Virus record (IMG/VR): IMGVR_UViG_3300024520_000071
Span: 1 to 63,106 of that record
DNA: 63,106 nt
Reading direction: 5' to 3' (one strand)
Source of the DNA: a virus
Lineage: Duplodnaviria; Caudoviricetes
Positions 1 to 63,106 of this stretch are shown piece after piece. Positions within the stretch are counted from its first letter, which is position 1. The number at the start of each line of letters is the position of its first letter. Below the pieces are notes generated by a model that worked only from the letters and a program-made list of their open reading frames with translations, did no database searches and had not been told where the DNA came from. The position numbers were made by a program, and so were the translations under genes.

Positions 1-364
1 TCGGGTACACATCGTCGGGCGTCGGCATGTTCATTGACGCATCAATCGTCCCGTACTGCGACATGACTTGGACTGACGTGGTCCCGTGGTCGTTGACGAT
101 ACTTACCTGCTTTGTCTTGGCCGTGGAGATGATCTGCTTTGCGCTAGCCTTGGACAGCAGGAACGGATCGCAGGGTTGCGGAATCAATTCGTCGTCCTCG
201 CGCGCCGGTTGTTCGGGCAGGTCCATCATCACCAGTATGCAACCATTGCTGGCGACGGTCTTGTCAGGTAGGCACAGGACATTCTGTATTGCGCCACGAG
301 CTTCGGGCCCGGTGAAGTCATGAAGGGCGAGATTTGCCTTGTCGTACTGCATTGGTAGCCTCAA
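1..364 (-). CDS. 5' part of the beta-clamp-like gene (variant allele, runs off window start)
   Basis: Same frame as 62278-63000 within the terminal repeat; no stop introduced. Confidence 0.7.
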   Translation of the reverse strand, partial: MRLPMQYDKANLALHDFTGPEARGAIQNVLCLPDKTVASNGCILVMMDLPEQPAREDDELIPQPCDPFLLSKASAKQIISTAKTKQVSIVNDHGTTSVQVMSQYGTIDASMNMPTPDDVYP

Positions 365-470
365 TGTTGATCGTTGTGGTTGATTAGGTCTGGTCGTCGT
401 CGCGCGGTTCCTCCGGCACCACTAAGAATTGATAGTTGCAGGATGTTCGAGCGCATCGATGGCGCTGGAT
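1..470. repeat. Terminal direct repeat, left copy (imperfect)
   Basis: Colinear, gap-free match to 62637-63106; about 32 mismatches by manual alignment, clustered at 128-147, 236-245 and 281-320. Confidence 0.95.
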
Positions 471-572
471 GATGTCGTCCTCGTCACAATGCAAAGGATC
501 GCGAGTCCGTGTCCCGCACTTGGGGCAGGTCGTCGGGTCGTCCGTCATGTAGTAGCGGTCGAGCTCCGGCAT
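384..572 (-). CDS. Small zinc-ribbon protein
   Basis: CPKC...CARTSC; start abuts upstream stop. Confidence 0.7.
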   Translation of the reverse strand: MPELDRYYMTDDPTTCPKCGTRTRDPLHCDEDDIIQRHRCARTSCNYQFLVVPEEPRDDDQT

Positions 573-916
573 TAGATCACCGCCTTCCAGCCTTCGATGA
601 TTTCGTGGCAGTTGTGGTCGTTCGCGCACATGATCGATTCGAGCTCGTTGTCCGCTTCCTCGGATGATACGATTGCCATCCGGTATCGCTTCGATTCGTC
701 GTCATTGTCGACAACCATGATCGCCTCGTGGTGGTCATAGTCGCCGCCAACCTGATTGTCATCACGCGCCGTGATCTTCAATGTCAGGTTGTCGAGGTCG
801 ACGGTTCTGGTCGCTTGGAGCCGTTCGCCGCAGGGTGTCAGCTTGCCGTTGTCGCCATAGACCATGACAGGACAGGCCGGCAGCAATTTGGGTTCGGTTT
901 CGGGTTTCAGGTTCAT
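572..916 (-). CDS. Hypothetical phage protein
   Basis: ORF with GGAG RBS, tightly packed. Confidence 0.65.
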   Translation of the reverse strand: MNLKPETEPKLLPACPVMVYGDNGKLTPCGERLQATRTVDLDNLTLKITARDDNQVGGDYDHHEAIMVVDNDDESKRYRMAIVSSEEADNELESIMCANDHNCHEIIEGWKAVI

Positions 917-939
917 TGGGTCTCCGTCGGGTTGGGGGT

Positions 940-1152
940 TTACATCAATGCTTCGCGTAGACAATCGACGCATGTTTCCTCGTCGATGTTCGTGCCGCCA
1001 CAATCCATGCAGCGGACTGGTTCCGTTGGTTCGGGTTCCACGTCCGGGTCCGGGAGCCATACCCCGTCCCAGGCCATCGCCCGTCCCCTGATGATCGCTT
1101 TGTGCTTAACCATTGCTTTGCTCCTTGGGTTTGCATTATAAATCTCCTTCAT
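940..1152 (-). CDS. Small CxxC protein
   Basis: CMDC...CVDC; GAGG RBS. Confidence 0.65.
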   Translation of the reverse strand: MKEIYNANPRSKAMVKHKAIIRGRAMAWDGVWLPDPDVEPEPTEPVRCMDCGGTNIDEETCVDCLREALM

Positions 1153-1166
1153 TTTCGTTCCTCTGG

Positions 1167-2045
1167 TTAGGTGTTCTTGTCTACTATCGCTTCGGCCTTC
1201 TTCCATCGGCTACCATGGGCAGGAAAGCCAATCACATAATCACGGTCACGGATCGCGCATAGACCACAGGTGGCGCATGTCGTTTTGTCGTCGTTGTAGG
1301 CAGGGCAACGCACCACACGAGCACCGCCCGCCGTCATCGTCACCTTGGGTGCCGCTTTCTTGAGCATCGTCACCACAGGTGCCTTAATGCCGGTCGCTAA
1401 TATCCGGTCTACGTCCTTTGGGCCATTGGCCGATACGTTGACAGCAAAGCCGCCAGCATTAGCCGCCTCGATGTGCCGCCGGTTCGCCGCCGTCAATGGC
1501 TTGTGAGTGTACGCGAAGCCTCGCCGCCCGTGTTGCGCCGCGGTGATTGCGGCCAGCGCCTTGGGATTGATGCGCTTGTCGATGCCGGGCAAGTCGCCAG
1601 CCTGACCATGGCGCCACAGCTGAAACCGCGGGAGCCCTTGCAAAGCCTCGCAGAATTCCGCCAGTGTCAGACCTTTGCCACCGGTCACGTTGCGCCAGTG
1701 AATCATTAAGGGTCCAGCCTCAGCATAACATCCGTTTCCCATCAACGGACACGACGTCGGGCACGTCTGCGCGCCCACAGTGCCATAGGGTATGAAGCCC
1801 ACCTTTTGATTTGGCGTATCCGCTTTCAGGATCCTCGGTACTCGCAGCGTGTAGCGCGTGCCGTCGTCTTTCGGCAGGTCCAGCAGCTTGGGTCTGTTCG
1901 TGCCGCTGCCGCCCGCCTGGGCGATTATCTGTTCGTGCAGGAGCTCAGACATCACGGCCAGTATCGCCGGATCATGCACGAGCCGCGGTGCCTCGGTTGT
2001 TAAGACCTTGGCCAGCGCGCGTCGGTAGTCGCCTTGCGTCATCAC
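1167..2045 (-). CDS. Cysteine-rich phage protein, DUF7227/Gp88-like (possible Fe-S protein)
   Basis: TCPTSCPL..GCYA, RHGQAGD, YTHK, NVSAN, CPA..TCATCGLC..IGFPAHG motifs. Confidence 0.65.
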   Translation of the reverse strand: MMTQGDYRRALAKVLTTEAPRLVHDPAILAVMSELLHEQIIAQAGGSGTNRPKLLDLPKDDGTRYTLRVPRILKADTPNQKVGFIPYGTVGAQTCPTSCPLMGNGCYAEAGPLMIHWRNVTGGKGLTLAEFCEALQGLPRFQLWRHGQAGDLPGIDKRINPKALAAITAAQHGRRGFAYTHKPLTAANRRHIEAANAGGFAVNVSANGPKDVDRILATGIKAPVVTMLKKAAPKVTMTAGGARVVRCPAYNDDKTTCATCGLCAIRDRDYVIGFPAHGSRWKKAEAIVDKNT

Positions 2046-2236
2046 GACTGCCTCTTGATAGTAATCTTGCGATTAGAAAACCACTCCGGAACATCAACCT
2101 TCGAATCAGGATGCGGATTAGATGCGTCTTGGTCTCGTATGTGTGCAATCCCTCCGGATACCTGCAATAGCTTGTAGGTATAGGTGCCCGTGTTGCGATG
2201 GGTGCTTTCGAATATGGTGCCGCATTTCATGTCCAC
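2042..2236 (-). CDS. Hypothetical protein
   Basis: ORF with ATGA overlap. Confidence 0.55.
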   Translation of the reverse strand: MDMKCGTIFESTHRNTGTYTYKLLQVSGGIAHIRDQDASNPHPDSKVDVPEWFSNRKITIKRQS

Positions 2237-2400
2237 AGCTGCCGCCTCTGTTGCTGGTAGAATTGGTTCTGATCGATTCGCGGCGTACGGAAGATCACAG
2301 GACCATCCGTATCAGCCGGAACTATGCAATCGGCGTACTCGTCCGCCTCTGGTGTCGCCATGGCCGAATAGGCCAGCAGGATTAGTAGCGCGCGCATCAT
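2227..2400 (-). CDS. Small exported protein
   Basis: N-terminus MMRALLILLAYSAMA resembles a signal peptide. Confidence 0.5.
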   Translation of the reverse strand: MMRALLILLAYSAMATPEADEYADCIVPADTDGPVIFRTPRIDQNQFYQQQRRQLWT

Positions 2401-2618
2401 GTCGTGGCCTTGGGTTCGATGTTCCAGCATTCGTTGAGATGTGACGAAGCAGTCATGTTCGGGGTTTTCCGGATCCAGATATCAGGAGCCGGTTTCATGT
2501 GGCCGCGCGTACATGTGCCGCGCCCGATGAAGCTCTTGTTTCTATGCCCCTCGTGGCCGCGCCAGAATCGACACGATACGCAACATCCTTCTTGTTCTCC
2601 TGCTTCCTCGTAGGTCAT
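2397..2618 (-). CDS. Small Cys-rich protein
   Basis: CCVSCRFW..GTC; ATGA overlaps. Confidence 0.55.
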   Translation of the reverse strand: MTYEEAGEQEGCCVSCRFWRGHEGHRNKSFIGRGTCTRGHMKPAPDIWIRKTPNMTASSHLNECWNIEPKATT

Positions 2619-2857
2619 GTGCAACACCCGCAGCATGGCGCATCAATGCAGCGCCCGTTCTTGTTTTGGATGACAGTTTCGCCGCTGTCAGGGAAGTAAT
2701 AGCTGACCACGGCCGGAGCTCCTGAGTCAGAGCAGGCCGGATGTCTCACTATCCATTGCCCGCCTTCTTTCGTCAGGTAGCCGCCGTTAGCCGGAACCAT
2801 CCGCCCGCATGTATGGCACTTCGCGCGGTATGTGTTTACTCGCTGTTGTTCCTTCAT
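2615..2857 (-). CDS. Cys-rich phage protein
   Basis: CHTC..HPAC and C-terminal GRCIDAPCCGCC, a recurrent phage motif. Confidence 0.7.
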   Translation of the reverse strand: MKEQQRVNTYRAKCHTCGRMVPANGGYLTKEGGQWIVRHPACSDSGAPAVVSYYFPDSGETVIQNKNGRCIDAPCCGCCT

Positions 2858-3240
2858 TTCTTGCCCCTCTTCTTTTCGTAGAGCCAGCCCAGACGGAAGG
2901 TATAGGAGCCCGCATCAGTGATCAGGGAGCCGCACTCGTTTACTTCTGCGAGCGCGTCACCAACGACCAGATAGCAGATGATTTCGTGCCGCTTCACTAT
3001 CCGGCCTTCGGTCTTGTTGAGGTCGCGCCAGACATCTTCTATGTCAACGCCGCGCGCCCAGCTGCCGCCAGTCATGCCGATGATGCAACGCTTGGACGTG
3101 TCCAGTATCGCGGTAGGTCGCGACAGGGCATCGACGACGGCTTTGGCCAGTGCTGCCGTTTCGTATGGCAACAATGGATTACTCATGGGTACGGCCGATA
3201 GCGCCGCTTGGATCTGTTCGATTCGTTCTTGCTCTTTCAT
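2854..3240 (-). CDS. Hypothetical protein
   Basis: ATGA overlaps at both ends. Confidence 0.6.
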   Translation of the reverse strand: MKEQERIEQIQAALSAVPMSNPLLPYETAALAKAVVDALSRPTAILDTSKRCIIGMTGGSWARGVDIEDVWRDLNKTEGRIVKRHEIICYLVVGDALAEVNECGSLITDAGSYTFRLGWLYEKKRGKK

Positions 3241-3470
3241 GATCTGAATACTCCGTCGCGTTCCATGATCAGGTTGACAGTTTCCCAGCAGAAATCCGCG
3301 CCCGTATTGGACTTGCAATGTGGGCAGGGGTCGACCGCCCGAATAGCGGCAAATGGTTCATACTCGACCGTGGCGACAACAGCCGCCCGCCCGTTAAGAA
3401 CGCAGGCCGCGCCGCGCCACTTGGCACACAGCGTCCGTTTCTCTTTCTCCGTCGATGCTGGTAGGCTCAT
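3237..3470 (-). CDS. Hypothetical CxxC protein
   Basis: ATGA overlaps; CPHC. Confidence 0.6.
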   Translation of the reverse strand: MSLPASTEKEKRTLCAKWRGAACVLNGRAAVVATVEYEPFAAIRAVDPCPHCKSNTGADFCWETVNLIMERDGVFRS

Positions 3471-3667
3471 GGTCTCACCTCGTTTGTGATGTGTTGCGCA
3501 CCATGGCGCAGCGCCAACGCCAAAAGCAGCGTGAGCGGTAGGTTGGTTTGGGTTCGGAGCTCGGTCAACTGGTCGAGGGTCGCATCGTCGACGCGCGCCA
3601 ACATCCAGCCTTGGCCCTTGCGGCGATCAATGGCGGGGAGATCCCGCTTGCCGTTGGTCAGGTCCAT
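3467..3667 (-). CDS. Putative ribbon-helix-helix DNA-binding protein
   Basis: WMLARVDDATLDQLTELRTQTNLPLTLLLALAL fits a beta-helix-helix pattern. Confidence 0.45.
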   Translation of the reverse strand: MDLTNGKRDLPAIDRRKGQGWMLARVDDATLDQLTELRTQTNLPLTLLLALALRHGAQHITNEVRP

Positions 3668-4086
3668 AATGCACCGCCGCACAGGTCGCAGTATGTTCCG
3701 TCGCATTGCGTGTATTGGCAAACGCCGCATTGCAGCGTCGGCCACTTGCTACGGTCGCTGCCGCGGAGCATCGTCAACGTGGTATCGGACGGTGTCCCGT
3801 CGTCGTTGGTCAATGGTCCGCAGCTTTCCGTCTTGAGTTCGGGCTCAGGTTCCAGATCGTCGAAGCGAACGATCGCCAGCGCCAGCCAGCCGCGCACATC
3901 AGCAATCGTCTTGAGTTCGGGCTCAGGTTCCAGCGCCAGCCAGCCGCGGACGTCTTTGATGTTCAGGTCTCGTTCGCTGCCGTCGTCCGCATAGACGTTG
4001 TCGTTGTCGCTGTCCCGCTCGCATTGGCATAGCGCAATGTCAAGCAGGTCCACCAGTTCGGAGCGCGTCAGTCGTTTGGTGCTCAT
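3658..4086 (-). CDS. Hypothetical protein with internal repeats and C-terminal zinc finger
   Basis: DVRGWLAL x2, LEPEPELKT x2; CGVC..CDLC. Confidence 0.65.
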   Translation of the reverse strand: MSTKRLTRSELVDLLDIALCQCERDSDNDNVYADDGSERDLNIKDVRGWLALEPEPELKTIADVRGWLALAIVRFDDLEPEPELKTESCGPLTNDDGTPSDTTLTMLRGSDRSKWPTLQCGVCQYTQCDGTYCDLCGGALWT

Positions 4087-4331
4087 GATGCCACCGCCGC
4101 GCCGCTGTCGTCGTACGTGTAGTCGAGCTCGTATGCCAGCCCAGACTCCCCGTCGACGTCGTTACTCCACTCCCAATCAGGACCGTCTACAACTTCCCAG
4201 CTCCCCCCGAGGGGCAAGCCCCCCCGAAAGGTATTGAGATCCTGCAACTCGCAGAAGTCCAGACTATCAGTATCCGCCGTCAACGCTTCCAGCATGCCAG
4301 CCGGTATCACATAGGTCTCAGTCGCTTTCAT
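4083..4331 (-). CDS. Acidic hypothetical protein
   Basis: ATGA overlaps; strongly acidic. Confidence 0.6.
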   Translation of the reverse strand: MKATETYVIPAGMLEALTADTDSLDFCELQDLNTFRGGLPLGGSWEVVDGPDWEWSNDVDGESGLAYELDYTYDDSGAAVAS

Positions 4332-4954
4332 AGTCCAAGCCCCCCGTTACAGTCTGGGCAGCGGCCGCTTTTATGGCCTTCCCAGTCCGATTCTGCCGGA
4401 TACCACCGTTTAGCGCAAACCGTACAAACTACGCCAGTGAAGACACCATCATCAACGCCAGTAGGATTAACCGCGGCGTTGAGCTCGTCTATAGCTGCGT
4501 CGGTCGGATGCACCGCGGCCTCTTCCCATTGCGATGGATCATCAACGCCAGTAGGCGCCGTCGCGATAGGGTCGTCGAGCTCGTACGGTTCTTCGCCTCG
4601 CAGCGCCCGCAACTTAGCCAGCGCCGCAGTAGCAGAAGCCCGTAAGTCAGCAGCAACCGCCGCTTGCTTGTCGTAGCTGTCAGCCGGTCGACCAGTGCAG
4701 TACTCGCACCTGTTACGGTGCGGCAGACGCAGGTTGTAAGCCTCGCCACAGGTGCAGCCGCTATCACCCTCGTCGTCGTCGCCAACAATCTCCCAAGCCC
4801 CGCAGGTGTTGCCGTTGATGTCGCGCAGCTTGCCAGCTGTCTCGTCAAACGATTGCAAGTCACCCGCTAAACCTTGCAGGATCCCCGACAGTTCCCAGCT
4901 GCAATCCTCGCAGAAAGCCGCGCCGTTAGTCTCAATTCGTAGGCGAAAATGCAT
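4328..4954 (-). CDS. Modular hypothetical protein with zinc fingers
   Basis: N-terminal F.L.I.T..AAF..E..IL..G.LRD.NGN..G.W phage motif; PTGVDD x2; CxxC pairs. Confidence 0.7.
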   Translation of the reverse strand: MHFRLRIETNGAAFCEDCSWELSGILQGLAGDLQSFDETAGKLRDINGNTCGAWEIVGDDDEGDSGCTCGEAYNLRLPHRNRCEYCTGRPADSYDKQAAVAADLRASATAALAKLRALRGEEPYELDDPIATAPTGVDDPSQWEEAAVHPTDAAIDELNAAVNPTGVDDGVFTGVVCTVCAKRWYPAESDWEGHKSGRCPDCNGGLGL

Positions 4955-4955
4955 A

Positions 4956-5327
4956 TCAGCACCCCGCCCGTCGTTCTGCTTCTTCCATCGCAATGAACGA
5001 CTCCAACGCTTCCAGATGTTCAGCCATCGCGCGTTGGCCATCGACCGTGACAGGATCAAGAACCTTGCCGGATCCAGTGCAGGTATGGCACCGCAGATCG
5101 TAGACGCCGCCGTGATACTCGCGCTCAAAATCAGGGTCAGCGGCGAAATCAGCATCGCTTATACCCATGTCATCAATGGCAGGGTTGACGTAGCTGCCGT
5201 CACCGTCGCAGGTAGGACAGATAGCCCACGTCGCAGCGTACTGTTCTTCCGGTGCATCATCAAACCAGAGCACCTTTGACCGGACATCAAATGATATCCC
5301 CGTTCTTACCATGTATCGCTTATCCAT
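4956..5327 (-). CDS. DnaJ-type CxxCxGxG zinc-finger phage protein
   Basis: CPTCDGDG and CHTCTGSG motifs; GAGG RBS. Confidence 0.75.
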   Translation of the reverse strand: MDKRYMVRTGISFDVRSKVLWFDDAPEEQYAATWAICPTCDGDGSYVNPAIDDMGISDADFAADPDFEREYHGGVYDLRCHTCTGSGKVLDPVTVDGQRAMAEHLEALESFIAMEEAERRAGC

Positions 5328-5399
5328 GAGGTAGCCTCTTATGGGTTTGCGAGTTGTCCAGCGGCGAAATACCGCCAAACGCCGACTCTCGGCACTGTA

Positions 5400-5428
5400 C
5401 TTATACCGTATCGCCGCCATACTTGCAA
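5400..5428 (-). promoter_or_regulatory. Sigma70-like promoter heading the long leftward early block
   Basis: Minus strand TTGCAA-N17-TATAAG upstream of the first gene of the block. Confidence 0.6.
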
Positions 5429-5732
5429 GGCGCAGAAAGAGCAAAGTTCACGCGCGGTTGCCGTGGCGTAAGTATCTTAGAATACACGATGTTATACTTG
5501 AAGTAGAAACAACAAAACGATCAGTAGTGGCGGGAGATCCTTTCCCTTGCAGCGTGGCAAAGACTGTTAAGTATACGCAAATCTGGCCGAAATTGCAAGT
5601 CGTGATGACGTGACGTGGAGTCGATAGGTCGGGCGAAGCCCAACACCAGCGCCGCCAACATCGCCCCGTTCCCTATCTCAGCACTACGCCAAATTAGCTG
5701 AGTAGCGGCAATCGTAAACGCTGCAATCGTAC

Positions 5733-5858
5733 AGGCTGTTGCTGCTGCTCACACTGGCCATGGGCATCATAGCCGCTGTTGTTGCTGCGTTGCTGGCTGC
5801 TGCTGTTCATGCGTTGCTGGCTGCTGCTGTTGTTGGTCATTGCTGCTGCTGCTGCTGA
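5733..5858. repeat. (GCT/GTT)n low-complexity tract with a 22-bp direct repeat
   Basis: tgcgttgctggctgctgctgtt at 5786-5807 and 5810-5831, within the largest non-coding region. Confidence 0.8.
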
Positions 5859-6087
5859 TCAGTGGCGCACTGGGTCTATACCTTCGCAGAGCCCCAGATC
5901 ACAGGAAGATTCGAGAGTACCTAACACTTACTAGCTCGTATACATATGACCTGGAAGGCGTCCCCCCCCACCCCCCTAATTGAGGATGGTCCCATATCTT
6001 CGGAAATCTATACCTACCCAGCCACACAAACTCCCCCAAAAATTACCACTTCTGGAACCGGGGCCCCTTTAAAAAATTACAATATTT

Positions 6088-6348
6088 TCAATCCTGGCGG
6101 CGTATCGGGGTTTGTTCCCACTGGAAGTCAGCGTCGTGGAGTGTGTAGTCTTCGAGTATGATTGCGTCTTCGATTCTGGTCTTTATCTCTTTCACTGCTT
6201 CTGCCGGCAGTACGGCAAAATCGGCTCGGCACCTCCATTCTTTCCTGGCGCCGTCGCAGTAGACGATTCCGGAGTGGGAGAACCGTGCGAATTCGTGGAT
6301 CTCGAGTTCGGTGCATTGGTATGTGAGGATTTTGATCAGCTTTGTCAT
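6088..6348 (-). CDS. Hypothetical protein
   Basis: Last ORF of the 13.7->6.1 kb leftward block. Confidence 0.6.
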   Translation of the reverse strand: MTKLIKILTYQCTELEIHEFARFSHSGIVYCDGARKEWRCRADFAVLPAEAVKEIKTRIEDAIILEDYTLHDADFQWEQTPIRRQD

Positions 6349-6539
6349 GGCTCTGTGGTTTCCAGGTTCTCGAGCATGCGGTCTCTGGCTTCGCAGTATG
6401 ATGCTGCGATCGAGTCTGTCTCTTCGATGAAGAAATCGCACATATCGTCATCTGGCGGTCTGTGTCCTTGTGCGATTCGATCGTGGAACATGCGGATGAA
6501 GCTGGCGATTGCTGCTGTTTCGTGTCTTGAGATGTTCAT
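6345..6539 (-). CDS. Hypothetical protein
   Basis: GGAG RBS; ATGA overlaps. Confidence 0.6.
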   Translation of the reverse strand: MNISRHETAAIASFIRMFHDRIAQGHRPPDDDMCDFFIEETDSIAASYCEARDRMLENLETTEP

Positions 6540-6649
6540 GGTTTCTCCCTGTATTTCTGTATGATTGCTTGTGCGGCGGCTATCGCAAGCAACAGCCATA
6601 TCCACGGTGGTACAAGCATCATGAAGATAAAGTTGATGTCATCCCTCAC
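6536..6649 (-). CDS. Small membrane peptide (37 aa)
   Basis: GTG start after AGGAGG; hydrophobic stretch MLVPPWIWLLLAIAAAQAII; overlaps both neighbours by 4 nt. Confidence 0.5.
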   Translation of the reverse strand: MRDDINFIFMMLVPPWIWLLLAIAAAQAIIQKYREKP

Positions 6650-7035
6650 GATTCCTCCTGGTTGTTGGTGCCCGGGGCAGGATTCGAACCTGCAACCATC
6701 GGGCAACGGTTTGCGGCCGTTTCCCTCCCGTCGAGGGTTGCCCGGGCTTCTTTGGCGAGTTTGGCTGCTTCGGTCTCAATTTCATCGAGGATCACGGTAT
6801 CGATCATCTTGCACACCTCAAGTTCGTTCCGGAGCTTGACGAGTGGGTCGACCTCACTGTTGAACTGCTCCCAGGACCGGTTGATCAATAGGGGGACATC
6901 CAGGAAGGCACCTCGGATCCCTACCACATTGTCGACTCTCTTCCAGTGCTCTTGCAATCGTTCAGCGATGAATGCGTCGAGTTTTCTGGCGGTTTCCTCT
7001 GCTTCCGGGGGATTCCACTTGTACGTGACTTTCAT
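6646..7035 (-). CDS. Hypothetical protein whose 3' end overlaps a tRNA-like gene
   Basis: ORF MKVTYKWNPP..., ATGA/GTGA overlaps with neighbours. Confidence 0.65.
   Translation of the reverse strand: MKVTYKWNPPEAEETARKLDAFIAERLQEHWKRVDNVVGIRGAFLDVPLLINRSWEQFNSEVDPLVKLRNELEVCKMIDTVILDEIETEAAKLAKEARATLDGRETAANRCPMVAGSNPAPGTNNQEES
6666..6747 (-). tRNA. Atypical tRNA, anticodon GCA, with encoded CCA
   Basis: Acceptor GCCCGGG/CCCGGGC-A-CCA; D stem CCCTC/GAGGG; anticodon stem AACGG/CCGTT with loop CCGCAAA; variable stem GCC/GGT; T arm GCAGG-TTCGAAT-CCTGC. Confidence 0.7.
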
Positions 7036-7340
7036 CCTTCTCCACCGATGTTTATCCGTTTCCAGTGTTCTTCTGGTCCTTCGGGCTGTTTTTCGATCTC
7101 CTGGGGGTCGTATGCTTCGAGGGCGACTCGGTACTTTATGAACCACTGTTCGCGGGAGTGTTCGTACTTGGTAGGGAACCTGGGTAGTGCGGGTCGTCCT
7201 CGCATGGCGATGTATTCCTTTGCGGCTGCGAATGCTACTTTGAGCAGGTGATACTCGCGATCGAGCTCTTCGAAGGCTTGCGGGTTGCAGGCCATCTTGT
7301 CGCACTTCTGGCATTTTTCGATGATCATTGCTTCGTCCAT
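7032..7340 (-). CDS. Hypothetical protein
   Basis: ORF in packed block; CQKC. Confidence 0.6.
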   Translation of the reverse strand: MDEAMIIEKCQKCDKMACNPQAFEELDREYHLLKVAFAAAKEYIAMRGRPALPRFPTKYEHSREQWFIKYRVALEAYDPQEIEKQPEGPEEHWKRINIGGEG

Positions 7341-7540
7341 GGTTGCGTGCCGTCGTTGGGCCAGATTTCCCATTTCAGCCCGCGGCCCCAGTAGAAGCGT
7401 GCGAACGCGATCATCGGGAGCGCTATCTCCATTGGCTGCTGGCTGTTTCCCTCGCGCCTGTGAACTGGGATTGCGAAGGTCATTTCCTGGCCCATCGTCT
7501 TTGGCGGCGGCAGCTGCTTGCGGATATCGTCGTAGGTCAT
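7325..7540 (-). CDS. Hypothetical protein
   Basis: ATGA overlap with upstream gene. Confidence 0.55.
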   Translation of the reverse strand: MTYDDIRKQLPPPKTMGQEMTFAIPVHRREGNSQQPMEIALPMIAFARFYWGRGLKWEIWPNDGTQPWTKQ

Positions 7541-8055
7541 CCTGGAAGATGCTCCGCTGCCGGCCCGGACCACCGGCAGTGGTGCGAGTCTGAGCCGTGG
7601 CAATTAACCATCCGGGCCATACCGCCGCCGCGTTCGGACGTCCCGAACCAATGCGACCCGCATTTTGGGCATGTGAACGAGTAGTCGTCCTCCATTTTCG
7701 TTGGCGACTGATTCTCTTTGAAGGTGAACACGACGTATGGCGGCACCCCACCGAGCAGTTCCATGTTCTCCTTGCTGATCGTGATCGTCAGGGGGCCGGG
7801 CTCTTCTTCTGGCTTCACCTCTTCCAGGGATATCGCCGGCCCTTTCGTCGCCTTGTTGTGCCTCTCCTGGGCTTCCCTGAACTCCGGCCGCTCTGTCTGC
7901 CCGACTGGCCATTCCTTCGCACAGCACATCCTGACGACCTTCGTGAAGGTTTGGACGTCCCGCCAATCGAGGAATTCTTTGTTGGTGTCCTGTATGCTGT
8001 TGAACCACTGTCGGATCCGGTCCCAATCATCCTTGGTTAGCATGATCGTCTCCAT
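7537..8055 (-). CDS. Hypothetical protein with C-terminal zinc ribbon
   Basis: FTCPKCGSHWF..CH..C. Confidence 0.65.
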   Translation of the reverse strand: METIMLTKDDWDRIRQWFNSIQDTNKEFLDWRDVQTFTKVVRMCCAKEWPVGQTERPEFREAQERHNKATKGPAISLEEVKPEEEPGPLTITISKENMELLGGVPPYVVFTFKENQSPTKMEDDYSFTCPKCGSHWFGTSERGGGMARMVNCHGSDSHHCRWSGPAAEHLPG

Positions 8056-8378
8056 TGCTGACGTTGATCTGGATGATTGATGCACCTCACCTCATGCATC
8101 TTGACGGTGCCCGGGCAGAACTCGCATTTTGCTACGACATCAGCATCCGGGGATTCCTCGGCCGGCCCATGATCCATGTAGTCCTTGACGAGCTCCCGGA
8201 TCTGGTCCTTGAGATCGGTGTAGCAACCCTTGCACAAATGCTGTTGCCAGACGGCGTTGGCCTCTGTGTCGATGAATTCCTGGCTTTGTCCCCCTGTGTT
8301 GATGCACACAAAGTTTTCCGGCCAGATGTCGTGTAGCGTGGTCTTCATGTCGCACTTGTTGCATTCGAGCGTGATCAT
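8037..8378 (-). CDS. CxxC hypothetical protein
   Basis: CNKC, LCKGC, CEFC. Confidence 0.65.
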   Translation of the reverse strand: MITLECNKCDMKTTLHDIWPENFVCINTGGQSQEFIDTEANAVWQQHLCKGCYTDLKDQIRELVKDYMDHGPAEESPDADVVAKCEFCPGTVKMHEVRCINHPDQRQQWRRSC

Positions 8379-8605
8379 GGCAGATCCACATCCAGTTCAG
8401 ACAACGCCTGAACGACCATGTCTTCCATAGTCCAGGATCCGAATTCCGTGGAGAGTCCCGTGAGCTTCCGGAAGTTTTTGACGCAATCGATGCGCTTCTC
8501 GTAGCCTTCGCTTGATGCTCCGATGATGTTTCTGGTCCTGGGCTCTCTCAGGCGCCACCGGCATTCCCCGACGTTGTCGGCGTAAATCTCGAGGGTGTAG
8601 TTCAT
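8375..8605 (-). CDS. DUF1508/YegP-like protein
   Basis: EIYAD..GECRWRL....NIIGASSEGYEKRIDC matches the DUF1508 consensus. Confidence 0.85.
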   Translation of the reverse strand: MNYTLEIYADNVGECRWRLREPRTRNIIGASSEGYEKRIDCVKNFRKLTGLSTEFGSWTMEDMVVQALSELDVDLP

Positions 8606-9264
8606 GATTCTTTGGTCTCCGTTGGCAGTGGTAGGTTGATGTCGAGTTTTTCCCAGGTTGTCCCTGTTTCGTTGATAGTGAAATGGAGGTTCGCGACCGG
8701 CCTTTTTGTGGATTTGATCGCTTCGTTGTACGACAGGACGGGCAGGAGCGGGATGACTGCGACGTCACCGCCGAGACAGCACTTGCTAAGGCTCGCCCTA
8801 AGTGCATCTTCGAGTCGTTGGTCTGTGATCTTGTATTTCCGGTCATGGCTGTACCATGCCGCGGTTTCCTCGCCGCCCTCGACGTGGAATCCCCATCCTT
8901 TCATGAGGCGCGGCACCTTGCACTGGGCCAGCTCGACTTCGATGAAGTGATCGGAGACCTCGAAGGACCAGTACTTCGACTTGTCGATTACGAGCGTATC
9001 CCGCATCGCGGTCTCGTACGCTTCCTTGGCATCCCGCAGCCGTGTCTCGTACGCTTCCTTGGCATCCCGCAGCCGTGAACCAGTAAATCCGAAGCACCCT
9101 ATGTACTCCCTGGCCTTCCCGAGCAGATTCGTCATAGATTCCAGCCGCAATGCGGCCTCGGCCATCAAAGCGGACGTGGTTTGCGGATGGTCACCGCTGC
9201 CAGCTTCTTCGATCAGTTGAGTTGTGAGCTCTGAACTCGACATTCCTGTTAAGCATGATGCCAT
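8602..9264 (-). CDS. Hypothetical protein with 11-aa tandem duplication
   Basis: GGAGG RBS; RLRDAKEAYET x2. Confidence 0.7.
   Translation of the reverse strand: MASCLTGMSSSELTTQLIEEAGSGDHPQTTSALMAEAALRLESMTNLLGKAREYIGCFGFTGSRLRDAKEAYETRLRDAKEAYETAMRDTLVIDKSKYWSFEVSDHFIEVELAQCKVPRLMKGWGFHVEGGEETAAWYSHDRKYKITDQRLEDALRASLSKCCLGGDVAVIPLLPVLSYNEAIKSTKRPVANLHFTINETGTTWEKLDINLPLPTETKES
9011..9076. repeat. Perfect 33-bp tandem duplication
   Basis: gtctcgtacgcttccttggcatcccgcagccgt x2, in frame. Confidence 0.95.
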
Positions 9265-9321
9265 AGTTTCCTCCCTTTTCTGTTTGACGTTTGGTGAAAG
9301 TGTGGTATCGGTATGGTTGCT

Positions 9322-9393
9322 GCTGGCGCGTAGCTGGCAACCACAGGTTCGGTTGGCCTCCCTGGCTTTGATCCTGTCCAGCTACGCGCTGGT
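9322..9393 (+). ncRNA. Long hairpin RNA candidate
   Basis: 16-bp basal stem (9322-9337/9378-9393, 3 G-U pairs), CAACC bulge, inner ACAGG/CCTGT stem. Confidence 0.5.
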
Positions 9394-9398
9394 TATTT

Positions 9399-9472
9399 GT
9401 TGCGGGCGGGCAGGTGTTCGCCAGTGGTTCATATCCACAGGACGCTCGGCTCGGTACCGAGGCCCGCAACCA
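9399..9472 (+). ncRNA. Multibranch RNA candidate with T-loop-like hairpin
   Basis: Closing stem GTTGCGGGC/GCCCGCAAC; arm GGTGTTC/GGACGCT capped by GTGG-TTCATAT-CCAC; hairpin CTCG-GTAC-CGAG. Confidence 0.5.
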
Positions 9473-9524
9473 ACCCGTAGAAGCCGCCACCCTAATGGGT
9501 TTGGCGAGATTTCTGAAACTGAGA

Positions 9525-9595
9525 CTTCCGTATTGTGTTTGACCACGGTACGGAGGCAAGGCGTATCAGGCTGGGTTCAAATCCCTGGCGGGAAC
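9525..9595 (+). tRNA. Degenerate tRNA-like element (GCA at anticodon position)
   Basis: Acceptor 6/7 pairs with C1-A72 mismatch, D stem TGTG/CACG, anticodon stem TACG/CGTA, T loop GGG-TTCAAAT-CCC; non-canonical loops. Confidence 0.45.
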
Positions 9596-9600
9596 ATTTT

Positions 9601-9671
9601 ACCTCGGTGGTGTAATGGTAGCACATTGCGCTGTTAACGCTTTTGTGTAGGTTCGAATCCTGCCCGGGGTG
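9601..9671 (+). tRNA. tRNA-Asn(GTT)
   Basis: ACCTCGG/CCGGGGT acceptor, G73, TGGTGTAATGGTAGCAC D arm, loop CTGTTAA, GTAGG-TTCGAAT-CCTGC; anticodon stem has two U-U mismatches. Confidence 0.85.
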
Positions 9672-9673
9672 CT

Positions 9674-9850
9674 TCATCGTCCCCTGCCTGCTTCTTCGTC
9701 CATTTCGAATTGCAGCTGTTCTGGCCGCGTCCTCTGCACCTTCTTCGCTCTGGTACACATCTCGTCGCAAGTGTCGGCGTTGCCGGATCGCTTGAACGAG
9801 AAGTACCGCATCTGACAGACGACGCAGCATTTTGTGGCCTTACGCTTCAT
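9674..9850 (-). CDS. Small Cys-rich protein (58 aa)
   Basis: MKRKATKCCVVCQ..TCDEMC; GAGG RBS; below ORF-track cut-off. Confidence 0.6.
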   Translation of the reverse strand: MKRKATKCCVVCQMRYFSFKRSGNADTCDEMCTRAKKVQRTRPEQLQFEMDEEAGRGR

Positions 9851-10154
9851 TGGCCTCTTCCTCCGCTTTGACCCTCTGGCGTTCCTTGTATTCCGCGGCC
9901 TCGCGCTGCCCTTCCAGCCGGAGCTCGTGCATCAGCTGGCGATCGTTCGCTTCGACGATCCGGCGCAAGATCAGGTCTGCCTCGATCCTGGGCGCGCGTT
10001 CCGCTTCCTTCTTTGCCGCCGCGGCCCGGCGCGCTACCGCGGCATCCTTCGCTTTCTGCGCCCGCTTGCGTTTGCTGTGGCCGCGCGGGTACTTCACCTT
10101 CTTGACGTCTGATACATACAGCGTCATCGTGTCAGAGATTTTCTTCTTCTTCAT
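9840..10154 (-). CDS. Basic helical protein
   Basis: AAGGAG RBS; K/R/A-rich. Confidence 0.6.
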   Translation of the reverse strand: MKKKKISDTMTLYVSDVKKVKYPRGHSKRKRAQKAKDAAVARRAAAAKKEAERAPRIEADLILRRIVEANDRQLMHELRLEGQREAAEYKERQRVKAEEEANEA

Positions 10155-10449
10155 CTTTACTCCTTTGGCGGTTCGCTTCTTCAAAACCCAGGATGATCCT
10201 GGCCTCTTCGTCCTCTTCCCGTGCAAACTCGTACTTGTGGGCTGTCGGCCCCAAGAGCCTCGATCCCAGCGGCTTCACCCACAGGAATTCACCGTCGCAC
10301 GTAAAGCCGTAGAGATGCGTTGTCGTCCTCGCGACGTGGCACATGTAGGACTCAGACACGATCCAGTCTATCGGCTCGTCGCTGCCAATGAATAATCGCG
10401 CGCGTACGATGTGCGACTCATCCCATCTCGTCCCTCTGTATACGCTCAT
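10132..10449 (-). CDS. Hypothetical protein
   Basis: Packed ORF. Confidence 0.6.
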   Translation of the reverse strand: MSVYRGTRWDESHIVRARLFIGSDEPIDWIVSESYMCHVARTTTHLYGFTCDGEFLWVKPLGSRLLGPTAHKYEFAREEDEEARIILGFEEANRQRSKDEEEENL

Positions 10450-10754
10450 TGCGGCGTCCTCATCTGTTCGAGCAGCTCGGATCCCATCTTCTGAATCCGA
10501 TAGAATTCCTCTGATCCCATATCGCTTTCCCGGACCCTCTTCAAGATCATCGTGACCACTTGGATCGGGATGTCATAGATGTCCGCCATGATCTCTTTCT
10601 GCGCTTCCAGCACTGCGATATCCGGAAGCTCCGGGCAGTCTTCGATCTCCCGCTTCACAACGTGCTTTTTTATTTTCTTGATAATTGCGATATCCAGGAC
10701 CAGATATGACCCGGCATGATCCTCTTCGATTAAGAACTGGCGCTTGCTGATCAT
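10446..10754 (-). CDS. Hypothetical protein
   Basis: ATGA overlaps. Confidence 0.6.
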   Translation of the reverse strand: MISKRQFLIEEDHAGSYLVLDIAIIKKIKKHVVKREIEDCPELPDIAVLEAQKEIMADIYDIPIQVVTMILKRVRESDMGSEEFYRIQKMGSELLEQMRTPQ

Positions 10755-11131
10755 TTCCCCACCATCGCCGCATCATAAGCGGTACTCTGGGTGATCGCCG
10801 CCTTTCCGGCGCCCATGGCGACCTCGTGCGACAGTCGTAGATCCTTGATGTGCTCGTTCTTTGCGTCGACGATACCCTTGGTGTCCACGAAGTCCCGCGG
10901 TCTCAGGCCGCCGGCCCAGAGGTCGTCCATGATCCGCTGCATCCGCTCTTCCGCAAGGAGGATGTCGCACCCCCTCGACACTTCGCTCCGCCCGCCCGTG
11001 GAACTGTAAGCGTCCATGGTAATAGCTACGCATTCGTGCGTGACGCGGTCATCTTCATCTGCGCTGACGACGGACATCACCCATCCCAGCCGATACTCAT
11101 CTTTGTGTAGCCGGATTGTCATGTGGCTCAT
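10751..11131 (-). CDS. Hypothetical phage protein
   Basis: Q.IMDDLWAGGLRP....A...HIKDLR is a recurrent phage motif. Confidence 0.7.
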   Translation of the reverse strand: MSHMTIRLHKDEYRLGWVMSVVSADEDDRVTHECVAITMDAYSSTGGRSEVSRGCDILLAEERMQRIMDDLWAGGLRPRDFVDTKGIVDAKNEHIKDLRLSHEVAMGAGKAAITQSTAYDAAMVGK

Positions 11132-11183
11132 GATTGACCTATTGGATTGTGGTTGTACTTTGCATGAACCCAGGAAGGATCCG

Positions 11184-11474
11184 ATGACGAAAATGGAAGC
11201 TATCCAGCAATGGCTCGAAGAACACGAAGAGACAGCACTGACCGCGGACGGCTTTGATGATGCGGTGATTGGAATTGTCGGTGGTCATGTCGGCCGGCCG
11301 TATCGCGTGGTCTACGACTACGAGAAGTGCGTGCAGGTCTTGATGTCCCGCGACGAGATGTCAGAAGAAGACGCATTCGATCACATGGAGTTCAATGTTG
11401 TGGATGCGTACGCTGGTCCTGAGACGCCGGAGTTCCTGGCGTCGGCAGAAGCGATTCTGGAACAGGCGTCTTAG
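11184..11474 (+). CDS. Conserved acidic phage protein
   Basis: ADGFDDAVIG..VVYDYEK..MSEEDA..MEFNV..AY.G..TP pattern common in aquatic phages. Confidence 0.8.
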   Translation: MTKMEAIQQWLEEHEETALTADGFDDAVIGIVGGHVGRPYRVVYDYEKCVQVLMSRDEMSEEDAFDHMEFNVVDAYAGPETPEFLASAEAILEQAS

Positions 11475-11958
11475 CCGCGTCGAACTGAACAAACTCCAAT
11501 CGATCGACCGGACAGAAGTAGCACTCCTGGCTCCGGCCGTGGAATGTCTTTGCCTCTACGGTCCAGTATGAGCGCGTGGTATGGCAGTTGACGACCGCGA
11601 CCGTGGTCAGCGTCGTGTTCCAGATGAAGTAGTAGAACGGCTTCGGGAACTTTTTGTCGTGCGTGTGCTTGATGTCGACCATGATCGTGCGATACGGGAA
11701 GTCCCGGGCACAGCTGAACTGAATGTTCTGGCGCCCCTTGCTCTCGACCATCACGCTCACCTCGACGGGCATGGTCATCCGGATATCGCCAGCGTCGGCG
11801 TACTGCGCGCGCACAGACGGATCCGGGCGGACCACCGTGGGCATGACCCTGGATTGCAGTCCGAGCGTGTGCTCGAGAAATTCACCGGTTCGGTGTGCTG
11901 CGTGTACGGACCCTTCCAGATCCGCGACAAACGTGGGATCGATTTCGTCAAGATTCAT
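11392..11958 (-). CDS. Putative PD-(D/E)XK nuclease
   Basis: DAGDI...VESKGR..F....DFPY..IMVD motif. Confidence 0.6.
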   Translation of the reverse strand: MNLDEIDPTFVADLEGSVHAAHRTGEFLEHTLGLQSRVMPTVVRPDPSVRAQYADAGDIRMTMPVEVSVMVESKGRQNIQFSCARDFPYRTIMVDIKHTHDKKFPKPFYYFIWNTTLTTVAVVNCHTTRSYWTVEAKTFHGRSQECYFCPVDRLEFVQFDAAKTPVPESLLPTPGTPASQDQRTHPQH

Positions 11959-12326
11959 GCTCTTACCTCGATTTGTATTTCTGTTGCTTCCCCGTGGACT
12001 TCTTGGATGTACTCGAAGGTAATCCCATCTTTTTCTGAATCGCCTTTGAGCCCGAACGCGGCAGCGACAGCATCGCGTAGCTCTTTACAGCCCCCTGAAA
12101 AATTGTCATCGTCGAGGATGGATCTTTGATCACGCACGCGCCGTATAATTTTAACATGCAGCGGGCCAGGAAGATCGACCATGCCATTCGCGTCTTCGCC
12201 TTTTCCGCCCAGTGCAGCACGTTTGCCTCGTTTCTGCTCAAGACGTCGCAGGGCAGCACGAGAGTCAACACCAAGTTTTTCCTCGGCTTGCTTTCGGTAG
12301 TTTTCGGGGAGGTCTTCAAGTCGCAT
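11955..12326 (-). CDS. rusA: RusA-like Holliday junction resolvase (catalytic frame)
   Basis: LDDDNF..GCKELRDAV...GLKGDS matches the DxDNxxKxxxD RusA core. Confidence 0.65.
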   Translation of the reverse strand: MRLEDLPENYRKQAEEKLGVDSRAALRRLEQKRGKRAALGGKGEDANGMVDLPGPLHVKIIRRVRDQRSILDDDNFSGGCKELRDAVAAAFGLKGDSEKDGITFEYIQEVHGEATEIQIEVRA

Positions 12327-12681
12327 CTTCCTTCTCGGGCAGTTTCAGATCCAGTCTATTCATGGTATGCTCGATACCTTGGAGGAAGTCAAGTGCGGTC
12401 GTGTCATCGCCGCACAGCGAGGCTCCATGGACCATCGCGCCAAGTACCGCCTTATACACGAGTGTCGACACAATCCACCCTTCCAGGACTTCCGAGGTCC
12501 AGGAGCGGTCCTCAAGCATCGCGAGAATCTTCTCGAACTGCACCATTATCCGCTTCGAATCGAGCTTGGAAATATCAATCCCGATGTCGTTTTCTTTTTC
12601 CGTCGCCATCACCATCACCAACCTCTCTATCGCAGCAACTTTTCGCGCGCTTTGCGCTGGCCGCGGGTTTCTTCGTTCCAT
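12316..12681 (-). CDS. Hypothetical protein
   Basis: Packed ORF; start uncertain. Confidence 0.55.
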   Translation of the reverse strand: MERRNPRPAQSARKVAAIERLVMVMATEKENDIGIDISKLDSKRIMVQFEKILAMLEDRSWTSEVLEGWIVSTLVYKAVLGAMVHGASLCGDDTTALDFLQGIEHTMNRLDLKLPEKEDAT

Positions 12682-13319
12682 CTCACCTCGGCGAATGCGA
12701 TGCCGAACCGAATGCCGTGTTTGATCTTGCACTTGTGTCCACGAAATTTCTTGAACTTCGCCCACCACAATTCTTTCATGTCCTCCGAGCTATGCCACCC
12801 CGGCAGGCGCCACATGACGATCCAGGACTTGTGGCCGCGGGAATTAACCGCCGGCACCCGGCCGCACCGGTATCCGTGCGTGACTGTCCATTCGAAGTGA
12901 CTCGTCGTGAGACCGCCTTTCTGACTGCTTACGCCGCCGCCGTCGCACCGTACGATCACTGCCTTCCATCCGCAGCTGACAGCCCAGATCCGCGCCGCCT
13001 CTTTCGTCTTCCGGACGGCCTCGGCCATCTTTAACGTCACGAGCCGGTTGGGATACCCCAGTTGCGCCGCCTCCATCCGCTTCCATGCTGTCGGGAAGAA
13101 CTGGCGCATCGGCACGTAGTAGGTCACGCCCGGGATCATCCGTGTCCCGAAATCGCTGTCGCGCAGGATGGGGACGAGCTCTTTGCTCTCGTTCAGGAAG
13201 AGCATGCCGAACGTCAGCTTTTTTCCCATCGTGCCCTTACATGCATAGTAGGGACGACCCTGGTACATGATCAGGTCATCTGACTGAGGACCGCTTCGAG
13301 TTTCGCCGACAGGCTTCAT
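12627..13319 (-). CDS. Basic hypothetical protein
   Basis: ATGA overlap; GGAG RBS. Confidence 0.6.
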   Translation of the reverse strand: MKPVGETRSGPQSDDLIMYQGRPYYACKGTMGKKLTFGMLFLNESKELVPILRDSDFGTRMIPGVTYYVPMRQFFPTAWKRMEAAQLGYPNRLVTLKMAEAVRKTKEAARIWAVSCGWKAVIVRCDGGGVSSQKGGLTTSHFEWTVTHGYRCGRVPAVNSRGHKSWIVMWRLPGWHSSEDMKELWWAKFKKFRGHKCKIKHGIRFGIAFAEVRWNEETRGQRKAREKLLR

Positions 13320-13510
13320 AGGGCAGCGCCCTCCGCACATAAAATGCACCTGACCGGCAGAGTCTCGGTGTCTGCGGCCTGGCCCTGACACTTGACGCAC
13401 ACTGGCAGGTTGTTGCCGCAGCAGGAGCACTGATACGCATCGAGGTCTTCGAGCGAAAGATTCATCAAATCGCTCTCTTCGCCGCAGTCGTCGCAGAAAG
13501 ACGTCATCAC
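13316..13510 (-). CDS. Small Cys-rich protein
   Basis: Four CxxC-type motifs. Confidence 0.6.
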   Translation of the reverse strand: MMTSFCDDCGEESDLMNLSLEDLDAYQCSCCGNNLPVCVKCQGQAADTETLPVRCILCAEGAAL

Positions 13511-13734
13511 TCACCTCTGTATTTTGTATGAATTGCAATTACGATCGCGCTCAGAACCAATCCCAGTATAATTGCAAGGAAGACGAGCTTGAACCCCAGG
13601 AATGCGTCTGCCCCGGTAAACGCAAAAACCCCGTCTAAGCAGATCCCGCCCCGGTGAACCATGACCCCCGCGGTGGCGGTAGAAATGGAAAAGACAGGAT
13701 CTGCTTGGAAAGGGTTTTTGATAGACAATTGCAT
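13507..13734 (-). CDS. Small membrane protein
   Basis: Hydrophobic LVFLAIILGLVLSAIVIAI. Confidence 0.55.
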   Translation of the reverse strand: MQLSIKNPFQADPVFSISTATAGVMVHRGGICLDGVFAFTGADAFLGFKLVFLAIILGLVLSAIVIAIHTKYRGE

Positions 13735-13891
13735 GGTTCACCTATAGTCAATAGACAAGTGCCAGTTTATTTTTCAATATACAAAAAATGTTTTTCACTG
13801 TACAATTTTTGTACACCTACCTCTTGCAATTGTCGGATACGAGCCCCAATATTACGCAACGGCCCCAATTTCGACAACGAAAAGGTGATCA
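13735..13891. promoter_or_regulatory. AT-rich divergent control region
   Basis: AT-rich gap between the leftward block and the rightward structural operon; exact promoter boxes not resolved. Confidence 0.55.
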
Positions 13892-15916
13892 GTGCCGATT
13901 GCAATCAATCAATCTCCTGGCGAATCGAGCCGGAGCGGCGGCGCGGGCGGAATAGTATCCTCCGGCGCTCGTACGCAGTTGAAAGGAATGGATCGGCTGG
14001 CGGAAACGCGCGAAACAGCGGCGAATAAAGTCCTGTCGACAGCATTCCCGGGGAATTTATCGGCTTTCTTGAAGCGAAAGTGGAATAATGCCCACAGCGC
14101 GAAAGAGCCGATGGAGCAGGAACTCTTCAAATCCCAGCGCCAGCGCAACGCTGAGTATGAGCCGGGACTGCTCGGGATCGTCAAGGAAGTTGGCGGATCC
14201 GAAGACTACATGCCCATTACCGCCGACAAGTGCCGCGCCTTGCTCGCTTGGATCGTCGATGTTCTGCTTACGACCGGCGAACGCCCATGGTCACTGAGGC
14301 ACACACCGGTCCCGGATCTGCCGCAGGAGGCCATCCAGGCCATTCAGGAAGAGGTCGTCAACCTAGTGATGACCGGACAGCTGCCGGAAGAGGCCGCGTT
14401 CGAGGCTTCCGCGTTATATGCCGATTATCTGAAAGATCAGTCTGTTCGAGAAGCAGCAGAACGCGCGAAGAAGATGGAAACTCAGATCGAGGATAACTTG
14501 GTCGAAAGCAACTTCGACGAGGAATTCCGGGCATTTCTCGATGATTTCGTCACATTCCCGACTGCGATCTTGGCGGGGCCATTCATCCGGCCGAAGAAAG
14601 TGACGAAGTGGGAAGGCGGCAAACTATCGATCCAGACCGACCTCCGGCTGATGTTCGAGCGCGTGAGCCCCTTCGACATATACCCGGGCCCGACGATGCG
14701 CCATCTGAACGAAGGCTACTTTTTCCACAAAGAGACCGCGGATCGCCAGTATCTCTACGAATTGAGACCCCTCCCGGGTTTCAATACGACGATGATCGAC
14801 TATGTCCTGGCCCAGCCCAACACGGGCTCGCTCAGTACGGGCGTCGATGAGCAGGAGCGTAACGACCTTGAGGATCGACCGCAGCAGCAAATCTTCGAGA
14901 ATGAGGACAGCCAGGTCACCATTTACAAGTATTGGGGCCAAGCCCGGGGACGCGATCTCGTTGAGTGGGGACGAAATGACTCCGAGATCGCAGACCCCGA
15001 GAAAATGTACGAAATCGAGGCGTGGATGGTCAACGACATCATCATCCGCGCGGTGCTCAACCCACATCCGCTGGGGATCCGCCCGTACTACTCGTCCTCG
15101 TACGAAAAGAAGCCCGGGTCGTTCTGGGGATTCTCGGTGCCCGATCGTATGCGGAACATCCAGGACATCATCAACGCCGCGTGCCGAAGCCTCGTCAACA
15201 ACATGAGCATCACCGCGGGACCGCAGATCATCGTGAACAACGATGCCATCCCGTCCGGCCTCGATATCATGCATCATCAGGCATTCCGGGTCTGGCCATA
15301 CCAAGGCGGCTATGCCAGCAACCCCTCGGGCAAGCCCCCGATCGAATTTTACCAGCCACAGTCGACCGTCGAGAAATTGATGGGCGTCTTCCAGTACTTC
15401 CGCGAGCTCGCCGACGATGCCAGTGGCATTCCCCGATACGTTCACGGAAACTCCGAGATCGGCGGTGCCGGCTCGACTGCATCAGGATTGAGCATGTTGC
15501 TTGGTGCATCGGCCCGGGGCGTAAAGCTGGCGATCTACAACATCGACATCGACATCATCCACAAAATCGTCGATGCCTTGTTCACGTTTAACATGCTGTA
15601 CAACCCAGATAGCTCGATTAAGGGTGATGTGAATATCGTGTCTGCTGGTGCTTTGGCTCTTCTCAACCGGGATCAGCTGCAACAAGGTCGTCAGGAATTC
15701 TCCGATCGAACCAATAATGAGATGGATTCCCAGATCATCGACTTGGAAGGTCGCGCGGAGCTCTTGCGCCAAATTGCAGGACCGCTGGAATTGAATCCAG
15801 GGGTCATCCCAACGAGAGAAGAGTTGGCGGAAAGATTGATCCGGATGGCGGAAGCTGCCCGGGCCGAGGAAATCGCCGGAGATCAACAAACAACCAAAAA
15901 GGAAGGAGCGGCTTAA
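13892..15916 (+). CDS. Portal protein (podovirus type)
   Basis: 674 aa; ERVSPFDIYP, RPY..SYEKKPGSFWG.SVPD.M..IQDIINA, ADDASGIP, TASGLSML; first gene of head module. Confidence 0.9.
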   Translation: MPIAINQSPGESSRSGGAGGIVSSGARTQLKGMDRLAETRETAANKVLSTAFPGNLSAFLKRKWNNAHSAKEPMEQELFKSQRQRNAEYEPGLLGIVKEVGGSEDYMPITADKCRALLAWIVDVLLTTGERPWSLRHTPVPDLPQEAIQAIQEEVVNLVMTGQLPEEAAFEASALYADYLKDQSVREAAERAKKMETQIEDNLVESNFDEEFRAFLDDFVTFPTAILAGPFIRPKKVTKWEGGKLSIQTDLRLMFERVSPFDIYPGPTMRHLNEGYFFHKETADRQYLYELRPLPGFNTTMIDYVLAQPNTGSLSTGVDEQERNDLEDRPQQQIFENEDSQVTIYKYWGQARGRDLVEWGRNDSEIADPEKMYEIEAWMVNDIIIRAVLNPHPLGIRPYYSSSYEKKPGSFWGFSVPDRMRNIQDIINAACRSLVNNMSITAGPQIIVNNDAIPSGLDIMHHQAFRVWPYQGGYASNPSGKPPIEFYQPQSTVEKLMGVFQYFRELADDASGIPRYVHGNSEIGGAGSTASGLSMLLGASARGVKLAIYNIDIDIIHKIVDALFTFNMLYNPDSSIKGDVNIVSAGALALLNRDQLQQGRQEFSDRTNNEMDSQIIDLEGRAELLRQIAGPLELNPGVIPTREELAERLIRMAEAARAEEIAGDQQTTKKEGAA

Positions 15917-15918
15917 TC

Positions 15919-16677
15919 ATGAGTTTTTTCAAGAAAGGCAAACTGAGACTCAAGGAACTTTTCCTTGACGCTGGCGGATCGATCAAGGTGACACAGGGTT
16001 TCTGGCGCGACTGTCCGTTGTTCGCGAAGCCGGGCGATCTGATCCAGTACGACGACGACTTCATCAAGTACAACGACGAAGAGTGGACTGTCACATCCGA
16101 AAACAGTTCGGCGACTGCCCATGCCTCATCGCATGGCGGTGCCATCACTCTGACAACGGGTACGACCGACAACAATGCTCATGCGCAGAACCTCGGCGAC
16201 ACGAGTCTGACGCCGTTTATCGACATCCAGGCCGGCAAGAAAGCGTGGTTCCAGTGCAAAGTCACGGAGACCGCCCCAGTAACGGCCCTCAAGGCTGGTT
16301 GGTCGCTTGGCTTGATCACTGCCGCAACGCTCGACGTGCCTTTGCTGGATGCTGGCACTGGCGCCACGGCTGATCATGACGGTATCTACTTCTGCAAGTT
16401 CGAAGGTGGTACGACCGTCACTGGCCGAACCTCCGATGAGACGACGCAGGCGGAAAAAACCATGGGCGCTCATGCAGACGGCGGCAGTCAAACGCTGGGG
16501 TTCAAGTGGGATGGCGTCGGCGAAGTCGAATGGTTCACTGGCGACACGAGTTTCGGGAAGAGCACGTTGTCTCCGACCAGTCTTGACCCGATGACCGTCT
16601 TCGCAGCGGTGAAGACACACGCTGCCGAGGCTCAAGTCCTGACGATCGATCGCATCACCCTGATCGCCGAGCGATGA
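15919..16677 (+). CDS. Putative virion structural protein (beta-rich)
   Basis: DDF..Y...WTVT, GGAITLTTG; position after portal. Confidence 0.55.
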   Translation: MSFFKKGKLRLKELFLDAGGSIKVTQGFWRDCPLFAKPGDLIQYDDDFIKYNDEEWTVTSENSSATAHASSHGGAITLTTGTTDNNAHAQNLGDTSLTPFIDIQAGKKAWFQCKVTETAPVTALKAGWSLGLITAATLDVPLLDAGTGATADHDGIYFCKFEGGTTVTGRTSDETTQAEKTMGAHADGGSQTLGFKWDGVGEVEWFTGDTSFGKSTLSPTSLDPMTVFAAVKTHAAEAQVLTIDRITLIAER

Positions 16678-16895
16678 AAAACGTAGCGAAAGCAGCAAAG
16701 CGCCTGATGTCGCCTTCTAATCTGGTCGAATTCAAGAAGGTTCTTGAAGAAGAGCAGACGGCGATTATCAAGGCGTTGCTTTCGCCCGACACTGACATTC
16801 AACAACCAGAAATCTTTCGGTTACGCGGGCAGGCCCAGGTCGTCGCGTTACTGATACGTGCCGTAGGCGACGAGCTCGCGGCACTGAGAAAATGA
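16674..16895 (+). CDS. Bbp19-like small head-module protein
   Basis: Short helical ORF with FRLRGQAQ between portal and scaffold. Confidence 0.55.
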   Translation: MKNVAKAAKRLMSPSNLVEFKKVLEEEQTAIIKALLSPDTDIQQPEIFRLRGQAQVVALLIRAVGDELAALRK

Positions 16896-16968
16896 AATAC
16901 AACCACAATCAACGCCCCTGTGGATTAGCCGATCCGTGCTCCCCCAGGACTGTAAGAGGACAACAACC

Positions 16969-18069
16969 ATGAACACCAACGTAGACGACACACTGCCCCC
17001 GGCGTTACGCAGGAAGAACGACGCACTTGACGAACAGCTGAAATCAGGCGGTGCCGCTCCGGCGCCCACGCCCGAACAGCTGGTTATCGAGGCCCCGGTT
17101 ATTCCAGCGGCACCTTCCGTGATCGAGCCAGTGGTCACTGCACCAACACCCACACCAGCACCTACGCAACAGATTGTTCCCCAGCAACCGTCACCCGGGG
17201 TATCTCCGGACTTGGCACGGCTGGAAACTGAAAATCAGACGTTGCGCCGAGACCTCGCGATTGCCGAACAGCGATTTCGTACATCCGAAGGCCGGTATGA
17301 GAGCCAGCACGGTCAGGTGAAAGCCGAGAATGAGCAGTTACGCTTGCAGATGACGGCCAATGAAACAGCTGTCGAGTCAATGCGCAACGAGCTCGCCCAG
17401 CTTCGCCAGCAGACCAAGGTGTCATATACCGATTTCCTTGACGCTGATACGAAAGAAGAGTTCGGCAATGACACGTTCACGCCAGATGCGATGCAGAAGT
17501 ACATCGCCGCCATGACGGGCCAGAAAGACGATGAGATCATCGAGCTCCGAAAGACGGTTGACGCTATGCGTGAGAATTTCGCATCAATGGACAATCAGGT
17601 CAACGCAATCAAAGGCGACGTCACAACCGTCATCCCGGATTGGAACGACGTGAACAATGGCCTTGGAGAATGGGCGTTTTGTGGAGGGTGGGGAACATGG
17701 CTTGGCCCCGAGGAACCACCGAGTGAGCGACGGTCGGCAGTTACAGCTGCTTTCCAGAACGGCGATTGGTACACTGTCAGCGCCTATGTCAATCAGTTCA
17801 AGAGCGACAAGGCAGGCGAATCTGCTACGGCGCAGTTGCAGAACCAAATAGTACCTGAGTATCAGGGGAGTAACGGATCTTCGGTCCCATCTCAACCATC
17901 CGCGACTCAGCAGGATAACCCGGTTTACACAAGCCAGAGATTCGATGAATTTCGGCGTAAATCTCGTGATCACAGCTGGGCGAATTCGGAAGAGTGCAGA
18001 CTCGAAGAACAAGCACAAAAAGAAGCTATGCAGGCTGGGACATTTGAACCAATGTTCAGTCCTGCTTAA
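16969..18069 (+). CDS. Capsid scaffolding protein
   Basis: Pro-rich N-terminus, coiled coil, PDW..VN..W; immediately upstream of MCP. Confidence 0.75.
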   Translation: MNTNVDDTLPPALRRKNDALDEQLKSGGAAPAPTPEQLVIEAPVIPAAPSVIEPVVTAPTPTPAPTQQIVPQQPSPGVSPDLARLETENQTLRRDLAIAEQRFRTSEGRYESQHGQVKAENEQLRLQMTANETAVESMRNELAQLRQQTKVSYTDFLDADTKEEFGNDTFTPDAMQKYIAAMTGQKDDEIIELRKTVDAMRENFASMDNQVNAIKGDVTTVIPDWNDVNNGLGEWAFCGGWGTWLGPEEPPSERRSAVTAAFQNGDWYTVSAYVNQFKSDKAGESATAQLQNQIVPEYQGSNGSSVPSQPSATQQDNPVYTSQRFDEFRRKSRDHSWANSEECRLEEQAQKEAMQAGTFEPMFSPA

Positions 18070-18086
18070 ACTAAAGGAATCAGATC

Positions 18087-19010
18087 ATGGGACTTGGAGT
18101 ATCACCAGGCCATCCGCAGCAAACCGGCGTTCTCACTCCGGAAGTGTGGAGCACAAAGCTGCTCGTGAAGTTCTACAAGGCGACGACCTACGGGGCGATT
18201 GCCAATACGGACTACGAGAACGAAGTCAAGGATTACGGCGATCAGGTGAAGATCCGCACGACTCCTGACATTACCATCCACGACTACACCAAGGGGCAGT
18301 CTCTCACGACGAGTCGTCCGCTCCCGAATGTCGTCACGCTCACGATTGACAAAGCGAAGTATTGGAATTTCCTGGTCGAAGATGTCGACCACTTCCAGTC
18401 CGACGTCGACTACATGGAAGACTGGACGCAGGAAGCGGCACTCAAGACGGAGGAATCAGTCGATTTCGACCTGAACGCCGATATCTTCGCGAACGCTCAT
18501 GCCTCGAACAAGGGCAATTCCGCAGGCGCGATCAGCGGCAACATCTCGCTGGGTGCCACTGGCGCCTCGCTTGCGCTCAACAACGGCAATGTGATCAATC
18601 ACATGGCTGACGTCGAGTTGGCTCTGAACGAACAGGAAGTCCCGGAGTGGGACCGGTGGTGGGTCGCCCCGTCGTGGTTCATCAAGCTCGTCCGGACGTC
18701 CGACGCGGTCAACGCCGAAATGCTCGGTGACGCCTCTTCGATGATCCGCGGCAGCAAGCGCATCGGTGAGCTCTACGGCTTCACGTTCTACCGCAGCAAC
18801 CAGTTGAGCACAGTCACGGACGGCGCATACACCGTTACGCACTCGCTCGCCGGCCAGCGCAAGGCGTTGTCGTTCGCTTCCCAGTTCACTCAGACTCAAC
18901 TGCTCACGAGCGAAGACCAGATGGGGCACAAGTGCCGCGGTCTGTACGTCTTCGGTTATGACGTGCTCAAGTCGGAAGCTCTGGTGGACGACTACATCCG
19001 CGAAGGCTGA
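18087..19010 (+). CDS. Major capsid protein
   Basis: TPEVWSTKLL, NTDYENEV..YGD.VKI, LTIDKAKY, IGELYGF..Y.SN, RGLYVFG..V. Confidence 0.92.
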   Translation: MGLGVSPGHPQQTGVLTPEVWSTKLLVKFYKATTYGAIANTDYENEVKDYGDQVKIRTTPDITIHDYTKGQSLTTSRPLPNVVTLTIDKAKYWNFLVEDVDHFQSDVDYMEDWTQEAALKTEESVDFDLNADIFANAHASNKGNSAGAISGNISLGATGASLALNNGNVINHMADVELALNEQEVPEWDRWWVAPSWFIKLVRTSDAVNAEMLGDASSMIRGSKRIGELYGFTFYRSNQLSTVTDGAYTVTHSLAGQRKALSFASQFTQTQLLTSEDQMGHKCRGLYVFGYDVLKSEALVDDYIREG

Positions 19011-19062
19011 TAGCCTGACCGGATTCCCAACAACCTCAACATGATACATAAGGAGAAATATC

Positions 19063-19524
19063 ATGGCAGTTGATCTCGACCTCGCAATCGGCGGAACTAC
19101 TGGTTCCCCCGCAAACACACGCGGTATCCCGGGTCCGTTCGCGGGCTCGCTTACCGTGAATTTCGCAGACAGCCCGCTGGCGATTCAGCCAGCATGGCAT
19201 GTGATCGCGAATATGCCTGCTGGCGCCATCATCCAGCACACGGTGATCCTCGCCGAAGAGGCGGTCACTGGCGGTACTGGGTTCAACCTCGGTACTGCTC
19301 TTGACGGCAGCAGCTACACCGTTGACAACATCCTCGACGGGGCTGACATGAGCGCCGCCGGGAATTTTGAAGTCGGCGACAGTGATGAAGCTGCTTTGGG
19401 CGGATTCTTCACTGCGGCCTCCGAGCTCCGGCTCGAAGCTGTGGCAGCTGCGACTGACGGTATCATCACGATCCAGTGGGTCGGCTGGTACTTCGGTACG
19501 GCGGTAGGTGAAGTCCGCACGTAA
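19063..19524 (+). CDS. Capsid cement/decoration protein
   Basis: Small beta-rich protein with MPAGAII directly after MCP. Confidence 0.65.
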   Translation: MAVDLDLAIGGTTGSPANTRGIPGPFAGSLTVNFADSPLAIQPAWHVIANMPAGAIIQHTVILAEEAVTGGTGFNLGTALDGSSYTVDNILDGADMSAAGNFEVGDSDEAALGGFFTAASELRLEAVAAATDGIITIQWVGWYFGTAVGEVRT

Positions 19525-19535
19525 GCGACAATGTT

Positions 19536-19600
19536 TCGAGTCGGCAGCGTTCTCAGCCTTGTGGTTGGGCGGGGGGCGCGGCCGGCTCGATTCCTTTTTC
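19536..19600 (+). terminator. Long hairpin followed by U-rich tract
   Basis: TCGAGTCGGC/GCCGGCTCGA outer stem then TTCCTTTTTC, after the capsid genes. Confidence 0.6.
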
Positions 19601-19627
19601 TCAAATTCAACCACACCGGAGAAGTTC

Positions 19628-20383
19628 ATGAAGAAGAAAAATGCAGGCACAACGACTGATACGACCTCGATCCCGGAAGCCGCTCCGACAGCGGAGCCAG
19701 TGGTCGTCCAAAACGATTTGCCCGGCAACAACACGATGGCCGCGCCCACTCTCGAAACAATCATGGTGCAGATGATGCAGGCCCAGCAGGCCCAGTCTGC
19801 ACAGATGATCGCATCCCAGGAAGCGATGACGACCCTGATTTCCCAGCTGGCAGTGCAGAATCAGGCATTTGTCACGCTGCACGAGGAAAGCCAGTCGTTA
19901 CAGGCTATCCGCACCGGCAAGATCGACGCTCCCGGCGAACCCGTGTACGACGAAAACACGATCTATCTGGTCGACAACCGTCCGGAGCAACTTGGTCAGG
20001 TCTTGATCTACAACGAAGGACTGCTTCCCCGCGTCGGCCAGGATTTCGATATCTGGATTCCGCCCGGCTGCAATGCCAAAAGCTGTACCCGTTCTCTCGA
20101 GCTCTACAACGGCCTGAACGCCACGGTTGCGAAAACGACCGAGACGATGACCAGGACCGAGCTCTTCCAGTACATCGGGCGTCGGCAGCTGGCGATGGAG
20201 AGCGGTGTCGCGGATCTGTCTCTCGAGGAACTGCGCGAAGCAGTATCGAAAGCGGACCATTTCCAGACCAACACTCCGAAAATCTCCCGGACGGCGATTA
20301 TCGACGGGGCAACAGGTCAGACGGTCGCCGAGGCCATAGCCTCCGAGCACGGCAAGGCGCCAGCACCATCCGGGATCGGCTGA
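19628..20383 (+). CDS. Hypothetical late protein
   Basis: GGAG RBS; ORF in late operon. Confidence 0.65.
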   Translation: MKKKNAGTTTDTTSIPEAAPTAEPVVVQNDLPGNNTMAAPTLETIMVQMMQAQQAQSAQMIASQEAMTTLISQLAVQNQAFVTLHEESQSLQAIRTGKIDAPGEPVYDENTIYLVDNRPEQLGQVLIYNEGLLPRVGQDFDIWIPPGCNAKSCTRSLELYNGLNATVAKTTETMTRTELFQYIGRRQLAMESGVADLSLEELREAVSKADHFQTNTPKISRTAIIDGATGQTVAEAIASEHGKAPAPSGIG

Positions 20384-20384
20384 A

Positions 20385-20714
20385 ATGGCATTCCTCGTAT
20401 CCAGCATTGTTGATGAAGTGAGGGTTCGGATGAAAGATTCGATCGCTCCGAACCGGTATTCAGATGCATTCCTGATCGATGCCGTCAACAGTGCTGGCGA
20501 GGACGTGGTTGGCAGATATCCGCAGGCGTTACACGACGGGGCCATGTCGACAACGACGGAGTTTACGAGGGTCACTGCTCTTACGGATTCGGTTTTGGTG
20601 AACGATACCTACCGGAAGCCTTTCGTGAACAACATGGTCGCGCAATGCTACGAGCTCGACGGCGAACATGCCGGCAATCTCAGAACCGCTGACTATCACA
20701 GGAAACTCGGCTGA
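20385..20714 (+). CDS. Head-tail adaptor-like protein
   Basis: IVDEVRVRMKD...RYSD..L..AVN; position. Confidence 0.65.
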   Translation: MAFLVSSIVDEVRVRMKDSIAPNRYSDAFLIDAVNSAGEDVVGRYPQALHDGAMSTTTEFTRVTALTDSVLVNDTYRKPFVNNMVAQCYELDGEHAGNLRTADYHRKLG

Positions 20715-21415
20715 TGGCTACCGTCAACACAGACAAGAAGATCCCCGAGGCTCGGTACTTCATGGACCTGGATCTCGTTGATGCCGGGGCGCGATTATTC
20801 GCTTCGACCAATGTCGTGACCCAGGTTCCGAAATGTTCGGACGTGGAGCTCAAGCTGGCGTTGCAGAAGCGGATGCGCGACTTCTGTACGCAAACGCTGT
20901 CGTTGGAGATCGACTTACTTGCCGAAGACATCATCGCGGATCAGAACGACTACGAATTCCTGATCATCGACGACAGCGACGAATGCTTCGAGATCGAGCA
21001 TTTGGTCAAGGTTCTGGTGGACCGCGTCGAGATGGTCCCTATGAAGGACTACATCATACCGAATCCTGGGAAACTGTTCTTCTATGCTCCGCCCGGCCTT
21101 GCGATCACTGGCGGTCTTGAGATGCGCGCAGCTATCAAGCCTCGCGTCGGCACCTCTGACATGGATCGTGTATTTTTCGATGAGTGGTATGAAGCGTTCG
21201 AGCACGGCGTCATCTACACGATGTTGCAGATGAACAACAAGCCATGGAGCAACCCTACCTTGGCGAATTTCCACAAGAGCGAGTGGGATCGGCTTATCAC
21301 GGATGCGATTGTAGATCGGCAGCTGGACGGCACGAACGGCATACCTACGGCGAGATTCAAGAACTGGACTGGCACGTCTGCCGGTCGTGGACGAGCAGGC
21401 CGGCTGTCGGCATAA
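20714..21415 (+). CDS. Adaptor/tail tubular protein A-like
   Basis: VP.C.......A......DFC.QT; G..Y.ML.M..KPWSNP.LA. Confidence 0.7.
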   Translation: MATVNTDKKIPEARYFMDLDLVDAGARLFASTNVVTQVPKCSDVELKLALQKRMRDFCTQTLSLEIDLLAEDIIADQNDYEFLIIDDSDECFEIEHLVKVLVDRVEMVPMKDYIIPNPGKLFFYAPPGLAITGGLEMRAAIKPRVGTSDMDRVFFDEWYEAFEHGVIYTMLQMNNKPWSNPTLANFHKSEWDRLITDAIVDRQLDGTNGIPTARFKNWTGTSAGRGRAGRLSA

Positions 21416-21427
21416 CGGAGTGATTCA

Positions 21428-21763
21428 ATGGCAATTCACGAATTGACAGCAGGCGACGATCTGCCGCCATTCAAATTCAACATCCAGAAGCCTTTGGGGA
21501 CGAATCTGGCACTGGCCGCGGCGGACACCGTCCATTTCTCATTCATCCGGCGCAGCACGAGCGCGGAAATCTTCAACGTCCAGTGTACCGCGATCACTGG
21601 CGGCACGACAACCTGGAAGGCGACTCCCCCGGCCAACGCCTTTGACGGTCTGGCGGGCGGCATCTATCTGGGGATCATCTATTTCTTGATCGGCGGCACT
21701 GATCGGCAGACCTCGACCGACCAGATCATGTTCCGGGTCAAAAAGAAACTGAGTACGACATGA
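21428..21763 (+). CDS. BppU N-terminal-like virion protein
   Basis: GDDLPPF.F, G.Y.G.I.F..G..QT pattern. Confidence 0.55.
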   Translation: MAIHELTAGDDLPPFKFNIQKPLGTNLALAAADTVHFSFIRRSTSAEIFNVQCTAITGGTTTWKATPPANAFDGLAGGIYLGIIYFLIGGTDRQTSTDQIMFRVKKKLSTT

Positions 21764-21921
21764 GCCTATCGACAGAACAATGTGATTTTCACATCACTGA
21801 TTTTACCGTGGATCAACTGCGCGTAGTGGCATTCGAGTGTTTGCCAGCAACCTACGAAGATGAATATTCACCCGAACTTGGCGCCTATGACTTAGGTGGA
21901 CCGGAGAGTGTAGCCCCATGA
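21760..21921 (+). CDS. Small acidic protein (53 aa)
   Basis: Fills the gap exactly with ATGA overlaps at both ends. Confidence 0.55.
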   Translation: MSLSTEQCDFHITDFTVDQLRVVAFECLPATYEDEYSPELGAYDLGGPESVAP

Positions 21922-22124
21922 GATATGTACGACAATTGAATGACGACTGGTGCGTGACGACAGGAGGTAATCGAGTTCTCCTGAACTGCGGCGATAGCGA
22001 AGCAGATGCCCAGGCCGAATGTGACCGCCTCAATGGCGTCGAGCCGAAACCCGTCCTCACGAAACCAGCGCCTGTAAAAAAGGCCCCTGCGAAAAAAAAA
22101 GCCCCGGCAAAGCGGAAGCGATGA
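21918..22124 (+). CDS. Small protein with histone-like KKAPA tail
   Basis: KKAPAKKKAPAKRKR C-terminus. Confidence 0.6.
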   Translation: MRYVRQLNDDWCVTTGGNRVLLNCGDSEADAQAECDRLNGVEPKPVLTKPAPVKKAPAKKKAPAKRKR

Positions 22125-22774
22125 ACGAAGGCCCTCTAATCTGGAAGCCGATGGTTGAAGCTGCGTGCGATGTGTACGACAGCCCCAATCGATTCAGTGC
22201 TGCCGGCGTCGAGTTCTCGACCGAGAAGGTAGGGGATCTGGATTGCTTCATCTTCGCCGGGACCAACGCGGGGAAGTCAGACAGCAAGATCCAGCGCCTT
22301 GCGGCCCGCCTGACCGATTGGGCGCGTAACTGTCGCCGCGGCCGGAAGTCCGTCACTGTCCGAGGGCGAAAGGTCAAGGTGCATTCCGGCTACTGGGAAG
22401 GCGCCGGGATCGCGATGACTCATTTAACAGCGTTTGCGGAGAGGCATGAAGAGATCGGAATCATCGGGCACAGTGCCGGTGCGGCCGAGGCTGCTTTGGC
22501 GGGAATCCAGATCGAGAGCAGGTTCCCCGGCAAGATCAAGCGACTCTGTTGCGCGGCCATGCCTCGGATCGGCAATCAGGCACTGTCCAACGCATTCGAA
22601 AGCCTCTTTCCGATGGCCGATCGTTACCGCCTGTATGGTCGCAAGCGTGATCCTATCTGCTTCCTGCCGGTATTCGGATACAAATTCCTCGCGCCAATCA
22701 CCTGGCTCCCAAGCAAATTGGACGGCAAGCTCGATCACGGCTGCTCGCAATACGCACAACTCGTCAACGAATAG
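22121..22774 (+). CDS. Class 3 lipase (alpha/beta hydrolase)
   Basis: FAGT, VHSGYW, IIGHSAGAA (GxSxG), MPRIGN, RDPICFLP, LDH...Y. Confidence 0.88.
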   Translation: MNEGPLIWKPMVEAACDVYDSPNRFSAAGVEFSTEKVGDLDCFIFAGTNAGKSDSKIQRLAARLTDWARNCRRGRKSVTVRGRKVKVHSGYWEGAGIAMTHLTAFAERHEEIGIIGHSAGAAEAALAGIQIESRFPGKIKRLCCAAMPRIGNQALSNAFESLFPMADRYRLYGRKRDPICFLPVFGYKFLAPITWLPSKLDGKLDHGCSQYAQLVNE

Positions 22775-22781
22775 GGATATC

Positions 22782-25187
22782 ATGTCCAACGTAACTGAAA
22801 ACGTCCTGATGGCGAACTACATCAGCACCACGCTGAACGGGGCGATCCTTGCCGGTGACCTCGCGATGACTTTGACCTCCGTGACCGGACTGCCGACGAT
22901 AACCACGGCAAACGGCAAGCATACCTATCTGGAATTACAGCAGGTGGCAACTCCGGCGAATCGCGAGATCGTCAAGGTTACGGACATCACCGGTTCCGTG
23001 CTGACCATCGTCCGGGCACAGGATGGCACGTCCGCGCTGGGTTTCGCCGATGGCGACCGGGTGCGTATGACGATTACGCGAATCTTGGAGGAGGACTTTC
23101 GTAATGAGCTCAAGGACGTGATCGATTACGTGGACTACGCTCTGCCGGGAATTGCCGACCAGACTGATGCGGCCGTAACCAACTCGATCGCTGAGATTAT
23201 GGCGAATTACGGCGCCACGACGTATCACACAATCATCCTGCGGCCCGGCACGTACACGATTCCAGACAACCTAACGTGCGACCAGTACACATCTTTCCAC
23301 ATTCTCGGGGGCGCCGAGTTTGACATCACGGTGAACAGTAAGACGCTGGCAATCAATGGGGGCGTGATGGCAGGCCACTATCCGATTAAGACGGCACCGT
23401 CAGGAACTGCTCGGAAGATGGAAATCTTCAATCAACCGGCTCTCGTTGAGTGGTATGGCGCCACGCCAAACATGGCAGCAGGAAAGGCAGTTCTCGAAAA
23501 CGCCGCATTGGGTGCCATTCATTTGGTCGTTTCGAGTGGTATCAATGTCGAAGATGATCTCACCTTGGACACCACCCTGGAAATCTTGGAAATCCGCAAC
23601 GGAGCCATCCTCACGGCAACGAGCACAAAGACACTGACGTTCTCTGGGCAGTTTATTCATGCGATTGAAGGCGATCAAGTCTTTGGATCGACAGGCATGG
23701 CTGGAACGATCAATAACGACTCGATAAGCGCACACTGGTTTGGAGCACAGGGCGACGGCGCAACGGACGATGAAACGTCAATCGAAGCCGCAATCACCTT
23801 CTCGCGCGCTGGCGGCACGATCACGTTTATCTCCGGGCTCACATACCTGACCGGCCAGATCAACGTCACCAAAGAAATCATCCTCGACGGCGGACACTTC
23901 AAGAGCACCGCGGCCAATGCCGGGGACTCGCTAATCGATCTGAATGGTTCGGGACCGTCCGACTCAACGATCAGGAATTGCTACATCGAAGTCCCAGGCG
24001 CGACTGTCGGCGGTGATGTCGCCGGTATCAAGATCGAGTCGTCTACCGGCGTGTTCATCTCCAACTGCACATTCAGCGGCGCCAAGGCCGCGGCAAGCAA
24101 CTCGGCCTGCGTTTATCTTGTATCGGCCCAGCGGGTCAATATCGAAAACTGCCGGTTCACCGGAGCGGACGAAAACACAGTGACTTTCGAGAACTCTTCG
24201 AATTGCACGCTCAACAACTGCATCCTGACATCGGCCGGCGCCGTAGGGTCCAGTGTTGAGGTTGCTGGCACGGGCGCCGCCTGCATGATCAGCGCGAACG
24301 TCATCAAGAGCCACCTCGGCAATGGCGTCACAGTCACGGCCTCTGATGTTGCGATCATCAATAATATGATCACCGGCAACGTACTAGACGGGATTGTGGC
24401 GGACGGATCGAACATTGCGATCACTGGCAATAACATCACTGGCGGCGGCGCGAAGACAGATAGTGGCGTGGCTTGCGGATCGAGCGCCAGCGGTATCGTG
24501 ATCTCCGGAAACTCGATCACTGACTTCTCGAACGCGGGTGGAGAAGCTGTGGACATCGATGCGGCAGCGACTGACATCGCCATCCAGGGCAATGTGCTGA
24601 CCGGTAACTTCGCCACCATTACCGATGCCGGCGGCACCAATGTCAAGATCGGCGCGAACGTCGGCGTCGACGACGTGTACATGGCCCAGTACGATACCGC
24701 CAACACGGTTGATGGCGTTGTTCTGGCAGACAACGTATGGACGATCATCCCGATAAACACCGAAATGGTTGGTGCGGATTTCGCGGCGGCACCGGCGGCA
24801 AGTCAGATCACAGTCCAGCCGGGCACTTATGAGTGCAGGTATCAGGTGATGGTGTCGAATGGAGGTGCCCAGACAGGCACATTCCAGGCAAAAATTCGCG
24901 ACACGACCGCCGATTTAGATATCAGCGTGGCAGACGGGTACAGTAGCGACTCTTACTCCCTGGTCGCGAATAGGACAGCGGGCGACGCATCCCAAACACC
25001 CATTGGTAAAACCTTTCGATTCAGTTTAACTGCCGCATCAGACCTTGAAATGCGAGTCTATGCAAACTTAGGCGTGGCAGGCGGAACAGGCAAAGCAGCT
25101 TTTGCCGCATCGGCTATCATTGAACTTCCGGGGGCTTCGGCACCAAAGGAAGTCTACGCCTGGCTCGAAATCCGGAGGGCTCAGTAA
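22782..25187 (+). CDS. Tail spike with parallel beta-helix (pectate-lyase-like)
   Basis: N-terminal EIVKVT....LTIVRAQDGT virion-attachment domain; WFGAQGDGATDD; repeated I.NC.F / I.GN.I rungs. Confidence 0.85.
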   Translation: MSNVTENVLMANYISTTLNGAILAGDLAMTLTSVTGLPTITTANGKHTYLELQQVATPANREIVKVTDITGSVLTIVRAQDGTSALGFADGDRVRMTITRILEEDFRNELKDVIDYVDYALPGIADQTDAAVTNSIAEIMANYGATTYHTIILRPGTYTIPDNLTCDQYTSFHILGGAEFDITVNSKTLAINGGVMAGHYPIKTAPSGTARKMEIFNQPALVEWYGATPNMAAGKAVLENAALGAIHLVVSSGINVEDDLTLDTTLEILEIRNGAILTATSTKTLTFSGQFIHAIEGDQVFGSTGMAGTINNDSISAHWFGAQGDGATDDETSIEAAITFSRAGGTITFISGLTYLTGQINVTKEIILDGGHFKSTAANAGDSLIDLNGSGPSDSTIRNCYIEVPGATVGGDVAGIKIESSTGVFISNCTFSGAKAAASNSACVYLVSAQRVNIENCRFTGADENTVTFENSSNCTLNNCILTSAGAVGSSVEVAGTGAACMISANVIKSHLGNGVTVTASDVAIINNMITGNVLDGIVADGSNIAITGNNITGGGAKTDSGVACGSSASGIVISGNSITDFSNAGGEAVDIDAAATDIAIQGNVLTGNFATITDAGGTNVKIGANVGVDDVYMAQYDTANTVDGVVLADNVWTIIPINTEMVGADFAAAPAASQITVQPGTYECRYQVMVSNGGAQTGTFQAKIRDTTADLDISVADGYSSDSYSLVANRTAGDASQTPIGKTFRFSLTAASDLEMRVYANLGVAGGTGKAAFAASAIIELPGASAPKEVYAWLEIRRAQ

Positions 25188-25651
25188 TGCGGGTACTCTA
25201 CGTTGATGACGATGACGACAACCGCAAGCAATTCTTGATTGCGGCGAGGATCGCACAGGTCGATCTGGATATCGATCTGGCGGCGAGCGTCGATGAGGCC
25301 GAAACGAAGATCAACGGCGTTGGGCAGTACGACATGATCGTCAGCGACGTCATCATGCCGGCGCGCAAGGGATGGGAGTTGATTCCGAAAGCGAAGAAAC
25401 GCGGGTTTCCGCTCGTGTTTGTCACCGCCTACACAGATCAAGCAGAGAAAGATCAGCACCTGTCAGGACATCTGGTCCTGGGGAAAGGCATGAATGGCTC
25501 GCCGACACAAGTCGAACTCTGTCAGGCTATCAGCAATGGAAGATTGGCAGTCATGGCAGCGGTAGATGACCTAAGCCGTTCAGCGGACGAGACGCAGATC
25601 ATGGCAAGGCAGATGACGCGCGAGACAGGACAGATGGTGGCACATGGATGA
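25187..25651 (+). CDS. Stand-alone response-regulator receiver (CheY-like)
   Basis: VLYVDDD (D7,D8), DMIVSDVIMP (D54), GWEL, PLVFVTAY (T80), K100. Confidence 0.88.
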   Translation: MRVLYVDDDDDNRKQFLIAARIAQVDLDIDLAASVDEAETKINGVGQYDMIVSDVIMPARKGWELIPKAKKRGFPLVFVTAYTDQAEKDQHLSGHLVLGKGMNGSPTQVELCQAISNGRLAVMAAVDDLSRSADETQIMARQMTRETGQMVAHG

Positions 25652-26030
25652 TAAAATTCTCGAAAACCTTGGCTTCATTAAAGGCACAATGGAAGGCGTA
25701 CAAGGTGAAATTGGGAAGGCTCGCGAAAATATCGCCACCTTATTCAACTCGGAAGCGGAGCATGACACAGAACTGCAAAAACAGTTACAGCGGATTGAGG
25801 CACTGGAAAAGGTCAATGACGATGCCTCTGAGTCTCAGGGAGATTGGAAGCGCGGGCTTGTCATGCCTTTGCTTGTTGCTGTTATCATGGCCGTGGCAAC
25901 GGCTATCGTCGGTGCCTATATCTGGGTTCAGGTGCAGCGCCAAATTGAAAACATGCGGATAGACCCGACAACACATGCCTTCATTGAAAGTCAACCAGAT
26001 GCGGGGGATGTCGCCGAGGACGGACGATAA
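25644..26030 (+). CDS. Holin-like membrane protein
   Basis: N-terminal coiled coil (RIEALEK) plus one TM helix LVMPLLVAVIMAVATAIVGAYIWV. Confidence 0.55.
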   Translation: MDDKILENLGFIKGTMEGVQGEIGKARENIATLFNSEAEHDTELQKQLQRIEALEKVNDDASESQGDWKRGLVMPLLVAVIMAVATAIVGAYIWVQVQRQIENMRIDPTTHAFIESQPDAGDVAEDGR

Positions 26031-27918
26031 ACTCCTTCCGGCGTCATACTCATCCAGCGCAAAAGATGTCGATCTGCTCTCCGGCAAAATCCGTGCTATC
26101 CTCAACACGGCAGTCGTTGAGGCGATCGGCAGCGGCCAGATGTCCATCTACTACTGGGACGGCCCGAACAAGTGGTTGTCCTGGACTACGGATGTCGATG
26201 TTGTGCGCACACCTATTGGCGGCGACATCTACAACCGGATCTACTTCACAGGTGACGGAACACCGAAAGTCCGTGGGATCGATGCTACTGTCGATTCGGA
26301 ATACGATCTGGGGCTCCCGGCGCCCTCGAACACCCCGACCATCGTCACGCAGCAAAAGAGCCTGACCAACTGGACGCGGACTTGGTACTACTGGTACGAA
26401 GAGCCCGGCGGCAACACTGTCGACGCTGGCACGCTGACCGAAGGCGTGGACGTGATCGAGGTCACCCCGGGTCAATCCTGGACGATCTCGAGCATTCCCG
26501 CGAAGGTCACGGCAACAGCTGATGCTGTGTTCGTGGCCTACTTTGACGGCACCAGCAGCGGTGGCACGCACCTCGGTCGCCTGTGGCCTGATGTTTCTCT
26601 CTACTCTGGGTCCACCGATTTCGTACTGAACGGTGGTATCGGAACTATGACCCAGGTCACGGCCAGCGGTGTCGCGACCTTGACGCTGTCACTCGCAGAT
26701 CCGGATCCTAGCAACTACTCTGTCGATCGAACCTACGCCCAGACCTACGTGTCAGCATGGGGCGAAGAAGGGCCTCCAAGTACGATATCGACCGTGCAGC
26801 GAGTGTCCCCGGCCCAGGATGCTGTGATTTCGAACCTGAACACGACACTGGCCGGGAACTACAATGCCGCCAGCAAGCGGATCTACCGATCGATCACGAG
26901 CTCGTCGGGAACAACCTTCTTCTTGGTAGCCGAGGTTTCTCTTGCAACAGCGACCTACACCGACAGCAAGCTCGACAGCGAGATCAACGGGGCCCTGAAT
27001 GAGCTCAAGTCGGATGGCAACGGCACAGTCGGCCGATCCTGGCAACCGCCGCCTGCCGGCCTCACCGGTCTCGTAGAGATGCCGGGCGGGATCCTGGCCG
27101 GGTTCGTCGGGCGCGAGGTCTACCTGTCGGAGCCGTACCAACCGCACGCATGGCCTACCGGCTATTCCAAGGGCGTCGACTACGATATCATCGGCCTCGG
27201 CGTCACCGGCAACACCCTGGTCATCATGACTGACGGGTTCCCGTACGCCTTGAACGCGATCGATCCGGCCGTGTCGCAGATGACGCGCGTCGAGATCAAC
27301 CAGCCGTGTGTGGCGAAGCGTGGGATTGTCGACGGCGGATCCTTCGTGATCTACCCGTCCCAGAACGGGCTCATCTTCGTTCAGGGCAGTTCTGCCTCGA
27401 TCGGATCCGAGCAGTTCTACACACGAAAGGAGTGGAGCGCCATCAACCCCGAGACCATGGTTGCGGCGATCCACAATCGAAATCTGTACCTGTGGACCGA
27501 CAATATCGGCCTGATTGTCGACATCGACGAACGCGAGATCGGGATTATCGAGACGACTGTCACCGCTACTGGGGTTCACTCAGACCTGGAAAGTGACCGG
27601 TTATACCTCATCTCCGGATCTGACATCGTGGAATGGGAAGGCGGGACGACCCAGATGACCGGCTACTGGCGATCGATGGAGATGACATTCGAACGTGAGT
27701 TCACCCCGGTGATCTATCGCGTGGTTTCCACTGTGTACCCGGTGAGTGTCGAGTTCTACGCGGAGGGTTTGCTCGTGCAGACACTCTCTTGTCCTGACGA
27801 TGAAGCGGCCAAGGTGCCAGTACTCCGGCCAGAGAAGCACTGGATGATCGCGACGTCCGTTGCCGGTGACGTGGATCAGATTATCGTTGCCGACTCACTA
27901 TTGGAGCTCGATCGATAA
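25975..27918 (+). CDS. Tail nozzle/stabilisation protein
   Basis: GMSPR....LLP, R.Y..TYVSAWGEEGPPS, KRIYRS, GL..MPGGILAGF.G.EVYLSEPYQPHAWP. Confidence 0.82.
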   Translation: MPSLKVNQMRGMSPRTDDKLLPASYSSSAKDVDLLSGKIRAILNTAVVEAIGSGQMSIYYWDGPNKWLSWTTDVDVVRTPIGGDIYNRIYFTGDGTPKVRGIDATVDSEYDLGLPAPSNTPTIVTQQKSLTNWTRTWYYWYEEPGGNTVDAGTLTEGVDVIEVTPGQSWTISSIPAKVTATADAVFVAYFDGTSSGGTHLGRLWPDVSLYSGSTDFVLNGGIGTMTQVTASGVATLTLSLADPDPSNYSVDRTYAQTYVSAWGEEGPPSTISTVQRVSPAQDAVISNLNTTLAGNYNAASKRIYRSITSSSGTTFFLVAEVSLATATYTDSKLDSEINGALNELKSDGNGTVGRSWQPPPAGLTGLVEMPGGILAGFVGREVYLSEPYQPHAWPTGYSKGVDYDIIGLGVTGNTLVIMTDGFPYALNAIDPAVSQMTRVEINQPCVAKRGIVDGGSFVIYPSQNGLIFVQGSSASIGSEQFYTRKEWSAINPETMVAAIHNRNLYLWTDNIGLIVDIDEREIGIIETTVTATGVHSDLESDRLYLISGSDIVEWEGGTTQMTGYWRSMEMTFEREFTPVIYRVVSTVYPVSVEFYAEGLLVQTLSCPDDEAAKVPVLRPEKHWMIATSVAGDVDQIIVADSLLELDR

Positions 27919-28814
27919 TGCCTGATGTCGTTTCAATCCCAGACGTTTCCAGGGTCACGGATACCGAGACTCGCCGGATCCTTCTGGCCATGAAAACGCA
28001 GATCGACCGACTTTCCGGAGTTGGGCGGCAGAGCGACCGGCCTGTTACGGTCCAGGAGCTCACGGATGCGGGTATGCTGGTCGATAACGGACGTAGCCTG
28101 ATATCGAGTGCGGTTCTGGTCAACGGCACCGATACAGGGCCTGTAAGCGCCGCACGTCCGGAAAACTTCCAGATCACGAATAACAACCTGACGCTGATCA
28201 CTGCTTCCTGGGATGCTGCGCTCTCGAGGAACCACTTGCTCACGGAGCTCTGGTACAATACGACCGACGACTCCGGGACCGCCACCCGGCTTTTGACTGA
28301 GCGCGGGACGTCCGTAACCTTTCGCCCGCCCACTGAGTTTGGGACGACGCTGTATTTCTGGACCCGGCACATCAATCGAGATGCTGCTCCGAGCGCGTAC
28401 CATGCCACAAGCGGAATTGCGTTGTCCACAAATGGAGAGGTCGACGAGCGGGTTTTGCGGATCCCGTTCGATATTCCTTCTGGCGGTCTGGCCAACGGTG
28501 TACATACGTTGCCTGGAAAACTTCCGAATAATGCGACGGTCATACGGACCCGTTATAACGTCACTACTACCTTTACCACGGCCGGAGTGACGAGGGTCGC
28601 GCTCGGGATTGATGCTGACGATACTTCGGGGCTTCTCGCGGCTGTAACCCTAGTCGCTGGATGGACATCAGGATGGCACGAGGGTATCCAACAGGGCGCG
28701 ACATTGGACTATTCAATTGCGACTACGGCAGAACGATCGATCATCGCTACGGTAACAACCGGACCAATAACTGCCGGCAACGCTATCATTCACCTCGAAT
28801 ACGTGGTCAATTAA
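27918..28814 (+). CDS. Tail-associated protein
   Basis: FN3-like middle region (YFWTRHIN); C-terminal LPNNATVI domain. Confidence 0.55.
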   Translation: MPDVVSIPDVSRVTDTETRRILLAMKTQIDRLSGVGRQSDRPVTVQELTDAGMLVDNGRSLISSAVLVNGTDTGPVSAARPENFQITNNNLTLITASWDAALSRNHLLTELWYNTTDDSGTATRLLTERGTSVTFRPPTEFGTTLYFWTRHINRDAAPSAYHATSGIALSTNGEVDERVLRIPFDIPSGGLANGVHTLPGKLPNNATVIRTRYNVTTTFTTAGVTRVALGIDADDTSGLLAAVTLVAGWTSGWHEGIQQGATLDYSIATTAERSIIATVTTGPITAGNAIIHLEYVVN

Positions 28815-28829
28815 CACAAGGAGAACATC

Positions 28830-29027
28830 ATGGGCAAGTTGAAGACAATCCAACGGGGCGGCGGCGTTGTGGGTAACGTGGTATCGTCGCCGTGTCCTGA
28901 ATGCAAAGGCAAAGGCAAGATCGGCACTTACCAGTGCTTCATGTGCAACGAGGGTCGCCGCGGTGGCGTCGTTGACGAGTTCAAAGGCAGTAAGATCAGA
29001 ACCTGCGAGGCCCGGGAACAAGGATGA
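28830..29027 (+). CDS. Small zinc-finger protein
   Basis: CPECKGKG..CFMC; AAGGAG RBS. Confidence 0.55.
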   Translation: MGKLKTIQRGGGVVGNVVSSPCPECKGKGKIGTYQCFMCNEGRRGGVVDEFKGSKIRTCEAREQG

Positions 29028-29557
29028 GCGACGTCACGACAGCTGAGTTCGAAGTGGTTGCTACGGTGCGGAAGCCGAAGCCAGAGATCCGTATTGCTAA
29101 CGCATCGGATGTCGCGGGCCTCACTCAGTGCATGATCGACTTTGCCGAGGAAATGGAACTGGGAAGTTTTGGATTGAAGGTCAATCCCCTATCGTTCCAT
29201 GCTTCGTTGCTGAATCAGATGATCAATGCACCTGGGACTTTCGTACTCGTTGTCGAAGCTGATTCTGAGATCATCGGCGGTGCAATGCTTTCTCTCGAAC
29301 CCCAATGGCTTTGCTCGTCGCAGATCGTGGCGATGGAGAAGTTCTGGTACTTGCATCCGGATTGGAGAAAAGGATCGAGCATTGCTATCAGGATGTGGAA
29401 AGCCTGCGAAGAGTGGGCACGCGATTGCAGAGCCGAACTCATGTGCGTAGGCCACTTCGCGAGCGCGCCTCCGGCCGCTGCCGCCATCTATGAACGTCGA
29501 GGCTTTACGCCTTACTTTATCGAATACATGAAGGAGATCAGGCCATGCCAGTCGTAA
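29024..29557 (+). CDS. GNAT-family acetyltransferase
   Basis: IRIA...D, EKFWYLHPDWRKG, YERRGF; usual position before podovirus ejection genes. Confidence 0.85.
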   Translation: MSDVTTAEFEVVATVRKPKPEIRIANASDVAGLTQCMIDFAEEMELGSFGLKVNPLSFHASLLNQMINAPGTFVLVVEADSEIIGGAMLSLEPQWLCSSQIVAMEKFWYLHPDWRKGSSIAIRMWKACEEWARDCRAELMCVGHFASAPPAAAAIYERRGFTPYFIEYMKEIRPCQS

Positions 29558-30486
29558 GCGCAGCTCTTGGATTAGGGACCATTATCGCAGGTGCTGCCAG
29601 CACTGCCGGAACTGTCGCAGCTGGCTATGCGGCCGGTGGTGCTGCTGCGCTTGTAGGTGGAGGACTTGGTGGTGTCGGCCCGGGTCTCATAGGTGCTGCC
29701 GGCGGATGGGGCGCTGTCGCAAAGGGAGCCCTTGGAGCCTACTCGCTTTACAATGGAATCCAGGGCGCAGAGCAAGCCGCCCAATTTGCGGATCAGCAAG
29801 CGGGTGCAGTAAATGATTCGTTTGACATCCAGAAGCAGCAGTATCGAGAATACCTGAACACTTACCTGCCGCTTGAGCGACAAGCCGCCGCACTTGCGCG
29901 TACTGGCATCCCGGCAGACTACGCGGCCGAGCGTGCTGGCAATGAAGTTCAACAGCAAATGGGTCAGGTATACGAAGCGCAGAATCGCGAGATGGCCCGG
30001 TATGGTGGAGATCCGACCTCCGGCGCGATGACCAGTCAAAGGGCTGATATTTCGCGGATCGCTGGACTTGCAGAAGCTGGCGCCCGGACCAACGCCCGCG
30101 AACGCACAGAGGCTGAGAATTTCCGCAGAAAGCTCGCTATCCTCAAGATTGGGCGTGGTATCCCAGACAACGCAGCAAACGGGATGCTGGACGCAAGCCG
30201 GCAGTTTGGCAGTCTCGCTGATTCGGAAGCTAATGCATCTGGCAATATCGCAGAAGGTATTTCGGCACTTGGCCCAATCCTTGGAAGCATCCTCCAAAAA
30301 CGAACTCCGCCCGCGCCGATCACTACTGGCGGCGGGACCGGGTTTTATCCTGGCACAAAAGTCGCCGCTGGAATACCGACAGGCAAGCCCCTGACGATCG
30401 GTGGAAGCAATCCGTATTTGCCAGCTTGGGCGCCCGTGCCTTCATCGAAATACCCAAAAATGACGCTGGGTAAACCCAAAATTTAA
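29545..30486 (+). CDS. Ejection/internal virion protein
   Basis: Gly/Ala-rich N-terminus, Y.PLE, RYG.DPTSG. Confidence 0.7.
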   Translation: MPVVSAALGLGTIIAGAASTAGTVAAGYAAGGAAALVGGGLGGVGPGLIGAAGGWGAVAKGALGAYSLYNGIQGAEQAAQFADQQAGAVNDSFDIQKQQYREYLNTYLPLERQAAALARTGIPADYAAERAGNEVQQQMGQVYEAQNREMARYGGDPTSGAMTSQRADISRIAGLAEAGARTNARERTEAENFRRKLAILKIGRGIPDNAANGMLDASRQFGSLADSEANASGNIAEGISALGPILGSILQKRTPPAPITTGGGTGFYPGTKVAAGIPTGKPLTIGGSNPYLPAWAPVPSSKYPKMTLGKPKI

Positions 30487-30498
30487 CGGAGCGGTACA

Positions 30499-32304
30499 AT
30501 GGCATCAGTAAGAGGATACGGTGGACTTGCGAAGGGCATTACCCGAGCAGCCGATACCATGCACAAGCGCGGGATCGAGGACTCCCGGGAGGCCCGGGCA
30601 CAGGAAAGCCATGAGCACGAGATATCTGCAAAGATCCTGGAAGAGCAGATCCGCCGGTATGACTACGGTGAAACTCGTGCGAACCGTCCGTACCGCGACG
30701 ACGTCTGGAAAAAAAGCCAGGAAGACCGGAACGAACATCGCGAACGAAAGGTATTGCGTGACCAGAAAGCTAAGAACGAATCAGATAAGATGAAGGAGTG
30801 GGATAAGTTTGCTGGCACTCGTCAGGCCCAAGATGACGCCTTGAAGATGGAAGCAGATGAATTTACTAGTACTGATGGCGTGGACGCTCGCAAACATGCC
30901 GCAATGACAAAAAAACGAAAAGACGCTGAATGGCTTGAAGGTGAGGCTGGCCGAAGGGACGAAAGGTATACCCAGCAACAGGAGAGGGAGGCCCGCCGCG
31001 CCGCTTTGCGTAATGATCCTGGTCAGTTTTTAGATCCGGAGATGACAAAACAGATAACACAGAGTGGCCAGGAATTAACAATTGCCCTTCAAGGGGAACA
31101 AGCCAATGCGGTAGCGGACGCTGCAAGGGAAATTGCAAAGAAACGATTCGGGGAAGCTGCTGGTCAATTTGCTGCTGTGCTTAAAACAAGGGATCCTGTT
31201 TTCGCAAAACATGCGGAAGATATCTTTAATTCGAATAACAAGGATCAGTCGCTGAAATACATCGGGAATGAGGATGGTAAAATCCAATTCGAAATAACCA
31301 CTCTTGCAACTGGCGAAGTTCGCGAATACAACCTGGACAAGCAGGGTCTGGGATTTCTGATCAAGGCTCAGAATTTCGGTGACTTCCAAAATGGTCGGAC
31401 CTCCGTGAAGGACATAGATAACGCAACTACCGCGTTCACGAAGAGTTGGGGCGAGATGGTCATCCCGGAAGGAGAAGGGATGGAAGATACCTACGATAAA
31501 TTCAGGATGATCGGCGAAGATGCCATTGCACTGATCGGCAATTCCGATGGCGTGCCGATGCCGCCGATCGCTGAGATTCGTCTTGCAGTCATCGGTCTTC
31601 TCAACAACTACTTGGATATCAAGAACGGAATAAACGGTAAGTTTGATGACGAAGCGGATGAAATGGCATGGTTGTCCGAGGCGGATGAAATGATCGCACA
31701 GGCATTTATCCAAAGAGAAAATCCCCCAGTGCCGGAAGATGTACCAAAGAGAGAGTTCGAAGATGGTGAAATTTCTGCGGAAGATCAATATGTTATTCAA
31801 AATCAAAAAAAGTTTTCTCCGGAACGAATCGCGCAGGCAAAGGCTAATGTAGCCAAGGCTAAAGAAGATCATGACGTCAAGTATGCCGGGATCAAAGCGG
31901 AAACTGCCGGAGCATTTGCAGGCGGCATTATCGGACCTCCCTTAAATGTAGCAAAAGGACTTGGTTCAGCTGCATTAGATGTCACCGGCAAGGGGATTGA
32001 TAAGATGATAGATCAAGGAGACCAGTTGATCGATTTCTTTGGAGACTCGAGAACTAATTCCAATCTTCCGGCTTTTGGTTCTGATCCGCTCCAAGTAGAT
32101 CCAATCGGAAGCGCGTATATAGCAAAGAACGGCAATGATCTTGAAGCAGCCAAAAGAGCACTTATGTTAGATTCGAATGAGCAATCCAGCAATGGCAATG
32201 AAAGAGCCGCCAAGCGGCTTCGTGCCTCGGCACTCCTAATCCAGAACAGACAATCCGCTTCATCTACTCAATCGCCCCAACCCGCTCCTGCCGGAATTCA
32301 GTAA
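30499..32304 (+). CDS. Ejection/internal virion protein
   Basis: GGLAKG N-terminus, charged helical; position. Confidence 0.6.
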   Translation: MASVRGYGGLAKGITRAADTMHKRGIEDSREARAQESHEHEISAKILEEQIRRYDYGETRANRPYRDDVWKKSQEDRNEHRERKVLRDQKAKNESDKMKEWDKFAGTRQAQDDALKMEADEFTSTDGVDARKHAAMTKKRKDAEWLEGEAGRRDERYTQQQEREARRAALRNDPGQFLDPEMTKQITQSGQELTIALQGEQANAVADAAREIAKKRFGEAAGQFAAVLKTRDPVFAKHAEDIFNSNNKDQSLKYIGNEDGKIQFEITTLATGEVREYNLDKQGLGFLIKAQNFGDFQNGRTSVKDIDNATTAFTKSWGEMVIPEGEGMEDTYDKFRMIGEDAIALIGNSDGVPMPPIAEIRLAVIGLLNNYLDIKNGINGKFDDEADEMAWLSEADEMIAQAFIQRENPPVPEDVPKREFEDGEISAEDQYVIQNQKKFSPERIAQAKANVAKAKEDHDVKYAGIKAETAGAFAGGIIGPPLNVAKGLGSAALDVTGKGIDKMIDQGDQLIDFFGDSRTNSNLPAFGSDPLQVDPIGSAYIAKNGNDLEAAKRALMLDSNEQSSNGNERAAKRLRASALLIQNRQSASSTQSPQPAPAGIQ

Positions 32305-35300
32305 ATGCCCGCACCTCGTCCAAAGGTAGTCCTGAATGCTTACGGTCAGTCGACCCGCGGCATTCCTGGCGGTGTAGCCGGTACGACACAGGGCTACCAG
32401 CCGCGCGTGTCGATACCGAATTACCAAGCTCCCGATCGTCCGGGTGCTTTTGGCGAAGGCGTTGGTGTCGGCATGCAGGGCCTCAAGGAGATGGGCGGTG
32501 CCGCAATTGCTGTTGGCGGCAAGCAATTGGGTAGTCCTGGAATGATGCGATACGGCATCGGCATAATGGATCGCGCCAGCGCCGCACAGCAAGACGTCCT
32601 TACCCGGGCCCAGACCTACGAGGACATCGACGGCTTTGGAACTTTCGTCGAGTGGATGCAGTTCAACATGGGTCGCGCGGCCCCGTCAGTCGCGGAAGTG
32701 GCCGTGAGCTCCATGATTGGCGCGGCAATGGGCGGCGGCGTTGGTGCAATTCCTGGTGCTTTTGGATCCGGCGCCGCGCGTAAAGCGTTGTTGAAGATGG
32801 CCAAAGGAGAAATCCTCGATCGAGCCGAGATGCGTTTGGCGCAGCAGGCAATCAATGCAGCTGGGCGTGCCCAGATTAAAAAGGCCATGGTCAGTGGTGG
32901 CGACGACCTGACCGCGATTACCGCAGCAGTGGGCACAGGTCCAACCGAAGCGATGCAGCTTCTCAAGGCGACTGCGATCGGCCAAGGGGTTCGCGGCGGT
33001 GCTCACGGCGGCGGGATGGCAGCTGGCTACGAGCTCGGCGTCGGAGAGATCGGGTCGAGCCTGTACCAAGCGACCGGCGAGATCCATGCGGGCCCGGCGC
33101 TCGTCGGCGGCATCCCTCACGCCTATCTCGAATACCTTCCCTATGCCACATTGGCTAAGTCCATCGGCAAAACTGTGCGTCGGCAAGCTCAAAAAGATAT
33201 CAACACAATCGTAGCTGAACGAGCCGCTGCCGGCGCTACTCCTTGGAATCCGAACACCGCGATGGCGAAAGCCGCCGCTGCCGGGGTCGCGAAAAGCACG
33301 CTGATCGAGCCGATCACAGAAGAGTTGCAGACTGAGGTCGAGCTCCTGGTCCGTGCTGGCGTCGATCCTACCTTTGATTTTGGCGGCGACGAAGCATTCA
33401 GCCAGCGCATGCACGCATTTATCGACTCGATACCGGGCGGACTGTTCTTTGGAGCTCCTGGGGGTGTCGCTGGCGGCGTACGCGGCCGTAAGGAAGCACA
33501 GGGCATGAATGTCGAGCTCCAAAAGTGGATCGACAAGTACGGCACGGCCCTCGACGACGATCTGGACAATCCAGCTGGCGGCGGTACTGGCGGCACGCCC
33601 GCGGGCACCAAAAATATCCTGGACCCCACGGATTCTGCTGGACTCCCAGTTACTCCGAACCCGGCACCGCCGAACCCGGCACCGCCGACGCCCCCCGCCG
33701 CTCCGGCACCGCAAGGACCGGCCGCGGCACCGCAAGAACCCGCGCCAATGCCGCAAGGCCCCATCGTGCCGCCGCCGCCCGATCCGCCCGCAGCAATGGA
33801 TCCATTCTATGCGATGTTCGAGGCTCATGAGGATGCTTATGTTACTATTAACGGGAAAGACAGTGCGATTCTCATCGCGGCCGAACTTGAGGAAATACGG
33901 TTCAATAGTCCAGAAGAGGTCAAGGCATACGCCATAGATTTATCACGCCAGCAGTTATTCCAGAATATCCAGGCCAAGATAGATGCTGGTATGAACTTGT
34001 CTGCATCTGACCCCAGCGTTGATGACTTTAAGGCGATGCAAGACGCCTTGGAGGGCGCAGGGTTGCCGCGATCGGCCAAGATCGATGAAGAGATTGAATC
34101 TCTCAATGCGCATATTGCCGCAGAGGCAGTTCCAGGGTATGTTGAACCAACCACTCCCGGGGCGCCCGCGGGGGTTGCGTCTGAGCCATCGGTCGGCACG
34201 GCTGGCGATCCAGTGTCAACTTCACAATCTCCACAGGCGACTTCCGGGACTCTTTCGGAAGTCGAAAAACCCAAAACACCAACACAAACGGAGGTGCAAG
34301 ATGCATCCGAAGAACCGGCAGATCAAAACCTCGATGACAATCGGGGACGGGATCGCACACCAAAAGGGGGGAATCGCGTCGAGTCCCCCAAAGACAAGCT
34401 GCGAGGCCGAACGGGCCGGCGGCGAAAAAGGCAAGTCGGAAAAACTGCGGTCGGCAGCGGCCTGCAAGTAGACGGCAAATCGGTAGACCCGGCGGCGAAG
34501 GGCGACCCAGTTCAACCTTCGCTGTCGGAGATGCCTCCCGACCTTCCCGCCGCGAAAGCTACGGTCCCGGACCAGTTCACTACCGAACTTGGATCTACCT
34601 ACGAGATCCATGCAAACAATACCACAACGCGGAATAAGGCTAAACGTAAAGGGCACCCGAATGACTCAGGACTAAAGGATAGGTCCGATCAAACCTACTA
34701 CGTCAAAAGCGATGATGCTTGGCGCCTCGCCCTGCCCGAGGGCAATTTTAGGATCGTTGATCATGGCGACGACACGATAAGTCTCGCCACCCCTGACAAG
34801 AATACAGCGAAATGGGGCATCGCTAAGTCAAATAAAAATATTCCTGTATCGAAGGAACCCTCGGAAGGGACGCATCCTGTCGAGGTATGGTTCAAGACTA
34901 AGACCGAGGGCAGCACGGCCTATCGAAAAGCGCACATCGGGAACAAGATCACCAAAGTGCAGAGCTCGAAGATGACGGAGCAGGAACTGTTTGCGGAGCA
35001 GGAGCAGGAGCAGGAGCAGGAGGCAAAAGAAGTTGCCCCAGAGGCCAAAGAGGATCCACCCGCGAAGAAGCCGGCCGAGAAGAAGAAGCAACCCCTGGCT
35101 ACAAAATCTCCGGTCACTCCGAAAAAGAAACCTGCAAAGAAGGATAATTCGAAACCTACATGGATCAAACCTAGAGAAGGCAAGCCGGCCAGCGATGCGG
35201 CCAAGCAAAGGGCTCTTAGTCTGGGAATCAGAGCCAAAAAACAGCCCGGCGAGAAAGGTCGTTGGGAATGGCTCAACTTAAAAATTTCGAGATTCACAGA

Positions 35301-38300
35301 AGTATTCGTTAAATTTCTCAATGCTGTTGTTGGTATTGACTTTGTGCGTGTAAGGAGTGACATCGACATATCTCATGCACAACTCGAAAGAGATCGTAAT
35401 TCCCTTTATTTAGAGGGCAAGGATTTTGATACGGCTCTAAGAACCGGAGAAGCCACGAAGTCACAGGCCGATGATTTATTGTATTCGATCGGCGAATTTT
35501 CTATTCATGTCAACGAGAGGATGAAACGGATAGACGTCCAGCATCACATGAGCACTTCCTCGGTAGATAAAGAAAAACTTTCAAAGGCCCATAAAGAACT
35601 AAGCGAACTTGCCAGTGCGCTGGATGCTTACTCTGAGGATCTTATCGATTATGCGGAAGTGAATCTAACAGACAAGCCGCGGAAGCAGCCAAAGGCGCCT
35701 GTCGAGAAAAAGGTTCCATTCAAGCCAAAGGAAAATTACGCAGGCCCGCCCCGAGTGTCCTTTCTGGTGACGTGGATGACCGAGAATAAAATCCAGCTGA
35801 AACCCAGAGAAACTACGTCATGGAATAAGGTAAAAACCAAGGGTGTCGCTCTTGATAATAGTACGTTATTTGGGGAGGATCGCGAGGACGAGATTCAGCG
35901 GGCATTAGACTTGATTAAGGAAGTTGATGCATTCGTGGAAAGCCTGAACAAGAAAAAATCACATCCTGATTTTTCGGTGAAACTCTCGACCTTTTCAGCC
36001 GAATTAGTCGATTACTATTCGGACTCTCCGAAAAAGGCTAAAGTGGCACCCGAGCCGACAATCCGGCCACTGGTTGAGCCCAGCAAGAAAATGGCCACAC
36101 ATATTGCCAACTTCCAGGCAGATGTAGAAGCCGACATGCGTGCGTCCCTGGAAAAAGGTCGCACAGTTAAGGTGCCGCCCGCGCTCTCTGTGAAATACGA
36201 TCCCTTCCGACAAGTCGAAGCGAGAGTTGATCCGGATACTCAAGGAATCGAGCTCTTTACAACTTCGAAAAAACATCCGGACGATAAGAGTCCAGGATTG
36301 GTGCCCGGGAAGGCTGGCGAGAAACGTGGCCCCGACTTTGATGACATTGATGGTTTGATCCGTGGTCTGACGGAAGCCGATCAGCGAAGCCCCGCCGAGA
36401 TTGCTGCTGATTCTGCCGAAATTATAGAAGCCTCAAAAGCAGCAAGGAAGCATACTATTTATCGGAAGCTGAAACAAGCTTTTACTGCCGTGCCAAAGTA
36501 CGAAAAGAAAAAAGACAGTAGCGAACGAATTGGGATTGCACGGGCTAATGATGCTGCACGTCATTTTGATGACAAATACAAGAAGGATGATCGCCGGAAA
36601 AACTATCGTATTATCGGCGAAAAAGGATCCGATCAGGTTTTTCTTATAAACAAATTCGATGACGTCATCCAGGAATTCGATTCAATCGATGCCTTCATCA
36701 AAAAATGGGAAGAGAAGGACAAGGAAGAAAAGGCGAAAGATTCTGGCACCCGATTCTCGATGCATCGTGATCCTGATCTTTCCGATGAAAGAGCACCATC
36801 CCGAGCGGAAAATCCGGATTATTCTCCATATAGCGGGAATAAGCAGTCGGGCATAGAAAGGCTGAATAGACTGTCGAAGGACGATAGGGAAGCCCTGTAT
36901 TCCAGAATCAAAACACATCTCACTGATTTCTTCGAATCATGGGATGGGGTTTATGATATCGTCCGATATCTTAGAGAAAGGAGCGTAGATCCAACTGTCG
37001 ATACAGGACAAGCCTACTACAAGAAAGATTACGTCAGAACTGATGGGACTATTGGTATCGGCACAGATAATCTACCCTCGGCTGGGAGAGCGCCCTATGG
37101 CTGGGGCAAGGTCCAAGCCTTTGAAAAGTACTTCGAGGACCATTATCACGATGACCGTCCGAACGATGCTTTAGATACGGATGCACAAATAGAAAAGGCC
37201 ATGGACGTCATGGTTGAATATGTAGCGGTGCGCATTCTTCATAGAGAGGGCATCCTTAGTTCTAAAGAATCTGGAAATCAGCTAGCCATGGCCACTTATA
37301 GTCTATTCGAAAAGGCCCTAAAAGATAATGTCACAGGCATCCGCCCTGATCTGAGAATGCTCATCTTTTTCAACGGCGATCTCGATTATCAAGGCGAGAA
37401 ATTTAAGTCCTATTCTGCCGAGCAAATGGCAAAGAAGCTGGCAGAGCGTCGGAGTAATGCAGAGGCTCTGTATAAGGATCTTCGCACGGAATATGAGTCC
37501 ATGATGAAGGTTCTTGGGGAAAGCGCCGATCCTGATTCATATATAGGCACTCGCTTCTCCCAGCACCGTGACGCGAAACTTGCCGAGGCCGACGAGCTCG
37601 ACAGCCTTGACGAAACCATCGACGACGAGCTCTATTCGCTGCCGGTGGAGATGATGAAGCGAATCTTCGAGTTGAAGGACGCGATCACTCAGGCGTACGC
37701 TGATGGCACGCACGAGACCAAAGAGGTAGAGGACCAGGATGCCGAGCTCGACCATCTCTATAACGAGGCCGAGGCGATACTCGACGCGGCGCACGAGGAC
37801 ATGGGCGCGATCGAGACCGACAACGATCGGTACAAGGCTCCGGAGATTCCCGAGGGTGCCAGTAGCGTGGCATCGCTTGAAGCAGCACTTTCCAAAGTCC
37901 TGGCGGCGAAGGGGTGGACGGAAACGACCAGACCCCATATCGTCCAGTCCGTTGTCGAGCTTCCGTTTGATGCTCCCGCCAACATCCCGGGCGTCTACCA
38001 CAATGGCGAGGTCTGGCTGATCGCCGACAACATCGCGACCGGCCGGGAGCAGCACGCATTTCTCGAGGCCCTGTTCCATGAGCAGGTTGGGCACGTCGGG
38101 GTCCGCCGGATCTTGGGCGACCGCCTCAATGACACGCTCGATCGCGTCTGGGAATCGTATTCTGACAGCGAAGCCATGCTGAAAAACATCGACGTCTACT
38201 TCCCGGATGGCGACTTCGACAGCAATAACCCCGAGCATACCCGTCTGGCGGCAGAAGAGTTCATTGCCCTCCGCGCGCAGCAAGTCCTGCTCGACGGAAC

Positions 38301-41300
38301 AACGATGCCCGGATTCATTAAGCAGATCGTGGCGGCTGTGAGGCAGTTTCTCGCAGATCATGGGTTCACGGTCAAGATGAGCGATCAGGACGTCCTGGCC
38401 CTTATTGTCGCAGCTGACAAAAGTTTGCAGGGACGGCGGAAGTTTTCGGATCAGGTCCAGCGCGGATTGCGGTTTGCCATGGACAACGAGCCGCTGTGGT
38501 TCAGCCAGATGCGCCGGCAGATCGAGGACCATCTCCCGGACAGTGCCACGAACGCGAATAATGCGAAGCGGATCAAGCGATGGATCGGCTCCGGGCTCAT
38601 TACCTCAGAAGAGGTGGAATGGAGCGGGATCCTTGACGAGCTTCAAAGGCGCGGCCAGGACAAGATGTCGAAGGAAGAGGTTCTGCAATACCTTGCCGAC
38701 AATGAGGTCGTTGTTACAGAGAATGTGCTGGGATCCGTGCCCCCAAAGGAATGGCGTGAGGCTGGTGCAGCGTATGCCGAAGCAAATCTCAGAAGAGACA
38801 ATGCCGAACGTGTTCTCCGGGCTCGCAAGATCGAACACGTCAAAGCCGACATCGACTACCTCGACGAGTTGAACGATTTACCGAATCGAAAAAACAGCAT
38901 TGCCAACTATAAAAAGGCATTAGACAAAGCCGAAAAGCTGATGGAAGAGGCCAAGCTCGAAGCAGAAAAAACCACCAAGGAAGCAAATAGGCTATCGAAG
39001 GAATTCTCAAAGGTGCAGCAGGCGAATCCGGCGACGGGATGGGAAGCGCGTCATGACCGCTGGACGCAGCGCGGAGGCGTGGGGTATCAAGAACTGCTTT
39101 TGTTCTACACGCCGAAAGGAAAGCCTGGGGAAGTAGAGAAAGCGCCAAAGGAATACAAAGACGCTCTTTTCTATTATGATGCCCTTGTGGATGATGTTCG
39201 CGATCTGACTTCCTGGGATCAGCACGATCTCGATCTACTCAACAAATGGGATCACGACGAAACCGTGCTGTCGGAAATGGAGAAGGATCACGTTCGGGAC
39301 ATGCTTGAACAGTCACAGATGGACATGGTGACACGAAGCCGTATGGTTTTTCTGGGACAGGGAATATATAGAGCAGCAAAGGGCAATCGATTCTTCATCG
39401 GCACCAGTCATAGAAAATACCGTAACATCGAAGACCGTTTTTTTGTTTACCAAGAAGAGCAGCAGGCACTCGAAGGTGATCATGACGCCGCGCTATTCCA
39501 GACGAACTCGTTCGAAGAGGCACTGAGCGTGGCGACGGGTAGTACGCAAGGAAACGTGTTTTCGTCCGATCACTTCCCGGACACTAACAACTTCTTTGCG
39601 CACGTTCGCTTCAAGACGCGATTCGATGCAGACGGCAATAAGGTTTTGTTCATCGAAGAATACCAGTCGGACTGGAATACGAGAGCGCGCAAAATTCGCC
39701 AGGACCGTATCGCGCAACTGATTAACCAAAACTACACGAAGGCCCAAGCAGAAAGTCTTATTCCTGAGACTTTTGGTTATGGTGACACGCCGGGCATGAT
39801 CTGGACAAGGGTATCCGGAGATGAAATGACCTCAGAGTCTACTCGGGGGGATGGTCGCAAATGGCGATGGACTATCGTCCGAAAGGCCGATAACCATTTT
39901 GATCTAATCAATCCCGCCAATATTCCAGAAAAGTTTTCATCTCTGGCCGATGCCAAACGTCATGCCGAAGCTATCAATTCGGAAATGGTAGAAAGCGTTC
40001 CTGATCTTCCGTTCAAGCAGTCTGCCTTAAAGATGGGCATGCGCCGGATGATTCGCCATGCCGCTGAAAACGGATATGACAAGATCGCCTGGACTCCGGC
40101 AGAGATGCAACTCCGTCTTTATGATACCGGCTTTAATGGCAGAGTCGAATGGACGGTCAACCGAAAAAACATAGATATTGTACTAAGTAATCCCAAAACT
40201 GACCGATCTACGGATTTGATCATCAGCCATAAGGGGGAAGTGGTATCTGGCGATCAACTGAACTTGAACATCAATCGCCAAAAGGATATCTCTGACTTCC
40301 TGCCGCCTGGAATCGTTGACGAAATTCTCGGTTCTCCAAGCGGTCATCGGCAAATGATCGATGATGTTTCCATTGGCGACCAGAAGGCCCCGTTGATCTA
40401 TGACAAGAATATGGTCCGGGATACCGCGAGGTACGTGAAGCAATGGGGCGCGACTGTCGAGAAATCGCCGATCATATTCAACAAAACCAACGCCAGGGTC
40501 CGGATGCTGAACGGAACCCCAACGGTCCTCGACAACCAACCTCCTACCGAGGACAATACCGATTCTGACGATCGCGTAGAATTTCCTACCATTGCAGCGG
40601 CCGAAGCCGAAGTCGAACGCCGTAACCGCCAGCATGCCATGGAGCGTAGTGAATCTTTAGGGCAGGATGTCCACTCTGTCACGATCACGCCGGAGATGCG
40701 GCAAGCTGCCCGACGCGCGGCGCCGATGTTCAGTCGGCCGGCAAAGAATCCGACGACGGACGAGCAGACCCGATTCTCCATGCACAACGCCATGGACGAG
40801 GCAATCGCGCCCGAGTTGGAAGATTCCGGGCACAAGCAAGGCAAGACCGACAAGCTCCGCGGCGCGCGACCGTGGTTCCTGGGCGGTTTCTCTCTTGATC
40901 AAATCCTGGAAGTCTGGGACGATCTCTTCGATAAAGGGCTTGCGCATCATGGCGTGACGTACGGCAAGTTCGATGCCTCGAAGGTCGAGCGGCAGACGAG
41001 GGGCGTGGACGTCGGTCAGCGGCTCTGGGACTATCATGACAGCCACACCGATACCGAGACGGGGCAATATGGTTCTTCTATGACCCGTCTGTTCTTGGAC
41101 GGCACGTTCTTCAAGCTCACGCCACATGGCCCGTTCGAAGAAGGTTTGAACATGGAAGAGACGAAGAGCATGTTGCGTCAGGCGAACCTTGAATATGATG
41201 CCATGGAGAAGATGTCTTCCTCTAAGGAGAAAGAGGAAGAACTGGCACTCGCCAAGAAAGCGATACAGGTCATGGAACGCGACATCCGGGAAGAGGACAC

Positions 41301-43884
41301 CCGCAAAGAGATGCATGATGAGTTGGTGCTGATCTATGCGGCCCTCGACGGCAAGTATGATCCAAAGACAAAGAAGGGATCTGGGCCATTAGGTTTGTAC
41401 CACGACACCCTGAATCATCTGGAAGAAAACTTTGAGGCAATGGAGAAGGCTCTGCATGATCGTGTCGATCGAATTCTCGATGCCATGGGAGTTGATCGCG
41501 AAAGTGACATGGAGAAAAGCCGGAAAGAATTGCATGACGAGATCCGCCTGAGATTCGACGAGGCCCGCGGCATAGGTATCTACTTTCCGTTATCTCGATT
41601 CGGTGATTACATCCTCATCGGAGAGCGGTTAGATGAATTCGGCGACCTGGATCGACGGGTCTCTGCTTACGACAGTGCGACCCGTGCGAATGCAGAGGAA
41701 AAGAAATGGATGGAAGAGGAAGGGTATGCCGTCGTCCAGAAGCACAAGAAGGAATACGATCCTGTAAATGACGGCGTCAGCACGGGATTCGTCCAGAATC
41801 TTTTCGACGCGCTTGATAAGCACGGGATTGAGGATGAGTCATTGCTCGACGAAATCAATCAGATGGCGATTCGGTCGTTGCCGGATCTGAGTACGCGCAA
41901 GCACTTCGGGCATCGCAAATTCATCTCCGGGTACACCCAGGACTTTGTCAGGGCCTTTTCTCACAGTTCTTTCCATGCTGCACATCACATCGCGCGCATT
42001 GAGTATGCGGACATTATCCGTGGCGAAATAAAAGAGATGCAGAAGGATACAGACGAGGTGGAAGACTATACCAAGAACACTGGCCAGACCGGCGAGGCCC
42101 GCACGAAGTCTGCGAAGATGCAGCAGGTCGTGAATGAGCTCCTGCTACGGCAGAAAGCGGCAATGAATCCACAAGGGCACCCGGCTGTCAACTTTCTGGG
42201 GTCAATGGGGTTCGCGTGGATGATCGGCCCGGGGATTGCCGGCACACTGATCAACGCCAGTCAGGTTGGCATGTTCACGATGCCGTGGCTCGGGAGCAAG
42301 TACGGATTCTGGTCCGCAAATAAGGAGCTTCTGGACGCATACAAGTTGTTGCATGGCGAGCGCAAGACTCATTTGACCGATGACGGCGAAATTGAGCCGA
42401 ATAAGCGCCAACTGGACAACTGGTTCGATCTCGAGCAGAGCGAGAAGCTGGTCAAGCATCAGAAAGAGATGCAGAAGAAGCATAAGGAATACAATTTCTC
42501 CGAGTGTTTACAGGAGCTCAAGAATGACGGCACCATCTCCGTCACCCAGACTCATGATCTGAGCGGGCTGGCCAATCTGGATTTCTCTGTCCAGTTCAAT
42601 AGCGCCGCCGCCCGGAAGTTGTTCCAGGCTATGCGTATGGTCGCGTACCCGTTTCATACCGCCGAGGTCATCAATAGGCAGGTCACAGCCAAGGCAGCAT
42701 ACGATCTGGCGATCAAGGGCGTCAAAGGCGTCAAGGGCCGCAAGGGGCATCCGGCGATGAGTCACAAGAAGGCCGTGGCGTTTGCCAGGACCGCGATTAA
42801 CAGCACTCACTTCAACTATCGCTCGACCAACCGCGCCCGGTACATGCAGGGCAACGTCGGCCGGATCGTGTTCATGTTCCGCCAGTACGCGCTGAACGTC
42901 ATGTTCCTGCAAGGTCGCGCGATCCGGAACATCTTCGTCGGGTTCAGGAAGAACAAGAAAGGTGTCGTCGACAAGAATTCTGAGGAATATCAGGCGGCTG
43001 TGGAAGCTACGAAGATGCTCAGTGCCATCTACGGGCTCCATTTCGCCGTTGCCGGTGCGGTGGGGCTCCCGATCTGGGGCGCGTCCGAAATGATGATCAA
43101 CGCCATCATGAACGGTTTCGGCGACGACGACGATCCGTACGACTTCAAGACGAACTTCCGCAACTTCATGGCCGATACCCTCGGGACCACGGCCGGCGAG
43201 TTCATTTCCCATGGCGCGATCCGGGGCCTTGGCGCCGACGTGTCCGCCAGGATGTCGATCGATGTGATGGATATGATGCTGCCGCGTACGCCCGACACCC
43301 AGAGCCAGGGTCGTCGCAAGTTCCAGGAGATGTTTACAGCTGTTGGTGGGCCCGTCGTCAGCATCGCCAGCAACCTTTATGCGGGCATGAGTCAGTGGAG
43401 TCAGGGAGACATCTATCGTGGCACCGAAACAATGATGCCGCGGTTTATACGTGACTTTATGCGTGGGGGACGTTACTTTGTGGAAGGCGTGACCACGCAT
43501 GAAGGCGAAGAGCTCATGGACATCAGTGCATGGGAAGCTGGGTTGCAGGCACTGGGGTTCACGCCCGGCGACGTCGCTGAGATGTATCAGGGGCGTCGAT
43601 CGATCAAGAAGAAGGAAACACTTTTGAACCGGAGGCGCCGGGAGCTCTTGAACAAGTACGACAAGGCCCGTCGAGCCGGAGCACGGAAGCGTCTCAGGAG
43701 TTTGAGGTCTGAGATCCGCAAGTTCAATGCGATCAATCCCGAGTTCGAGATCCGCAAGGAACACCTGCAAGCCTCGAAGAAATCCAAACAACGTGCCCGC
43801 CGACAGACGAAGAGGGGCACTTACCTACAAACAGAACGTAAAGACCTGAGAAGGGTCGGACGTTTCGCAAACATAGGAAACTGA
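32305..43884 (+). CDS. Giant polyvalent/DNA-ejection protein with PLxRFG domain and zincin-like peptidase
   Basis: 3859 aa; LFHEQVGHVG..EEFIA (HExxGH), LFIEEYQSDW, YFPLSRFGDY, C-terminal F.Y...NR.RYMQG..MFRQY. Confidence 0.85.
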   Translation: MPAPRPKVVLNAYGQSTRGIPGGVAGTTQGYQPRVSIPNYQAPDRPGAFGEGVGVGMQGLKEMGGAAIAVGGKQLGSPGMMRYGIGIMDRASAAQQDVLTRAQTYEDIDGFGTFVEWMQFNMGRAAPSVAEVAVSSMIGAAMGGGVGAIPGAFGSGAARKALLKMAKGEILDRAEMRLAQQAINAAGRAQIKKAMVSGGDDLTAITAAVGTGPTEAMQLLKATAIGQGVRGGAHGGGMAAGYELGVGEIGSSLYQATGEIHAGPALVGGIPHAYLEYLPYATLAKSIGKTVRRQAQKDINTIVAERAAAGATPWNPNTAMAKAAAAGVAKSTLIEPITEELQTEVELLVRAGVDPTFDFGGDEAFSQRMHAFIDSIPGGLFFGAPGGVAGGVRGRKEAQGMNVELQKWIDKYGTALDDDLDNPAGGGTGGTPAGTKNILDPTDSAGLPVTPNPAPPNPAPPTPPAAPAPQGPAAAPQEPAPMPQGPIVPPPPDPPAAMDPFYAMFEAHEDAYVTINGKDSAILIAAELEEIRFNSPEEVKAYAIDLSRQQLFQNIQAKIDAGMNLSASDPSVDDFKAMQDALEGAGLPRSAKIDEEIESLNAHIAAEAVPGYVEPTTPGAPAGVASEPSVGTAGDPVSTSQSPQATSGTLSEVEKPKTPTQTEVQDASEEPADQNLDDNRGRDRTPKGGNRVESPKDKLRGRTGRRRKRQVGKTAVGSGLQVDGKSVDPAAKGDPVQPSLSEMPPDLPAAKATVPDQFTTELGSTYEIHANNTTTRNKAKRKGHPNDSGLKDRSDQTYYVKSDDAWRLALPEGNFRIVDHGDDTISLATPDKNTAKWGIAKSNKNIPVSKEPSEGTHPVEVWFKTKTEGSTAYRKAHIGNKITKVQSSKMTEQELFAEQEQEQEQEAKEVAPEAKEDPPAKKPAEKKKQPLATKSPVTPKKKPAKKDNSKPTWIKPREGKPASDAAKQRALSLGIRAKKQPGEKGRWEWLNLKISRFTEVFVKFLNAVVGIDFVRVRSDIDISHAQLERDRNSLYLEGKDFDTALRTGEATKSQADDLLYSIGEFSIHVNERMKRIDVQHHMSTSSVDKEKLSKAHKELSELASALDAYSEDLIDYAEVNLTDKPRKQPKAPVEKKVPFKPKENYAGPPRVSFLVTWMTENKIQLKPRETTSWNKVKTKGVALDNSTLFGEDREDEIQRALDLIKEVDAFVESLNKKKSHPDFSVKLSTFSAELVDYYSDSPKKAKVAPEPTIRPLVEPSKKMATHIANFQADVEADMRASLEKGRTVKVPPALSVKYDPFRQVEARVDPDTQGIELFTTSKKHPDDKSPGLVPGKAGEKRGPDFDDIDGLIRGLTEADQRSPAEIAADSAEIIEASKAARKHTIYRKLKQAFTAVPKYEKKKDSSERIGIARANDAARHFDDKYKKDDRRKNYRIIGEKGSDQVFLINKFDDVIQEFDSIDAFIKKWEEKDKEEKAKDSGTRFSMHRDPDLSDERAPSRAENPDYSPYSGNKQSGIERLNRLSKDDREALYSRIKTHLTDFFESWDGVYDIVRYLRERSVDPTVDTGQAYYKKDYVRTDGTIGIGTDNLPSAGRAPYGWGKVQAFEKYFEDHYHDDRPNDALDTDAQIEKAMDVMVEYVAVRILHREGILSSKESGNQLAMATYSLFEKALKDNVTGIRPDLRMLIFFNGDLDYQGEKFKSYSAEQMAKKLAERRSNAEALYKDLRTEYESMMKVLGESADPDSYIGTRFSQHRDAKLAEADELDSLDETIDDELYSLPVEMMKRIFELKDAITQAYADGTHETKEVEDQDAELDHLYNEAEAILDAAHEDMGAIETDNDRYKAPEIPEGASSVASLEAALSKVLAAKGWTETTRPHIVQSVVELPFDAPANIPGVYHNGEVWLIADNIATGREQHAFLEALFHEQVGHVGVRRILGDRLNDTLDRVWESYSDSEAMLKNIDVYFPDGDFDSNNPEHTRLAAEEFIALRAQQVLLDGTTMPGFIKQIVAAVRQFLADHGFTVKMSDQDVLALIVAADKSLQGRRKFSDQVQRGLRFAMDNEPLWFSQMRRQIEDHLPDSATNANNAKRIKRWIGSGLITSEEVEWSGILDELQRRGQDKMSKEEVLQYLADNEVVVTENVLGSVPPKEWREAGAAYAEANLRRDNAERVLRARKIEHVKADIDYLDELNDLPNRKNSIANYKKALDKAEKLMEEAKLEAEKTTKEANRLSKEFSKVQQANPATGWEARHDRWTQRGGVGYQELLLFYTPKGKPGEVEKAPKEYKDALFYYDALVDDVRDLTSWDQHDLDLLNKWDHDETVLSEMEKDHVRDMLEQSQMDMVTRSRMVFLGQGIYRAAKGNRFFIGTSHRKYRNIEDRFFVYQEEQQALEGDHDAALFQTNSFEEALSVATGSTQGNVFSSDHFPDTNNFFAHVRFKTRFDADGNKVLFIEEYQSDWNTRARKIRQDRIAQLINQNYTKAQAESLIPETFGYGDTPGMIWTRVSGDEMTSESTRGDGRKWRWTIVRKADNHFDLINPANIPEKFSSLADAKRHAEAINSEMVESVPDLPFKQSALKMGMRRMIRHAAENGYDKIAWTPAEMQLRLYDTGFNGRVEWTVNRKNIDIVLSNPKTDRSTDLIISHKGEVVSGDQLNLNINRQKDISDFLPPGIVDEILGSPSGHRQMIDDVSIGDQKAPLIYDKNMVRDTARYVKQWGATVEKSPIIFNKTNARVRMLNGTPTVLDNQPPTEDNTDSDDRVEFPTIAAAEAEVERRNRQHAMERSESLGQDVHSVTITPEMRQAARRAAPMFSRPAKNPTTDEQTRFSMHNAMDEAIAPELEDSGHKQGKTDKLRGARPWFLGGFSLDQILEVWDDLFDKGLAHHGVTYGKFDASKVERQTRGVDVGQRLWDYHDSHTDTETGQYGSSMTRLFLDGTFFKLTPHGPFEEGLNMEETKSMLRQANLEYDAMEKMSSSKEKEEELALAKKAIQVMERDIREEDTRKEMHDELVLIYAALDGKYDPKTKKGSGPLGLYHDTLNHLEENFEAMEKALHDRVDRILDAMGVDRESDMEKSRKELHDEIRLRFDEARGIGIYFPLSRFGDYILIGERLDEFGDLDRRVSAYDSATRANAEEKKWMEEEGYAVVQKHKKEYDPVNDGVSTGFVQNLFDALDKHGIEDESLLDEINQMAIRSLPDLSTRKHFGHRKFISGYTQDFVRAFSHSSFHAAHHIARIEYADIIRGEIKEMQKDTDEVEDYTKNTGQTGEARTKSAKMQQVVNELLLRQKAAMNPQGHPAVNFLGSMGFAWMIGPGIAGTLINASQVGMFTMPWLGSKYGFWSANKELLDAYKLLHGERKTHLTDDGEIEPNKRQLDNWFDLEQSEKLVKHQKEMQKKHKEYNFSECLQELKNDGTISVTQTHDLSGLANLDFSVQFNSAAARKLFQAMRMVAYPFHTAEVINRQVTAKAAYDLAIKGVKGVKGRKGHPAMSHKKAVAFARTAINSTHFNYRSTNRARYMQGNVGRIVFMFRQYALNVMFLQGRAIRNIFVGFRKNKKGVVDKNSEEYQAAVEATKMLSAIYGLHFAVAGAVGLPIWGASEMMINAIMNGFGDDDDPYDFKTNFRNFMADTLGTTAGEFISHGAIRGLGADVSARMSIDVMDMMLPRTPDTQSQGRRKFQEMFTAVGGPVVSIASNLYAGMSQWSQGDIYRGTETMMPRFIRDFMRGGRYFVEGVTTHEGEELMDISAWEAGLQALGFTPGDVAEMYQGRRSIKKKETLLNRRRRELLNKYDKARRAGARKRLRSLRSEIRKFNAINPEFEIRKEHLQASKKSKQRARRQTKRGTYLQTERKDLRRVGRFANIGN

Positions 43885-43886
43885 CA

Positions 43887-44177
43887 ATGGCAGTCGAAAC
43901 TGGAACAACTGTAATCACTCCGTTTACGGGGTCAACGGCGTTCACGTCGCGCGGTACGATTCCCAAGGGCACGAATTCCTGGGGCCTTCACAGCGCGGCA
44001 CCCGGCGGCGTCTGGTACTGGTTGGTGACGACCGGCCCGGCGCCAACCGCCGTAACCGAAATGGTCCCGATGGCCGCGACCGATCTCCACTACGTCCGTG
44101 ACGGGGACACGATCCCGATCGGCGAAGTCTACCTCCACGATGCCGGCGCTGGCGCGTGGGTCATCGAAAAACAGTAA
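43887..44177 (+). CDS. Hypothetical late protein
   Basis: Packed ORF. Confidence 0.6.
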   Translation: MAVETGTTVITPFTGSTAFTSRGTIPKGTNSWGLHSAAPGGVWYWLVTTGPAPTAVTEMVPMAATDLHYVRDGDTIPIGEVYLHDAGAGAWVIEKQ

Positions 44178-44187
44178 GGAGACGATT

Positions 44188-44601
44188 ATGCCTACGACAA
44201 TAGGGAGTGCAGGTGGTGGTGGTGGCGGTGGTGGGGCAGCGACAGGCGGCGCAGGCTCGCTCGCGGTCCTAACCGGCGCTGACCTCACAAGCGGCACGGA
44301 CGAGAACATCGGCGATGTCGTTGGCACAGGCAAGGTGTGGATCTGCACCGGTTTCATGGCGCGGATCGTGTCACGGACGGGCGGTACGGCACTCTCGAGT
44401 CTCGGCTTGAAGGGTGACGCTGTGACGATCATGGATAGTTACGCTGACCTCGACCTCGACACAGTAGGCGAAGTCGTGCAGTTCAAGAAGTCGATAGTGA
44501 TCGCGGCGGGCGTACAAGTGAAGCTACTCAAAGGTGTTGCCTCTGATGCGTCACCACACACGGCAAACATTACACTCATGGGGTATGAAGAAGATGCGTA
44601 A
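44188..44601 (+). CDS. Putative virion protein with poly-Gly linker
   Basis: AAGGAG RBS; GGGGGGGG; NITLMGYEE C-terminus. Confidence 0.6.
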   Translation: MPTTIGSAGGGGGGGGAATGGAGSLAVLTGADLTSGTDENIGDVVGTGKVWICTGFMARIVSRTGGTALSSLGLKGDAVTIMDSYADLDLDTVGEVVQFKKSIVIAAGVQVKLLKGVASDASPHTANITLMGYEEDA

Positions 44602-46825
44602 ACTACTGATCTTAATTCTGGTGGCGGCAGGCGCGTGGGCAAATGAACCGTTCCATGACGACATTGCGACCAATGACGTCACGGCGATCGGCACTGAACT
44701 GACGTTCAATGAAGCTGGTGCGGCTGTTGACCTGCGCATTGAAACTGACGACGAAGGCAACCTTGTGTTCATCGACGGCAGCGAGGATGACTTCCTGCTG
44801 GGCGGGACTACGGCAGCGGCGGCGGCAGTCTCAATCTCGTTTAACACAACCGCACTCGATAATATCGTATTCAACGAGCAAGCGGCAGACGCGGATTTTC
44901 GTGTCGAAACCACTGGTGAAGCGGCGGCGTTCTGGGTTGATGGCTCGACTGATCGAGTCGGCATCGGCGGCGTTGTGAGCGCAGGCAATATTATTTTCTA
45001 TGCTGCCACCGGCCAGGGCACATTTGGGGGTCCAGTATCAGTCAACACGCTCGGCACTGCGTCAGGAGACTTCCGCGCCGCGGGGGACACTGAATCGTCG
45101 GCACTCTGGGTGGATGCAAGCGCAGATCAAGTGGGCATCGGCGGCACTGTTGGCTCTGGCGACATTGAGTTCTTCCCCGCCACGGGCGCTGCGGTGTTTA
45201 ACGAAAAGGGCAATGACGCCGACTTTCGTGTCGAAGGCGATACAGATGCAAACTTGTTCTATGTGGACGCGGGGAACGAAGAAGTATTGATCGGCGGAAG
45301 CACTTCGGCGGGTGCGGGCATAGCGTTTGGCAATGAAGGCGGCGCGATATTCAATGTCCAGGGCAACTCGACCTTCTTTCAGATAAAGGGGGGCTCAAAC
45401 GATAACACGCTTTATGTAACCGGAAGTTCTAACGCGGTTTCTTTCGGAACAGCCACGCCCTTCTCAGGCGGTTCAACGATTGCTGCCACCGGAAGGGCCG
45501 AATTTAACGGTGCGGCAAGCGCACAAGCCGACGCCTTCGTTGTAGATGGTAGTGTAACCGAAGCCATCCGCGTGGACAGCGTGGCCGAAGCGTTTATCGT
45601 GAATGAGGCCAGCGGCGACATTGACTTCCGCGTCGAGTCGGATAACTCTGCCGGTATGCTGGTTGTTGATTCCGCACTTGACGGGGTGTACATCGGAGAC
45701 GTTGCTGCGGGTGCGCCGGACTTCACATTCCTCGCCACAGGTTCGGCTTCGTTCAATCAACAGACCAATGATGCCGACTTCACAGTGTCATCGGATACCG
45801 TTGCCAGTATGCTGGTTGTTGATGCTGGCGCTGACACGGTGTACATCGGCGGCGCAGGAGCGTCGGCAGAAATTACATTTAATTATCTTGGCGCTGCGGT
45901 ATTCAACGATCAGGGCGATGTCAATGGAGACTTCCGCGTTGAAGCCGACACCGAAACACAGGCTTTCCGCGTCGATGCGGGTGGTCATGGCGCGGTCATC
46001 ATAGGCGACGGTTCAGCGCTCGGCGATGTGACAGGATACCTGCATATACCGTCGTGGGCAGGGGCACCGACAACGGCACCAACAAACAAAAGTGGCACTA
46101 TCGCAATAGGCGTCGATCGCACGAACCGACACTTGTACATGGAGACGGATAACGGGTGGCGGAGCATACAGCGCACTAAGCCGCACTACTGGGGTAGGAT
46201 CGGGCCGAATACGTCCGCGCTATCAATGACGGGTGATGGGTTATTGCTTGCGAGTATTGCGACGGACGCATCCGCCAGCTACACGCACACTGCTGCTGGC
46301 ATGGGGTTTGCGCAGCTTACCGCAGCGAGTTCTGGCAGCGATGCAGGGATGTACACCCCTGCCGTAAATGCCATACAGGTAGGATCTCTTCCTCATCTTG
46401 TCACATTGATGGACATTGGCGACGTTGCTGATGTTCGGTGGTTCATTGGACTATGTGATGCAGGCAGTGTTAGTGTGGCTGTTGGAGCCGATGACCCTGC
46501 CACATATCAGTGCGCCTTTCAATTCTCGACCCCAAGAGCAGACACTAATTGGCAAATAGCCCTTGATGATAATGGCACGCAGACGTTGACCGACACTGGC
46601 TACGCTGCCGCAACAGGGGTTCATACATTTGAAATCGACTTCATTACCTCGACCTCGGCGATATTTCGCATTTACGATAGTAGTGGGGTGGAGCAATATG
46701 AGGCGACTATATCATCCGGTCTTCCTTCTACTGGCAATTCCATGAAGTACACGGGTGGCGTGGAGTCGCAAGCCGCCGCCGCTAAAACCTCAACAACCTA
46801 TTGCGTGGAGTTATACGGACCATGA
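44594..46825 (+). CDS. Tail-fibre-like repeat protein with N-terminal signal-peptide-like sequence
   Basis: About 9 repeats FNE.G.D.DFRVE.D....L.VDA....V.IGG; starts MRKLLILILVAAGAWA. Confidence 0.75.
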   Translation: MRKLLILILVAAGAWANEPFHDDIATNDVTAIGTELTFNEAGAAVDLRIETDDEGNLVFIDGSEDDFLLGGTTAAAAAVSISFNTTALDNIVFNEQAADADFRVETTGEAAAFWVDGSTDRVGIGGVVSAGNIIFYAATGQGTFGGPVSVNTLGTASGDFRAAGDTESSALWVDASADQVGIGGTVGSGDIEFFPATGAAVFNEKGNDADFRVEGDTDANLFYVDAGNEEVLIGGSTSAGAGIAFGNEGGAIFNVQGNSTFFQIKGGSNDNTLYVTGSSNAVSFGTATPFSGGSTIAATGRAEFNGAASAQADAFVVDGSVTEAIRVDSVAEAFIVNEASGDIDFRVESDNSAGMLVVDSALDGVYIGDVAAGAPDFTFLATGSASFNQQTNDADFTVSSDTVASMLVVDAGADTVYIGGAGASAEITFNYLGAAVFNDQGDVNGDFRVEADTETQAFRVDAGGHGAVIIGDGSALGDVTGYLHIPSWAGAPTTAPTNKSGTIAIGVDRTNRHLYMETDNGWRSIQRTKPHYWGRIGPNTSALSMTGDGLLLASIATDASASYTHTAAGMGFAQLTAASSGSDAGMYTPAVNAIQVGSLPHLVTLMDIGDVADVRWFIGLCDAGSVSVAVGADDPATYQCAFQFSTPRADTNWQIALDDNGTQTLTDTGYAAATGVHTFEIDFITSTSAIFRIYDSSGVEQYEATISSGLPSTGNSMKYTGGVESQAAAAKTSTTYCVELYGP

Positions 46826-47091
46826 AGAGACTCACACTTATAATCGCAACGCTGTTTACGTGCCTATCGTTGCAGGCAATGGAAGTGCAGTTCGACGGAC
46901 TCACAGATCTTGACACTGAGTACTCGCCGATCAAGGCTCAGTTTGTGAACCTCAACAAGTACTGCCAAAGCACTCGCTCATCCACGTCTGTAACGGTCGT
47001 GTGTTCGGCAGACCTTACAGCACAGGAAGAGGCAGACATCGTTGCTTGGGGCGAATCCCTCGGCTACACCATAACCGTCACACAGGAGTAG
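46822..47091 (+). CDS. Small exported protein
   Basis: MKRLTLIIATLFTCLSLQA signal-peptide-like. Confidence 0.65.
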   Translation: MKRLTLIIATLFTCLSLQAMEVQFDGLTDLDTEYSPIKAQFVNLNKYCQSTRSSTSVTVVCSADLTAQEEADIVAWGESLGYTITVTQE

Positions 47092-47093
47092 TC

Positions 47094-47324
47094 ATGCGTT
47101 ACTCATTCTTTCTGGTACTGGTCGTCGCAATCTCGATGCTGTGCGGGTGCAATAGCCTCGATGCTCTTAACGTGTCGCTGATCCACACGGAGCGCGGAAA
47201 ATTGACGATCATCCAAAGCGGCGAGATGCATGAGATCAAGCAACCCACGAACGCCACAGAAGCTGGCAAGAACTTATCGGACATGCTCAAGGGTGATCCG
47301 GAGATCGATGTCGGCGGGCTGTGA
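47094..47324 (+). CDS. Small lipoprotein
   Basis: MRYSFFLVLVVAISMLCG-C lipobox-like. Confidence 0.65.
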   Translation: MRYSFFLVLVVAISMLCGCNSLDALNVSLIHTERGKLTIIQSGEMHEIKQPTNATEAGKNLSDMLKGDPEIDVGGL

Positions 47325-47344
47325 TGCCTGATCGGCAATATGGT

Positions 47345-47983
47345 TCAATTCAGGTCCATACACTTCTGACACAACCCCGGAGTAGCGATCGGCGCCTTGC
47401 AGTCCTGGCACTGGCAGTCTCGCTTTTTCTTTAGGGCCTCCGCAGACATATCGCCCATGTCCACCCTGTCGATGAATTCCATGGCCTCCTGGGTCTCTCC
47501 ACGGTCTGCTCGGCCAATGACGTCGTCGATGTTGTCCGCGGCCTCCTGGACCCTTACGTCGACTTCGCTGGTGACCATCTTTGTCTTCGGCCGGGCCCGG
47601 TGCAGCGTTACGACCATCGGGGGCGTGACCTCGTCAAACACGATGACCGCGGCGTGATCATCGATTATGGACCGGGCGACCAGTTCCTGCCTGACGCTAT
47701 AGTCGATCGGGATATCGATCGCTCCGAGCCATGCTTCTTCTGAGACCCAGGCGAATTCGACGCCGCCGTTGTGCTCTGCCGTGATGATTGCCGGCGCCGC
47801 GATGACCATGACGCCGTTGCCTTGCTCGAGAAAGGCTTTGTCTGCTTCCATCAAGAGCGCGGGTCTCTCAGCACCGAGCGTCCGCACTATGAGATCCTTC
47901 TGAACCTCCCCGTACTGTTCCGGGAATGAATTGCCGTTGGATGCGTCCTCGACGACCGTACTGCCTACTGTGAACTTGCCCAT
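47345..47983 (-). CDS. Hypothetical protein with C-terminal zinc finger
   Basis: GGAGG RBS; CQDC..LCQKC. Confidence 0.7.
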   Translation of the reverse strand: MGKFTVGSTVVEDASNGNSFPEQYGEVQKDLIVRTLGAERPALLMEADKAFLEQGNGVMVIAAPAIITAEHNGGVEFAWVSEEAWLGAIDIPIDYSVRQELVARSIIDDHAAVIVFDEVTPPMVVTLHRARPKTKMVTSEVDVRVQEAADNIDDVIGRADRGETQEAMEFIDRVDMGDMSAEALKKKRDCQCQDCKAPIATPGLCQKCMDLN

Positions 47984-47994
47984 GGTGTCCTCCC

Positions 47995-49626
47995 TTATGT
48001 TTTGATGCGTCCGCCGCTCTGGGTGATCGGGCGCCGGTTGATGATGGTTTGCTGTGGCCACATGAGAGCCAAGGTCTCGAATGCTTTCGCGCCATGGCTC
48101 GCCCAGTTGTGTTCCGGTGCGTTTTTGTGCTTCCCCCGTTTCTCATCCCACTCACGGCGATACTGCCGCAGAGACTTGATCCCGACTTCTTTACCGAGGA
48201 AGAAGGGGTTGCAGTGCTTCACGTCGAACCAGCACATCGGCAGTAGCTCCCGGACGGCGTTGATGCCTTCGGCTTGGTTCCCGATCGCCGGGCACACTTG
48301 GAACGATAGGCCCATTTGCCGGGCAGTGTCGCGGCGGGATATGCCTGTGCCCAATTCCCGGACCTCGATGTCATGCGGCCCTACGTGTCGACCGTAGATC
48401 CACTGGTGCTTTTTGGCGAGCTCGTCCAGCTTGTTGACGTAGTGGGCCAGGCCCTCGTTGCAGTCTTCGAGGTAGTAGATCAGGTGGATCTCGCGGCCGA
48501 CCGTCTGAGAGAACCAGATCGAGGTTGAGTCGTCCATGCCCAGATCCCACCACGTATCGACCTTGATCCCAGGATGCATCGGGATGTTGCAGATCCGATT
48601 CTCTGTGTCAATTGCCGCAAATTGAGTCGCGTAGTAGGCTCCGTCGACACTGGCCTTGAACGCCTCGTCCGGATCCGAGGGGTGCTCCTTGAACATCGAC
48701 TCTTTGTGGGTCTTCTCGGTGGCCACGTACCATGCCTTCTGCCCTTTGGTTAGTTCCGGCGGCTTGACGATCTCGTTGATGCCCCGGATGAATGGCTTGG
48801 AAGAGATCATGTCGAAGTAATCGTCCATCCGTTTGGGGATTTGGATCAGTTCTGCGTCAGCTTCGGTCAGTGTGTTGATTTCGTCTTCCCACCACGCGAA
48901 GAATACGAAGTACCATTCGATTGCAGCGAGATTGCGCCCGGTCCTGGCGACTTCCCGGGCTTCCTCGCAGATGTCAAAGAACTTTCCTTCCATGCCTTCT
49001 GCGGTACTCTCCATGATGATCTGGCCATTGAGGGCCACGGCCGGCAAGGATCCGTCGATGATTTCCTTCGCCACCTCCGGACGGATCGCGCTGATCTTCC
49101 CAAACTCGGAGATGTGTAGCCGGTCGAGGGACGTCGAACGCATCGTTGTGTCGACAAAGCACTGACTGTGATTGATGAATCTCTGAGATTCCTTGTTGTC
49201 CTCGATCCGGAACTTGGTTCGGCCGGGACCGAAATGCTGCCGCCACCGGTAGTTCAGGAAGCGGTGAACGATGCTGTCTTCCGGGTCGTTCCACTTCTCC
49301 TTGCCCATGGTTTCGTAGACCCAGGAGAATTTTGTGTCGAGCAGATCCTTGCCGTCATCCAGGTCATCCGCTACCAGACCGCATCGGACATTGCCTGCTG
49401 GTGTCCAGATACAGTCATCGAGCATGTCGATGAGGCCCCAGCTGCTAATCCCGTGCTGGCGGCTCTTGAGGACTACTTGTCGTGGATGGCGGTGTGTCGC
49501 CAAATACGCCTGACGAGAGTTCAGCGTAAAACGCATCGGATCCCCGCCCTTCTGCTGGATCCAGTAGAGGTTGTTCATCCTCCACATTTTGTCCGACAGT
49601 AGGCCCGCCAGCTTCTGTGCTGACAT
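47995..49626 (-). CDS. terL: Terminase large subunit
   Basis: VLKSRQHGISS (Walker A), LHISEFG (Walker B), MESTAEG, WDLGMDDST, PHD, P.HNWASHGA; start uncertain (ORF open to 49707). Confidence 0.95.
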   Translation of the reverse strand: MSAQKLAGLLSDKMWRMNNLYWIQQKGGDPMRFTLNSRQAYLATHRHPRQVVLKSRQHGISSWGLIDMLDDCIWTPAGNVRCGLVADDLDDGKDLLDTKFSWVYETMGKEKWNDPEDSIVHRFLNYRWRQHFGPGRTKFRIEDNKESQRFINHSQCFVDTTMRSTSLDRLHISEFGKISAIRPEVAKEIIDGSLPAVALNGQIIMESTAEGMEGKFFDICEEAREVARTGRNLAAIEWYFVFFAWWEDEINTLTEADAELIQIPKRMDDYFDMISSKPFIRGINEIVKPPELTKGQKAWYVATEKTHKESMFKEHPSDPDEAFKASVDGAYYATQFAAIDTENRICNIPMHPGIKVDTWWDLGMDDSTSIWFSQTVGREIHLIYYLEDCNEGLAHYVNKLDELAKKHQWIYGRHVGPHDIEVRELGTGISRRDTARQMGLSFQVCPAIGNQAEGINAVRELLPMCWFDVKHCNPFFLGKEVGIKSLRQYRREWDEKRGKHKNAPEHNWASHGAKAFETLALMWPQQTIINRRPITQSGGRIKT

Positions 49627-50212
49627 TGACGACATCGGTGCTTGCCGAGTCGGCATCGGTGGGGGAGATAATCCTGGCATCGTCATGTTGGTTAAAGGCG
49701 GCATCAACCTGCTGGAAGAAGATGTTGATTTGATTGCCCTCGTCGTCGTTGCCGTCGCCGGGGCGTTGTACCTTCATGAAGCGTTCTATGGCTGTCACCT
49801 TATCGTGCAACTTGACGTCTGTCAACGTGCCTTCCTTGTCACGGACGAGCTCCTTGATCACCGCGGTCCACTCATCTGGCCACTCCGATTGCGGTTTCAG
49901 CTGCCCGTCCTTGTAGAAGAGCGTGATGTCGGCCAGTCCGATCTTCATCAGATCGACCATCATCGCCGGTTCGGCCACGGGCAGGTATCCTTCGAATTCG
50001 GCCCGGTAGTGCTCCACGGCCCGGTCAATCGCCTCCTTGACTGCCGGGTTGTTCGAATACGCCTTCCTGCCTTGGAACGTCTGAGCGTATCCGGCTTCGG
50101 TCGCTCCTTCGCTTAGTGCCGTCCCCAGGGTCGCGCCAGCTGCCAGCTGCTTGATTGCGTGCTGGACGAGGGACAGCTGCTTCTTGGTCATGCGGGTGTC
50201 GTCTGTCATCAT
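49445..50212 (-). CDS. terS: Terminase small subunit
   Basis: A.EAGYA..P.VKEAID, LMKIGLADIT....G.LKP..EW, VKLHDK..A.E; directly upstream of terL. Confidence 0.85.
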   Translation of the reverse strand: MMTDDTRMTKKQLSLVQHAIKQLAAGATLGTALSEGATEAGYAQTFQGRKAYSNNPAVKEAIDRAVEHYRAEFEGYLPVAEPAMMVDLMKIGLADITLFYKDGQLKPQSEWPDEWTAVIKELVRDKEGTLTDVKLHDKVTAIERFMKVQRPGDGNDDEGNQINIFFQQVDAAFNQHDDARIISPTDADSASTDVVNVSTEAGGPTVGQNVEDEQPLLDPAEGRGSDAFYAELSSGVFGDTPPSTTSSPQEPPARD

Positions 50213-50508
50213 CCCCCCTCTTGCTTTGCCGCGTCAACCGCGGCGTTGACTGTTTCGCGTAGCTGATCGCTGATACTTACATGAAGTCGCACCATGCGCT
50301 GAATCTCGATCAAGTAATCGCGCATCGCCGCGATCCGCTTTTCGTGCGCAGACTTGAACTTCTTTAACCCGTCAAAGTCGCACTCCCTGCCGCCGCTGGC
50401 CGTCCAGCACTTCATGCAGTACAGCGTGCTGCAATAAACCCGCAGTTGTTTCGCTGGCAGGTTCGCGTCGTCCCCGCACTGGCAATCGTATAGGGGTTCG
50501 TGGCTCAC
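50209..50508 (-). CDS. Zinc-finger hypothetical protein (paralog of 57897-58214)
   Basis: HEPLY.CQC..PA..L....LYC.KCW. Confidence 0.65.
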   Translation of the reverse strand: MSHEPLYDCQCGDDANLPAKQLRVYCSTLYCMKCWTASGGRECDFDGLKKFKSAHEKRIAAMRDYLIEIQRMVRLHVSISDQLRETVNAAVDAAKQEGG

Positions 50509-51077
50509 GGTGAGTCCTCCTGGCGAACTGTCCGGAATTTCCGGATAGTTGCCTCCGCCTCAGTCGGCGGCTCGCGGCTCCACTCTGGCGCGGGTTCAGT
50601 TGTCAAGGATTCCTTTACGACTGGCGCGGGTTGCGTCGCCTCTGCCGCCCGATTCAACTCATCAATGCCAGTGCCGCCGTACTTTACTGGCTCTGCGGGT
50701 TGCGCATCGTCGTGCGGGAGCGGGATGTCCGCGGCGGGGGCGTCTCTGTATGCACAGGGAGCGCATGTCACTGCTCGCTTATCCCCAACGAATACGCGCT
50801 CACATTCTTGACAGATGCGCTGATATGGACCGCGTGCCCATCCTGCGCGATGCGGTCGCTTGTCGCGATAGCCGATAACGTCATCCTCTGTCGTCTCCCC
50901 CTGCGCGGCGTAGGCGTTCAGCGCGGCGGCGATGTATGCGCCGATATCGCTCGCTCTGCATTCCCCGTCTGGTACGTGGTATAACATGTCGCAGAGGTAA
51001 TTTCCGCTGGCATCGAATACCGTTGCAGGAACGGGGTCATAGCGAAACGGCGGCGTCAATCCTGCTGGTGCTTCCAT
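50505..51077 (-). CDS. Modular hypothetical protein
   Basis: GWARGPY...C..C...FVGDKRAVTCAPCA phage motif. Confidence 0.65.
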   Translation of the reverse strand: MEAPAGLTPPFRYDPVPATVFDASGNYLCDMLYHVPDGECRASDIGAYIAAALNAYAAQGETTEDDVIGYRDKRPHRAGWARGPYQRICQECERVFVGDKRAVTCAPCAYRDAPAADIPLPHDDAQPAEPVKYGGTGIDELNRAAEATQPAPVVKESLTTEPAPEWSREPPTEAEATIRKFRTVRQEDSP

Positions 51078-51078
51078 C

Positions 51079-51210
51079 CTACTGTCCTCCGCGTTTTGTG
51101 ATAAATGCGTGGATTATGATACAGGCCGATATCGTCAATGCGGCGAAAAACAGATCCATCGACAGCGCGTGAATGGCTGTCACGATTACCTCTGTTGCTT
51201 CTGTGATCAT
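51079..51210 (-). CDS. Small membrane peptide (43 aa)
   Basis: MITEATEV..LFFAALTISACIIIHAFI; GGAG RBS, ATGA overlap. Confidence 0.5.
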   Translation of the reverse strand: MITEATEVIVTAIHALSMDLFFAALTISACIIIHAFITKRGGQ

Positions 51211-51467
51211 GTCGATTCTCCGTTGTCGATCGTTCCGCGTGGCTTCACCGCCGTGCGTACCGTGATGTCCGGCTTCATCCGGCCCGTCACCTGGTCCAGC
51301 AAGTCCACGCGGATATGCTCGACGATGCCGAGCAACTCATAGATCGTGAATCCGCTGTTGTCGCGGCGATGGAATGTACTGCCATCGGCGTGCCTGATCC
51401 CCCTGATACTCCATCGCTTTTCTTCGACGACGTGCCCGTGTTTCTCGATTGCTTCTTCTTCGCTCAT
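51207..51467 (-). CDS. Hypothetical protein flanked by 31-bp direct repeats
   Basis: R.NSGF...ELLG..E motif; repeats at 51207-51237 and 51464-51494. Confidence 0.65.
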   Translation of the reverse strand: MSEEEAIEKHGHVVEEKRWSIRGIRHADGSTFHRRDNSGFTIYELLGIVEHIRVDLLDQVTGRMKPDITVRTAVKPRGTIDNGEST

Positions 51468-52522
51468 GTCGTGTCTCCGTTGTCGATCGTTCCGAGATAG
51501 TCCATGTCGAGTATGTCGGCGGCTCCCATGTTTACGGTGCCGGTCACTACAATGCGTTCCAAGGCAATCTCAAAAGCGACGCACGTTGCATAGCCACCAA
51601 AACCGTCATCGTGAATGGATGTCAGTAAATACACATAGCCGTTGCCCCTCCACCGCTGCCCGCTCTCAACGGTCGACGGCTTGGCGGACTCTTCGCAGCA
51701 CTTAGGGCAGCAGACGGGAGCACCGCACCGTGGGCAATCGTCTATCAGCGCCGTCGAACAAACATCGCATTGATCAACGGTCACCGGCTTGGCGGGTTCC
51801 GCGTGCCACCACGTAGTTGTCGGCATCCCGCAAAGATTGCAGCATTCGACCGCCGTTGTCCCTGTCCGGTCGGGGCATTTGCACGCGATCTCCTTTAGCC
51901 TGTCGCATTGTTCCTGTGGCGTCGGTTTGGCGGGCGGGTTCGCGGCGATAGCATCCATGACGCCATCAACCACTATGTCAATGTCAATGTCAATTAGCAG
52001 TTGGACGGGTGATAGCGCCACCGCTATCCGCTCCCGCAGCGCCTCCGGTGACGGGAACGCGGCGGGGTGCTGCTCATCATCCACGCCAACAGTAAAAAAG
52101 CACTCATCGCACTGCAATTCGTTATCCGTGCAAGCTGAACAGGGCGGGTTAATATGGCAAGAGCAATTTACGACGGGCGGCAGGATGATAGTCCCCTTGC
52201 ATCCGTTGCGGTTACAAGTGTCATCCTCTTCTATTCCAGCGGTGGGTAATTGCTGCGATTCGAGCGCGGCTATATTTAGTCGCAATTCGACTGCATATAC
52301 GCCAAGTTCCGCATTCTTGGATTCGAGCGCGGCTATGCGGTCGTCTCGCTTTTCGATCAGGCTATCAGCCACCGCATCCGCTTCGCGAGCGCATGCCATA
52401 TCAGCCTCAAGCGCGGCTATGCGGTCGATGGCTTCGTCGAGGAGGTTGCGCCAATCTGAATGTTGCAAGGTTAGTACCAATTCCTGACGCTTGCGTGCTG
52501 CCCTGTATTGGTCGAGTGTCAT
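51464..52522 (-). CDS. Mosaic multi-zinc-finger protein
   Basis: IAALE x3, CSCHINPPCSAC, several CxxC modules joined by PAKP linkers. Confidence 0.7.
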   Translation of the reverse strand: MTLDQYRAARKRQELVLTLQHSDWRNLLDEAIDRIAALEADMACAREADAVADSLIEKRDDRIAALESKNAELGVYAVELRLNIAALESQQLPTAGIEEDDTCNRNGCKGTIILPPVVNCSCHINPPCSACTDNELQCDECFFTVGVDDEQHPAAFPSPEALRERIAVALSPVQLLIDIDIDIVVDGVMDAIAANPPAKPTPQEQCDRLKEIACKCPDRTGTTAVECCNLCGMPTTTWWHAEPAKPVTVDQCDVCSTALIDDCPRCGAPVCCPKCCEESAKPSTVESGQRWRGNGYVYLLTSIHDDGFGGYATCVAFEIALERIVVTGTVNMGAADILDMDYLGTIDNGDTT

Positions 52523-53217
52523 AGCTGCCCCTTGGTTTCGCCGCGCCGATCGGGTCCATCGACCCCAACAACAAAGCACATTTCCTGTATCCTGGACACC
52601 ACCCTGGCGCCATACCGTGATTCGATCGAGTTCGCACCGGTCATCGGCAGATTGCTCGTGATCAGTAGCGGGCCTACCGCGGATCCCCGGCGACGGATCA
52701 GGTCCGACCGGATCATCACTGCCTCGTGGAACGCTTCGGTCTTGACCCCGTAGTCGCTGGCCAGTGGCTCCGTACCAACGTCGTCGATGTACAGAGCCTT
52801 GTAGGTGTACGTTGGGATGTCGTTGGTCATCTCGACGAGGCTCCGGCCGTGGATGAACTCACGGAACGTATCGTTGCTCTTCTTGAGTTTGCCCGGTAGC
52901 TCGTTCGCAGCAGTGTACCGACACATGCGAACCTTGGTGGCCAGCAGGTCCATCAGCACGGACTTACCGCACCCGACAGCGCCATGGAGGTACAATCCGG
53001 TCATATTGCCCTCTTGCCGGTGCCTGAACAGCCAACGCGCCCCGATCTCCACAAACTTGTCCACGGGCCACGTCAGGGCCTTGCTTTCGATCCATGCACG
53101 GTAATCTGACCTACTCCGCGAAATCGTCGCCGCCGGGGAGCCCGGTTCCTGCAACGGTGTCGAATAGAATGTTTCCTGCGCCATTTCCTGCGCCGCCTTG
53201 ATGATCCTTGTGTCCAT
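52519..53217 (-). CDS. DnaC/IstB-like AAA+ helicase loader
   Basis: GLYLHGAVGCGKS, LYIDDVGTE, LITSNL, RYGARVVSRIQEMC. Confidence 0.88.
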   Translation of the reverse strand: MDTRIIKAAQEMAQETFYSTPLQEPGSPAATISRSRSDYRAWIESKALTWPVDKFVEIGARWLFRHRQEGNMTGLYLHGAVGCGKSVLMDLLATKVRMCRYTAANELPGKLKKSNDTFREFIHGRSLVEMTNDIPTYTYKALYIDDVGTEPLASDYGVKTEAFHEAVMIRSDLIRRRGSAVGPLLITSNLPMTGANSIESRYGARVVSRIQEMCFVVGVDGPDRRGETKGQL

Positions 53218-53944
53218 TCGCTCCTTGATCCTGGGCTCTTCCGAGCCATCCTGTTATGAATCTCTTGACTCCTGCCGGGGTTTTCTTCTTCTGCGGGTTG
53301 CTCAGAACCCATTGACGCATCTTCCTGATCTCCTGCGCGATGTTGACGATGGGATACGATACCATCCATTCCTCGATCTCGCTGTCCAGTGCAAGATACA
53401 CACCGCCACCGGTCACCGGTATCGCCAGCGTCAACAAAGTCTCGTCCAACTCTTCGGTATCGGGGAGGTGTCCTGTCGGGATACTCCGGGGTGTATTCCC
53501 TTCCTTCCCTTCCTTGTCCTCCTTCCCTTCCCTTATATGCATACCTTCGGTCCCTGCGGTATCCTCGTGGTATCCTTCCGGTGTTTCGCCATGTTCCTCG
53601 ATCCACTCTATCCTCTTCTCAGTGCAGAGGTTAAACATAGTTTCGAAGTACTTTTTGGGGATGTCAGTCATCAATTGCAGGTCGTTTGCGGTCCATGGGT
53701 CGCCGGTTTCGGTCCCATCGTCGGTCAGCCAGCCGGATCTGACAGCTTTCGACTGCCTCGAACACCGCTGGACCGTCGAGATAAATGCCAGCAGCGCCTC
53801 GGGTCCGCCCTTCTTGCTGAGTAGCAGCCGATACGAGTGACCGTCCTGCTTGTTGGGGATCGCGACCCAGGACAATGCGTCGATCGATCGAGACTTTGCC
53901 GTTTCGAAGTGCTTCTGCCAATTGTGGATGCGGTAGGTGATCAT
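53111..53944 (-). CDS. Phage replication initiator protein
   Basis: YRIHNW..HFE N-terminus; C-terminal YP.VNI..E..KM..W...NP....T..G..RFI..WL.RAQ; upstream of DnaC-like gene. Confidence 0.75.
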   Translation of the reverse strand: MITYRIHNWQKHFETAKSRSIDALSWVAIPNKQDGHSYRLLLSKKGGPEALLAFISTVQRCSRQSKAVRSGWLTDDGTETGDPWTANDLQLMTDIPKKYFETMFNLCTEKRIEWIEEHGETPEGYHEDTAGTEGMHIREGKEDKEGKEGNTPRSIPTGHLPDTEELDETLLTLAIPVTGGGVYLALDSEIEEWMVSYPIVNIAQEIRKMRQWVLSNPQKKKTPAGVKRFITGWLGRAQDQGANGHKDHQGGAGNGAGNILFDTVAGTGLPGGDDFAE

Positions 53945-54228
53945 TCGACGACACCTCCGCCAAGAAAGTCGCCGACGCCCGGAACCTCGATGATCGAACT
54001 CATTCCGTGTTGCCGGGCCTTGATCGTCGTCATGCTCACATCCTCCTGACAGCACGATTCTGCGTCAGCGTGACTTGACCAGATCCGGCGACACTTCGCG
54101 CATCTGAACTTCGGCGCCTCTCTCCAATCTATCGGATCTTGTTTGGGGCAGCAGGAGCTCGCCGCTTCTTCCGTTGCGAAGTAGTAGTTGCATTCCGGGC
54201 ACGCCCAGTCCAGTGTGATTGGATTCAT
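53941..54228 (-). CDS. Double zinc-finger protein
   Basis: W.CPEC...F....AASSCC and F.CAKC...W....AESCC. Confidence 0.65.
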   Translation of the reverse strand: MNPITLDWACPECNYYFATEEAASSCCPKQDPIDWREAPKFRCAKCRRIWSSHADAESCCQEDVSMTTIKARQHGMSSIIEVPGVGDFLGGGVVE

Positions 54229-54521
54229 GTCACGTCCTTGTAAGCTGTGATCTCCACCCGCACCGGACGGACTTCCTTGCACTCGACTTCCTTGCCTGTC
54301 TCGATCTCATACTGGTACGGACTTTCGTCCTGGCTCTCCGTCGCGCCGTTCCGGAAGTAGGCCGTCCAGTACTTCGTTCCGTCCGTGAATATCATCGTAT
54401 GTTCCGACGACCACCGGCTCATGCCGTGGATCCACTCCTTGACCTTTCGCAACGCTTGCTTGTCGAGGTCGCTCTCGCCTTCCCACGCCAACTCACGCAG
54501 CACAATTGGATTGAACTTCAC
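54225..54521 (-). CDS. Hypothetical phage protein
   Basis: SRWS..H..IF......W...Y..GATESQDE.P.E motif; AAGGAGG RBS. Confidence 0.75.
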   Translation of the reverse strand: MKFNPIVLRELAWEGESDLDKQALRKVKEWIHGMSRWSSEHTMIFTDGTKYWTAYFRNGATESQDESPYQYEIETGKEVECKEVRPVRVEITAYKDVT

Positions 54522-54604
54522 TTTTGCCTCCCTTGGTTAATGGTTCTGAATCGGCAATCGGGAATCGGACCCGATCGAAGCAGCCAGCTGCCGATCACCG
54601 TCGC

Positions 54605-55087
54605 TTAGAACGGGATTTCGTCGATCTCTTCCTCCACTTGATCCTTCGGGAACGGCAACGTGCTCGGAGTCGCCGGCTTGTCGAGCGCGACCACGTCCGG
54701 ATCCGTGAACACTTCGGATTGCGGCGCTGGTTCGGAGAACTGCGACGGCGGTGCCTCCCCGCCTTGCTCGTCGAGCTCGATGCCCCAAGCCTTCAACGAA
54801 TTGAAGACACGGGCAGGATACTTGTCCGTCTTTTGGGACAGGCGACCGGTGACGTCGAACTTGACCGTGATGACGGAGCCGACGACGACATTGGCATCTT
54901 CGAGGAGATGCAGTTTGTCGTAGTTCTCGCCGCTCTTGGTCAGGTCGAACTCGATTTCCTCGGTCCAGTCCTTGTCCTCCTGAATCTTGTATTTCAGCCA
55001 GAAGCTACGTTTCTCGAACTTCCCGCCAAAGGTTTTGATGTCACCGATGTGCGTGACCGTTCCCGTGATTGCGTTGATTACCGGCAT
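54605..55087 (-). CDS. DUF3127-type single-stranded DNA-binding protein
   Basis: F.KR.F, I.F.L, V.F.V.GR, FNSLKAW.I, acidic tail DEIPF. Confidence 0.82.
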   Translation of the reverse strand: MPVINAITGTVTHIGDIKTFGGKFEKRSFWLKYKIQEDKDWTEEIEFDLTKSGENYDKLHLLEDANVVVGSVITVKFDVTGRLSQKTDKYPARVFNSLKAWGIELDEQGGEAPPSQFSEPAPQSEVFTDPDVVALDKPATPSTLPFPKDQVEEEIDEIPF

Positions 55088-55089
55088 GC

Positions 55090-55626
55090 TTACGGCACCT
55101 CCAATTCATCTGGCGGGATGGTCAGGTTCGGATCGGTGTCGGCCACATCGTCGAGCAGGTCCGCGGCAGGATCCGTGGGTTGCTCGTTGCCTTCCGTTGC
55201 CGATACGTCGAGCCCGGACGGGTAGACGACGCCGCACATGCCGCAGATGTAAGCAGCGAGCTCTTTCAGCGTGCCCTTGCAGATCTGGTTGCATTTCAGC
55301 TGCGCCGACCCCGGCTTGACGATCACGAACGTATTCAATTCGTAGCCGCCACCCTTTGACGGTGAGAATTGAACCGGTCGTGAGAGTTGTGCCTGGGCCT
55401 GTGCCGCCATGTTGCGGACGGCAGTGATGGTGAACTTCATGGTGTTCCTCTTTTGTGGTTGTGGTTGGGTGATTAGGGTCATGAAATGTTTGTGTATGGA
55501 GGTTGGAGCACCCCAACGCAGGTTCTTCATTCTCCACGCTTTGTTTTCGATAGCCTCCCTGCAAAGGTCATAGAAGATGCCTTCGTTACCCGAGGGCGTG
55601 ATTGGGATGACGATTCGGCCTTTCAT
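55090..55626 (-). CDS. Hypothetical protein (alternative start 55440)
   Basis: ORF; internal ATG at 55440 has a GAGG RBS. Confidence 0.55.
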   Translation of the reverse strand: MKGRIVIPITPSGNEGIFYDLCREAIENKAWRMKNLRWGAPTSIHKHFMTLITQPQPQKRNTMKFTITAVRNMAAQAQAQLSRPVQFSPSKGGGYELNTFVIVKPGSAQLKCNQICKGTLKELAAYICGMCGVVYPSGLDVSATEGNEQPTDPAADLLDDVADTDPNLTIPPDELEVP

Positions 55627-55635
55627 ATCAGTCGT

Positions 55636-56715
55636 TCAGTCATCCTTCCATGCGTCGTCGGTGTGAACGCCTTGCGGCCACGCTGGCCATTCGTTGAGGC
55701 GACGGCACCTTGCCATTTCCTCAAGACCGTCGTTGACCGCGTTGCGCCACTTGATGACTCGTCCCGGTGCTGGCTCGTGAACGACGACAGCATACGGCGG
55801 CGTCTTCTCGACCACGACCCACAAGTAGATGTAGTCGTCTTCGGCACCCACGCAATTGTCGATGGTGTTGGCCACGTCCGGATACATGCATGCCGCGTAG
55901 CCGTAGCCGTACTTCCTGACGTCCCGATACCAGTACCACGGCGTTGCCGACTGTGCCGTTTTCAGGTCAGGAATGATCCTGCGGGGAACGTCCGATCGTC
56001 CGTACGCCGAGCCCATGCCATGAAACCCGTTCGGATGACGACTGTCAGGACGGATCCGGCATTCGGTCAGGCCGAGCCGCGCGTAGCCGCTGACCTCGTT
56101 GATTCCGGTTGCCAGGAACTCCAAAGCACTGTGCCCGTCCCAGACCTCGTAGTTGGCCAGGGCCTTGCGCATGCCCTTGATGTGTTCGAGCTCAGATTCG
56201 GTGACCAGATACCAGTCGCCGATCGTATGCTGCCACGCCGTTGCCCGCTCCTTCTCTAACTCTTCCCACGGCAGGTCGAACAGCATGTCGTTCTCCATCA
56301 GCATCTCGCGCCACGGGTCCGTTGGTGCGTTCTCGACGCAATGAACGTGACAGTGCTTGTCGCCCTTGACGAAGTTCTCATTGCCCTTGACGATCATGAG
56401 ATCGCAGAACACGCAAGGGAATTCCTTCGATGCCGTCTTGGTCGTCATCCCGGTCCAGTCCGCCACGCGCCGCTTCGACGCCGGGGCCAGAAGGATGTTG
56501 TTGTCGAACTTCACCGGTTCGAGGATCGCCGCATGTGCCAGCGTCCCGACGTTGTGATGTTCTTTCGCCGCTTCCGGGTTGAGCTTCTTCTCCATGTAGT
56601 GCGCCGGAGTCGTGTCGATGAAATGCGCCATCTCCGACCGCGAGACCGCCTGCTCCCGGATGTCGCCGGGAGGATTCAGGTATTCCGCGAATGAGTCTTC
56701 AATCCACTGTCCCAT
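55636..56715 (-). CDS. RecE/ExoVIII-like PD-(D/E)XK exonuclease (DUF3799-like)
   Basis: S.S, GTLAHAAILEP, CRIRPD, DLKTA, YGY...A..Y, VVVEKTPPY, WP.W. Confidence 0.88.
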   Translation of the reverse strand: MGQWIEDSFAEYLNPPGDIREQAVSRSEMAHFIDTTPAHYMEKKLNPEAAKEHHNVGTLAHAAILEPVKFDNNILLAPASKRRVADWTGMTTKTASKEFPCVFCDLMIVKGNENFVKGDKHCHVHCVENAPTDPWREMLMENDMLFDLPWEELEKERATAWQHTIGDWYLVTESELEHIKGMRKALANYEVWDGHSALEFLATGINEVSGYARLGLTECRIRPDSRHPNGFHGMGSAYGRSDVPRRIIPDLKTAQSATPWYWYRDVRKYGYGYAACMYPDVANTIDNCVGAEDDYIYLWVVVEKTPPYAVVVHEPAPGRVIKWRNAVNDGLEEMARCRRLNEWPAWPQGVHTDDAWKDD

Positions 56716-57850
56716 CAGAAGCCTCCATCATTGTCAGGTTGGGAGTTACTGTGCCCGCATCGTCCGCCTGAACGTGATCGTCGTCAGGTGCGTCCGGTTG
56801 CACGCCGAGATCCTGATACCGGGCACACAGGCCGCGCCACTGTTCAGGTTGCTCCGATGCCAGATCCTTCCAAGCACCGATACGGAAGTGGCTTGCAACG
56901 GCATCGCAGAACTGCTCGCCGCCACATTCCTCGACCAGATCATCAACGTCCGCGCCAGCTTGATTCTCCGGATGGAATTCCTCCGCGAGATCCGTGACCT
57001 CGATCACGTCCTCGTCTTCCCCCGGCGCCGACAGCAGCTTGGTGTACTGCGCGTTCAGCCGTTTCATCTCGACGCCAGCGTTCAATTCCATCTGGGCCAT
57101 CTCGATGCACTGCTTTTGGATCGCGACCAGATCAGCGCCGTGGGTTTCGATGTGAACCACGTAGACGGTCGACCGATGACTTGCGATCCGCCGTGGTGTC
57201 AGGCTCATCGTCAACGGCACGCCGCGGAGACGGCCGGCAGTCAGGGTCTTGATCAGCATGAGACAGCTGTACATGTTGTCCAGGCTAATCTGCGACGTCG
57301 TCCGGAACTTGTAGATGCCGCCCCAGCGCGCCGCTTCCGCGCCGATTACGCATGACAGCGACGAGTGACACTTGAACAGCGGCGCATCGCCCAGCTTCTT
57401 GTCCAGTAGCCGCGCGTCCCATGCCGTCTCGATCGGGGAGTCGAGCTCTTTGCCGACCTTGAGCTTGCCCGTGGACTTCGAGATGCCAAACTCGTTGTAC
57501 TTCCACAGCGTCTTGCCGTCGCTTCGAGCAAGGCAACGGTCGCCATGATAGATCACGTACGCCGCTTGCAGCACAACGTCCGGATCGTCGTCGAGCAGGA
57601 TAATTGGAATCGTCCGCAGCTTCTGGTCGTCGTCGCCGTGAGTCTTGACAAGGCTCGCCATCAGATCCTCGTCCAGTCGCAAGTCGCCGGATTGCTCCCG
57701 GAACATGGTCGTGATTGTGAAGTGATCGTCCTTGCGGGGAACGCGGTAGGTGCCGCCGCCGCGGCTTTGCCGTTCGTCCCCCTTGCCGCCTATTTTAATT
57801 TTACCGAGCTCAACCAGATGCGGTGCTCGGCAGATATCTGCCAGTGCCAT
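56699..57850 (-). CDS. Gp3-like (recombination directionality factor-like) protein
   Basis: ELGKIKIG.KG, P.K.DHF, G.YKFRTTS..S, G.L.GVPL.M.L. Confidence 0.75.
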   Translation of the reverse strand: MALADICRAPHLVELGKIKIGGKGDERQSRGGGTYRVPRKDDHFTITTMFREQSGDLRLDEDLMASLVKTHGDDDQKLRTIPIILLDDDPDVVLQAAYVIYHGDRCLARSDGKTLWKYNEFGISKSTGKLKVGKELDSPIETAWDARLLDKKLGDAPLFKCHSSLSCVIGAEAARWGGIYKFRTTSQISLDNMYSCLMLIKTLTAGRLRGVPLTMSLTPRRIASHRSTVYVVHIETHGADLVAIQKQCIEMAQMELNAGVEMKRLNAQYTKLLSAPGEDEDVIEVTDLAEEFHPENQAGADVDDLVEECGGEQFCDAVASHFRIGAWKDLASEQPEQWRGLCARYQDLGVQPDAPDDDHVQADDAGTVTPNLTMMEASDGTVD

Positions 57851-57896
57851 TGTAGCCTCCCTGTGTGTTGTGGTTGGTGTCCGTCTTTCCGGACTG

Positions 57897-58214
57897 TCAT
57901 TTAGTCATAGACTTCCTTGCCTCCATGTAATCAAAAAGCAGGTCGTTCAGAAATACTGCAACCTGGGTGTCGGTGACGATCTTGCAGTAGTCCGCCAGCT
58001 TGTCGGCCGCGCGCAGTACCTCCTCATGCTCCGGGACGAATTGCCGCAGTGTCGACCAGCAACGTCGCTTCTCGCCATCTTCCGCCTGTCCGTCGTCGTA
58101 TTCTTCCCAACACGGATCGCACCATAGTTCCCCGTCAAGTATTTTCAGATCGCCAGCAGGGTAGCTGTATTGGTCGCGGCACTGGCAGCAGCCGAATAGC
58201 GGTTCGTGTTCCAT
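57897..58214 (-). CDS. Zinc-finger hypothetical protein (paralog of 50209-50508)
   Basis: HEPLF.CCQC..YPA.DL....LWC.PCW; GGAGG RBS. Confidence 0.7.
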   Translation of the reverse strand: MEHEPLFGCCQCRDQYSYPAGDLKILDGELWCDPCWEEYDDGQAEDGEKRRCWSTLRQFVPEHEEVLRAADKLADYCKIVTDTQVAVFLNDLLFDYMEARKSMTK

Positions 58215-58237
58215 GAATATTCCTCCCTGAAAATTAG

Positions 58238-58325
58238 GCACCGATCGCAAAACCAAGGGGGACTTAGCTTGCATTCGAGGGACGAGATGGGGACTCCCGC
58301 GTCGTCAACCTCACGCGCTCGGTAC
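58238..58325 (-). ncRNA. Three-way-junction structured RNA candidate
   Basis: Minus strand GTACCGA/TCGGTGC closing stem, GAGG..GACGA/TCGTC-CCTC arm, GCAA-GCTAAG/CTTGGT-TTGC arm; G-U pairs favour the minus strand. Confidence 0.45.
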
Positions 58326-58345
58326 AACACACGTTAGCAGAGAGG

Positions 58346-58564
58346 CTACCCCTGCGTCGATTGTTTGTCGTGTACGCCGATCGTGTCGCAGCATTGACCG
58401 GTGCGTTCGTCGTAGATTTTCACCTTGTCGATTTCCGGAGCCTTGTACAGATCACGCGCGACGGTTATCGCCAAGTCTGCCTTGAGATTCGGGGTGGAGC
58501 TACACCTTGATCCGTCACTGCGGAATGACTCCACTCTTCGTGTTGCATAGTCCAGGTCCATCAT
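58346..58564 (-). CDS. Hypothetical protein
   Basis: ATGA overlap. Confidence 0.55.
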   Translation of the reverse strand: MMDLDYATRRVESFRSDGSRCSSTPNLKADLAITVARDLYKAPEIDKVKIYDERTGQCCDTIGVHDKQSTQG

Positions 58565-58806
58565 TTGCTCTCGTTATGGGATTGTTTGTTGGTTGAGAGT
58601 TTGATCTTGTCGCGGTAGGCGCGGACGTCGTTGAGGCAGAATTGCCGCCGATGACGGCGAATCGGAATCCCGACTTCCTCAAAGACACCTTGCTTGATCA
58701 GCGTGAAGAATTGCACACGCTTGAGGCCTATGATCTCAGCCGCATCCGCAGCTGTACCGTAGGTCAGCTTACCGCCCGTCGTGGTGTTCTTAATCGTTTT
58801 TGACAT
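58561..58806 (-). CDS. Excisionase/MerR-type HTH DNA-binding protein
   Basis: TAADAAEIIGL....F..LIKQG.F.......R.F...DV..Y. Confidence 0.75.
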   Translation of the reverse strand: MSKTIKNTTTGGKLTYGTAADAAEIIGLKRVQFFTLIKQGVFEEVGIPIRRHRRQFCLNDVRAYRDKIKLSTNKQSHNESK

Positions 58807-58811
58807 GATGC

Positions 58812-58839
58812 AACGTAGTCCAGTGTAAGTGTATAGCAA
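58812..58839 (-). promoter_or_regulatory. Sigma70-like promoter, possibly giving a leaderless mRNA
   Basis: TTGCTA-N16-TACGTT, 5 nt before the ATG at 58806; no SD sequence. Confidence 0.45.
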
Positions 58840-58860
58840 GTACGGGGAAAGAAAACCTTG

Positions 58861-59076
58861 TCACTTGCTTTGATTCAGCACTTTCATGCGTTCGTAGTCG
58901 CAGTGGAACGGGTAATGAATCGCCCAGATCGAGCCGCCGAGGCACGTCCGCACGTACCGCGACTTAGGCCCAGGACCGCATTGCAGCCACTGGCCGCATT
59001 GCAGCTTGAGTGCTCCGAGTCGAAGCGCCGCCGAGATGCCAGGATCCCAAGCGTTGATGGTTGGTAGGTACTTCAT
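58861..59076 (-). CDS. Conserved small phage protein
   Basis: MKY.PTIN.W......A.R.G.LKLQ.GQW.QCG...SR.V. Confidence 0.7.
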   Translation of the reverse strand: MKYLPTINAWDPGISAALRLGALKLQCGQWLQCGPGPKSRYVRTCLGGSIWAIHYPFHCDYERMKVLNQSK

Positions 59077-59456
59077 CGTTCGTACCCCGCTTGAGCTCCG
59101 AGCGCGTCGGCGACTTGGGTCCGCGCGTACTCATCCTCGTCGTTGTTGTCGCACCGGGCGCACCGGTCCGCCTGATCGTCCTGAGTCGCAGTCCACCACG
59201 GTGGCCGCGGTGAGCGCGTGGACTTAGCACCGCACGATGGGCACAGGGGATTGTCGACGACACACGGCGCCAGGATCAGCCCGCAGTCCCGGCACTTGAC
59301 GCCGATGATCCACGGCAGAACCTTGAAGTTCCCGACGTCGTCGTCGAACTCGAAGGTCGTCGGCACTGGCACGAGATGGTGCAGCAGCGCGTTGAAGTTC
59401 TTGCACCGCGGGCAATCCGGCTCGTCGCCGTTCCATGATGTTCGTAGCAGCTTCAT
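59073..59456 (-). CDS. Multi-CxxC protein
   Basis: CPRC, CRDC, CPSC, CARC. Confidence 0.65.
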   Translation of the reverse strand: MKLLRTSWNGDEPDCPRCKNFNALLHHLVPVPTTFEFDDDVGNFKVLPWIIGVKCRDCGLILAPCVVDNPLCPSCGAKSTRSPRPPWWTATQDDQADRCARCDNNDEDEYARTQVADALGAQAGYER

Positions 59457-59460
59457 AGTG

Positions 59461-59769
59461 TCACCAGAGTTTGAGGTTGCGGATAAATTCCCACTGCGCC
59501 GTGAATATACTCAGCAGCGTTGGCGGATCTTCGCCCGGAGGGCAGATGTCTGCCGCGACAACCCAGTTCAGGATCACGATAAACAGGTAGACGACGAAGA
59601 GAATGCCGCCAATCCAAGCAGGGACAAGCCACCACGGATCCGGCTTGCTTTTGTATTCGTAGTCGCAGTGCTTGCACACGACCTTTGTGCTCTTGGTCTT
59701 GTCGCAGTTCGGGCATTTCGGGGCGGGCGTGCTTGAGATAGGCACGGGCATCATCATTGGTGTGTTCAT
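59461..59769 (-). CDS. Zinc-ribbon membrane protein
   Basis: CPNC..CKHC followed by a TM helix. Confidence 0.7.
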   Translation of the reverse strand: MNTPMMMPVPISSTPAPKCPNCDKTKSTKVVCKHCDYEYKSKPDPWWLVPAWIGGILFVVYLFIVILNWVVAADICPPGEDPPTLLSIFTAQWEFIRNLKLW

Positions 59770-59999
59770 GCAGGTTCTCCGTCAGTGATCTCTTGAAGTG
59801 TGTGCTGGATGGTGACCCGCCGGCAATGTGGGTGACCGTCCGGTATCGGGTGACCTGTGCAACGGATATCGACAAAGGAATCGTCCTTCTCGATATAGTC
59901 AATGACGAAACCTTCCTCATCCAACACAACGTCGGTCAGGTACTGTTCCCGCGTAGCTGTAATGCCCGCGCCGCAGATCGTGCATTTGGTGATGTTCAT
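59766..59999 (-). CDS. Hypothetical protein
   Basis: CTIC..C.GH; ATGA overlaps. Confidence 0.6.
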   Translation of the reverse strand: MNITKCTICGAGITATREQYLTDVVLDEEGFVIDYIEKDDSFVDIRCTGHPIPDGHPHCRRVTIQHTLQEITDGEPA

Positions 60000-60415
60000 T
60001 TCGCCAGCCTCCGTGCCGCAGTCACCGCTGGGCATTTCTCGTCACCGTGTTCCAGATCGACGCGCCGTTTCATGTCGTACCGGTCAGCCCATGACCCGCC
60101 GCATTGATAACAGCCCATCTTCTGATGCGCCTCCTGATCGACGATCACGATCGAGTCGCCGCTGATCTCTTCGCTCTCGCAGAACGGGCAGCACAGATTC
60201 GACTCCGGCTCCCCGTGCAGCGACGTGTACAAATCTTTGCCGAGTTTAGTGAAGAGCCGCAGCGTGATGTTCGGCTCGTCGTCAGGCATCACGCCTATCG
60301 TGCGGACGTGCAATTCGTACTGCGTGAAGAACGGCGCGTTCCCGTCCCCCAAGTCTCGCCGTTCCATCTTTAGTGAATCGACGTCGTGGATGCTTACTGT
60401 CGTGGTTTTCATCAT
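59996..60415 (-). CDS. Zinc-ribbon hypothetical protein
   Basis: CPFCES.EI.G....C.QCG.SW.D.Y. Confidence 0.7.
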   Translation of the reverse strand: MMKTTTVSIHDVDSLKMERRDLGDGNAPFFTQYELHVRTIGVMPDDEPNITLRLFTKLGKDLYTSLHGEPESNLCCPFCESEEISGDSIVIVDQEAHQKMGCYQCGGSWADRYDMKRRVDLEHGDEKCPAVTAARRLAK

Positions 60416-60416
60416 C

Positions 60417-60878
60417 TTAGTACCCCATCATTTGCGCGTACTGATCGTACACTGGTTCTTGTGTTTCGTCCTGCCAGTCGGGTTTCCCCCACCCGTCCGG
60501 ATCCTGATAGTCATCGTCCCGCGGGATCGACCGCATCGACGACCAGCGGCACGACCGCGAGCCGCCGCCGCCATGACGACCGTCACAGTCGCGAGAGTCC
60601 GTGTACCACCTTTCGATGATCTTCCCCTCGTCAGCATCGTATTCCCATTCCGTGCTGGTGTAGCTGTATCCTTCCTCGTGCGGCCCGCCTTCGTTGTAGT
60701 TCAGGATCTGGCCAGGGCGAAGGGTGAGCTTGACCCACCCGTCCCCGATCCATACCCAGAAGCAAACATTGCAGGGCGGCAGCTTCGCGAATTCACTGAT
60801 CATAGTCGATCTGCAATCCTGTTCGGCCAGCATTGGCCCAGCATCAATCATGCTGTCGATGATTTCGTCGAGGTTCAT
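60417..60878 (-). CDS. Hypothetical phage protein
   Basis: WVKLTLRPGQ..EEGY..RDCDGR..DQYAQMMGY motif. Confidence 0.75.
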   Translation of the reverse strand: MNLDEIIDSMIDAGPMLAEQDCRSTMISEFAKLPPCNVCFWVWIGDGWVKLTLRPGQILNYNEGGPHEEGYSYTSTEWEYDADEGKIIERWYTDSRDCDGRHGGGGSRSCRWSSMRSIPRDDDYQDPDGWGKPDWQDETQEPVYDQYAQMMGY

Positions 60879-61426
60879 AGCGTGTCCCACTCCCCGGTCT
60901 CGGCATTGTGATACCGGATCTCCGTGCAGCCAGCGTTCGGTGTGCCGTAGTCGTCGAGCGGCGAGAACTCTTGCTCGGCACAGCGGCCGTAGTAGTAGAG
61001 CACACCGTCGTCGTCGTACATCTTGAACTGGTGTCCGCCGCCGTTGACGAGCACAGCGACCTGTGCGTCCGTAATCGTCCGCGGCCCAGTGATCGGTGTC
61101 GCTTCGTTGCACACGCAATTGTAGGTCTCAGTGATAATCCACGGGTAGACGTCGCCATCGTCGTACAAGTGGTCGCCGGGGATCGTCATGGCTATCGGCA
61201 GGCTTGCGACGTAGCCGAGCAGTTCCTTTCTCGTCGGGCAGTCGAGGATCGCATCGTCCAGCAGGACTTGACCGTGAACCCAGAACTTGCCGTACAGCGT
61301 CCAGAACGGCTTGCCGATAGTCTTCCAGTTCCCGATGTCGCCGTCACTGATGCGGTGGACGGAAACAGGATCACTGTCGACCTTGATGCATTTTTCGATG
61401 TGGTAGCTCACATAGTTTTTCATCAC
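60875..61426 (-). CDS. Hypothetical phage protein
   Basis: FKMYDDDG.LYY.G...F.PLDD.G.PNAGCTEI.Y motif. Confidence 0.75.
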   Translation of the reverse strand: MMKNYVSYHIEKCIKVDSDPVSVHRISDGDIGNWKTIGKPFWTLYGKFWVHGQVLLDDAILDCPTRKELLGYVASLPIAMTIPGDHLYDDGDVYPWIITETYNCVCNEATPITGPRTITDAQVAVLVNGGGHQFKMYDDDGVLYYYGRCAEQEFSPLDDYGTPNAGCTEIRYHNAETGEWDTL

Positions 61427-61668
61427 ATTTCCTCTTCGAGTTTCGGGATGTCTTCGAGTTCACTGGCGGCATCGCAGGCAAGATCGTGAGCATTGCGAAG
61501 GGACGTGGCCGCGTTCTCTGCCTCGAGCGCGCGTTCGCCTTCCTGCATGTTCTCCGGAATCGCCGCGACTATGTCGTCCTCGGTGCAAGCGAGCTCGTCC
61601 AGCCGGAGCGAGATGTCGGTCAGTTCGTTGTAGATGGCCGCGGCCAGTTTGCGTCGGGCTATGTTCAT
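61423..61668 (-). CDS. Acidic helical phage protein
   Basis: MN.ARRK.......E......PENMQ.GER. Confidence 0.7.
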   Translation of the reverse strand: MNIARRKLAAAIYNELTDISLRLDELACTEDDIVAAIPENMQEGERALEAENAATSLRNAHDLACDAASELEDIPKLEEEM

Positions 61669-61669
61669 A

Positions 61670-62101
61670 TCAACATTCCTCCGGCAGCGTGTCGGCCATA
61701 GCGCCGCAGTCGATGCATTCCGTTCTGCCGCCGCCGATGCCCCGTGTATTAGAACACGAGCAGGCACCGTCGTCGAGGTTGTCCACGTCGTAGCACGCCA
61801 TCTTTGAAGCGATGTCCGCCATTGCAGCATCACGTTCGGTCTGGCGAGTTAGTACCGCCTCCATGCCATAATTAGTCAGGGCATCTTGCAGGAGCACCAG
61901 ACTCGGAGTGTCCAGCGGTCCCTCGATCCACTTGTGGCCGTCGATGGTCACGGTGATTCGCCGGCTAAACAGGATGTCGAGACGGACGATGATAGCAACG
62001 GCCTCACCGTTGCGTAAAGTCATGAACACTTTGTTGTCGTCTTGTTCCATCGATATGGCGTTGTCGAAGATCCGTTGCAGTTCTCTTTTGAATGTAATCA
62101 T
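61670..62101 (-). CDS. Hypothetical protein
   Basis: Packed ORF with C-terminal CxC..CxxC. Confidence 0.6.
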   Translation of the reverse strand: MITFKRELQRIFDNAISMEQDDNKVFMTLRNGEAVAIIVRLDILFSRRITVTIDGHKWIEGPLDTPSLVLLQDALTNYGMEAVLTRQTERDAAMADIASKMACYDVDNLDDGACSCSNTRGIGGGRTECIDCGAMADTLPEEC

Positions 62102-62277
62102 TTGCTCACCTTGGTTGCCTGTGGTTTAGTTCGAATGATGTGGACGGCAACATCGACGACCGTGCCCACCTCGTCCGCCGACAGTGGCGAACGAAGGGGC
62201 ATGGTCTGGCGATGGTAACATCCGCGCGATGTGATCATCACGGTCGTACGGGATTGGACCTTTGCTTTCAATTGCGA

Positions 62278-63000
62278 TTATCCCCGCTTCGGCATGATGA
62301 TCGTCGTCATGCGTCCGGAGCAGGATATCCCGCCAGTGGTAATCCGTACCGGTTCCATGGCGGCATAGTTGCCTTTGATGTGCGCCCGGATGGATTCGGC
62401 CAGCGTCGTTCGGTGCGCCATCCCGCTGACGGTGTCGCCGTCATAGTAGTCTGGCGCCGCTTCCCGCATGTCCTCGATCACAGCCTCGATCACAGCCTGT
62501 GCGGGCGTTGCCGGATAGTCCAGGGTCAACGTCGCAACATCCGCGAGCTTCGCGACCTTGCACACCTTCGCGAGCATATCCACGTCGAGATGGGCAATGT
62601 AGCCTTCCGGTCGATCCGGAATGACTTGCTCATACTTCGGGTACACATCGTCGGGCGTCGGCATGTTCATTGACGCATCAATCGTCCCGTACTGCGACAT
62701 GACTTGGACTGACGTGGTCCCGTGGTCGTTGACGATACTTACCTGCTTTGTCTTGGCCGTGGACGTGATCGATTTCGCGAAATCCTTGGACAGCAGGAAC
62801 GGATCGCAGGGTTGCGGAATCAATTCGTCGTCCTCGCGCGCCGGTTGTTCGGGCAGGTCCATCATCACCAGCAGCTTCCCGTTGCTGGCGACGGTCTTGT
62901 CAGGTAGGCACAGGACGTTGCGGATCGCCGCCCGTGCGTCGGTCCCGGTGAATTCGTGAAGGGCGAGATTTGCCTTGTCGTACTGCATTGGTAGCCTCAA
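62278..63000 (-). CDS. DNA polymerase III beta-clamp-like protein (partial-domain phage type)
   Basis: VASNGKLL resembles VATDGHRL; YPKYEQVIP resembles FPDY..VIP; C-terminal IIMP.R. Confidence 0.7.
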   Translation of the reverse strand: MRLPMQYDKANLALHEFTGTDARAAIRNVLCLPDKTVASNGKLLVMMDLPEQPAREDDELIPQPCDPFLLSKDFAKSITSTAKTKQVSIVNDHGTTSVQVMSQYGTIDASMNMPTPDDVYPKYEQVIPDRPEGYIAHLDVDMLAKVCKVAKLADVATLTLDYPATPAQAVIEAVIEDMREAAPDYYDGDTVSGMAHRTTLAESIRAHIKGNYAAMEPVRITTGGISCSGRMTTIIMPKRG

Positions 63001-63106
63001 TGGTGATCGTTGCGGTTGATTAGGTCTGGTCGTCGTCGCGCGGTTCCTCCGGCACCACTAAGAATTGATAGTTGCAGAATGTTCGAGCGCATCGATGGCG
63101 CTGGAT
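62637..63106. repeat. Terminal direct repeat, right copy (imperfect)
   Basis: Matches 1-470 with offset 62636. Confidence 0.95.

Follow-up and report, generated by a model that had tools for sequence, protein, structure and literature searches.

Phage tRNA clusters and related small RNAs

In phage tRNA gene clusters such as that of T4, closely set tRNA genes share one strand, are presumed to be transcribed as a precursor and are accompanied by small structured RNAs other than tRNAs; the T4 region includes RNAC and RNAD, two additional small RNAs of unknown role (PMC3014915). The locus analysed here, a cluster of five RNA elements in a phage from seawater, is alike in these respects. It departs from such clusters, however, in holding one canonical tRNA only, in lying between opposed neighbours and in opening with a 72-nt hairpin.

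A second point of comparison is provided by phage tRNAs that counter host defences. These include the nuclease-resistant mycobacteriophage C1 tRNAs (PMC10264068), a viral tRNA that neutralises PARIS and tRNAs that evade retrons (PMC11464382, PMC11555353). As described in these accounts, such tRNAs depart from the host consensus and comprise a few isoacceptors instead of a full set, features that the present locus shares. The tRNAs described there are nevertheless otherwise canonical molecules with changes in the anticodon loop, whereas one member of our cluster, a cloverleaf with the anticodon CAU (hereafter the CAU element), carries its changes in the D and T core.

[quoted passage not shown] The idea that the cluster encodes Y RNA mimics, raised in the earlier note, was rejected because no Y RNA match was recovered from Rfam at E ≤ 10 and the phage encodes neither Ro60/TROVE (PF05731; in this search, controls were positive in 2 of 14 genomes) nor RtcB.

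Genomic setting of the cluster

The window, by which we mean the whole stretch of DNA analysed, is a 63,106-nt virus record (Duplodnaviria; Caudoviricetes; IMGVR_UViG_3300024520_000071) with an estimated completeness of about 95% (CheckV). Its two ends are alike over 470 nt at 92–93% identity, forming a terminal repeat. The stretch was found in five DNA sequencing runs from seawater, and the phage ranks as an orphan, every search for homologs of the cassette having come back empty. Most of its scanned proteins lack a Pfam or PHROG family. Genes run leftward from approximately 0.6 to 11.1 kb, and the structural genes run rightward from 11.6 to 46.8 kb, with the plus strand encoding a portal or adaptor protein, the major head protein and an internal virion protein. 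The phage is lytic-looking, and its genome contains no match to the tyrosine integrase family PF00589; an integration site (attP carrying a tRNA fragment) was rejected as an explanation of the locus on this ground. Genome searches likewise recovered neither a CCA-adding enzyme nor a T4-type RNA ligase or tRNA repair gene.

The cluster occupies a gap of about 410 nt (9265–9673) between the ATG of one leftward gene and the stop codon of another, the latter lying 1 nt from the end of a tRNA-Asn gene (Table 1). The 220-aa product of the first gene, whose ATG is preceded by GGAGGA at a distance of 5 nt, belongs to no Pfam or PHROG family, and its sole match among 5.8 billion proteins is itself. The second gene, 9674–9850, has a GC3 of 0.69 and an ambiguous codon score of 0.01.

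Open frames of 112–137 codons overlap the gap, one on the plus strand (9224–9637) and two on the minus strand (9191–9559 and 9492–9830), so that a protein-coding role had to be weighed. Scored against the codon usage of the same genome, these frames yielded −0.27, −0.11 and −0.14 bits/codon, respectively, as against +0.21 to +0.43 for 11 training genes and +0.15 to +0.35 for the neighbouring leftward genes. Their GC3 is 0.54–0.55, compared with mostly 0.67–0.78 in the flanking and training genes, and none of them matched a Pfam or PHROG family. The plus-strand frame, which the earlier note had flagged as a potential conserved protein, overruns into the tRNA-Asn gene, is absent from the record as a called protein and has no homolog among 5.8 billion proteins; it is not a conserved protein. 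On the strength of codon scores, GC3, and family and homolog searches, we rejected the coding reading, to which we attach practically no weight. The gap 9265–9673 is non-coding.

Table 1. Coordinates of the RNA elements, candidate signals and genes discussed in the text
Feature	Coordinates	Strand	Description
Second tRNA-like gene	6666–6747	−	GCA; CCA encoded; Rfam 31.7 bits
Leftward gene	8602–9264	−	220 aa, ORFan; head-to-head with the cluster; codon score +0.24 bits/codon
Candidate promoter	9284–9311	+	TTGACG, 16-nt spacer ending in TGG, TATCGG; weak, putative
Leader motif UGGUUGC	9314–9320	+	Complements GCAACCA at 9337–9343 and 9466–9472
Element 1, leader hairpin (72 nt)	9322–9393	+	16-bp base, CAACC bulge, imperfect upper stem, then UAUUUGUUG
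Element 2, noncanonical tRNA-shaped RNA (CAU element)	9401–9472	+	Anticodon CAU; ARAGORN tRNA-Met(CAT) at default threshold
Element 3, spacer hairpin	9478–9515	+	−16.6 kcal/mol; z −3.0; 1 of 200 shuffles as good
Element 4, tRNA-like element, read as decayed	9525–9595	+	GCA at anticodon position; canonical T-loop GGGUUCAAAUCCC
Element 5, tRNA-Asn(GUU)	9601–9672	+	Canonical; ARAGORN gtt; no encoded CCA
Leftward gene	9674–9850	−	58 aa; CxxC...CxxxC motifs; tail-to-tail with tRNA-Asn

A rightward unit of five RNA elements

The gap is tiled by five structured elements, all on the plus strand and separated by spacers of 5–9 nt: a hairpin, the CAU cloverleaf, a small hairpin, a decayed tRNA-like element and tRNA-Asn. 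This arrangement upholds the tiling proposed in the earlier note. From the first element to the fifth, G–U pairs number 6/29, 2/24, 2/15, 5/21 and 6/23 on the plus strand versus 0/22, 2/23, 2/18, 0/13 and 1/17 on the minus strand; the bias towards the plus strand that had been noticed before therefore holds, through elements 1, 4 and 5, with equal counts in elements 2 and 3. The whole cassette folds at −162.8 kcal/mol on the plus strand versus −138.3 kcal/mol on the minus strand. Taken with the orientation of tRNA-Asn, the G–U pairs and folding energies identify the plus strand as the RNA strand.

Because the cluster stands head-to-head with gene 8602–9264 and tail-to-tail with gene 9674–9850, it looks like an independent rightward unit placed between two leftward units, not a cassette within an operon. 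The earlier proposal of a separately transcribed small-RNA unit thus survives in most of its parts, the locus being plus-strand, non-coding, multi-element, of tRNA type and in need of its own promoter, while an antisense cassette inside a leftward gene block is the less apt description. The same geometry requires a promoter within the 57 nt of 9265–9321. The TTGACG at 9284, previously suggested as a −35 box, is present and belongs to the genome's single exact occurrence of TTGACG-N16-TAT, and a TG stands one base ahead of the TATCGG hexamer, itself a poor −10 box. However, a scan with the sigma-70 consensus returned no promoter in 8000–11500. The sequencing runs listed as containing the stretch include no RNA run, and transcription of the cluster is inferred.

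We interpret the cluster as a small rightward phage tRNA transcription unit with a leader hairpin, a noncanonical member and a relic, a reading to which we assign a probability of roughly 55%. Its precursor would start in the divergent region 9265–9321 and run through the leader hairpin, the CAU cloverleaf, the spacer hairpin, the decayed tRNA and tRNA-Asn in that order, whereupon RNase P of the host, joined by enzymes of the RNase E or Z type, would cleave it within its short, A/U-rich spacers. In this scheme, tRNA-Asn(GUU) would supply asparagine decoding to the Asn-rich late genes, and the leader hairpin with its U-tract might serve as a stabiliser, offer a processing site or, as a partial terminator, set the level of transcription into the tRNAs. 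The structures, their strand, the non-coding status of the gap and the identity of tRNA-Asn are established, whereas the promoter, the common precursor, its processing and the roles of elements 1 to 4 are inferred. Because elements 2, 4 and 5 are tRNAs or tRNA-derived, the locus falls among phage tRNA clusters, a known kind of unit, and the notion of an undescribed RNA-based system is not supported. As matters stand, the cluster is useful mainly as annotation, contributing one tRNA-Asn, one doubtful tRNA(CAU) and one relic.

Other classes of structured RNA were also considered. Searches with all Rfam 15 families, ribozymes, SRP and riboswitches among them, gave best non-tRNA scores of 9–18 bits against gathering thresholds of 42–100 bits, and the ribozyme and SRP readings floated in the earlier note failed for want of a match. 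A tmRNA was rejected, given that ARAGORN reported none in the window and that an Rfam search of the whole window at gathering thresholds returned tRNA-Asn only.

The 72-nt hairpin

Element 1 is the most unusual single structure of the cluster. Its base comprises 12 perfect Watson–Crick pairs plus G–U pairs, with 29 pairs in the hairpin overall, and it folds at −44.1 kcal/mol on the plus strand (z −5.9; 0 of 200 shuffles as good) compared with −34.5 kcal/mol on the minus strand. The previously proposed 72-nt hairpin with a 16-bp base and a CAACC bulge is thus borne out by the fold. Its arms are the only 100% complementary spaced arms of at least 12 nt in the genome. Among 21,012 windows of 72 nt sampled from both strands, those covering the hairpin rank 6 and 7, and the exact element has a folding energy below that of every sampled window. 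The hairpin belongs to no Rfam family (top score 12.9 bits against a gathering score of 47).

Directly 3' of the stem lies the U-rich tail TTATTTGTTG, and the two together resemble an intrinsic terminator placed immediately ahead of the tRNA-type genes, albeit with a stem atypically long for a terminator. Such a terminator-like structure sits awkwardly ahead of tRNAs that are to share a single precursor with it. The hairpin could be a partial terminator that meters read-through and, equally, could terminate an RNA of its own, about 75 nt long.

Short phage antisense RNAs that end in an intrinsic terminator are typified by lambda OOP. The leader hairpin is alike in that a hairpin with a U-tract ends some 75 nt from a possible start and opposes leftward transcription. 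It is unlike the OOP type in that we saw it overlap neither a coding region nor a ribosome-binding site and in that its stem is far longer than that of a usual terminator. In the main alternative to a single precursor, the locus comprises two units: the candidate promoter would drive only a stand-alone hairpin RNA of about 75–80 nt, ended by its U-tract and acting on the leftward transcripts that it opposes or on another target, while the downstream tRNA-type genes would depend on read-through or on a different start. The exceptional fold of the hairpin, the UAUUUGUUG immediately 3' of it, candidate −35 and −10 boxes that place a start a few bases ahead of it, and an alternative fold into three hairpins, with UGGUUGC paired to GCAACCA and a compact terminal hairpin, speak for this arrangement. 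Yet the region contains 3 terminator-like sites, not above the 3.4 found in shuffles, the hairpin matches no sRNA family (scores as given above), no target was found, and its regular tiling at 5–9 nt with tRNA-type elements suggests a single precursor; we regard the two-unit arrangement as unlikely.

The leader motif upstream of the hairpin can pair with GCAACCA, as had been pointed out for the copy in the hairpin bulge (9337–9343), and we found that it has a second potential partner at 9466–9472, the 3'-terminal stretch of the CAU element together with its CCA. The genome contains 11 GCAACCA/TGGTTGC sites, a total that is not unusual (at least 11 in 12 of 100 shuffles); 3 of these 11 lie within 9314–9472, where our own Poisson estimate gives about 0.03 heptamers per 160-nt window, and a fourth lies in the other tRNA-like gene, 6666–6747. 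In a thermodynamic model of a 9305–9480 precursor, the helix between 9314–9320 and 9466–9472 forms with pair probabilities of 0.95–0.98. The acceptor stem of the CAU element loses to this leader/3'-end helix in the same model (−81.2 versus −84.3 kcal/mol), an observation that runs against the reading of the cluster as a tRNA unit, although the difference of 3.1 kcal/mol is within model error. The modelled helix fits a precursor in which the leader would keep the 3' end of this element covered until processing.

A tRNA-shaped RNA with altered core bases

Positions 9399–9472 fold into a three-armed structure closed by a 9-bp stem. The earlier description of a multibranch RNA with such a stem, several arms and a CCA end stands, except that the arm taken there for a T-loop-like one is the anticodon arm in the ARAGORN reading. 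Within this fold, the CAU element displays the hallmarks of a cloverleaf: a perfect 7-bp acceptor stem followed by A73 and an encoded CCA, a 7-nt anticodon loop (UUCAUAU) with U33, and a perfect 5-bp T stem bearing a 7-nt loop. The conserved core bases of tRNA are another matter. Position 8 is G where tRNAs have U8, the T-loop CUCGGUA is without T54 and A58, and the D arm is shortened, with a D stem of 2–3 pairs.

When the genome was shuffled 40 times with its dinucleotides preserved, ARAGORN at its default threshold called nothing in any of the shuffles, which indicates that the CAU cloverleaf is not a product of chance. The Rfam tRNA model (RF00005), in contrast, was silent on this element at E ≤ 10, whether applied to 801 nt, to an 84-nt slice or genome-wide. 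That the model misses both elements 2 and 4 even at E ≤ 10 on 84-nt slices is an observation against the reading of a tRNA unit. The conflict between ARAGORN and Rfam makes the CAU element a clean example of intact helices combined with an altered core. All of its stems being intact and several universally conserved core bases changed, the element is probably either a working but noncanonical tRNA (for Met, or for Ile should C34 carry a modification) or else a tRNA-like RNA.

The spacer hairpin and the GCA elements

The small hairpin reported at 9478–9515 exists, though as a modest structure (Table 1), and has no Rfam family match. The following element, 9525–9595, has a mismatch in each stem, and its 5' half can fold into a 13-bp hairpin instead. 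ARAGORN called it tRNA-Cys(gca) at ps80 only, a setting that yielded 67 calls in the real genome versus a mean of 49.8 in 40 shuffled genomes; the element escapes detection at a threshold that excludes chance, and its T arm alone is canonical. RF00005 did not match it at E ≤ 10 on an 84-nt slice. The exact motif GGTTCRANTCC, however, occurs 3 times in the genome against an expectation of 0.43, each time in a tRNA-like element, one of which is 9525–9595. What the earlier note called a degenerate tRNA with GCA at the anticodon position is therefore backed by its exact T-loop motif, but not by RF00005 or by ARAGORN beyond the noisy ps80 setting. On sequence grounds, we read the element as a decayed tRNA, that is, a relic. 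The second tRNA-like gene of the genome, 6666–6747, bears a GCA anticodon as well and encodes its own CCA, from which it appears that odd tRNAs are a habit of this genome.

The state of these elements brings up the view that tRNA-Asn is all that matters and that the sequence upstream of it is functionless, consisting of the remains of a longer tRNA array and chance structure. Mismatches in every stem of element 4, the marginal structure of element 3 and the failure of Rfam to detect elements 2 and 4 would be expected on this view. We nonetheless consider it quite improbable, as the stems of the leader hairpin and the CAU cloverleaf are all intact, neither the z-score of the hairpin (0 of 200 shuffles) nor the lack of default ARAGORN calls in 40 shuffled genomes is in keeping with chance structure, and 330 nt of useless sequence would rarely be retained in a phage genome of small size.

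tRNA-Asn and the question of counter-defence

The final element, over 9601–9671, scores 58.5 bits against RF00005 (E 5.8e-12; model positions 1–71), well clear of the gathering threshold of 29 bits. Its anticodon stem contains two non-standard pairs, both U–U oppositions, which confirms the weakened anticodon stem that had been noted. Aligned with four bacterial tRNA-Asn genes, it shows a mean column identity of 86%. In 3 of these 4 genes, one of the two anticodon-stem positions likewise shows a U–U opposition, so the loosened stem is not special. The anticodon loop, CUGUUAA, is of the ordinary form. In the main reading, tRNA-Asn(GUU) is the one clearly working product of the cluster.

Asn, initiator Met and Cys tRNAs are known targets of nucleases. 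The cluster might be viewed as a counter-defence device, in which the odd tRNA-shaped RNAs, namely the CAU element, the GCA element and the CCA-bearing GCA tRNA at 6666–6747, would act along with the loosened-stem tRNA-Asn as nuclease-resistant replacements or decoys against host tRNA-cleaving defences. The one feature of the locus in its favour is the CAU element, which retains all its helices although conserved bases of its core have altered; this pattern resembles selection for shape, not decay, and molecules of this sort are what the tRNA-decoy literature predicts. Published work also describes phage tRNAs that evade or neutralise defences directed at tRNAs (PMC10264068; PMC11464382; PMC11555353). 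On the other side, no feature of the sequence connects the unit with a defence system, the phage has neither a tRNA repair gene nor a CCA-adding enzyme, and both the U–U opposition and the anticodon loop of tRNA-Asn are commonplace. We hold counter-defence to be improbable. A narrower version, in which the CCA-bearing, core-altered mimics at 9401–9472 and 6666–6747 and the GCAACCA-displaying hairpin would be anti-tRNase decoys or substitutes, with UGGUUGC masking the 3' end before processing, is very doubtful.

Distribution of the cluster and its variation

A blastn search with 8600–10400 against the INPHARED collection (50,697 phage records) matched nothing. Exact or degenerate patterns of the cassette found no counterpart in IMG/VR apart from a single match that was rejected as chance, since it lay within a coding region and was associated with no tRNA. 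Neither the flanking proteins nor the portal protein have relatives in IMG/VR. Relatives of the major capsid protein were recovered from three IMG/VR loci (40–46% identity) and three metagenome loci (40–63% identity), and the cassette is absent from all six; one of these loci carries an unrelated tRNA-Gln, and in the closest relative, the 5 kb preceding the portal gene on its upstream side contain no tRNA. Across 185,579 genomes, the tRNA-Asn pattern hit four tRNA-Asn genes of Patescibacteria, each standing alone within its 8-kb locus; these matches are no evidence as to the host of the phage.

In the four metagenome runs compared, the contigs are near-identical to the stretch. Within the cassette, they differ at one site only, where a single low-depth contig has 9644 T>C; this site lies in the variable loop of tRNA-Asn, and there is thus no usable population variation.

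Probable codon supply to the late genes

Codon usage was compared between 11 rightward late ORFs (9,019 codons) and 13 leftward ORFs (3,260 codons), both sets being of our own choosing. Asparagine codons amount to 43.9 per 1000 in the late rightward ORFs versus 32.3 in the leftward ones, with AAT at 20.4 versus 7.1. From this pattern, it is most likely that tRNA-Asn, as the main reading of a rightward tRNA unit proposes, tops up asparagine decoding for the Asn-rich late genes on its own strand. Cysteine codons show the reverse, at 28.8 per 1000 in the leftward genes versus 3.2 in the late genes, and the tRNA-like gene 6666–6747, with its GCA anticodon, sits among the leftward genes. The Asn and Cys patterns fit the standard codon-supply reading of phage tRNAs and, combined with strand, suggest tRNA genes matched to expression classes, tRNA-Asn to the late genes and the tRNA-Cys-like gene to the leftward ones.

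A second tRNA-like gene and the tRNA-Asn match

Besides the canonical tRNA-Asn(GUU) (9601-9672) that ends the rightward cluster of tRNA-type elements, the window holds a second tRNA-like gene, which narrowly exceeds the Rfam cut-off (31.7 bits against 29) and shares with tRNA-Asn a nearly identical T arm and 3' acceptor strand. GCA occupies its anticodon position, where the preceding base is C rather than U, and a ribosome-binding site with a GTG start follows the gene directly. The phage tRNA-Asn itself matches, letter for letter through the D arm and the anticodon loop, the tRNA-Asn genes at loci (L010-L013) in four Patescibacteria genome bins; this identity may be coincidental and is not evidence about the phage host.

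Features recorded elsewhere in the window
Feature	Position	Strand	Description
Second tRNA-like gene	6666-6747	(-)	Same orientation as the leftward genes; 13-nt variable region; CCA encoded
Tandem duplication	8998-9063		33 nt, 88% identity; within gene 8602-9264
Inverted repeat	13623-13720		24 nt, arms 88% complementary and 50 nt apart
Single ORF	32305-43884	(+)	3,859 codons
Long hairpin	62135-62226		Near the right end; very stable on both strands
Terminal repeat	1-470 and 62637-63106		Only 92-93% identity

Cysteine use in leftward and late genes

Cysteine codons reach 28.8 per 1000 in 13 leftward ORFs, as against 3.2 per 1000 in 11 late ORFs, both sets being of our own choosing. The small leftward proteins look like zinc-binding proteins, an example being the product of 9674-9850, which carries a CxxC...CxxxC motif.

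Another hairpin, repeats and a long rightward ORF

The long hairpin near the right end folds at -48.3 kcal/mol (z -4.5) on the plus strand and -51.5 kcal/mol (z -4.9) on the minus strand, contains the lowest-energy 72-nt window among those sampled genome-wide, and overlaps short ORFs. By eye, it bears no obvious sequence likeness to the stable leader hairpin of the tRNA-type cluster (9322-9393). The longest inverted repeat of the genome lies immediately upstream of the portal gene. Among the rightward genes, the 3,859-codon ORF matched no Pfam family. At the record ends, the terminal repeat is imperfect rather than exact. The tandem duplication within gene 8602-9264, which gives rise to the repeated peptide RLRDAKEAYET, coincides with a break point of the metagenome-run contigs.

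Follow-up and report, generated by a model that had tools for sequence, protein, structure and literature searches.

An orphan response-regulator receiver gene overlapping a small membrane-protein gene in a metagenomic short-tailed phage: a possible link to lysis

The DNA analysed here (the window) is a viral record of 63,106 bp, taken at its whole length, from a metagenomic short-tailed phage, with a CheckV completeness of 95%. Between a tailspike gene and a conserved virion/tail gene it carries two small genes, one for a response-regulator receiver and one for a membrane protein. The features of this region are:

22782..25187, + strand: tailspike gene, right-handed beta-helix (Pfam Beta_helix E 6.1e-14; PHROG tail spike families)
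25174..25179, + strand: GGAGGG, Shine-Dalgarno-like motif (sequence reading)
25187..25651, + strand: receiver gene, 154 aa (PF00072, PHROG, PDB alignment, AlphaFold2, Foldseek)
25644..25651, + strand: ATGGATGA, overlap of the receiver and membrane-protein genes, 8 nt (sequence reading)
25644..26030, + strand: gene of a bitopic membrane protein, 128 aa (ORF, hydropathy, AlphaFold2, weak PHROG matches)
25975..27918, + strand: gene of a conserved podovirus virion/tail protein (phrog_511 'internal virion protein', E 7.4e-119)

The open reading frame of the tailspike extends over 22434..25187, with 22782 as the earliest plausible ATG. Its TAA (25185-25187) and the receiver ATG (25187-25189) have one base in common and form the TAATG described in the original prediction, and 8 nt separate the end of the GGAGG core (25174-25178) from this ATG. 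At the other end of the receiver gene, ATGGATGA contains the ATG of the membrane-protein gene (25644-25646) as well as the receiver TGA (25649-25651). The overlap of the membrane-protein gene with the virion/tail gene in turn measures 56 nt with ATG 25975 as the start of the latter and 23 nt with the alternative ATG 26008. From 21,869 to 26,574 the + strand shows neither promoter-like nor terminator-like sites; given the 8-nt overlap and the lack of intervening signals, receiver and membrane protein belong to one late transcription unit, and the overlap itself suggests that their translation may be coupled. The receiver gene is located in the late structural operon and not among the early host-takeover genes. 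The virion/tail protein, 647 aa when counted from ATG 25975, marks the genomic slot and has 115 relatives in IMG/VR as well as tblastn matches in 364 phage records, every one of them below 60% identity. An N4-like identity, considered because of a 3859-aa ORF, was dropped, since in PHROGs its product matches large proteins without a known function or DarB-like ones and not virion RNA polymerase. Nor was a defence system read from the weak PADLOC matches (receiver-domain 19.1 bits; SspC 22.3 bits).

The product of 25187-25651 is confirmed as a single-domain response-regulator receiver without an output domain. It matches PF00072 with 36.2 bits (cut-off 30.2, E 7.3e-09; 35.9 bits in the scan of the whole record), covering profile positions 1-88 of 111 only. 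In phmmer alignments with PDB chains D54 coincides with the phospho-acceptor aspartate and T80-A81 with the conserved threonine of solved receivers, and in an alignment of ten sequences K100 takes the position of the KP-motif lysine. The AlphaFold2 model, calculated from a ten-row alignment (pLDDT 81.6, pTM 0.73), comprises five strands and five helices forming a (beta-alpha)5 domain at residues 1-116, followed by a C-terminal helix of 34 aa (residues 119-152). Foldseek superimposes it on receiver domains of the PDB with a probability of 1.00 and TM-scores by query of 0.55-0.64, the top matches including DctD (1l5y), PhoB (1zes), RR468 (3dge), CheY4 (4h60) and HupR (2jk1). No further domain of the 154-aa protein was recognized in Pfam or NCBIfam, and a single helix is all that follows the receiver domain; with its ORF bounded by neighbouring genes, the protein qualifies as a single-domain response regulator. 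The CheY-like domain with D7/D8, D54, T80 and K100 proposed beforehand is thus borne out by the PF00072 match, the alignments and the predicted fold, as are the helical tail of about 35 aa by helix 119-152 and the lack of a DNA-binding output by the absence of a second Pfam or NCBIfam domain.

The fold and the catalytic residues agree with those of CheY, DivK, CpdR and Spo0F, and with those of DctD, HupR and WspR, receivers that carry a C-terminal helix. Bacterial single-domain response regulators exert their output through protein contact. Unlike these, the present receiver is phage-encoded, late and without a cognate kinase in its genome, and it has a short helix alpha-4 and KG instead of KP. 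In the model alpha-4 spans residues 85-91 and is even shorter in the family relatives described below, while KG replaces the usual KP in four of the five family members; a KP motif with cis-proline and an alpha-4 of normal length are usual in receivers, not universal. The original prediction mentions neither deviation. A search of the 63,106-bp record for HATPase_c, HisKA and Hpt ended without a single match at E<=1, so the receiver is an orphan, with neither a cognate histidine kinase nor an Hpt protein in the same genome, as had been claimed for the kinase.

The closest sequences form a small family of five (P0001, P0002, P0015, P0060 and P0152) with similarity over the full length including the C-terminal helix; the relatives have 147-148 aa and are 29-34% identical to the receiver of the window (MAFFT). 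A HMMER profile finds the five proteins at E 1e-58 to 6e-66, the next match following at 1.7e-10. The longest contigs that encode P0002, P0015, P0060 and P0152 measure 4.7, 4.5, 12 and 0.8 kb, respectively. In an alignment of four members D8, D9, D54, T80, A81 and K100 are invariant, while D7 corresponds to a glutamate in two relatives and to an aspartate in the third. The invariance of the phospho-acceptor set at such identities indicates, at the level of sequence, that the receiver would have kept its chemistry. Beyond this family, the sequence comes nearest to receiver domains in cellular regulators, hybrid kinases among them; one full-length match is to the receiver at the C-terminus of a hybrid kinase of 714 aa. 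Receivers of CckA, CpdR, PleD and CtrA are among the best NCBIfam rows, all far below their cut-offs, and the scores point to no particular host pathway. In GenBank phages tblastn found no relative of the receiver at E<=1e-3 and none of P0002 at E<=1e-2; pattern scans of IMG/VR found no relatives either, and scans of metagenomes and genomes with the family alignment led to 80 and 74 loci, respectively, all with ordinary cellular receivers and none belonging to the family. Burkholderia phage vB_E427 encodes a longer receiver-containing protein in surroundings that look non-phage. A divergent receiver of jumbo phages was set aside as having no bearing here, being tied to NAD/ADP-ribose systems (PMC7824862).

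The adjoining membrane protein consists of an acidic helical N-terminal domain (net charge -9), a membrane helix at about residues 72-95 and an acidic C-terminal tail. The hydropathy maximum is 2.62 for the 19-residue window from residue 72, and a signal peptide is absent; most likely, the helical N-terminal domain of this bitopic protein faces the cytoplasm, where the receiver could touch it. AlphaFold2 (single-sequence, pLDDT 63.7, low confidence) places helices at 2-35, 40-64 and 73-104 ahead of a disordered tail, so that the "coiled coil" proposed initially is better called a helical N-terminal domain; the overlap with the receiver gene and the transmembrane segment of that proposal stand. 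The GC content of the gene (0.496) is lower than that of the receiver gene (0.555) and the neighbours (0.56-0.59). When the receiver (four-row alignment) was co-folded with residues 1-70 of the membrane protein, both runs scored 0.00, a result that counts neither way.

Contrary to the original prediction of a holin-like gene, searches of Pfam, PHROGs and NCBIfam place the membrane protein in no holin family, and that label is an interpretation rather than an observation. It belongs to no Pfam family, and a word-index search of 5.8 billion proteins returned no homologue. The PHROG matches are weak: phrog_2412 at E 2.2e-4 and, second best, phrog_937 'hemolysin' at E 8.1e-4, where residues 16-89 align with positions 34-107 of a profile of 115 at 20.7 bits. 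The phrog_937 family comprises helical proteins with a membrane helix that belong to lysis cassettes. We take phrog_937 to correspond to XhlA, yet the XhlA profile of Pfam matches neither this protein (E<=0.1) nor the phrog_937 proteins of the Alteromonas phages XX1924 and PB15 (E<=0.01), and pairwise BLASTP with the XX1924 protein gives nothing. The ESM Atlas offers nothing but DUF7201 and viral clusters without a name; their scores of 0.90-0.91 lie in a range that chance reaches in 4-10% of cases. Of the properties of a holin the protein has the small size and at least one membrane helix, and it lacks the family membership and the adjoining endolysin. Neither the PF00959, PF01464 and PF01510 profiles nor nine endolysin seeds matched anything in the record, and without a recognizable endolysin the membrane gene does not lie within a demonstrable lysis cassette here.

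The expectation that the receiver and membrane genes would be conserved as a pair across related phage contigs failed. Homologues of either protein were found in 0 of 80 related loci (with a positive control run), and PF00072 in 0 of 31 whole related records, among them 16 with a completeness of 90% or more; as the pair is missing from every relative examined, it is dispensable for this type of virus. Upstream of the 647-aa gene the 73 mappable relatives differ strongly from one another, and in at least 19 of the 80 loci the slot directly upstream of this gene holds a lysis cassette as detected with nine endolysin seeds, four of the 19 being confirmed by Pfam (Phage_lysozyme, Peptidase_M15_3, Peptidase_M23). 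Eight related loci (L085-L088, L094, L108, L118 and L119) encode, just upstream of a lysozyme gene, a helical protein that is about 58 aa long (from the first ATG) and has a C-terminal membrane helix; in three of the eight one small gene lies in between.

Orphan receivers in the neighbourhood of small membrane proteins and lysis genes recur in other phages. In six cultured Alteromonas phages a receiver of 125-153 aa lies inside or against holin, endolysin or spanin genes, in every case with an adjoining small membrane protein. These CheY-like or 'PhoB' proteins are V22 gp30, A5 gp11 and R8W g48, and also R9Y1 gp12 and the 'response regulator' of XX1924 and PB15. The gene orders are:

V22: weak C92 amidase match, ORF29, receiver, Rz-like spanin (phrog_4297, E 7e-6), protein with two membrane helices
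A5: gp10, receiver, gp12, gp13 with two membrane helices, annotated endolysin
R8W: annotated class II holin, gp47, receiver, gp49 (4-nt overlap)
R9Y1: membrane/helical protein, receiver, lysozyme with GH108 and PG_binding_3
XX1924: protein with four membrane helices, phrog_937 protein (E 1.2e-12), receiver, DUF5675, holin (phrog_3427, E 2.3e-39)
PB15: phrog_937 protein (E 1.8e-16), receiver, Peptidase_M15_3

The same orders are kept in uncultured relatives. All six receivers retain the DD, D, S/T and K positions, and HATPase_c was above its cut-off in 0 of 5 of the genomes, so these receivers are orphans too. As in the window, they are single domains, most of them with a short C-terminal helix, encoded after tail-fibre genes and flanked by small membrane proteins, with the kinase absent from the phage. 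In the Alteromonas phages, unlike the window, genes recognizable as endolysin, holin or spanin adjoin the receiver, and the helical/membrane protein, which follows the receiver in our record, precedes it in all six, a further small membrane gene lying downstream in three. BLASTP relates the receiver of the window to V22 gp30 at E 0.059, a similarity at the superfamily level only, so what they have in common is architecture and context, not orthology; likewise, neither hhalign nor BLASTP found similarity between the membrane protein and its positional analogues beside other phage receivers. The constant neighbour of the Alteromonas receivers is an accessory membrane protein and not one matching a holin family, wherefore "holin-like" is probably the wrong label even if the link to lysis is right.

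With a fixed definition of the neighbour (same strand, at most 60 nt away, at most 170 aa, one or two hydrophobic segments), such a protein was found at 8 of 8 phage receiver loci, representing about four receiver lineages, and beside 1 of 89 stand-alone receiver ORFs in 154 cellular or metagenome loci, a control that overstates the contrast, because accessory genes commonly insert at late-operon ends near tail-fibre genes, and small membrane genes are plentiful in phage genomes.

The adjacency to the membrane gene could be incidental if the receiver acted as a decoy or phosphate sink that drains or diverts a host phosphorelay, such as one of the cell cycle, envelope stress or motility. Phosphate sinks made of single-domain receivers are established bacterial biology; the phage lacks both kinase and Hpt, and the kinship to receivers of hybrid kinases and other cellular regulators as well as the low-scoring CckA, CpdR, PleD and CtrA rows agree with such a role. 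PMC7289586, PMC10579305 and PMC8228385 call the Alteromonas receivers signalling auxiliary metabolic genes, and the passages on them give no link to lysis. We nevertheless consider a sink unlikely, as the gene belongs to the late structural operon and not to an early host-takeover set, is joined to the membrane gene by overlapping codons and has a small membrane neighbour, as is the case at 8 of 8 phage receiver loci, while the NCBIfam scores single out no host pathway.

An invariant phospho-acceptor set, both in a family of 29-34% identity and in six other phage receivers, would be unexpected if the fold served purely as a phosphorylation-independent scaffold, chaperone or dimerisation module for tail, fibre and membrane proteins that travels with the host-recognition module. 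Such an adaptor, which 0 of 31 related genomes need, appears quite improbable, even though the gene lies between those of the tailspike and a tail protein, the domain is atypical (short alpha-4, KG for KP, 88 of 111 positions of PF00072) and some receivers whose C-terminal helix dimerises, for instance DctD, are among the Foldseek top matches. PMC10579305 also describes the Alteromonas CheY-like gene as moving together with tail-fibre and chaperone genes across morphotypes. Finally, receiver and membrane gene may be separate accessory genes without a common function in a permissive slot. The variability upstream of the 647-aa gene and the relatives with a homologue of neither gene are in line with this, and the lower GC of the membrane gene hints at a separate origin; yet the stop and start codons of the two overlap within 8 nt, and a like neighbour accompanies about four receiver lineages as opposed to 1 of 89 control ORFs, leaving this explanation a slim chance.

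That the receiver is a phosphorylation-competent accessory regulator of a lysis-associated membrane protein is a reading to which we give a little less than even weight; the phosphorylation, the contact, the topology and the effect on lysis are inferred. In this reading the receiver would be made late in infection together with the downstream membrane protein and act at a lysis or envelope step. A host kinase or phosphotransferase, or acetyl phosphate, would supply the phosphoryl group; phosphorylation would alter the alpha4-beta5-alpha5 face together with the long helix at the C-terminus, and this change would govern how the receiver binds the helical, cytoplasmic part of the membrane protein, which may be a holin-associated or antiholin-like factor rather than the hole-former. 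The earlier proposal of a lysis timed by a host phosphorelay survives in part: the orphan receiver, the gene overlap and the recurring lysis neighbourhoods speak for it, whereas conservation of the pair, a holin match and an endolysin do not materialize.

The pairing of receiver, membrane and lysis genes in unrelated marine phages hints that some phages tie lysis to a phosphorylation signal. It is rather doubtful, though conceivable, that in some tailed phages orphan receivers, charged by a host phosphorelay or by acetyl phosphate, are lysis phospho-switches which bind the cytoplasmic domain of a small lysis-associated membrane protein and so tie the moment of lysis to the signalling or energy state of the host. 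The window would then hold a divergent instance of a module that also resides in lysis cassettes of Alteromonas phages of all three tail morphotypes. Known lysis timers are holin-intrinsic clocks and antiholins, and lysis timing sets phage fitness; a receiver in the lysis module, if true, would be a new input route to this timing, by which a phage reads host phosphorylation chemistry without a kinase of its own. Taken alone, the record is a modest finding, a rare accessory gene pair of putative function. A search of openly accessible article texts found no paper linking a phage receiver to a lysis cassette.

Among known systems, the T4 antiholins RI and RIII are small accessory holin binders that set lysis timing on a signal, RIII acting from the cytoplasmic side as is proposed for the receiver. 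This is an analogy without any claim of homology, and the T4 signal is superinfection, unlike the proposed phosphorylation. In PBSX of Bacillus subtilis, lysis involves the joint action of the small membrane protein XhlA, the holin XhlB and the endolysin XlyA (PMC5589764). The PBSX lysis cassette has no receiver. A helical N-terminal part followed by one C-terminal membrane helix is common to the membrane protein of the window and the phrog_937 proteins of XX1924 and PB15.

The ORF at 25187..25651 of the window encodes a true response-regulator receiver of 154 amino acids. It scores 36.2 bits against Pfam PF00072 (cut-off 30.2), with profile positions 1-88 of 111 covered. Asp54 and Thr80 line up with the phospho-acceptor aspartate and the conserved threonine of solved receivers (phmmer, PDB sequences), and Lys100 aligns with the lysine of the KP motif. 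The AlphaFold2 model, derived from a 10-row alignment (pLDDT 81.6, pTM 0.73), comprises five strands and five helices followed by a helix formed by residues 119-152, and Foldseek retrieves receiver domains with probability 1.00, with DctD, PhoB, RR468, CheY4, HupR, PleD and WspR high-ranking. Unusual features are a short helix α4 and the replacement of Lys-Pro by Lys-Gly. The receiver seen in the original prediction is thus borne out by profile, residue alignments, predicted fold and structural matches. Its single-domain, orphan character is confirmed as well: Pfam and NCBIfam detect no second domain, and profile searches for HATPase_c, HisKA and Hpt yield no match across the 63,106-bp record.

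The window spans an entire IMG/VR virus record (63,106 bp, 95% complete according to CheckV). Its podovirus-type structural module occupies the plus strand between 13.9 and 46.8 kb. The genes of this module discussed below are:

first in the module, +, portal/adaptor (phrog_332/1216)
after the portal/adaptor, +, major head protein (phrog_267)
22121-22774, +, class-3 lipase of 217 aa (Pfam Lipase_3, E 8e-10; phrog_21992 esterase/lipase)
after the lipase and before the receiver, +, beta-helix tailspike (Pfam, PHROGs)
25187..25651, +, receiver
25644..26030, +, membrane protein
after the membrane-protein gene, +, 647-aa protein (phrog_511 'internal virion protein', E 7.4e-119)
beyond the 647-aa gene, +, tail-fibre-like protein

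The receiver gene begins on the last base of the tailspike stop codon (TAATG), the receiver stop falls within the opening codons of the membrane-protein gene (ATGGATGA), and 8 nt lie between a GGAGG motif and the receiver start codon. A consensus scan of the plus strand from the tailspike to the 647-aa gene revealed neither promoter-like nor terminator-like sites.

An exhaustive HMMER search of 1.84 billion representatives returned 871 proteins at E≤1e-3, and among the best 150 of these only P0002, P0015 and P0060 (147-148 aa) are receiver relatives of the same size matched over the whole length. One further family member, P0152, was found by profile search of 5.8 billion proteins; in the family profile search the E-values jump from 1e-58 to 1.7e-10, where ordinary receivers start. 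Pattern scans of three collections yielded ordinary cellular receivers and no family member. In the four-member alignment Asp8, Asp9, Asp54, Thr80, Ala81 and Lys100 are invariant at 29-34% identity to the window receiver, which suggests selection on phosphorylation chemistry. The sole full-length cellular match to any family member comes from a hybrid histidine kinase of 714 aa (locus L024, 1085-3229), whose C-terminal receiver aligns with P0060 at 32% identity over 148 aa, hinting at an origin of the phage family from a hybrid-kinase receiver.

Conservation of the receiver-membrane gene pair, a check proposed with the original prediction, fails in this lineage. Among 80 related IMG/VR loci fetched with the 647-aa protein (flanks of up to 6 kb per side), none contains a receiver (family HMM, E≤1) or a membrane-protein homologue (phmmer, E≤1); the same procedure recovers both genes of the window. 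PF00072 is also absent from 31/31 whole records of these relatives, including 16 with a completeness of 90% or more. The two genes represent a rare accessory insertion. The region directly upstream of the 647-aa homologue varies among relatives and is a lysis slot: in 19/80 loci it contains a match to one of nine endolysin seeds, with Pfam support for Phage_lysozyme (L117, L118), Peptidase_M15_3 (L147) and Peptidase_M23 (L128). The endolysin genes in the slot are accompanied by small membrane proteins. In eight loci a helical protein some 58 aa long (counted from the first ATG) with a C-terminal membrane helix is encoded just upstream of the lysozyme gene, in three of them with one small gene in between. 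These proteins have the layout of the 128-aa window protein, a helical part plus a C-terminal membrane helix, with no detectable sequence similarity to it. Between tail fibre and 647-aa homologue, L089 (3456-5144) and L090 (3530-5215) encode two proteins, one helical with 136 aa and the other with about 340 aa, a pair reminiscent of the accessory and reverse-transcriptase components of a diversity-generating retroelement.

In the window itself, the nine endolysin seeds as well as PF00959, PF01464 and PF01510 gave no match, and Pfam detects no endolysin family among the 26 ORFs scanned, so the membrane gene has no demonstrable lysis cassette around it. Since the genome is devoid of a recognisable endolysin or spanin, it is conceivable that the class-3 lipase, encoded just upstream of the tailspike inside the same variable slot, acts as a lipid-targeting exit or entry enzyme.

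Orphan phage receivers are already reported in three papers (PMC10579305, PMC7289586, PMC8228385), where the 'CheY-like' or 'PhoB' gene of Alteromonas phages is regarded as an auxiliary metabolic gene and the CheY-like gene moves with the tail-fibre module in V22, A5 and, per the authors, also P24. In all six Alteromonas phage genomes examined the receiver is set among lysis-type genes, in the following orders:

V22: tail fibre, chaperone, weak match to a C92 amidase, ORF29 (helices and a weakly hydrophobic N-terminus), receiver (149 aa), ORF31 (Rz-like spanin phrog_4297, E 7e-6), ORF32 (two membrane helices)
A5: gp10, receiver gp11, gp12 (helices following an N-terminal membrane helix), gp13 (two membrane helices), gp14 (endolysin by annotation)
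R8W: tail fibre, holin annotated as class II, gp47 (helices following an N-terminal membrane helix), receiver (153 aa), gp49 (membrane protein, gene overlap of 4 nt), small terminase
R9Y1: tail fibre, 121-aa membrane/helical protein, receiver (150 aa), GH108 plus PG_binding_3 lysozyme
XX1924: protein with four membrane helices, phrog_937 protein of 101 aa (E 1.2e-12), receiver, DUF5675 protein, holin (phrog_3427, E 2.3e-39)
PB15: protein with four membrane helices, phrog_937 match (E 1.8e-16), receiver, Peptidase_M15_3

The order is kept in uncultured relatives of A5 and R9Y1. With an Rz-like spanin match, a two-membrane-helix protein and an amidase or annotated endolysin, the blocks of V22 (L236, 10960-13039) and A5 (L237, 3131-5245) look like lysis cassettes; PMC10579305 describes them as a CheY-like auxiliary metabolic gene together with hypothetical proteins. 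No statement on receivers within lysis cassettes, or on any link to lysis, was found in the openly accessible article text searched. HATPase_c does not exceed the cut-off in any of five Alteromonas phage genomes searched. The six receivers fall into about three groups with roughly 28% identity between groups, none close to the window family by sequence comparison; the generic PHROGs 731 and 5982 are matched by all alike. The window contributes a divergent family of receivers and another gene order, found in a phage of a different type and apparently with a different host given its GC content of 56% versus 40.55% in R8W. The main interest lies in the cross-phage pattern of receivers among lysis-type genes, which makes a phosphorylation-gated lysis switch testable in cultured systems.

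A same-strand ORF no longer than 170 aa and containing one or two hydrophobic segments lies within 60 nt of the receiver gene in 8/8 phage loci (the window, the six cultured phages and locus L250), which represent about four lineages rather than eight independent events, compared to 1/89 stand-alone receiver ORFs (≤175 aa, room on both sides) from 154 cellular and metagenome loci. This control set is cellular, and small membrane genes are more frequent in phage genomes: the window has roughly 4 of them among about 95 ORFs, and we estimate the within-phage background at closer to 8% per gene. The calling of ORFs and the hydropathy rule are both crude; V22 ORF29 and A5 gp10, which lie upstream of the receivers, fail this rule, and the downstream neighbours in both phages pass it.

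The N-domain of the window membrane protein (68 aa) is strongly acidic, with a net charge of -9, and lacks a signal peptide; we infer that it is cytoplasmic. It is followed by one membrane helix and a C-tail of 33 aa, also acidic. The second-best PHROG of the protein is a weak match to phrog_937 (E 8.1e-4), a 'hemolysin' group of lysis cassettes. The Alteromonas flanking proteins are of two types, phrog_937 members with the same layout and proteins in which basic residues and a helical domain come after an N-terminal membrane helix; in both the helical part would be cytoplasmic. The C-terminal receiver helix (34 aa, amphipathic) resembles the pairing helices of DctD-type receivers in AlphaFold2 and Foldseek comparisons. 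From these features, phosphorylation-dependent docking of the receiver onto the cytoplasmic helices of the membrane neighbour is proposed. A host kinase or host Hpt protein, or acetyl phosphate, which many receivers use without a kinase, would phosphorylate the receiver, which would then dock and modulate when or how the lysis machinery fires. From phosphorylation onward this sequence of events is tentative, with somewhat less than an even chance of being correct. T4 antiholins provide one close functional precedent. The other is XhlA of PBSX, a membrane protein working with the holin XhlB (PMC5589764).

A decoy for host signalling, the default view of an auxiliary metabolic gene, accords with the missing kinase and with the likeness to hybrid-kinase receivers, but it leaves the late-operon position, the overlapping codons and the constant membrane neighbour unexplained and is rather unlikely. 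The atypical α4 and KG motif would suit an adaptor acting independently of phosphorylation, an improbable role at odds with the invariant catalytic set. That two unrelated accessory genes share a permissive slot is in line with the variability of the slot and with the lower GC content of the membrane gene (0.496 vs 0.555 for the receiver), and seems quite improbable too.

Further features of the window are:

28830-29027, +, 65-aa CXXC zinc-finger-like protein (DnaJ_CXXCXGXG, weak match)
29024-29557, +, GNAT acetyltransferase (Acetyltransf_1, E 9e-09)
32305-43884, +, single ORF of 3859 aa, its C-terminal ~800 aa matching the large phage proteins of phrog_30335 (E 5e-91) and phrog_10089 'DarB-like antirestriction' (E 2.7e-80)
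6666-6747, -, tRNA-Cys (GCA)
9401-9472, +, tRNA-Met (CAT)
9601-9672, +, tRNA-Asn (GTT)

The acetyltransferase and the CXXC protein are encoded within the tail/internal-protein module, and the 3859-aa product, encoded further along the same structural block, is probably an ejected internal protein. The tRNA genes are located in the minus-strand early region, two of the three oriented opposite to the ORFs around them.
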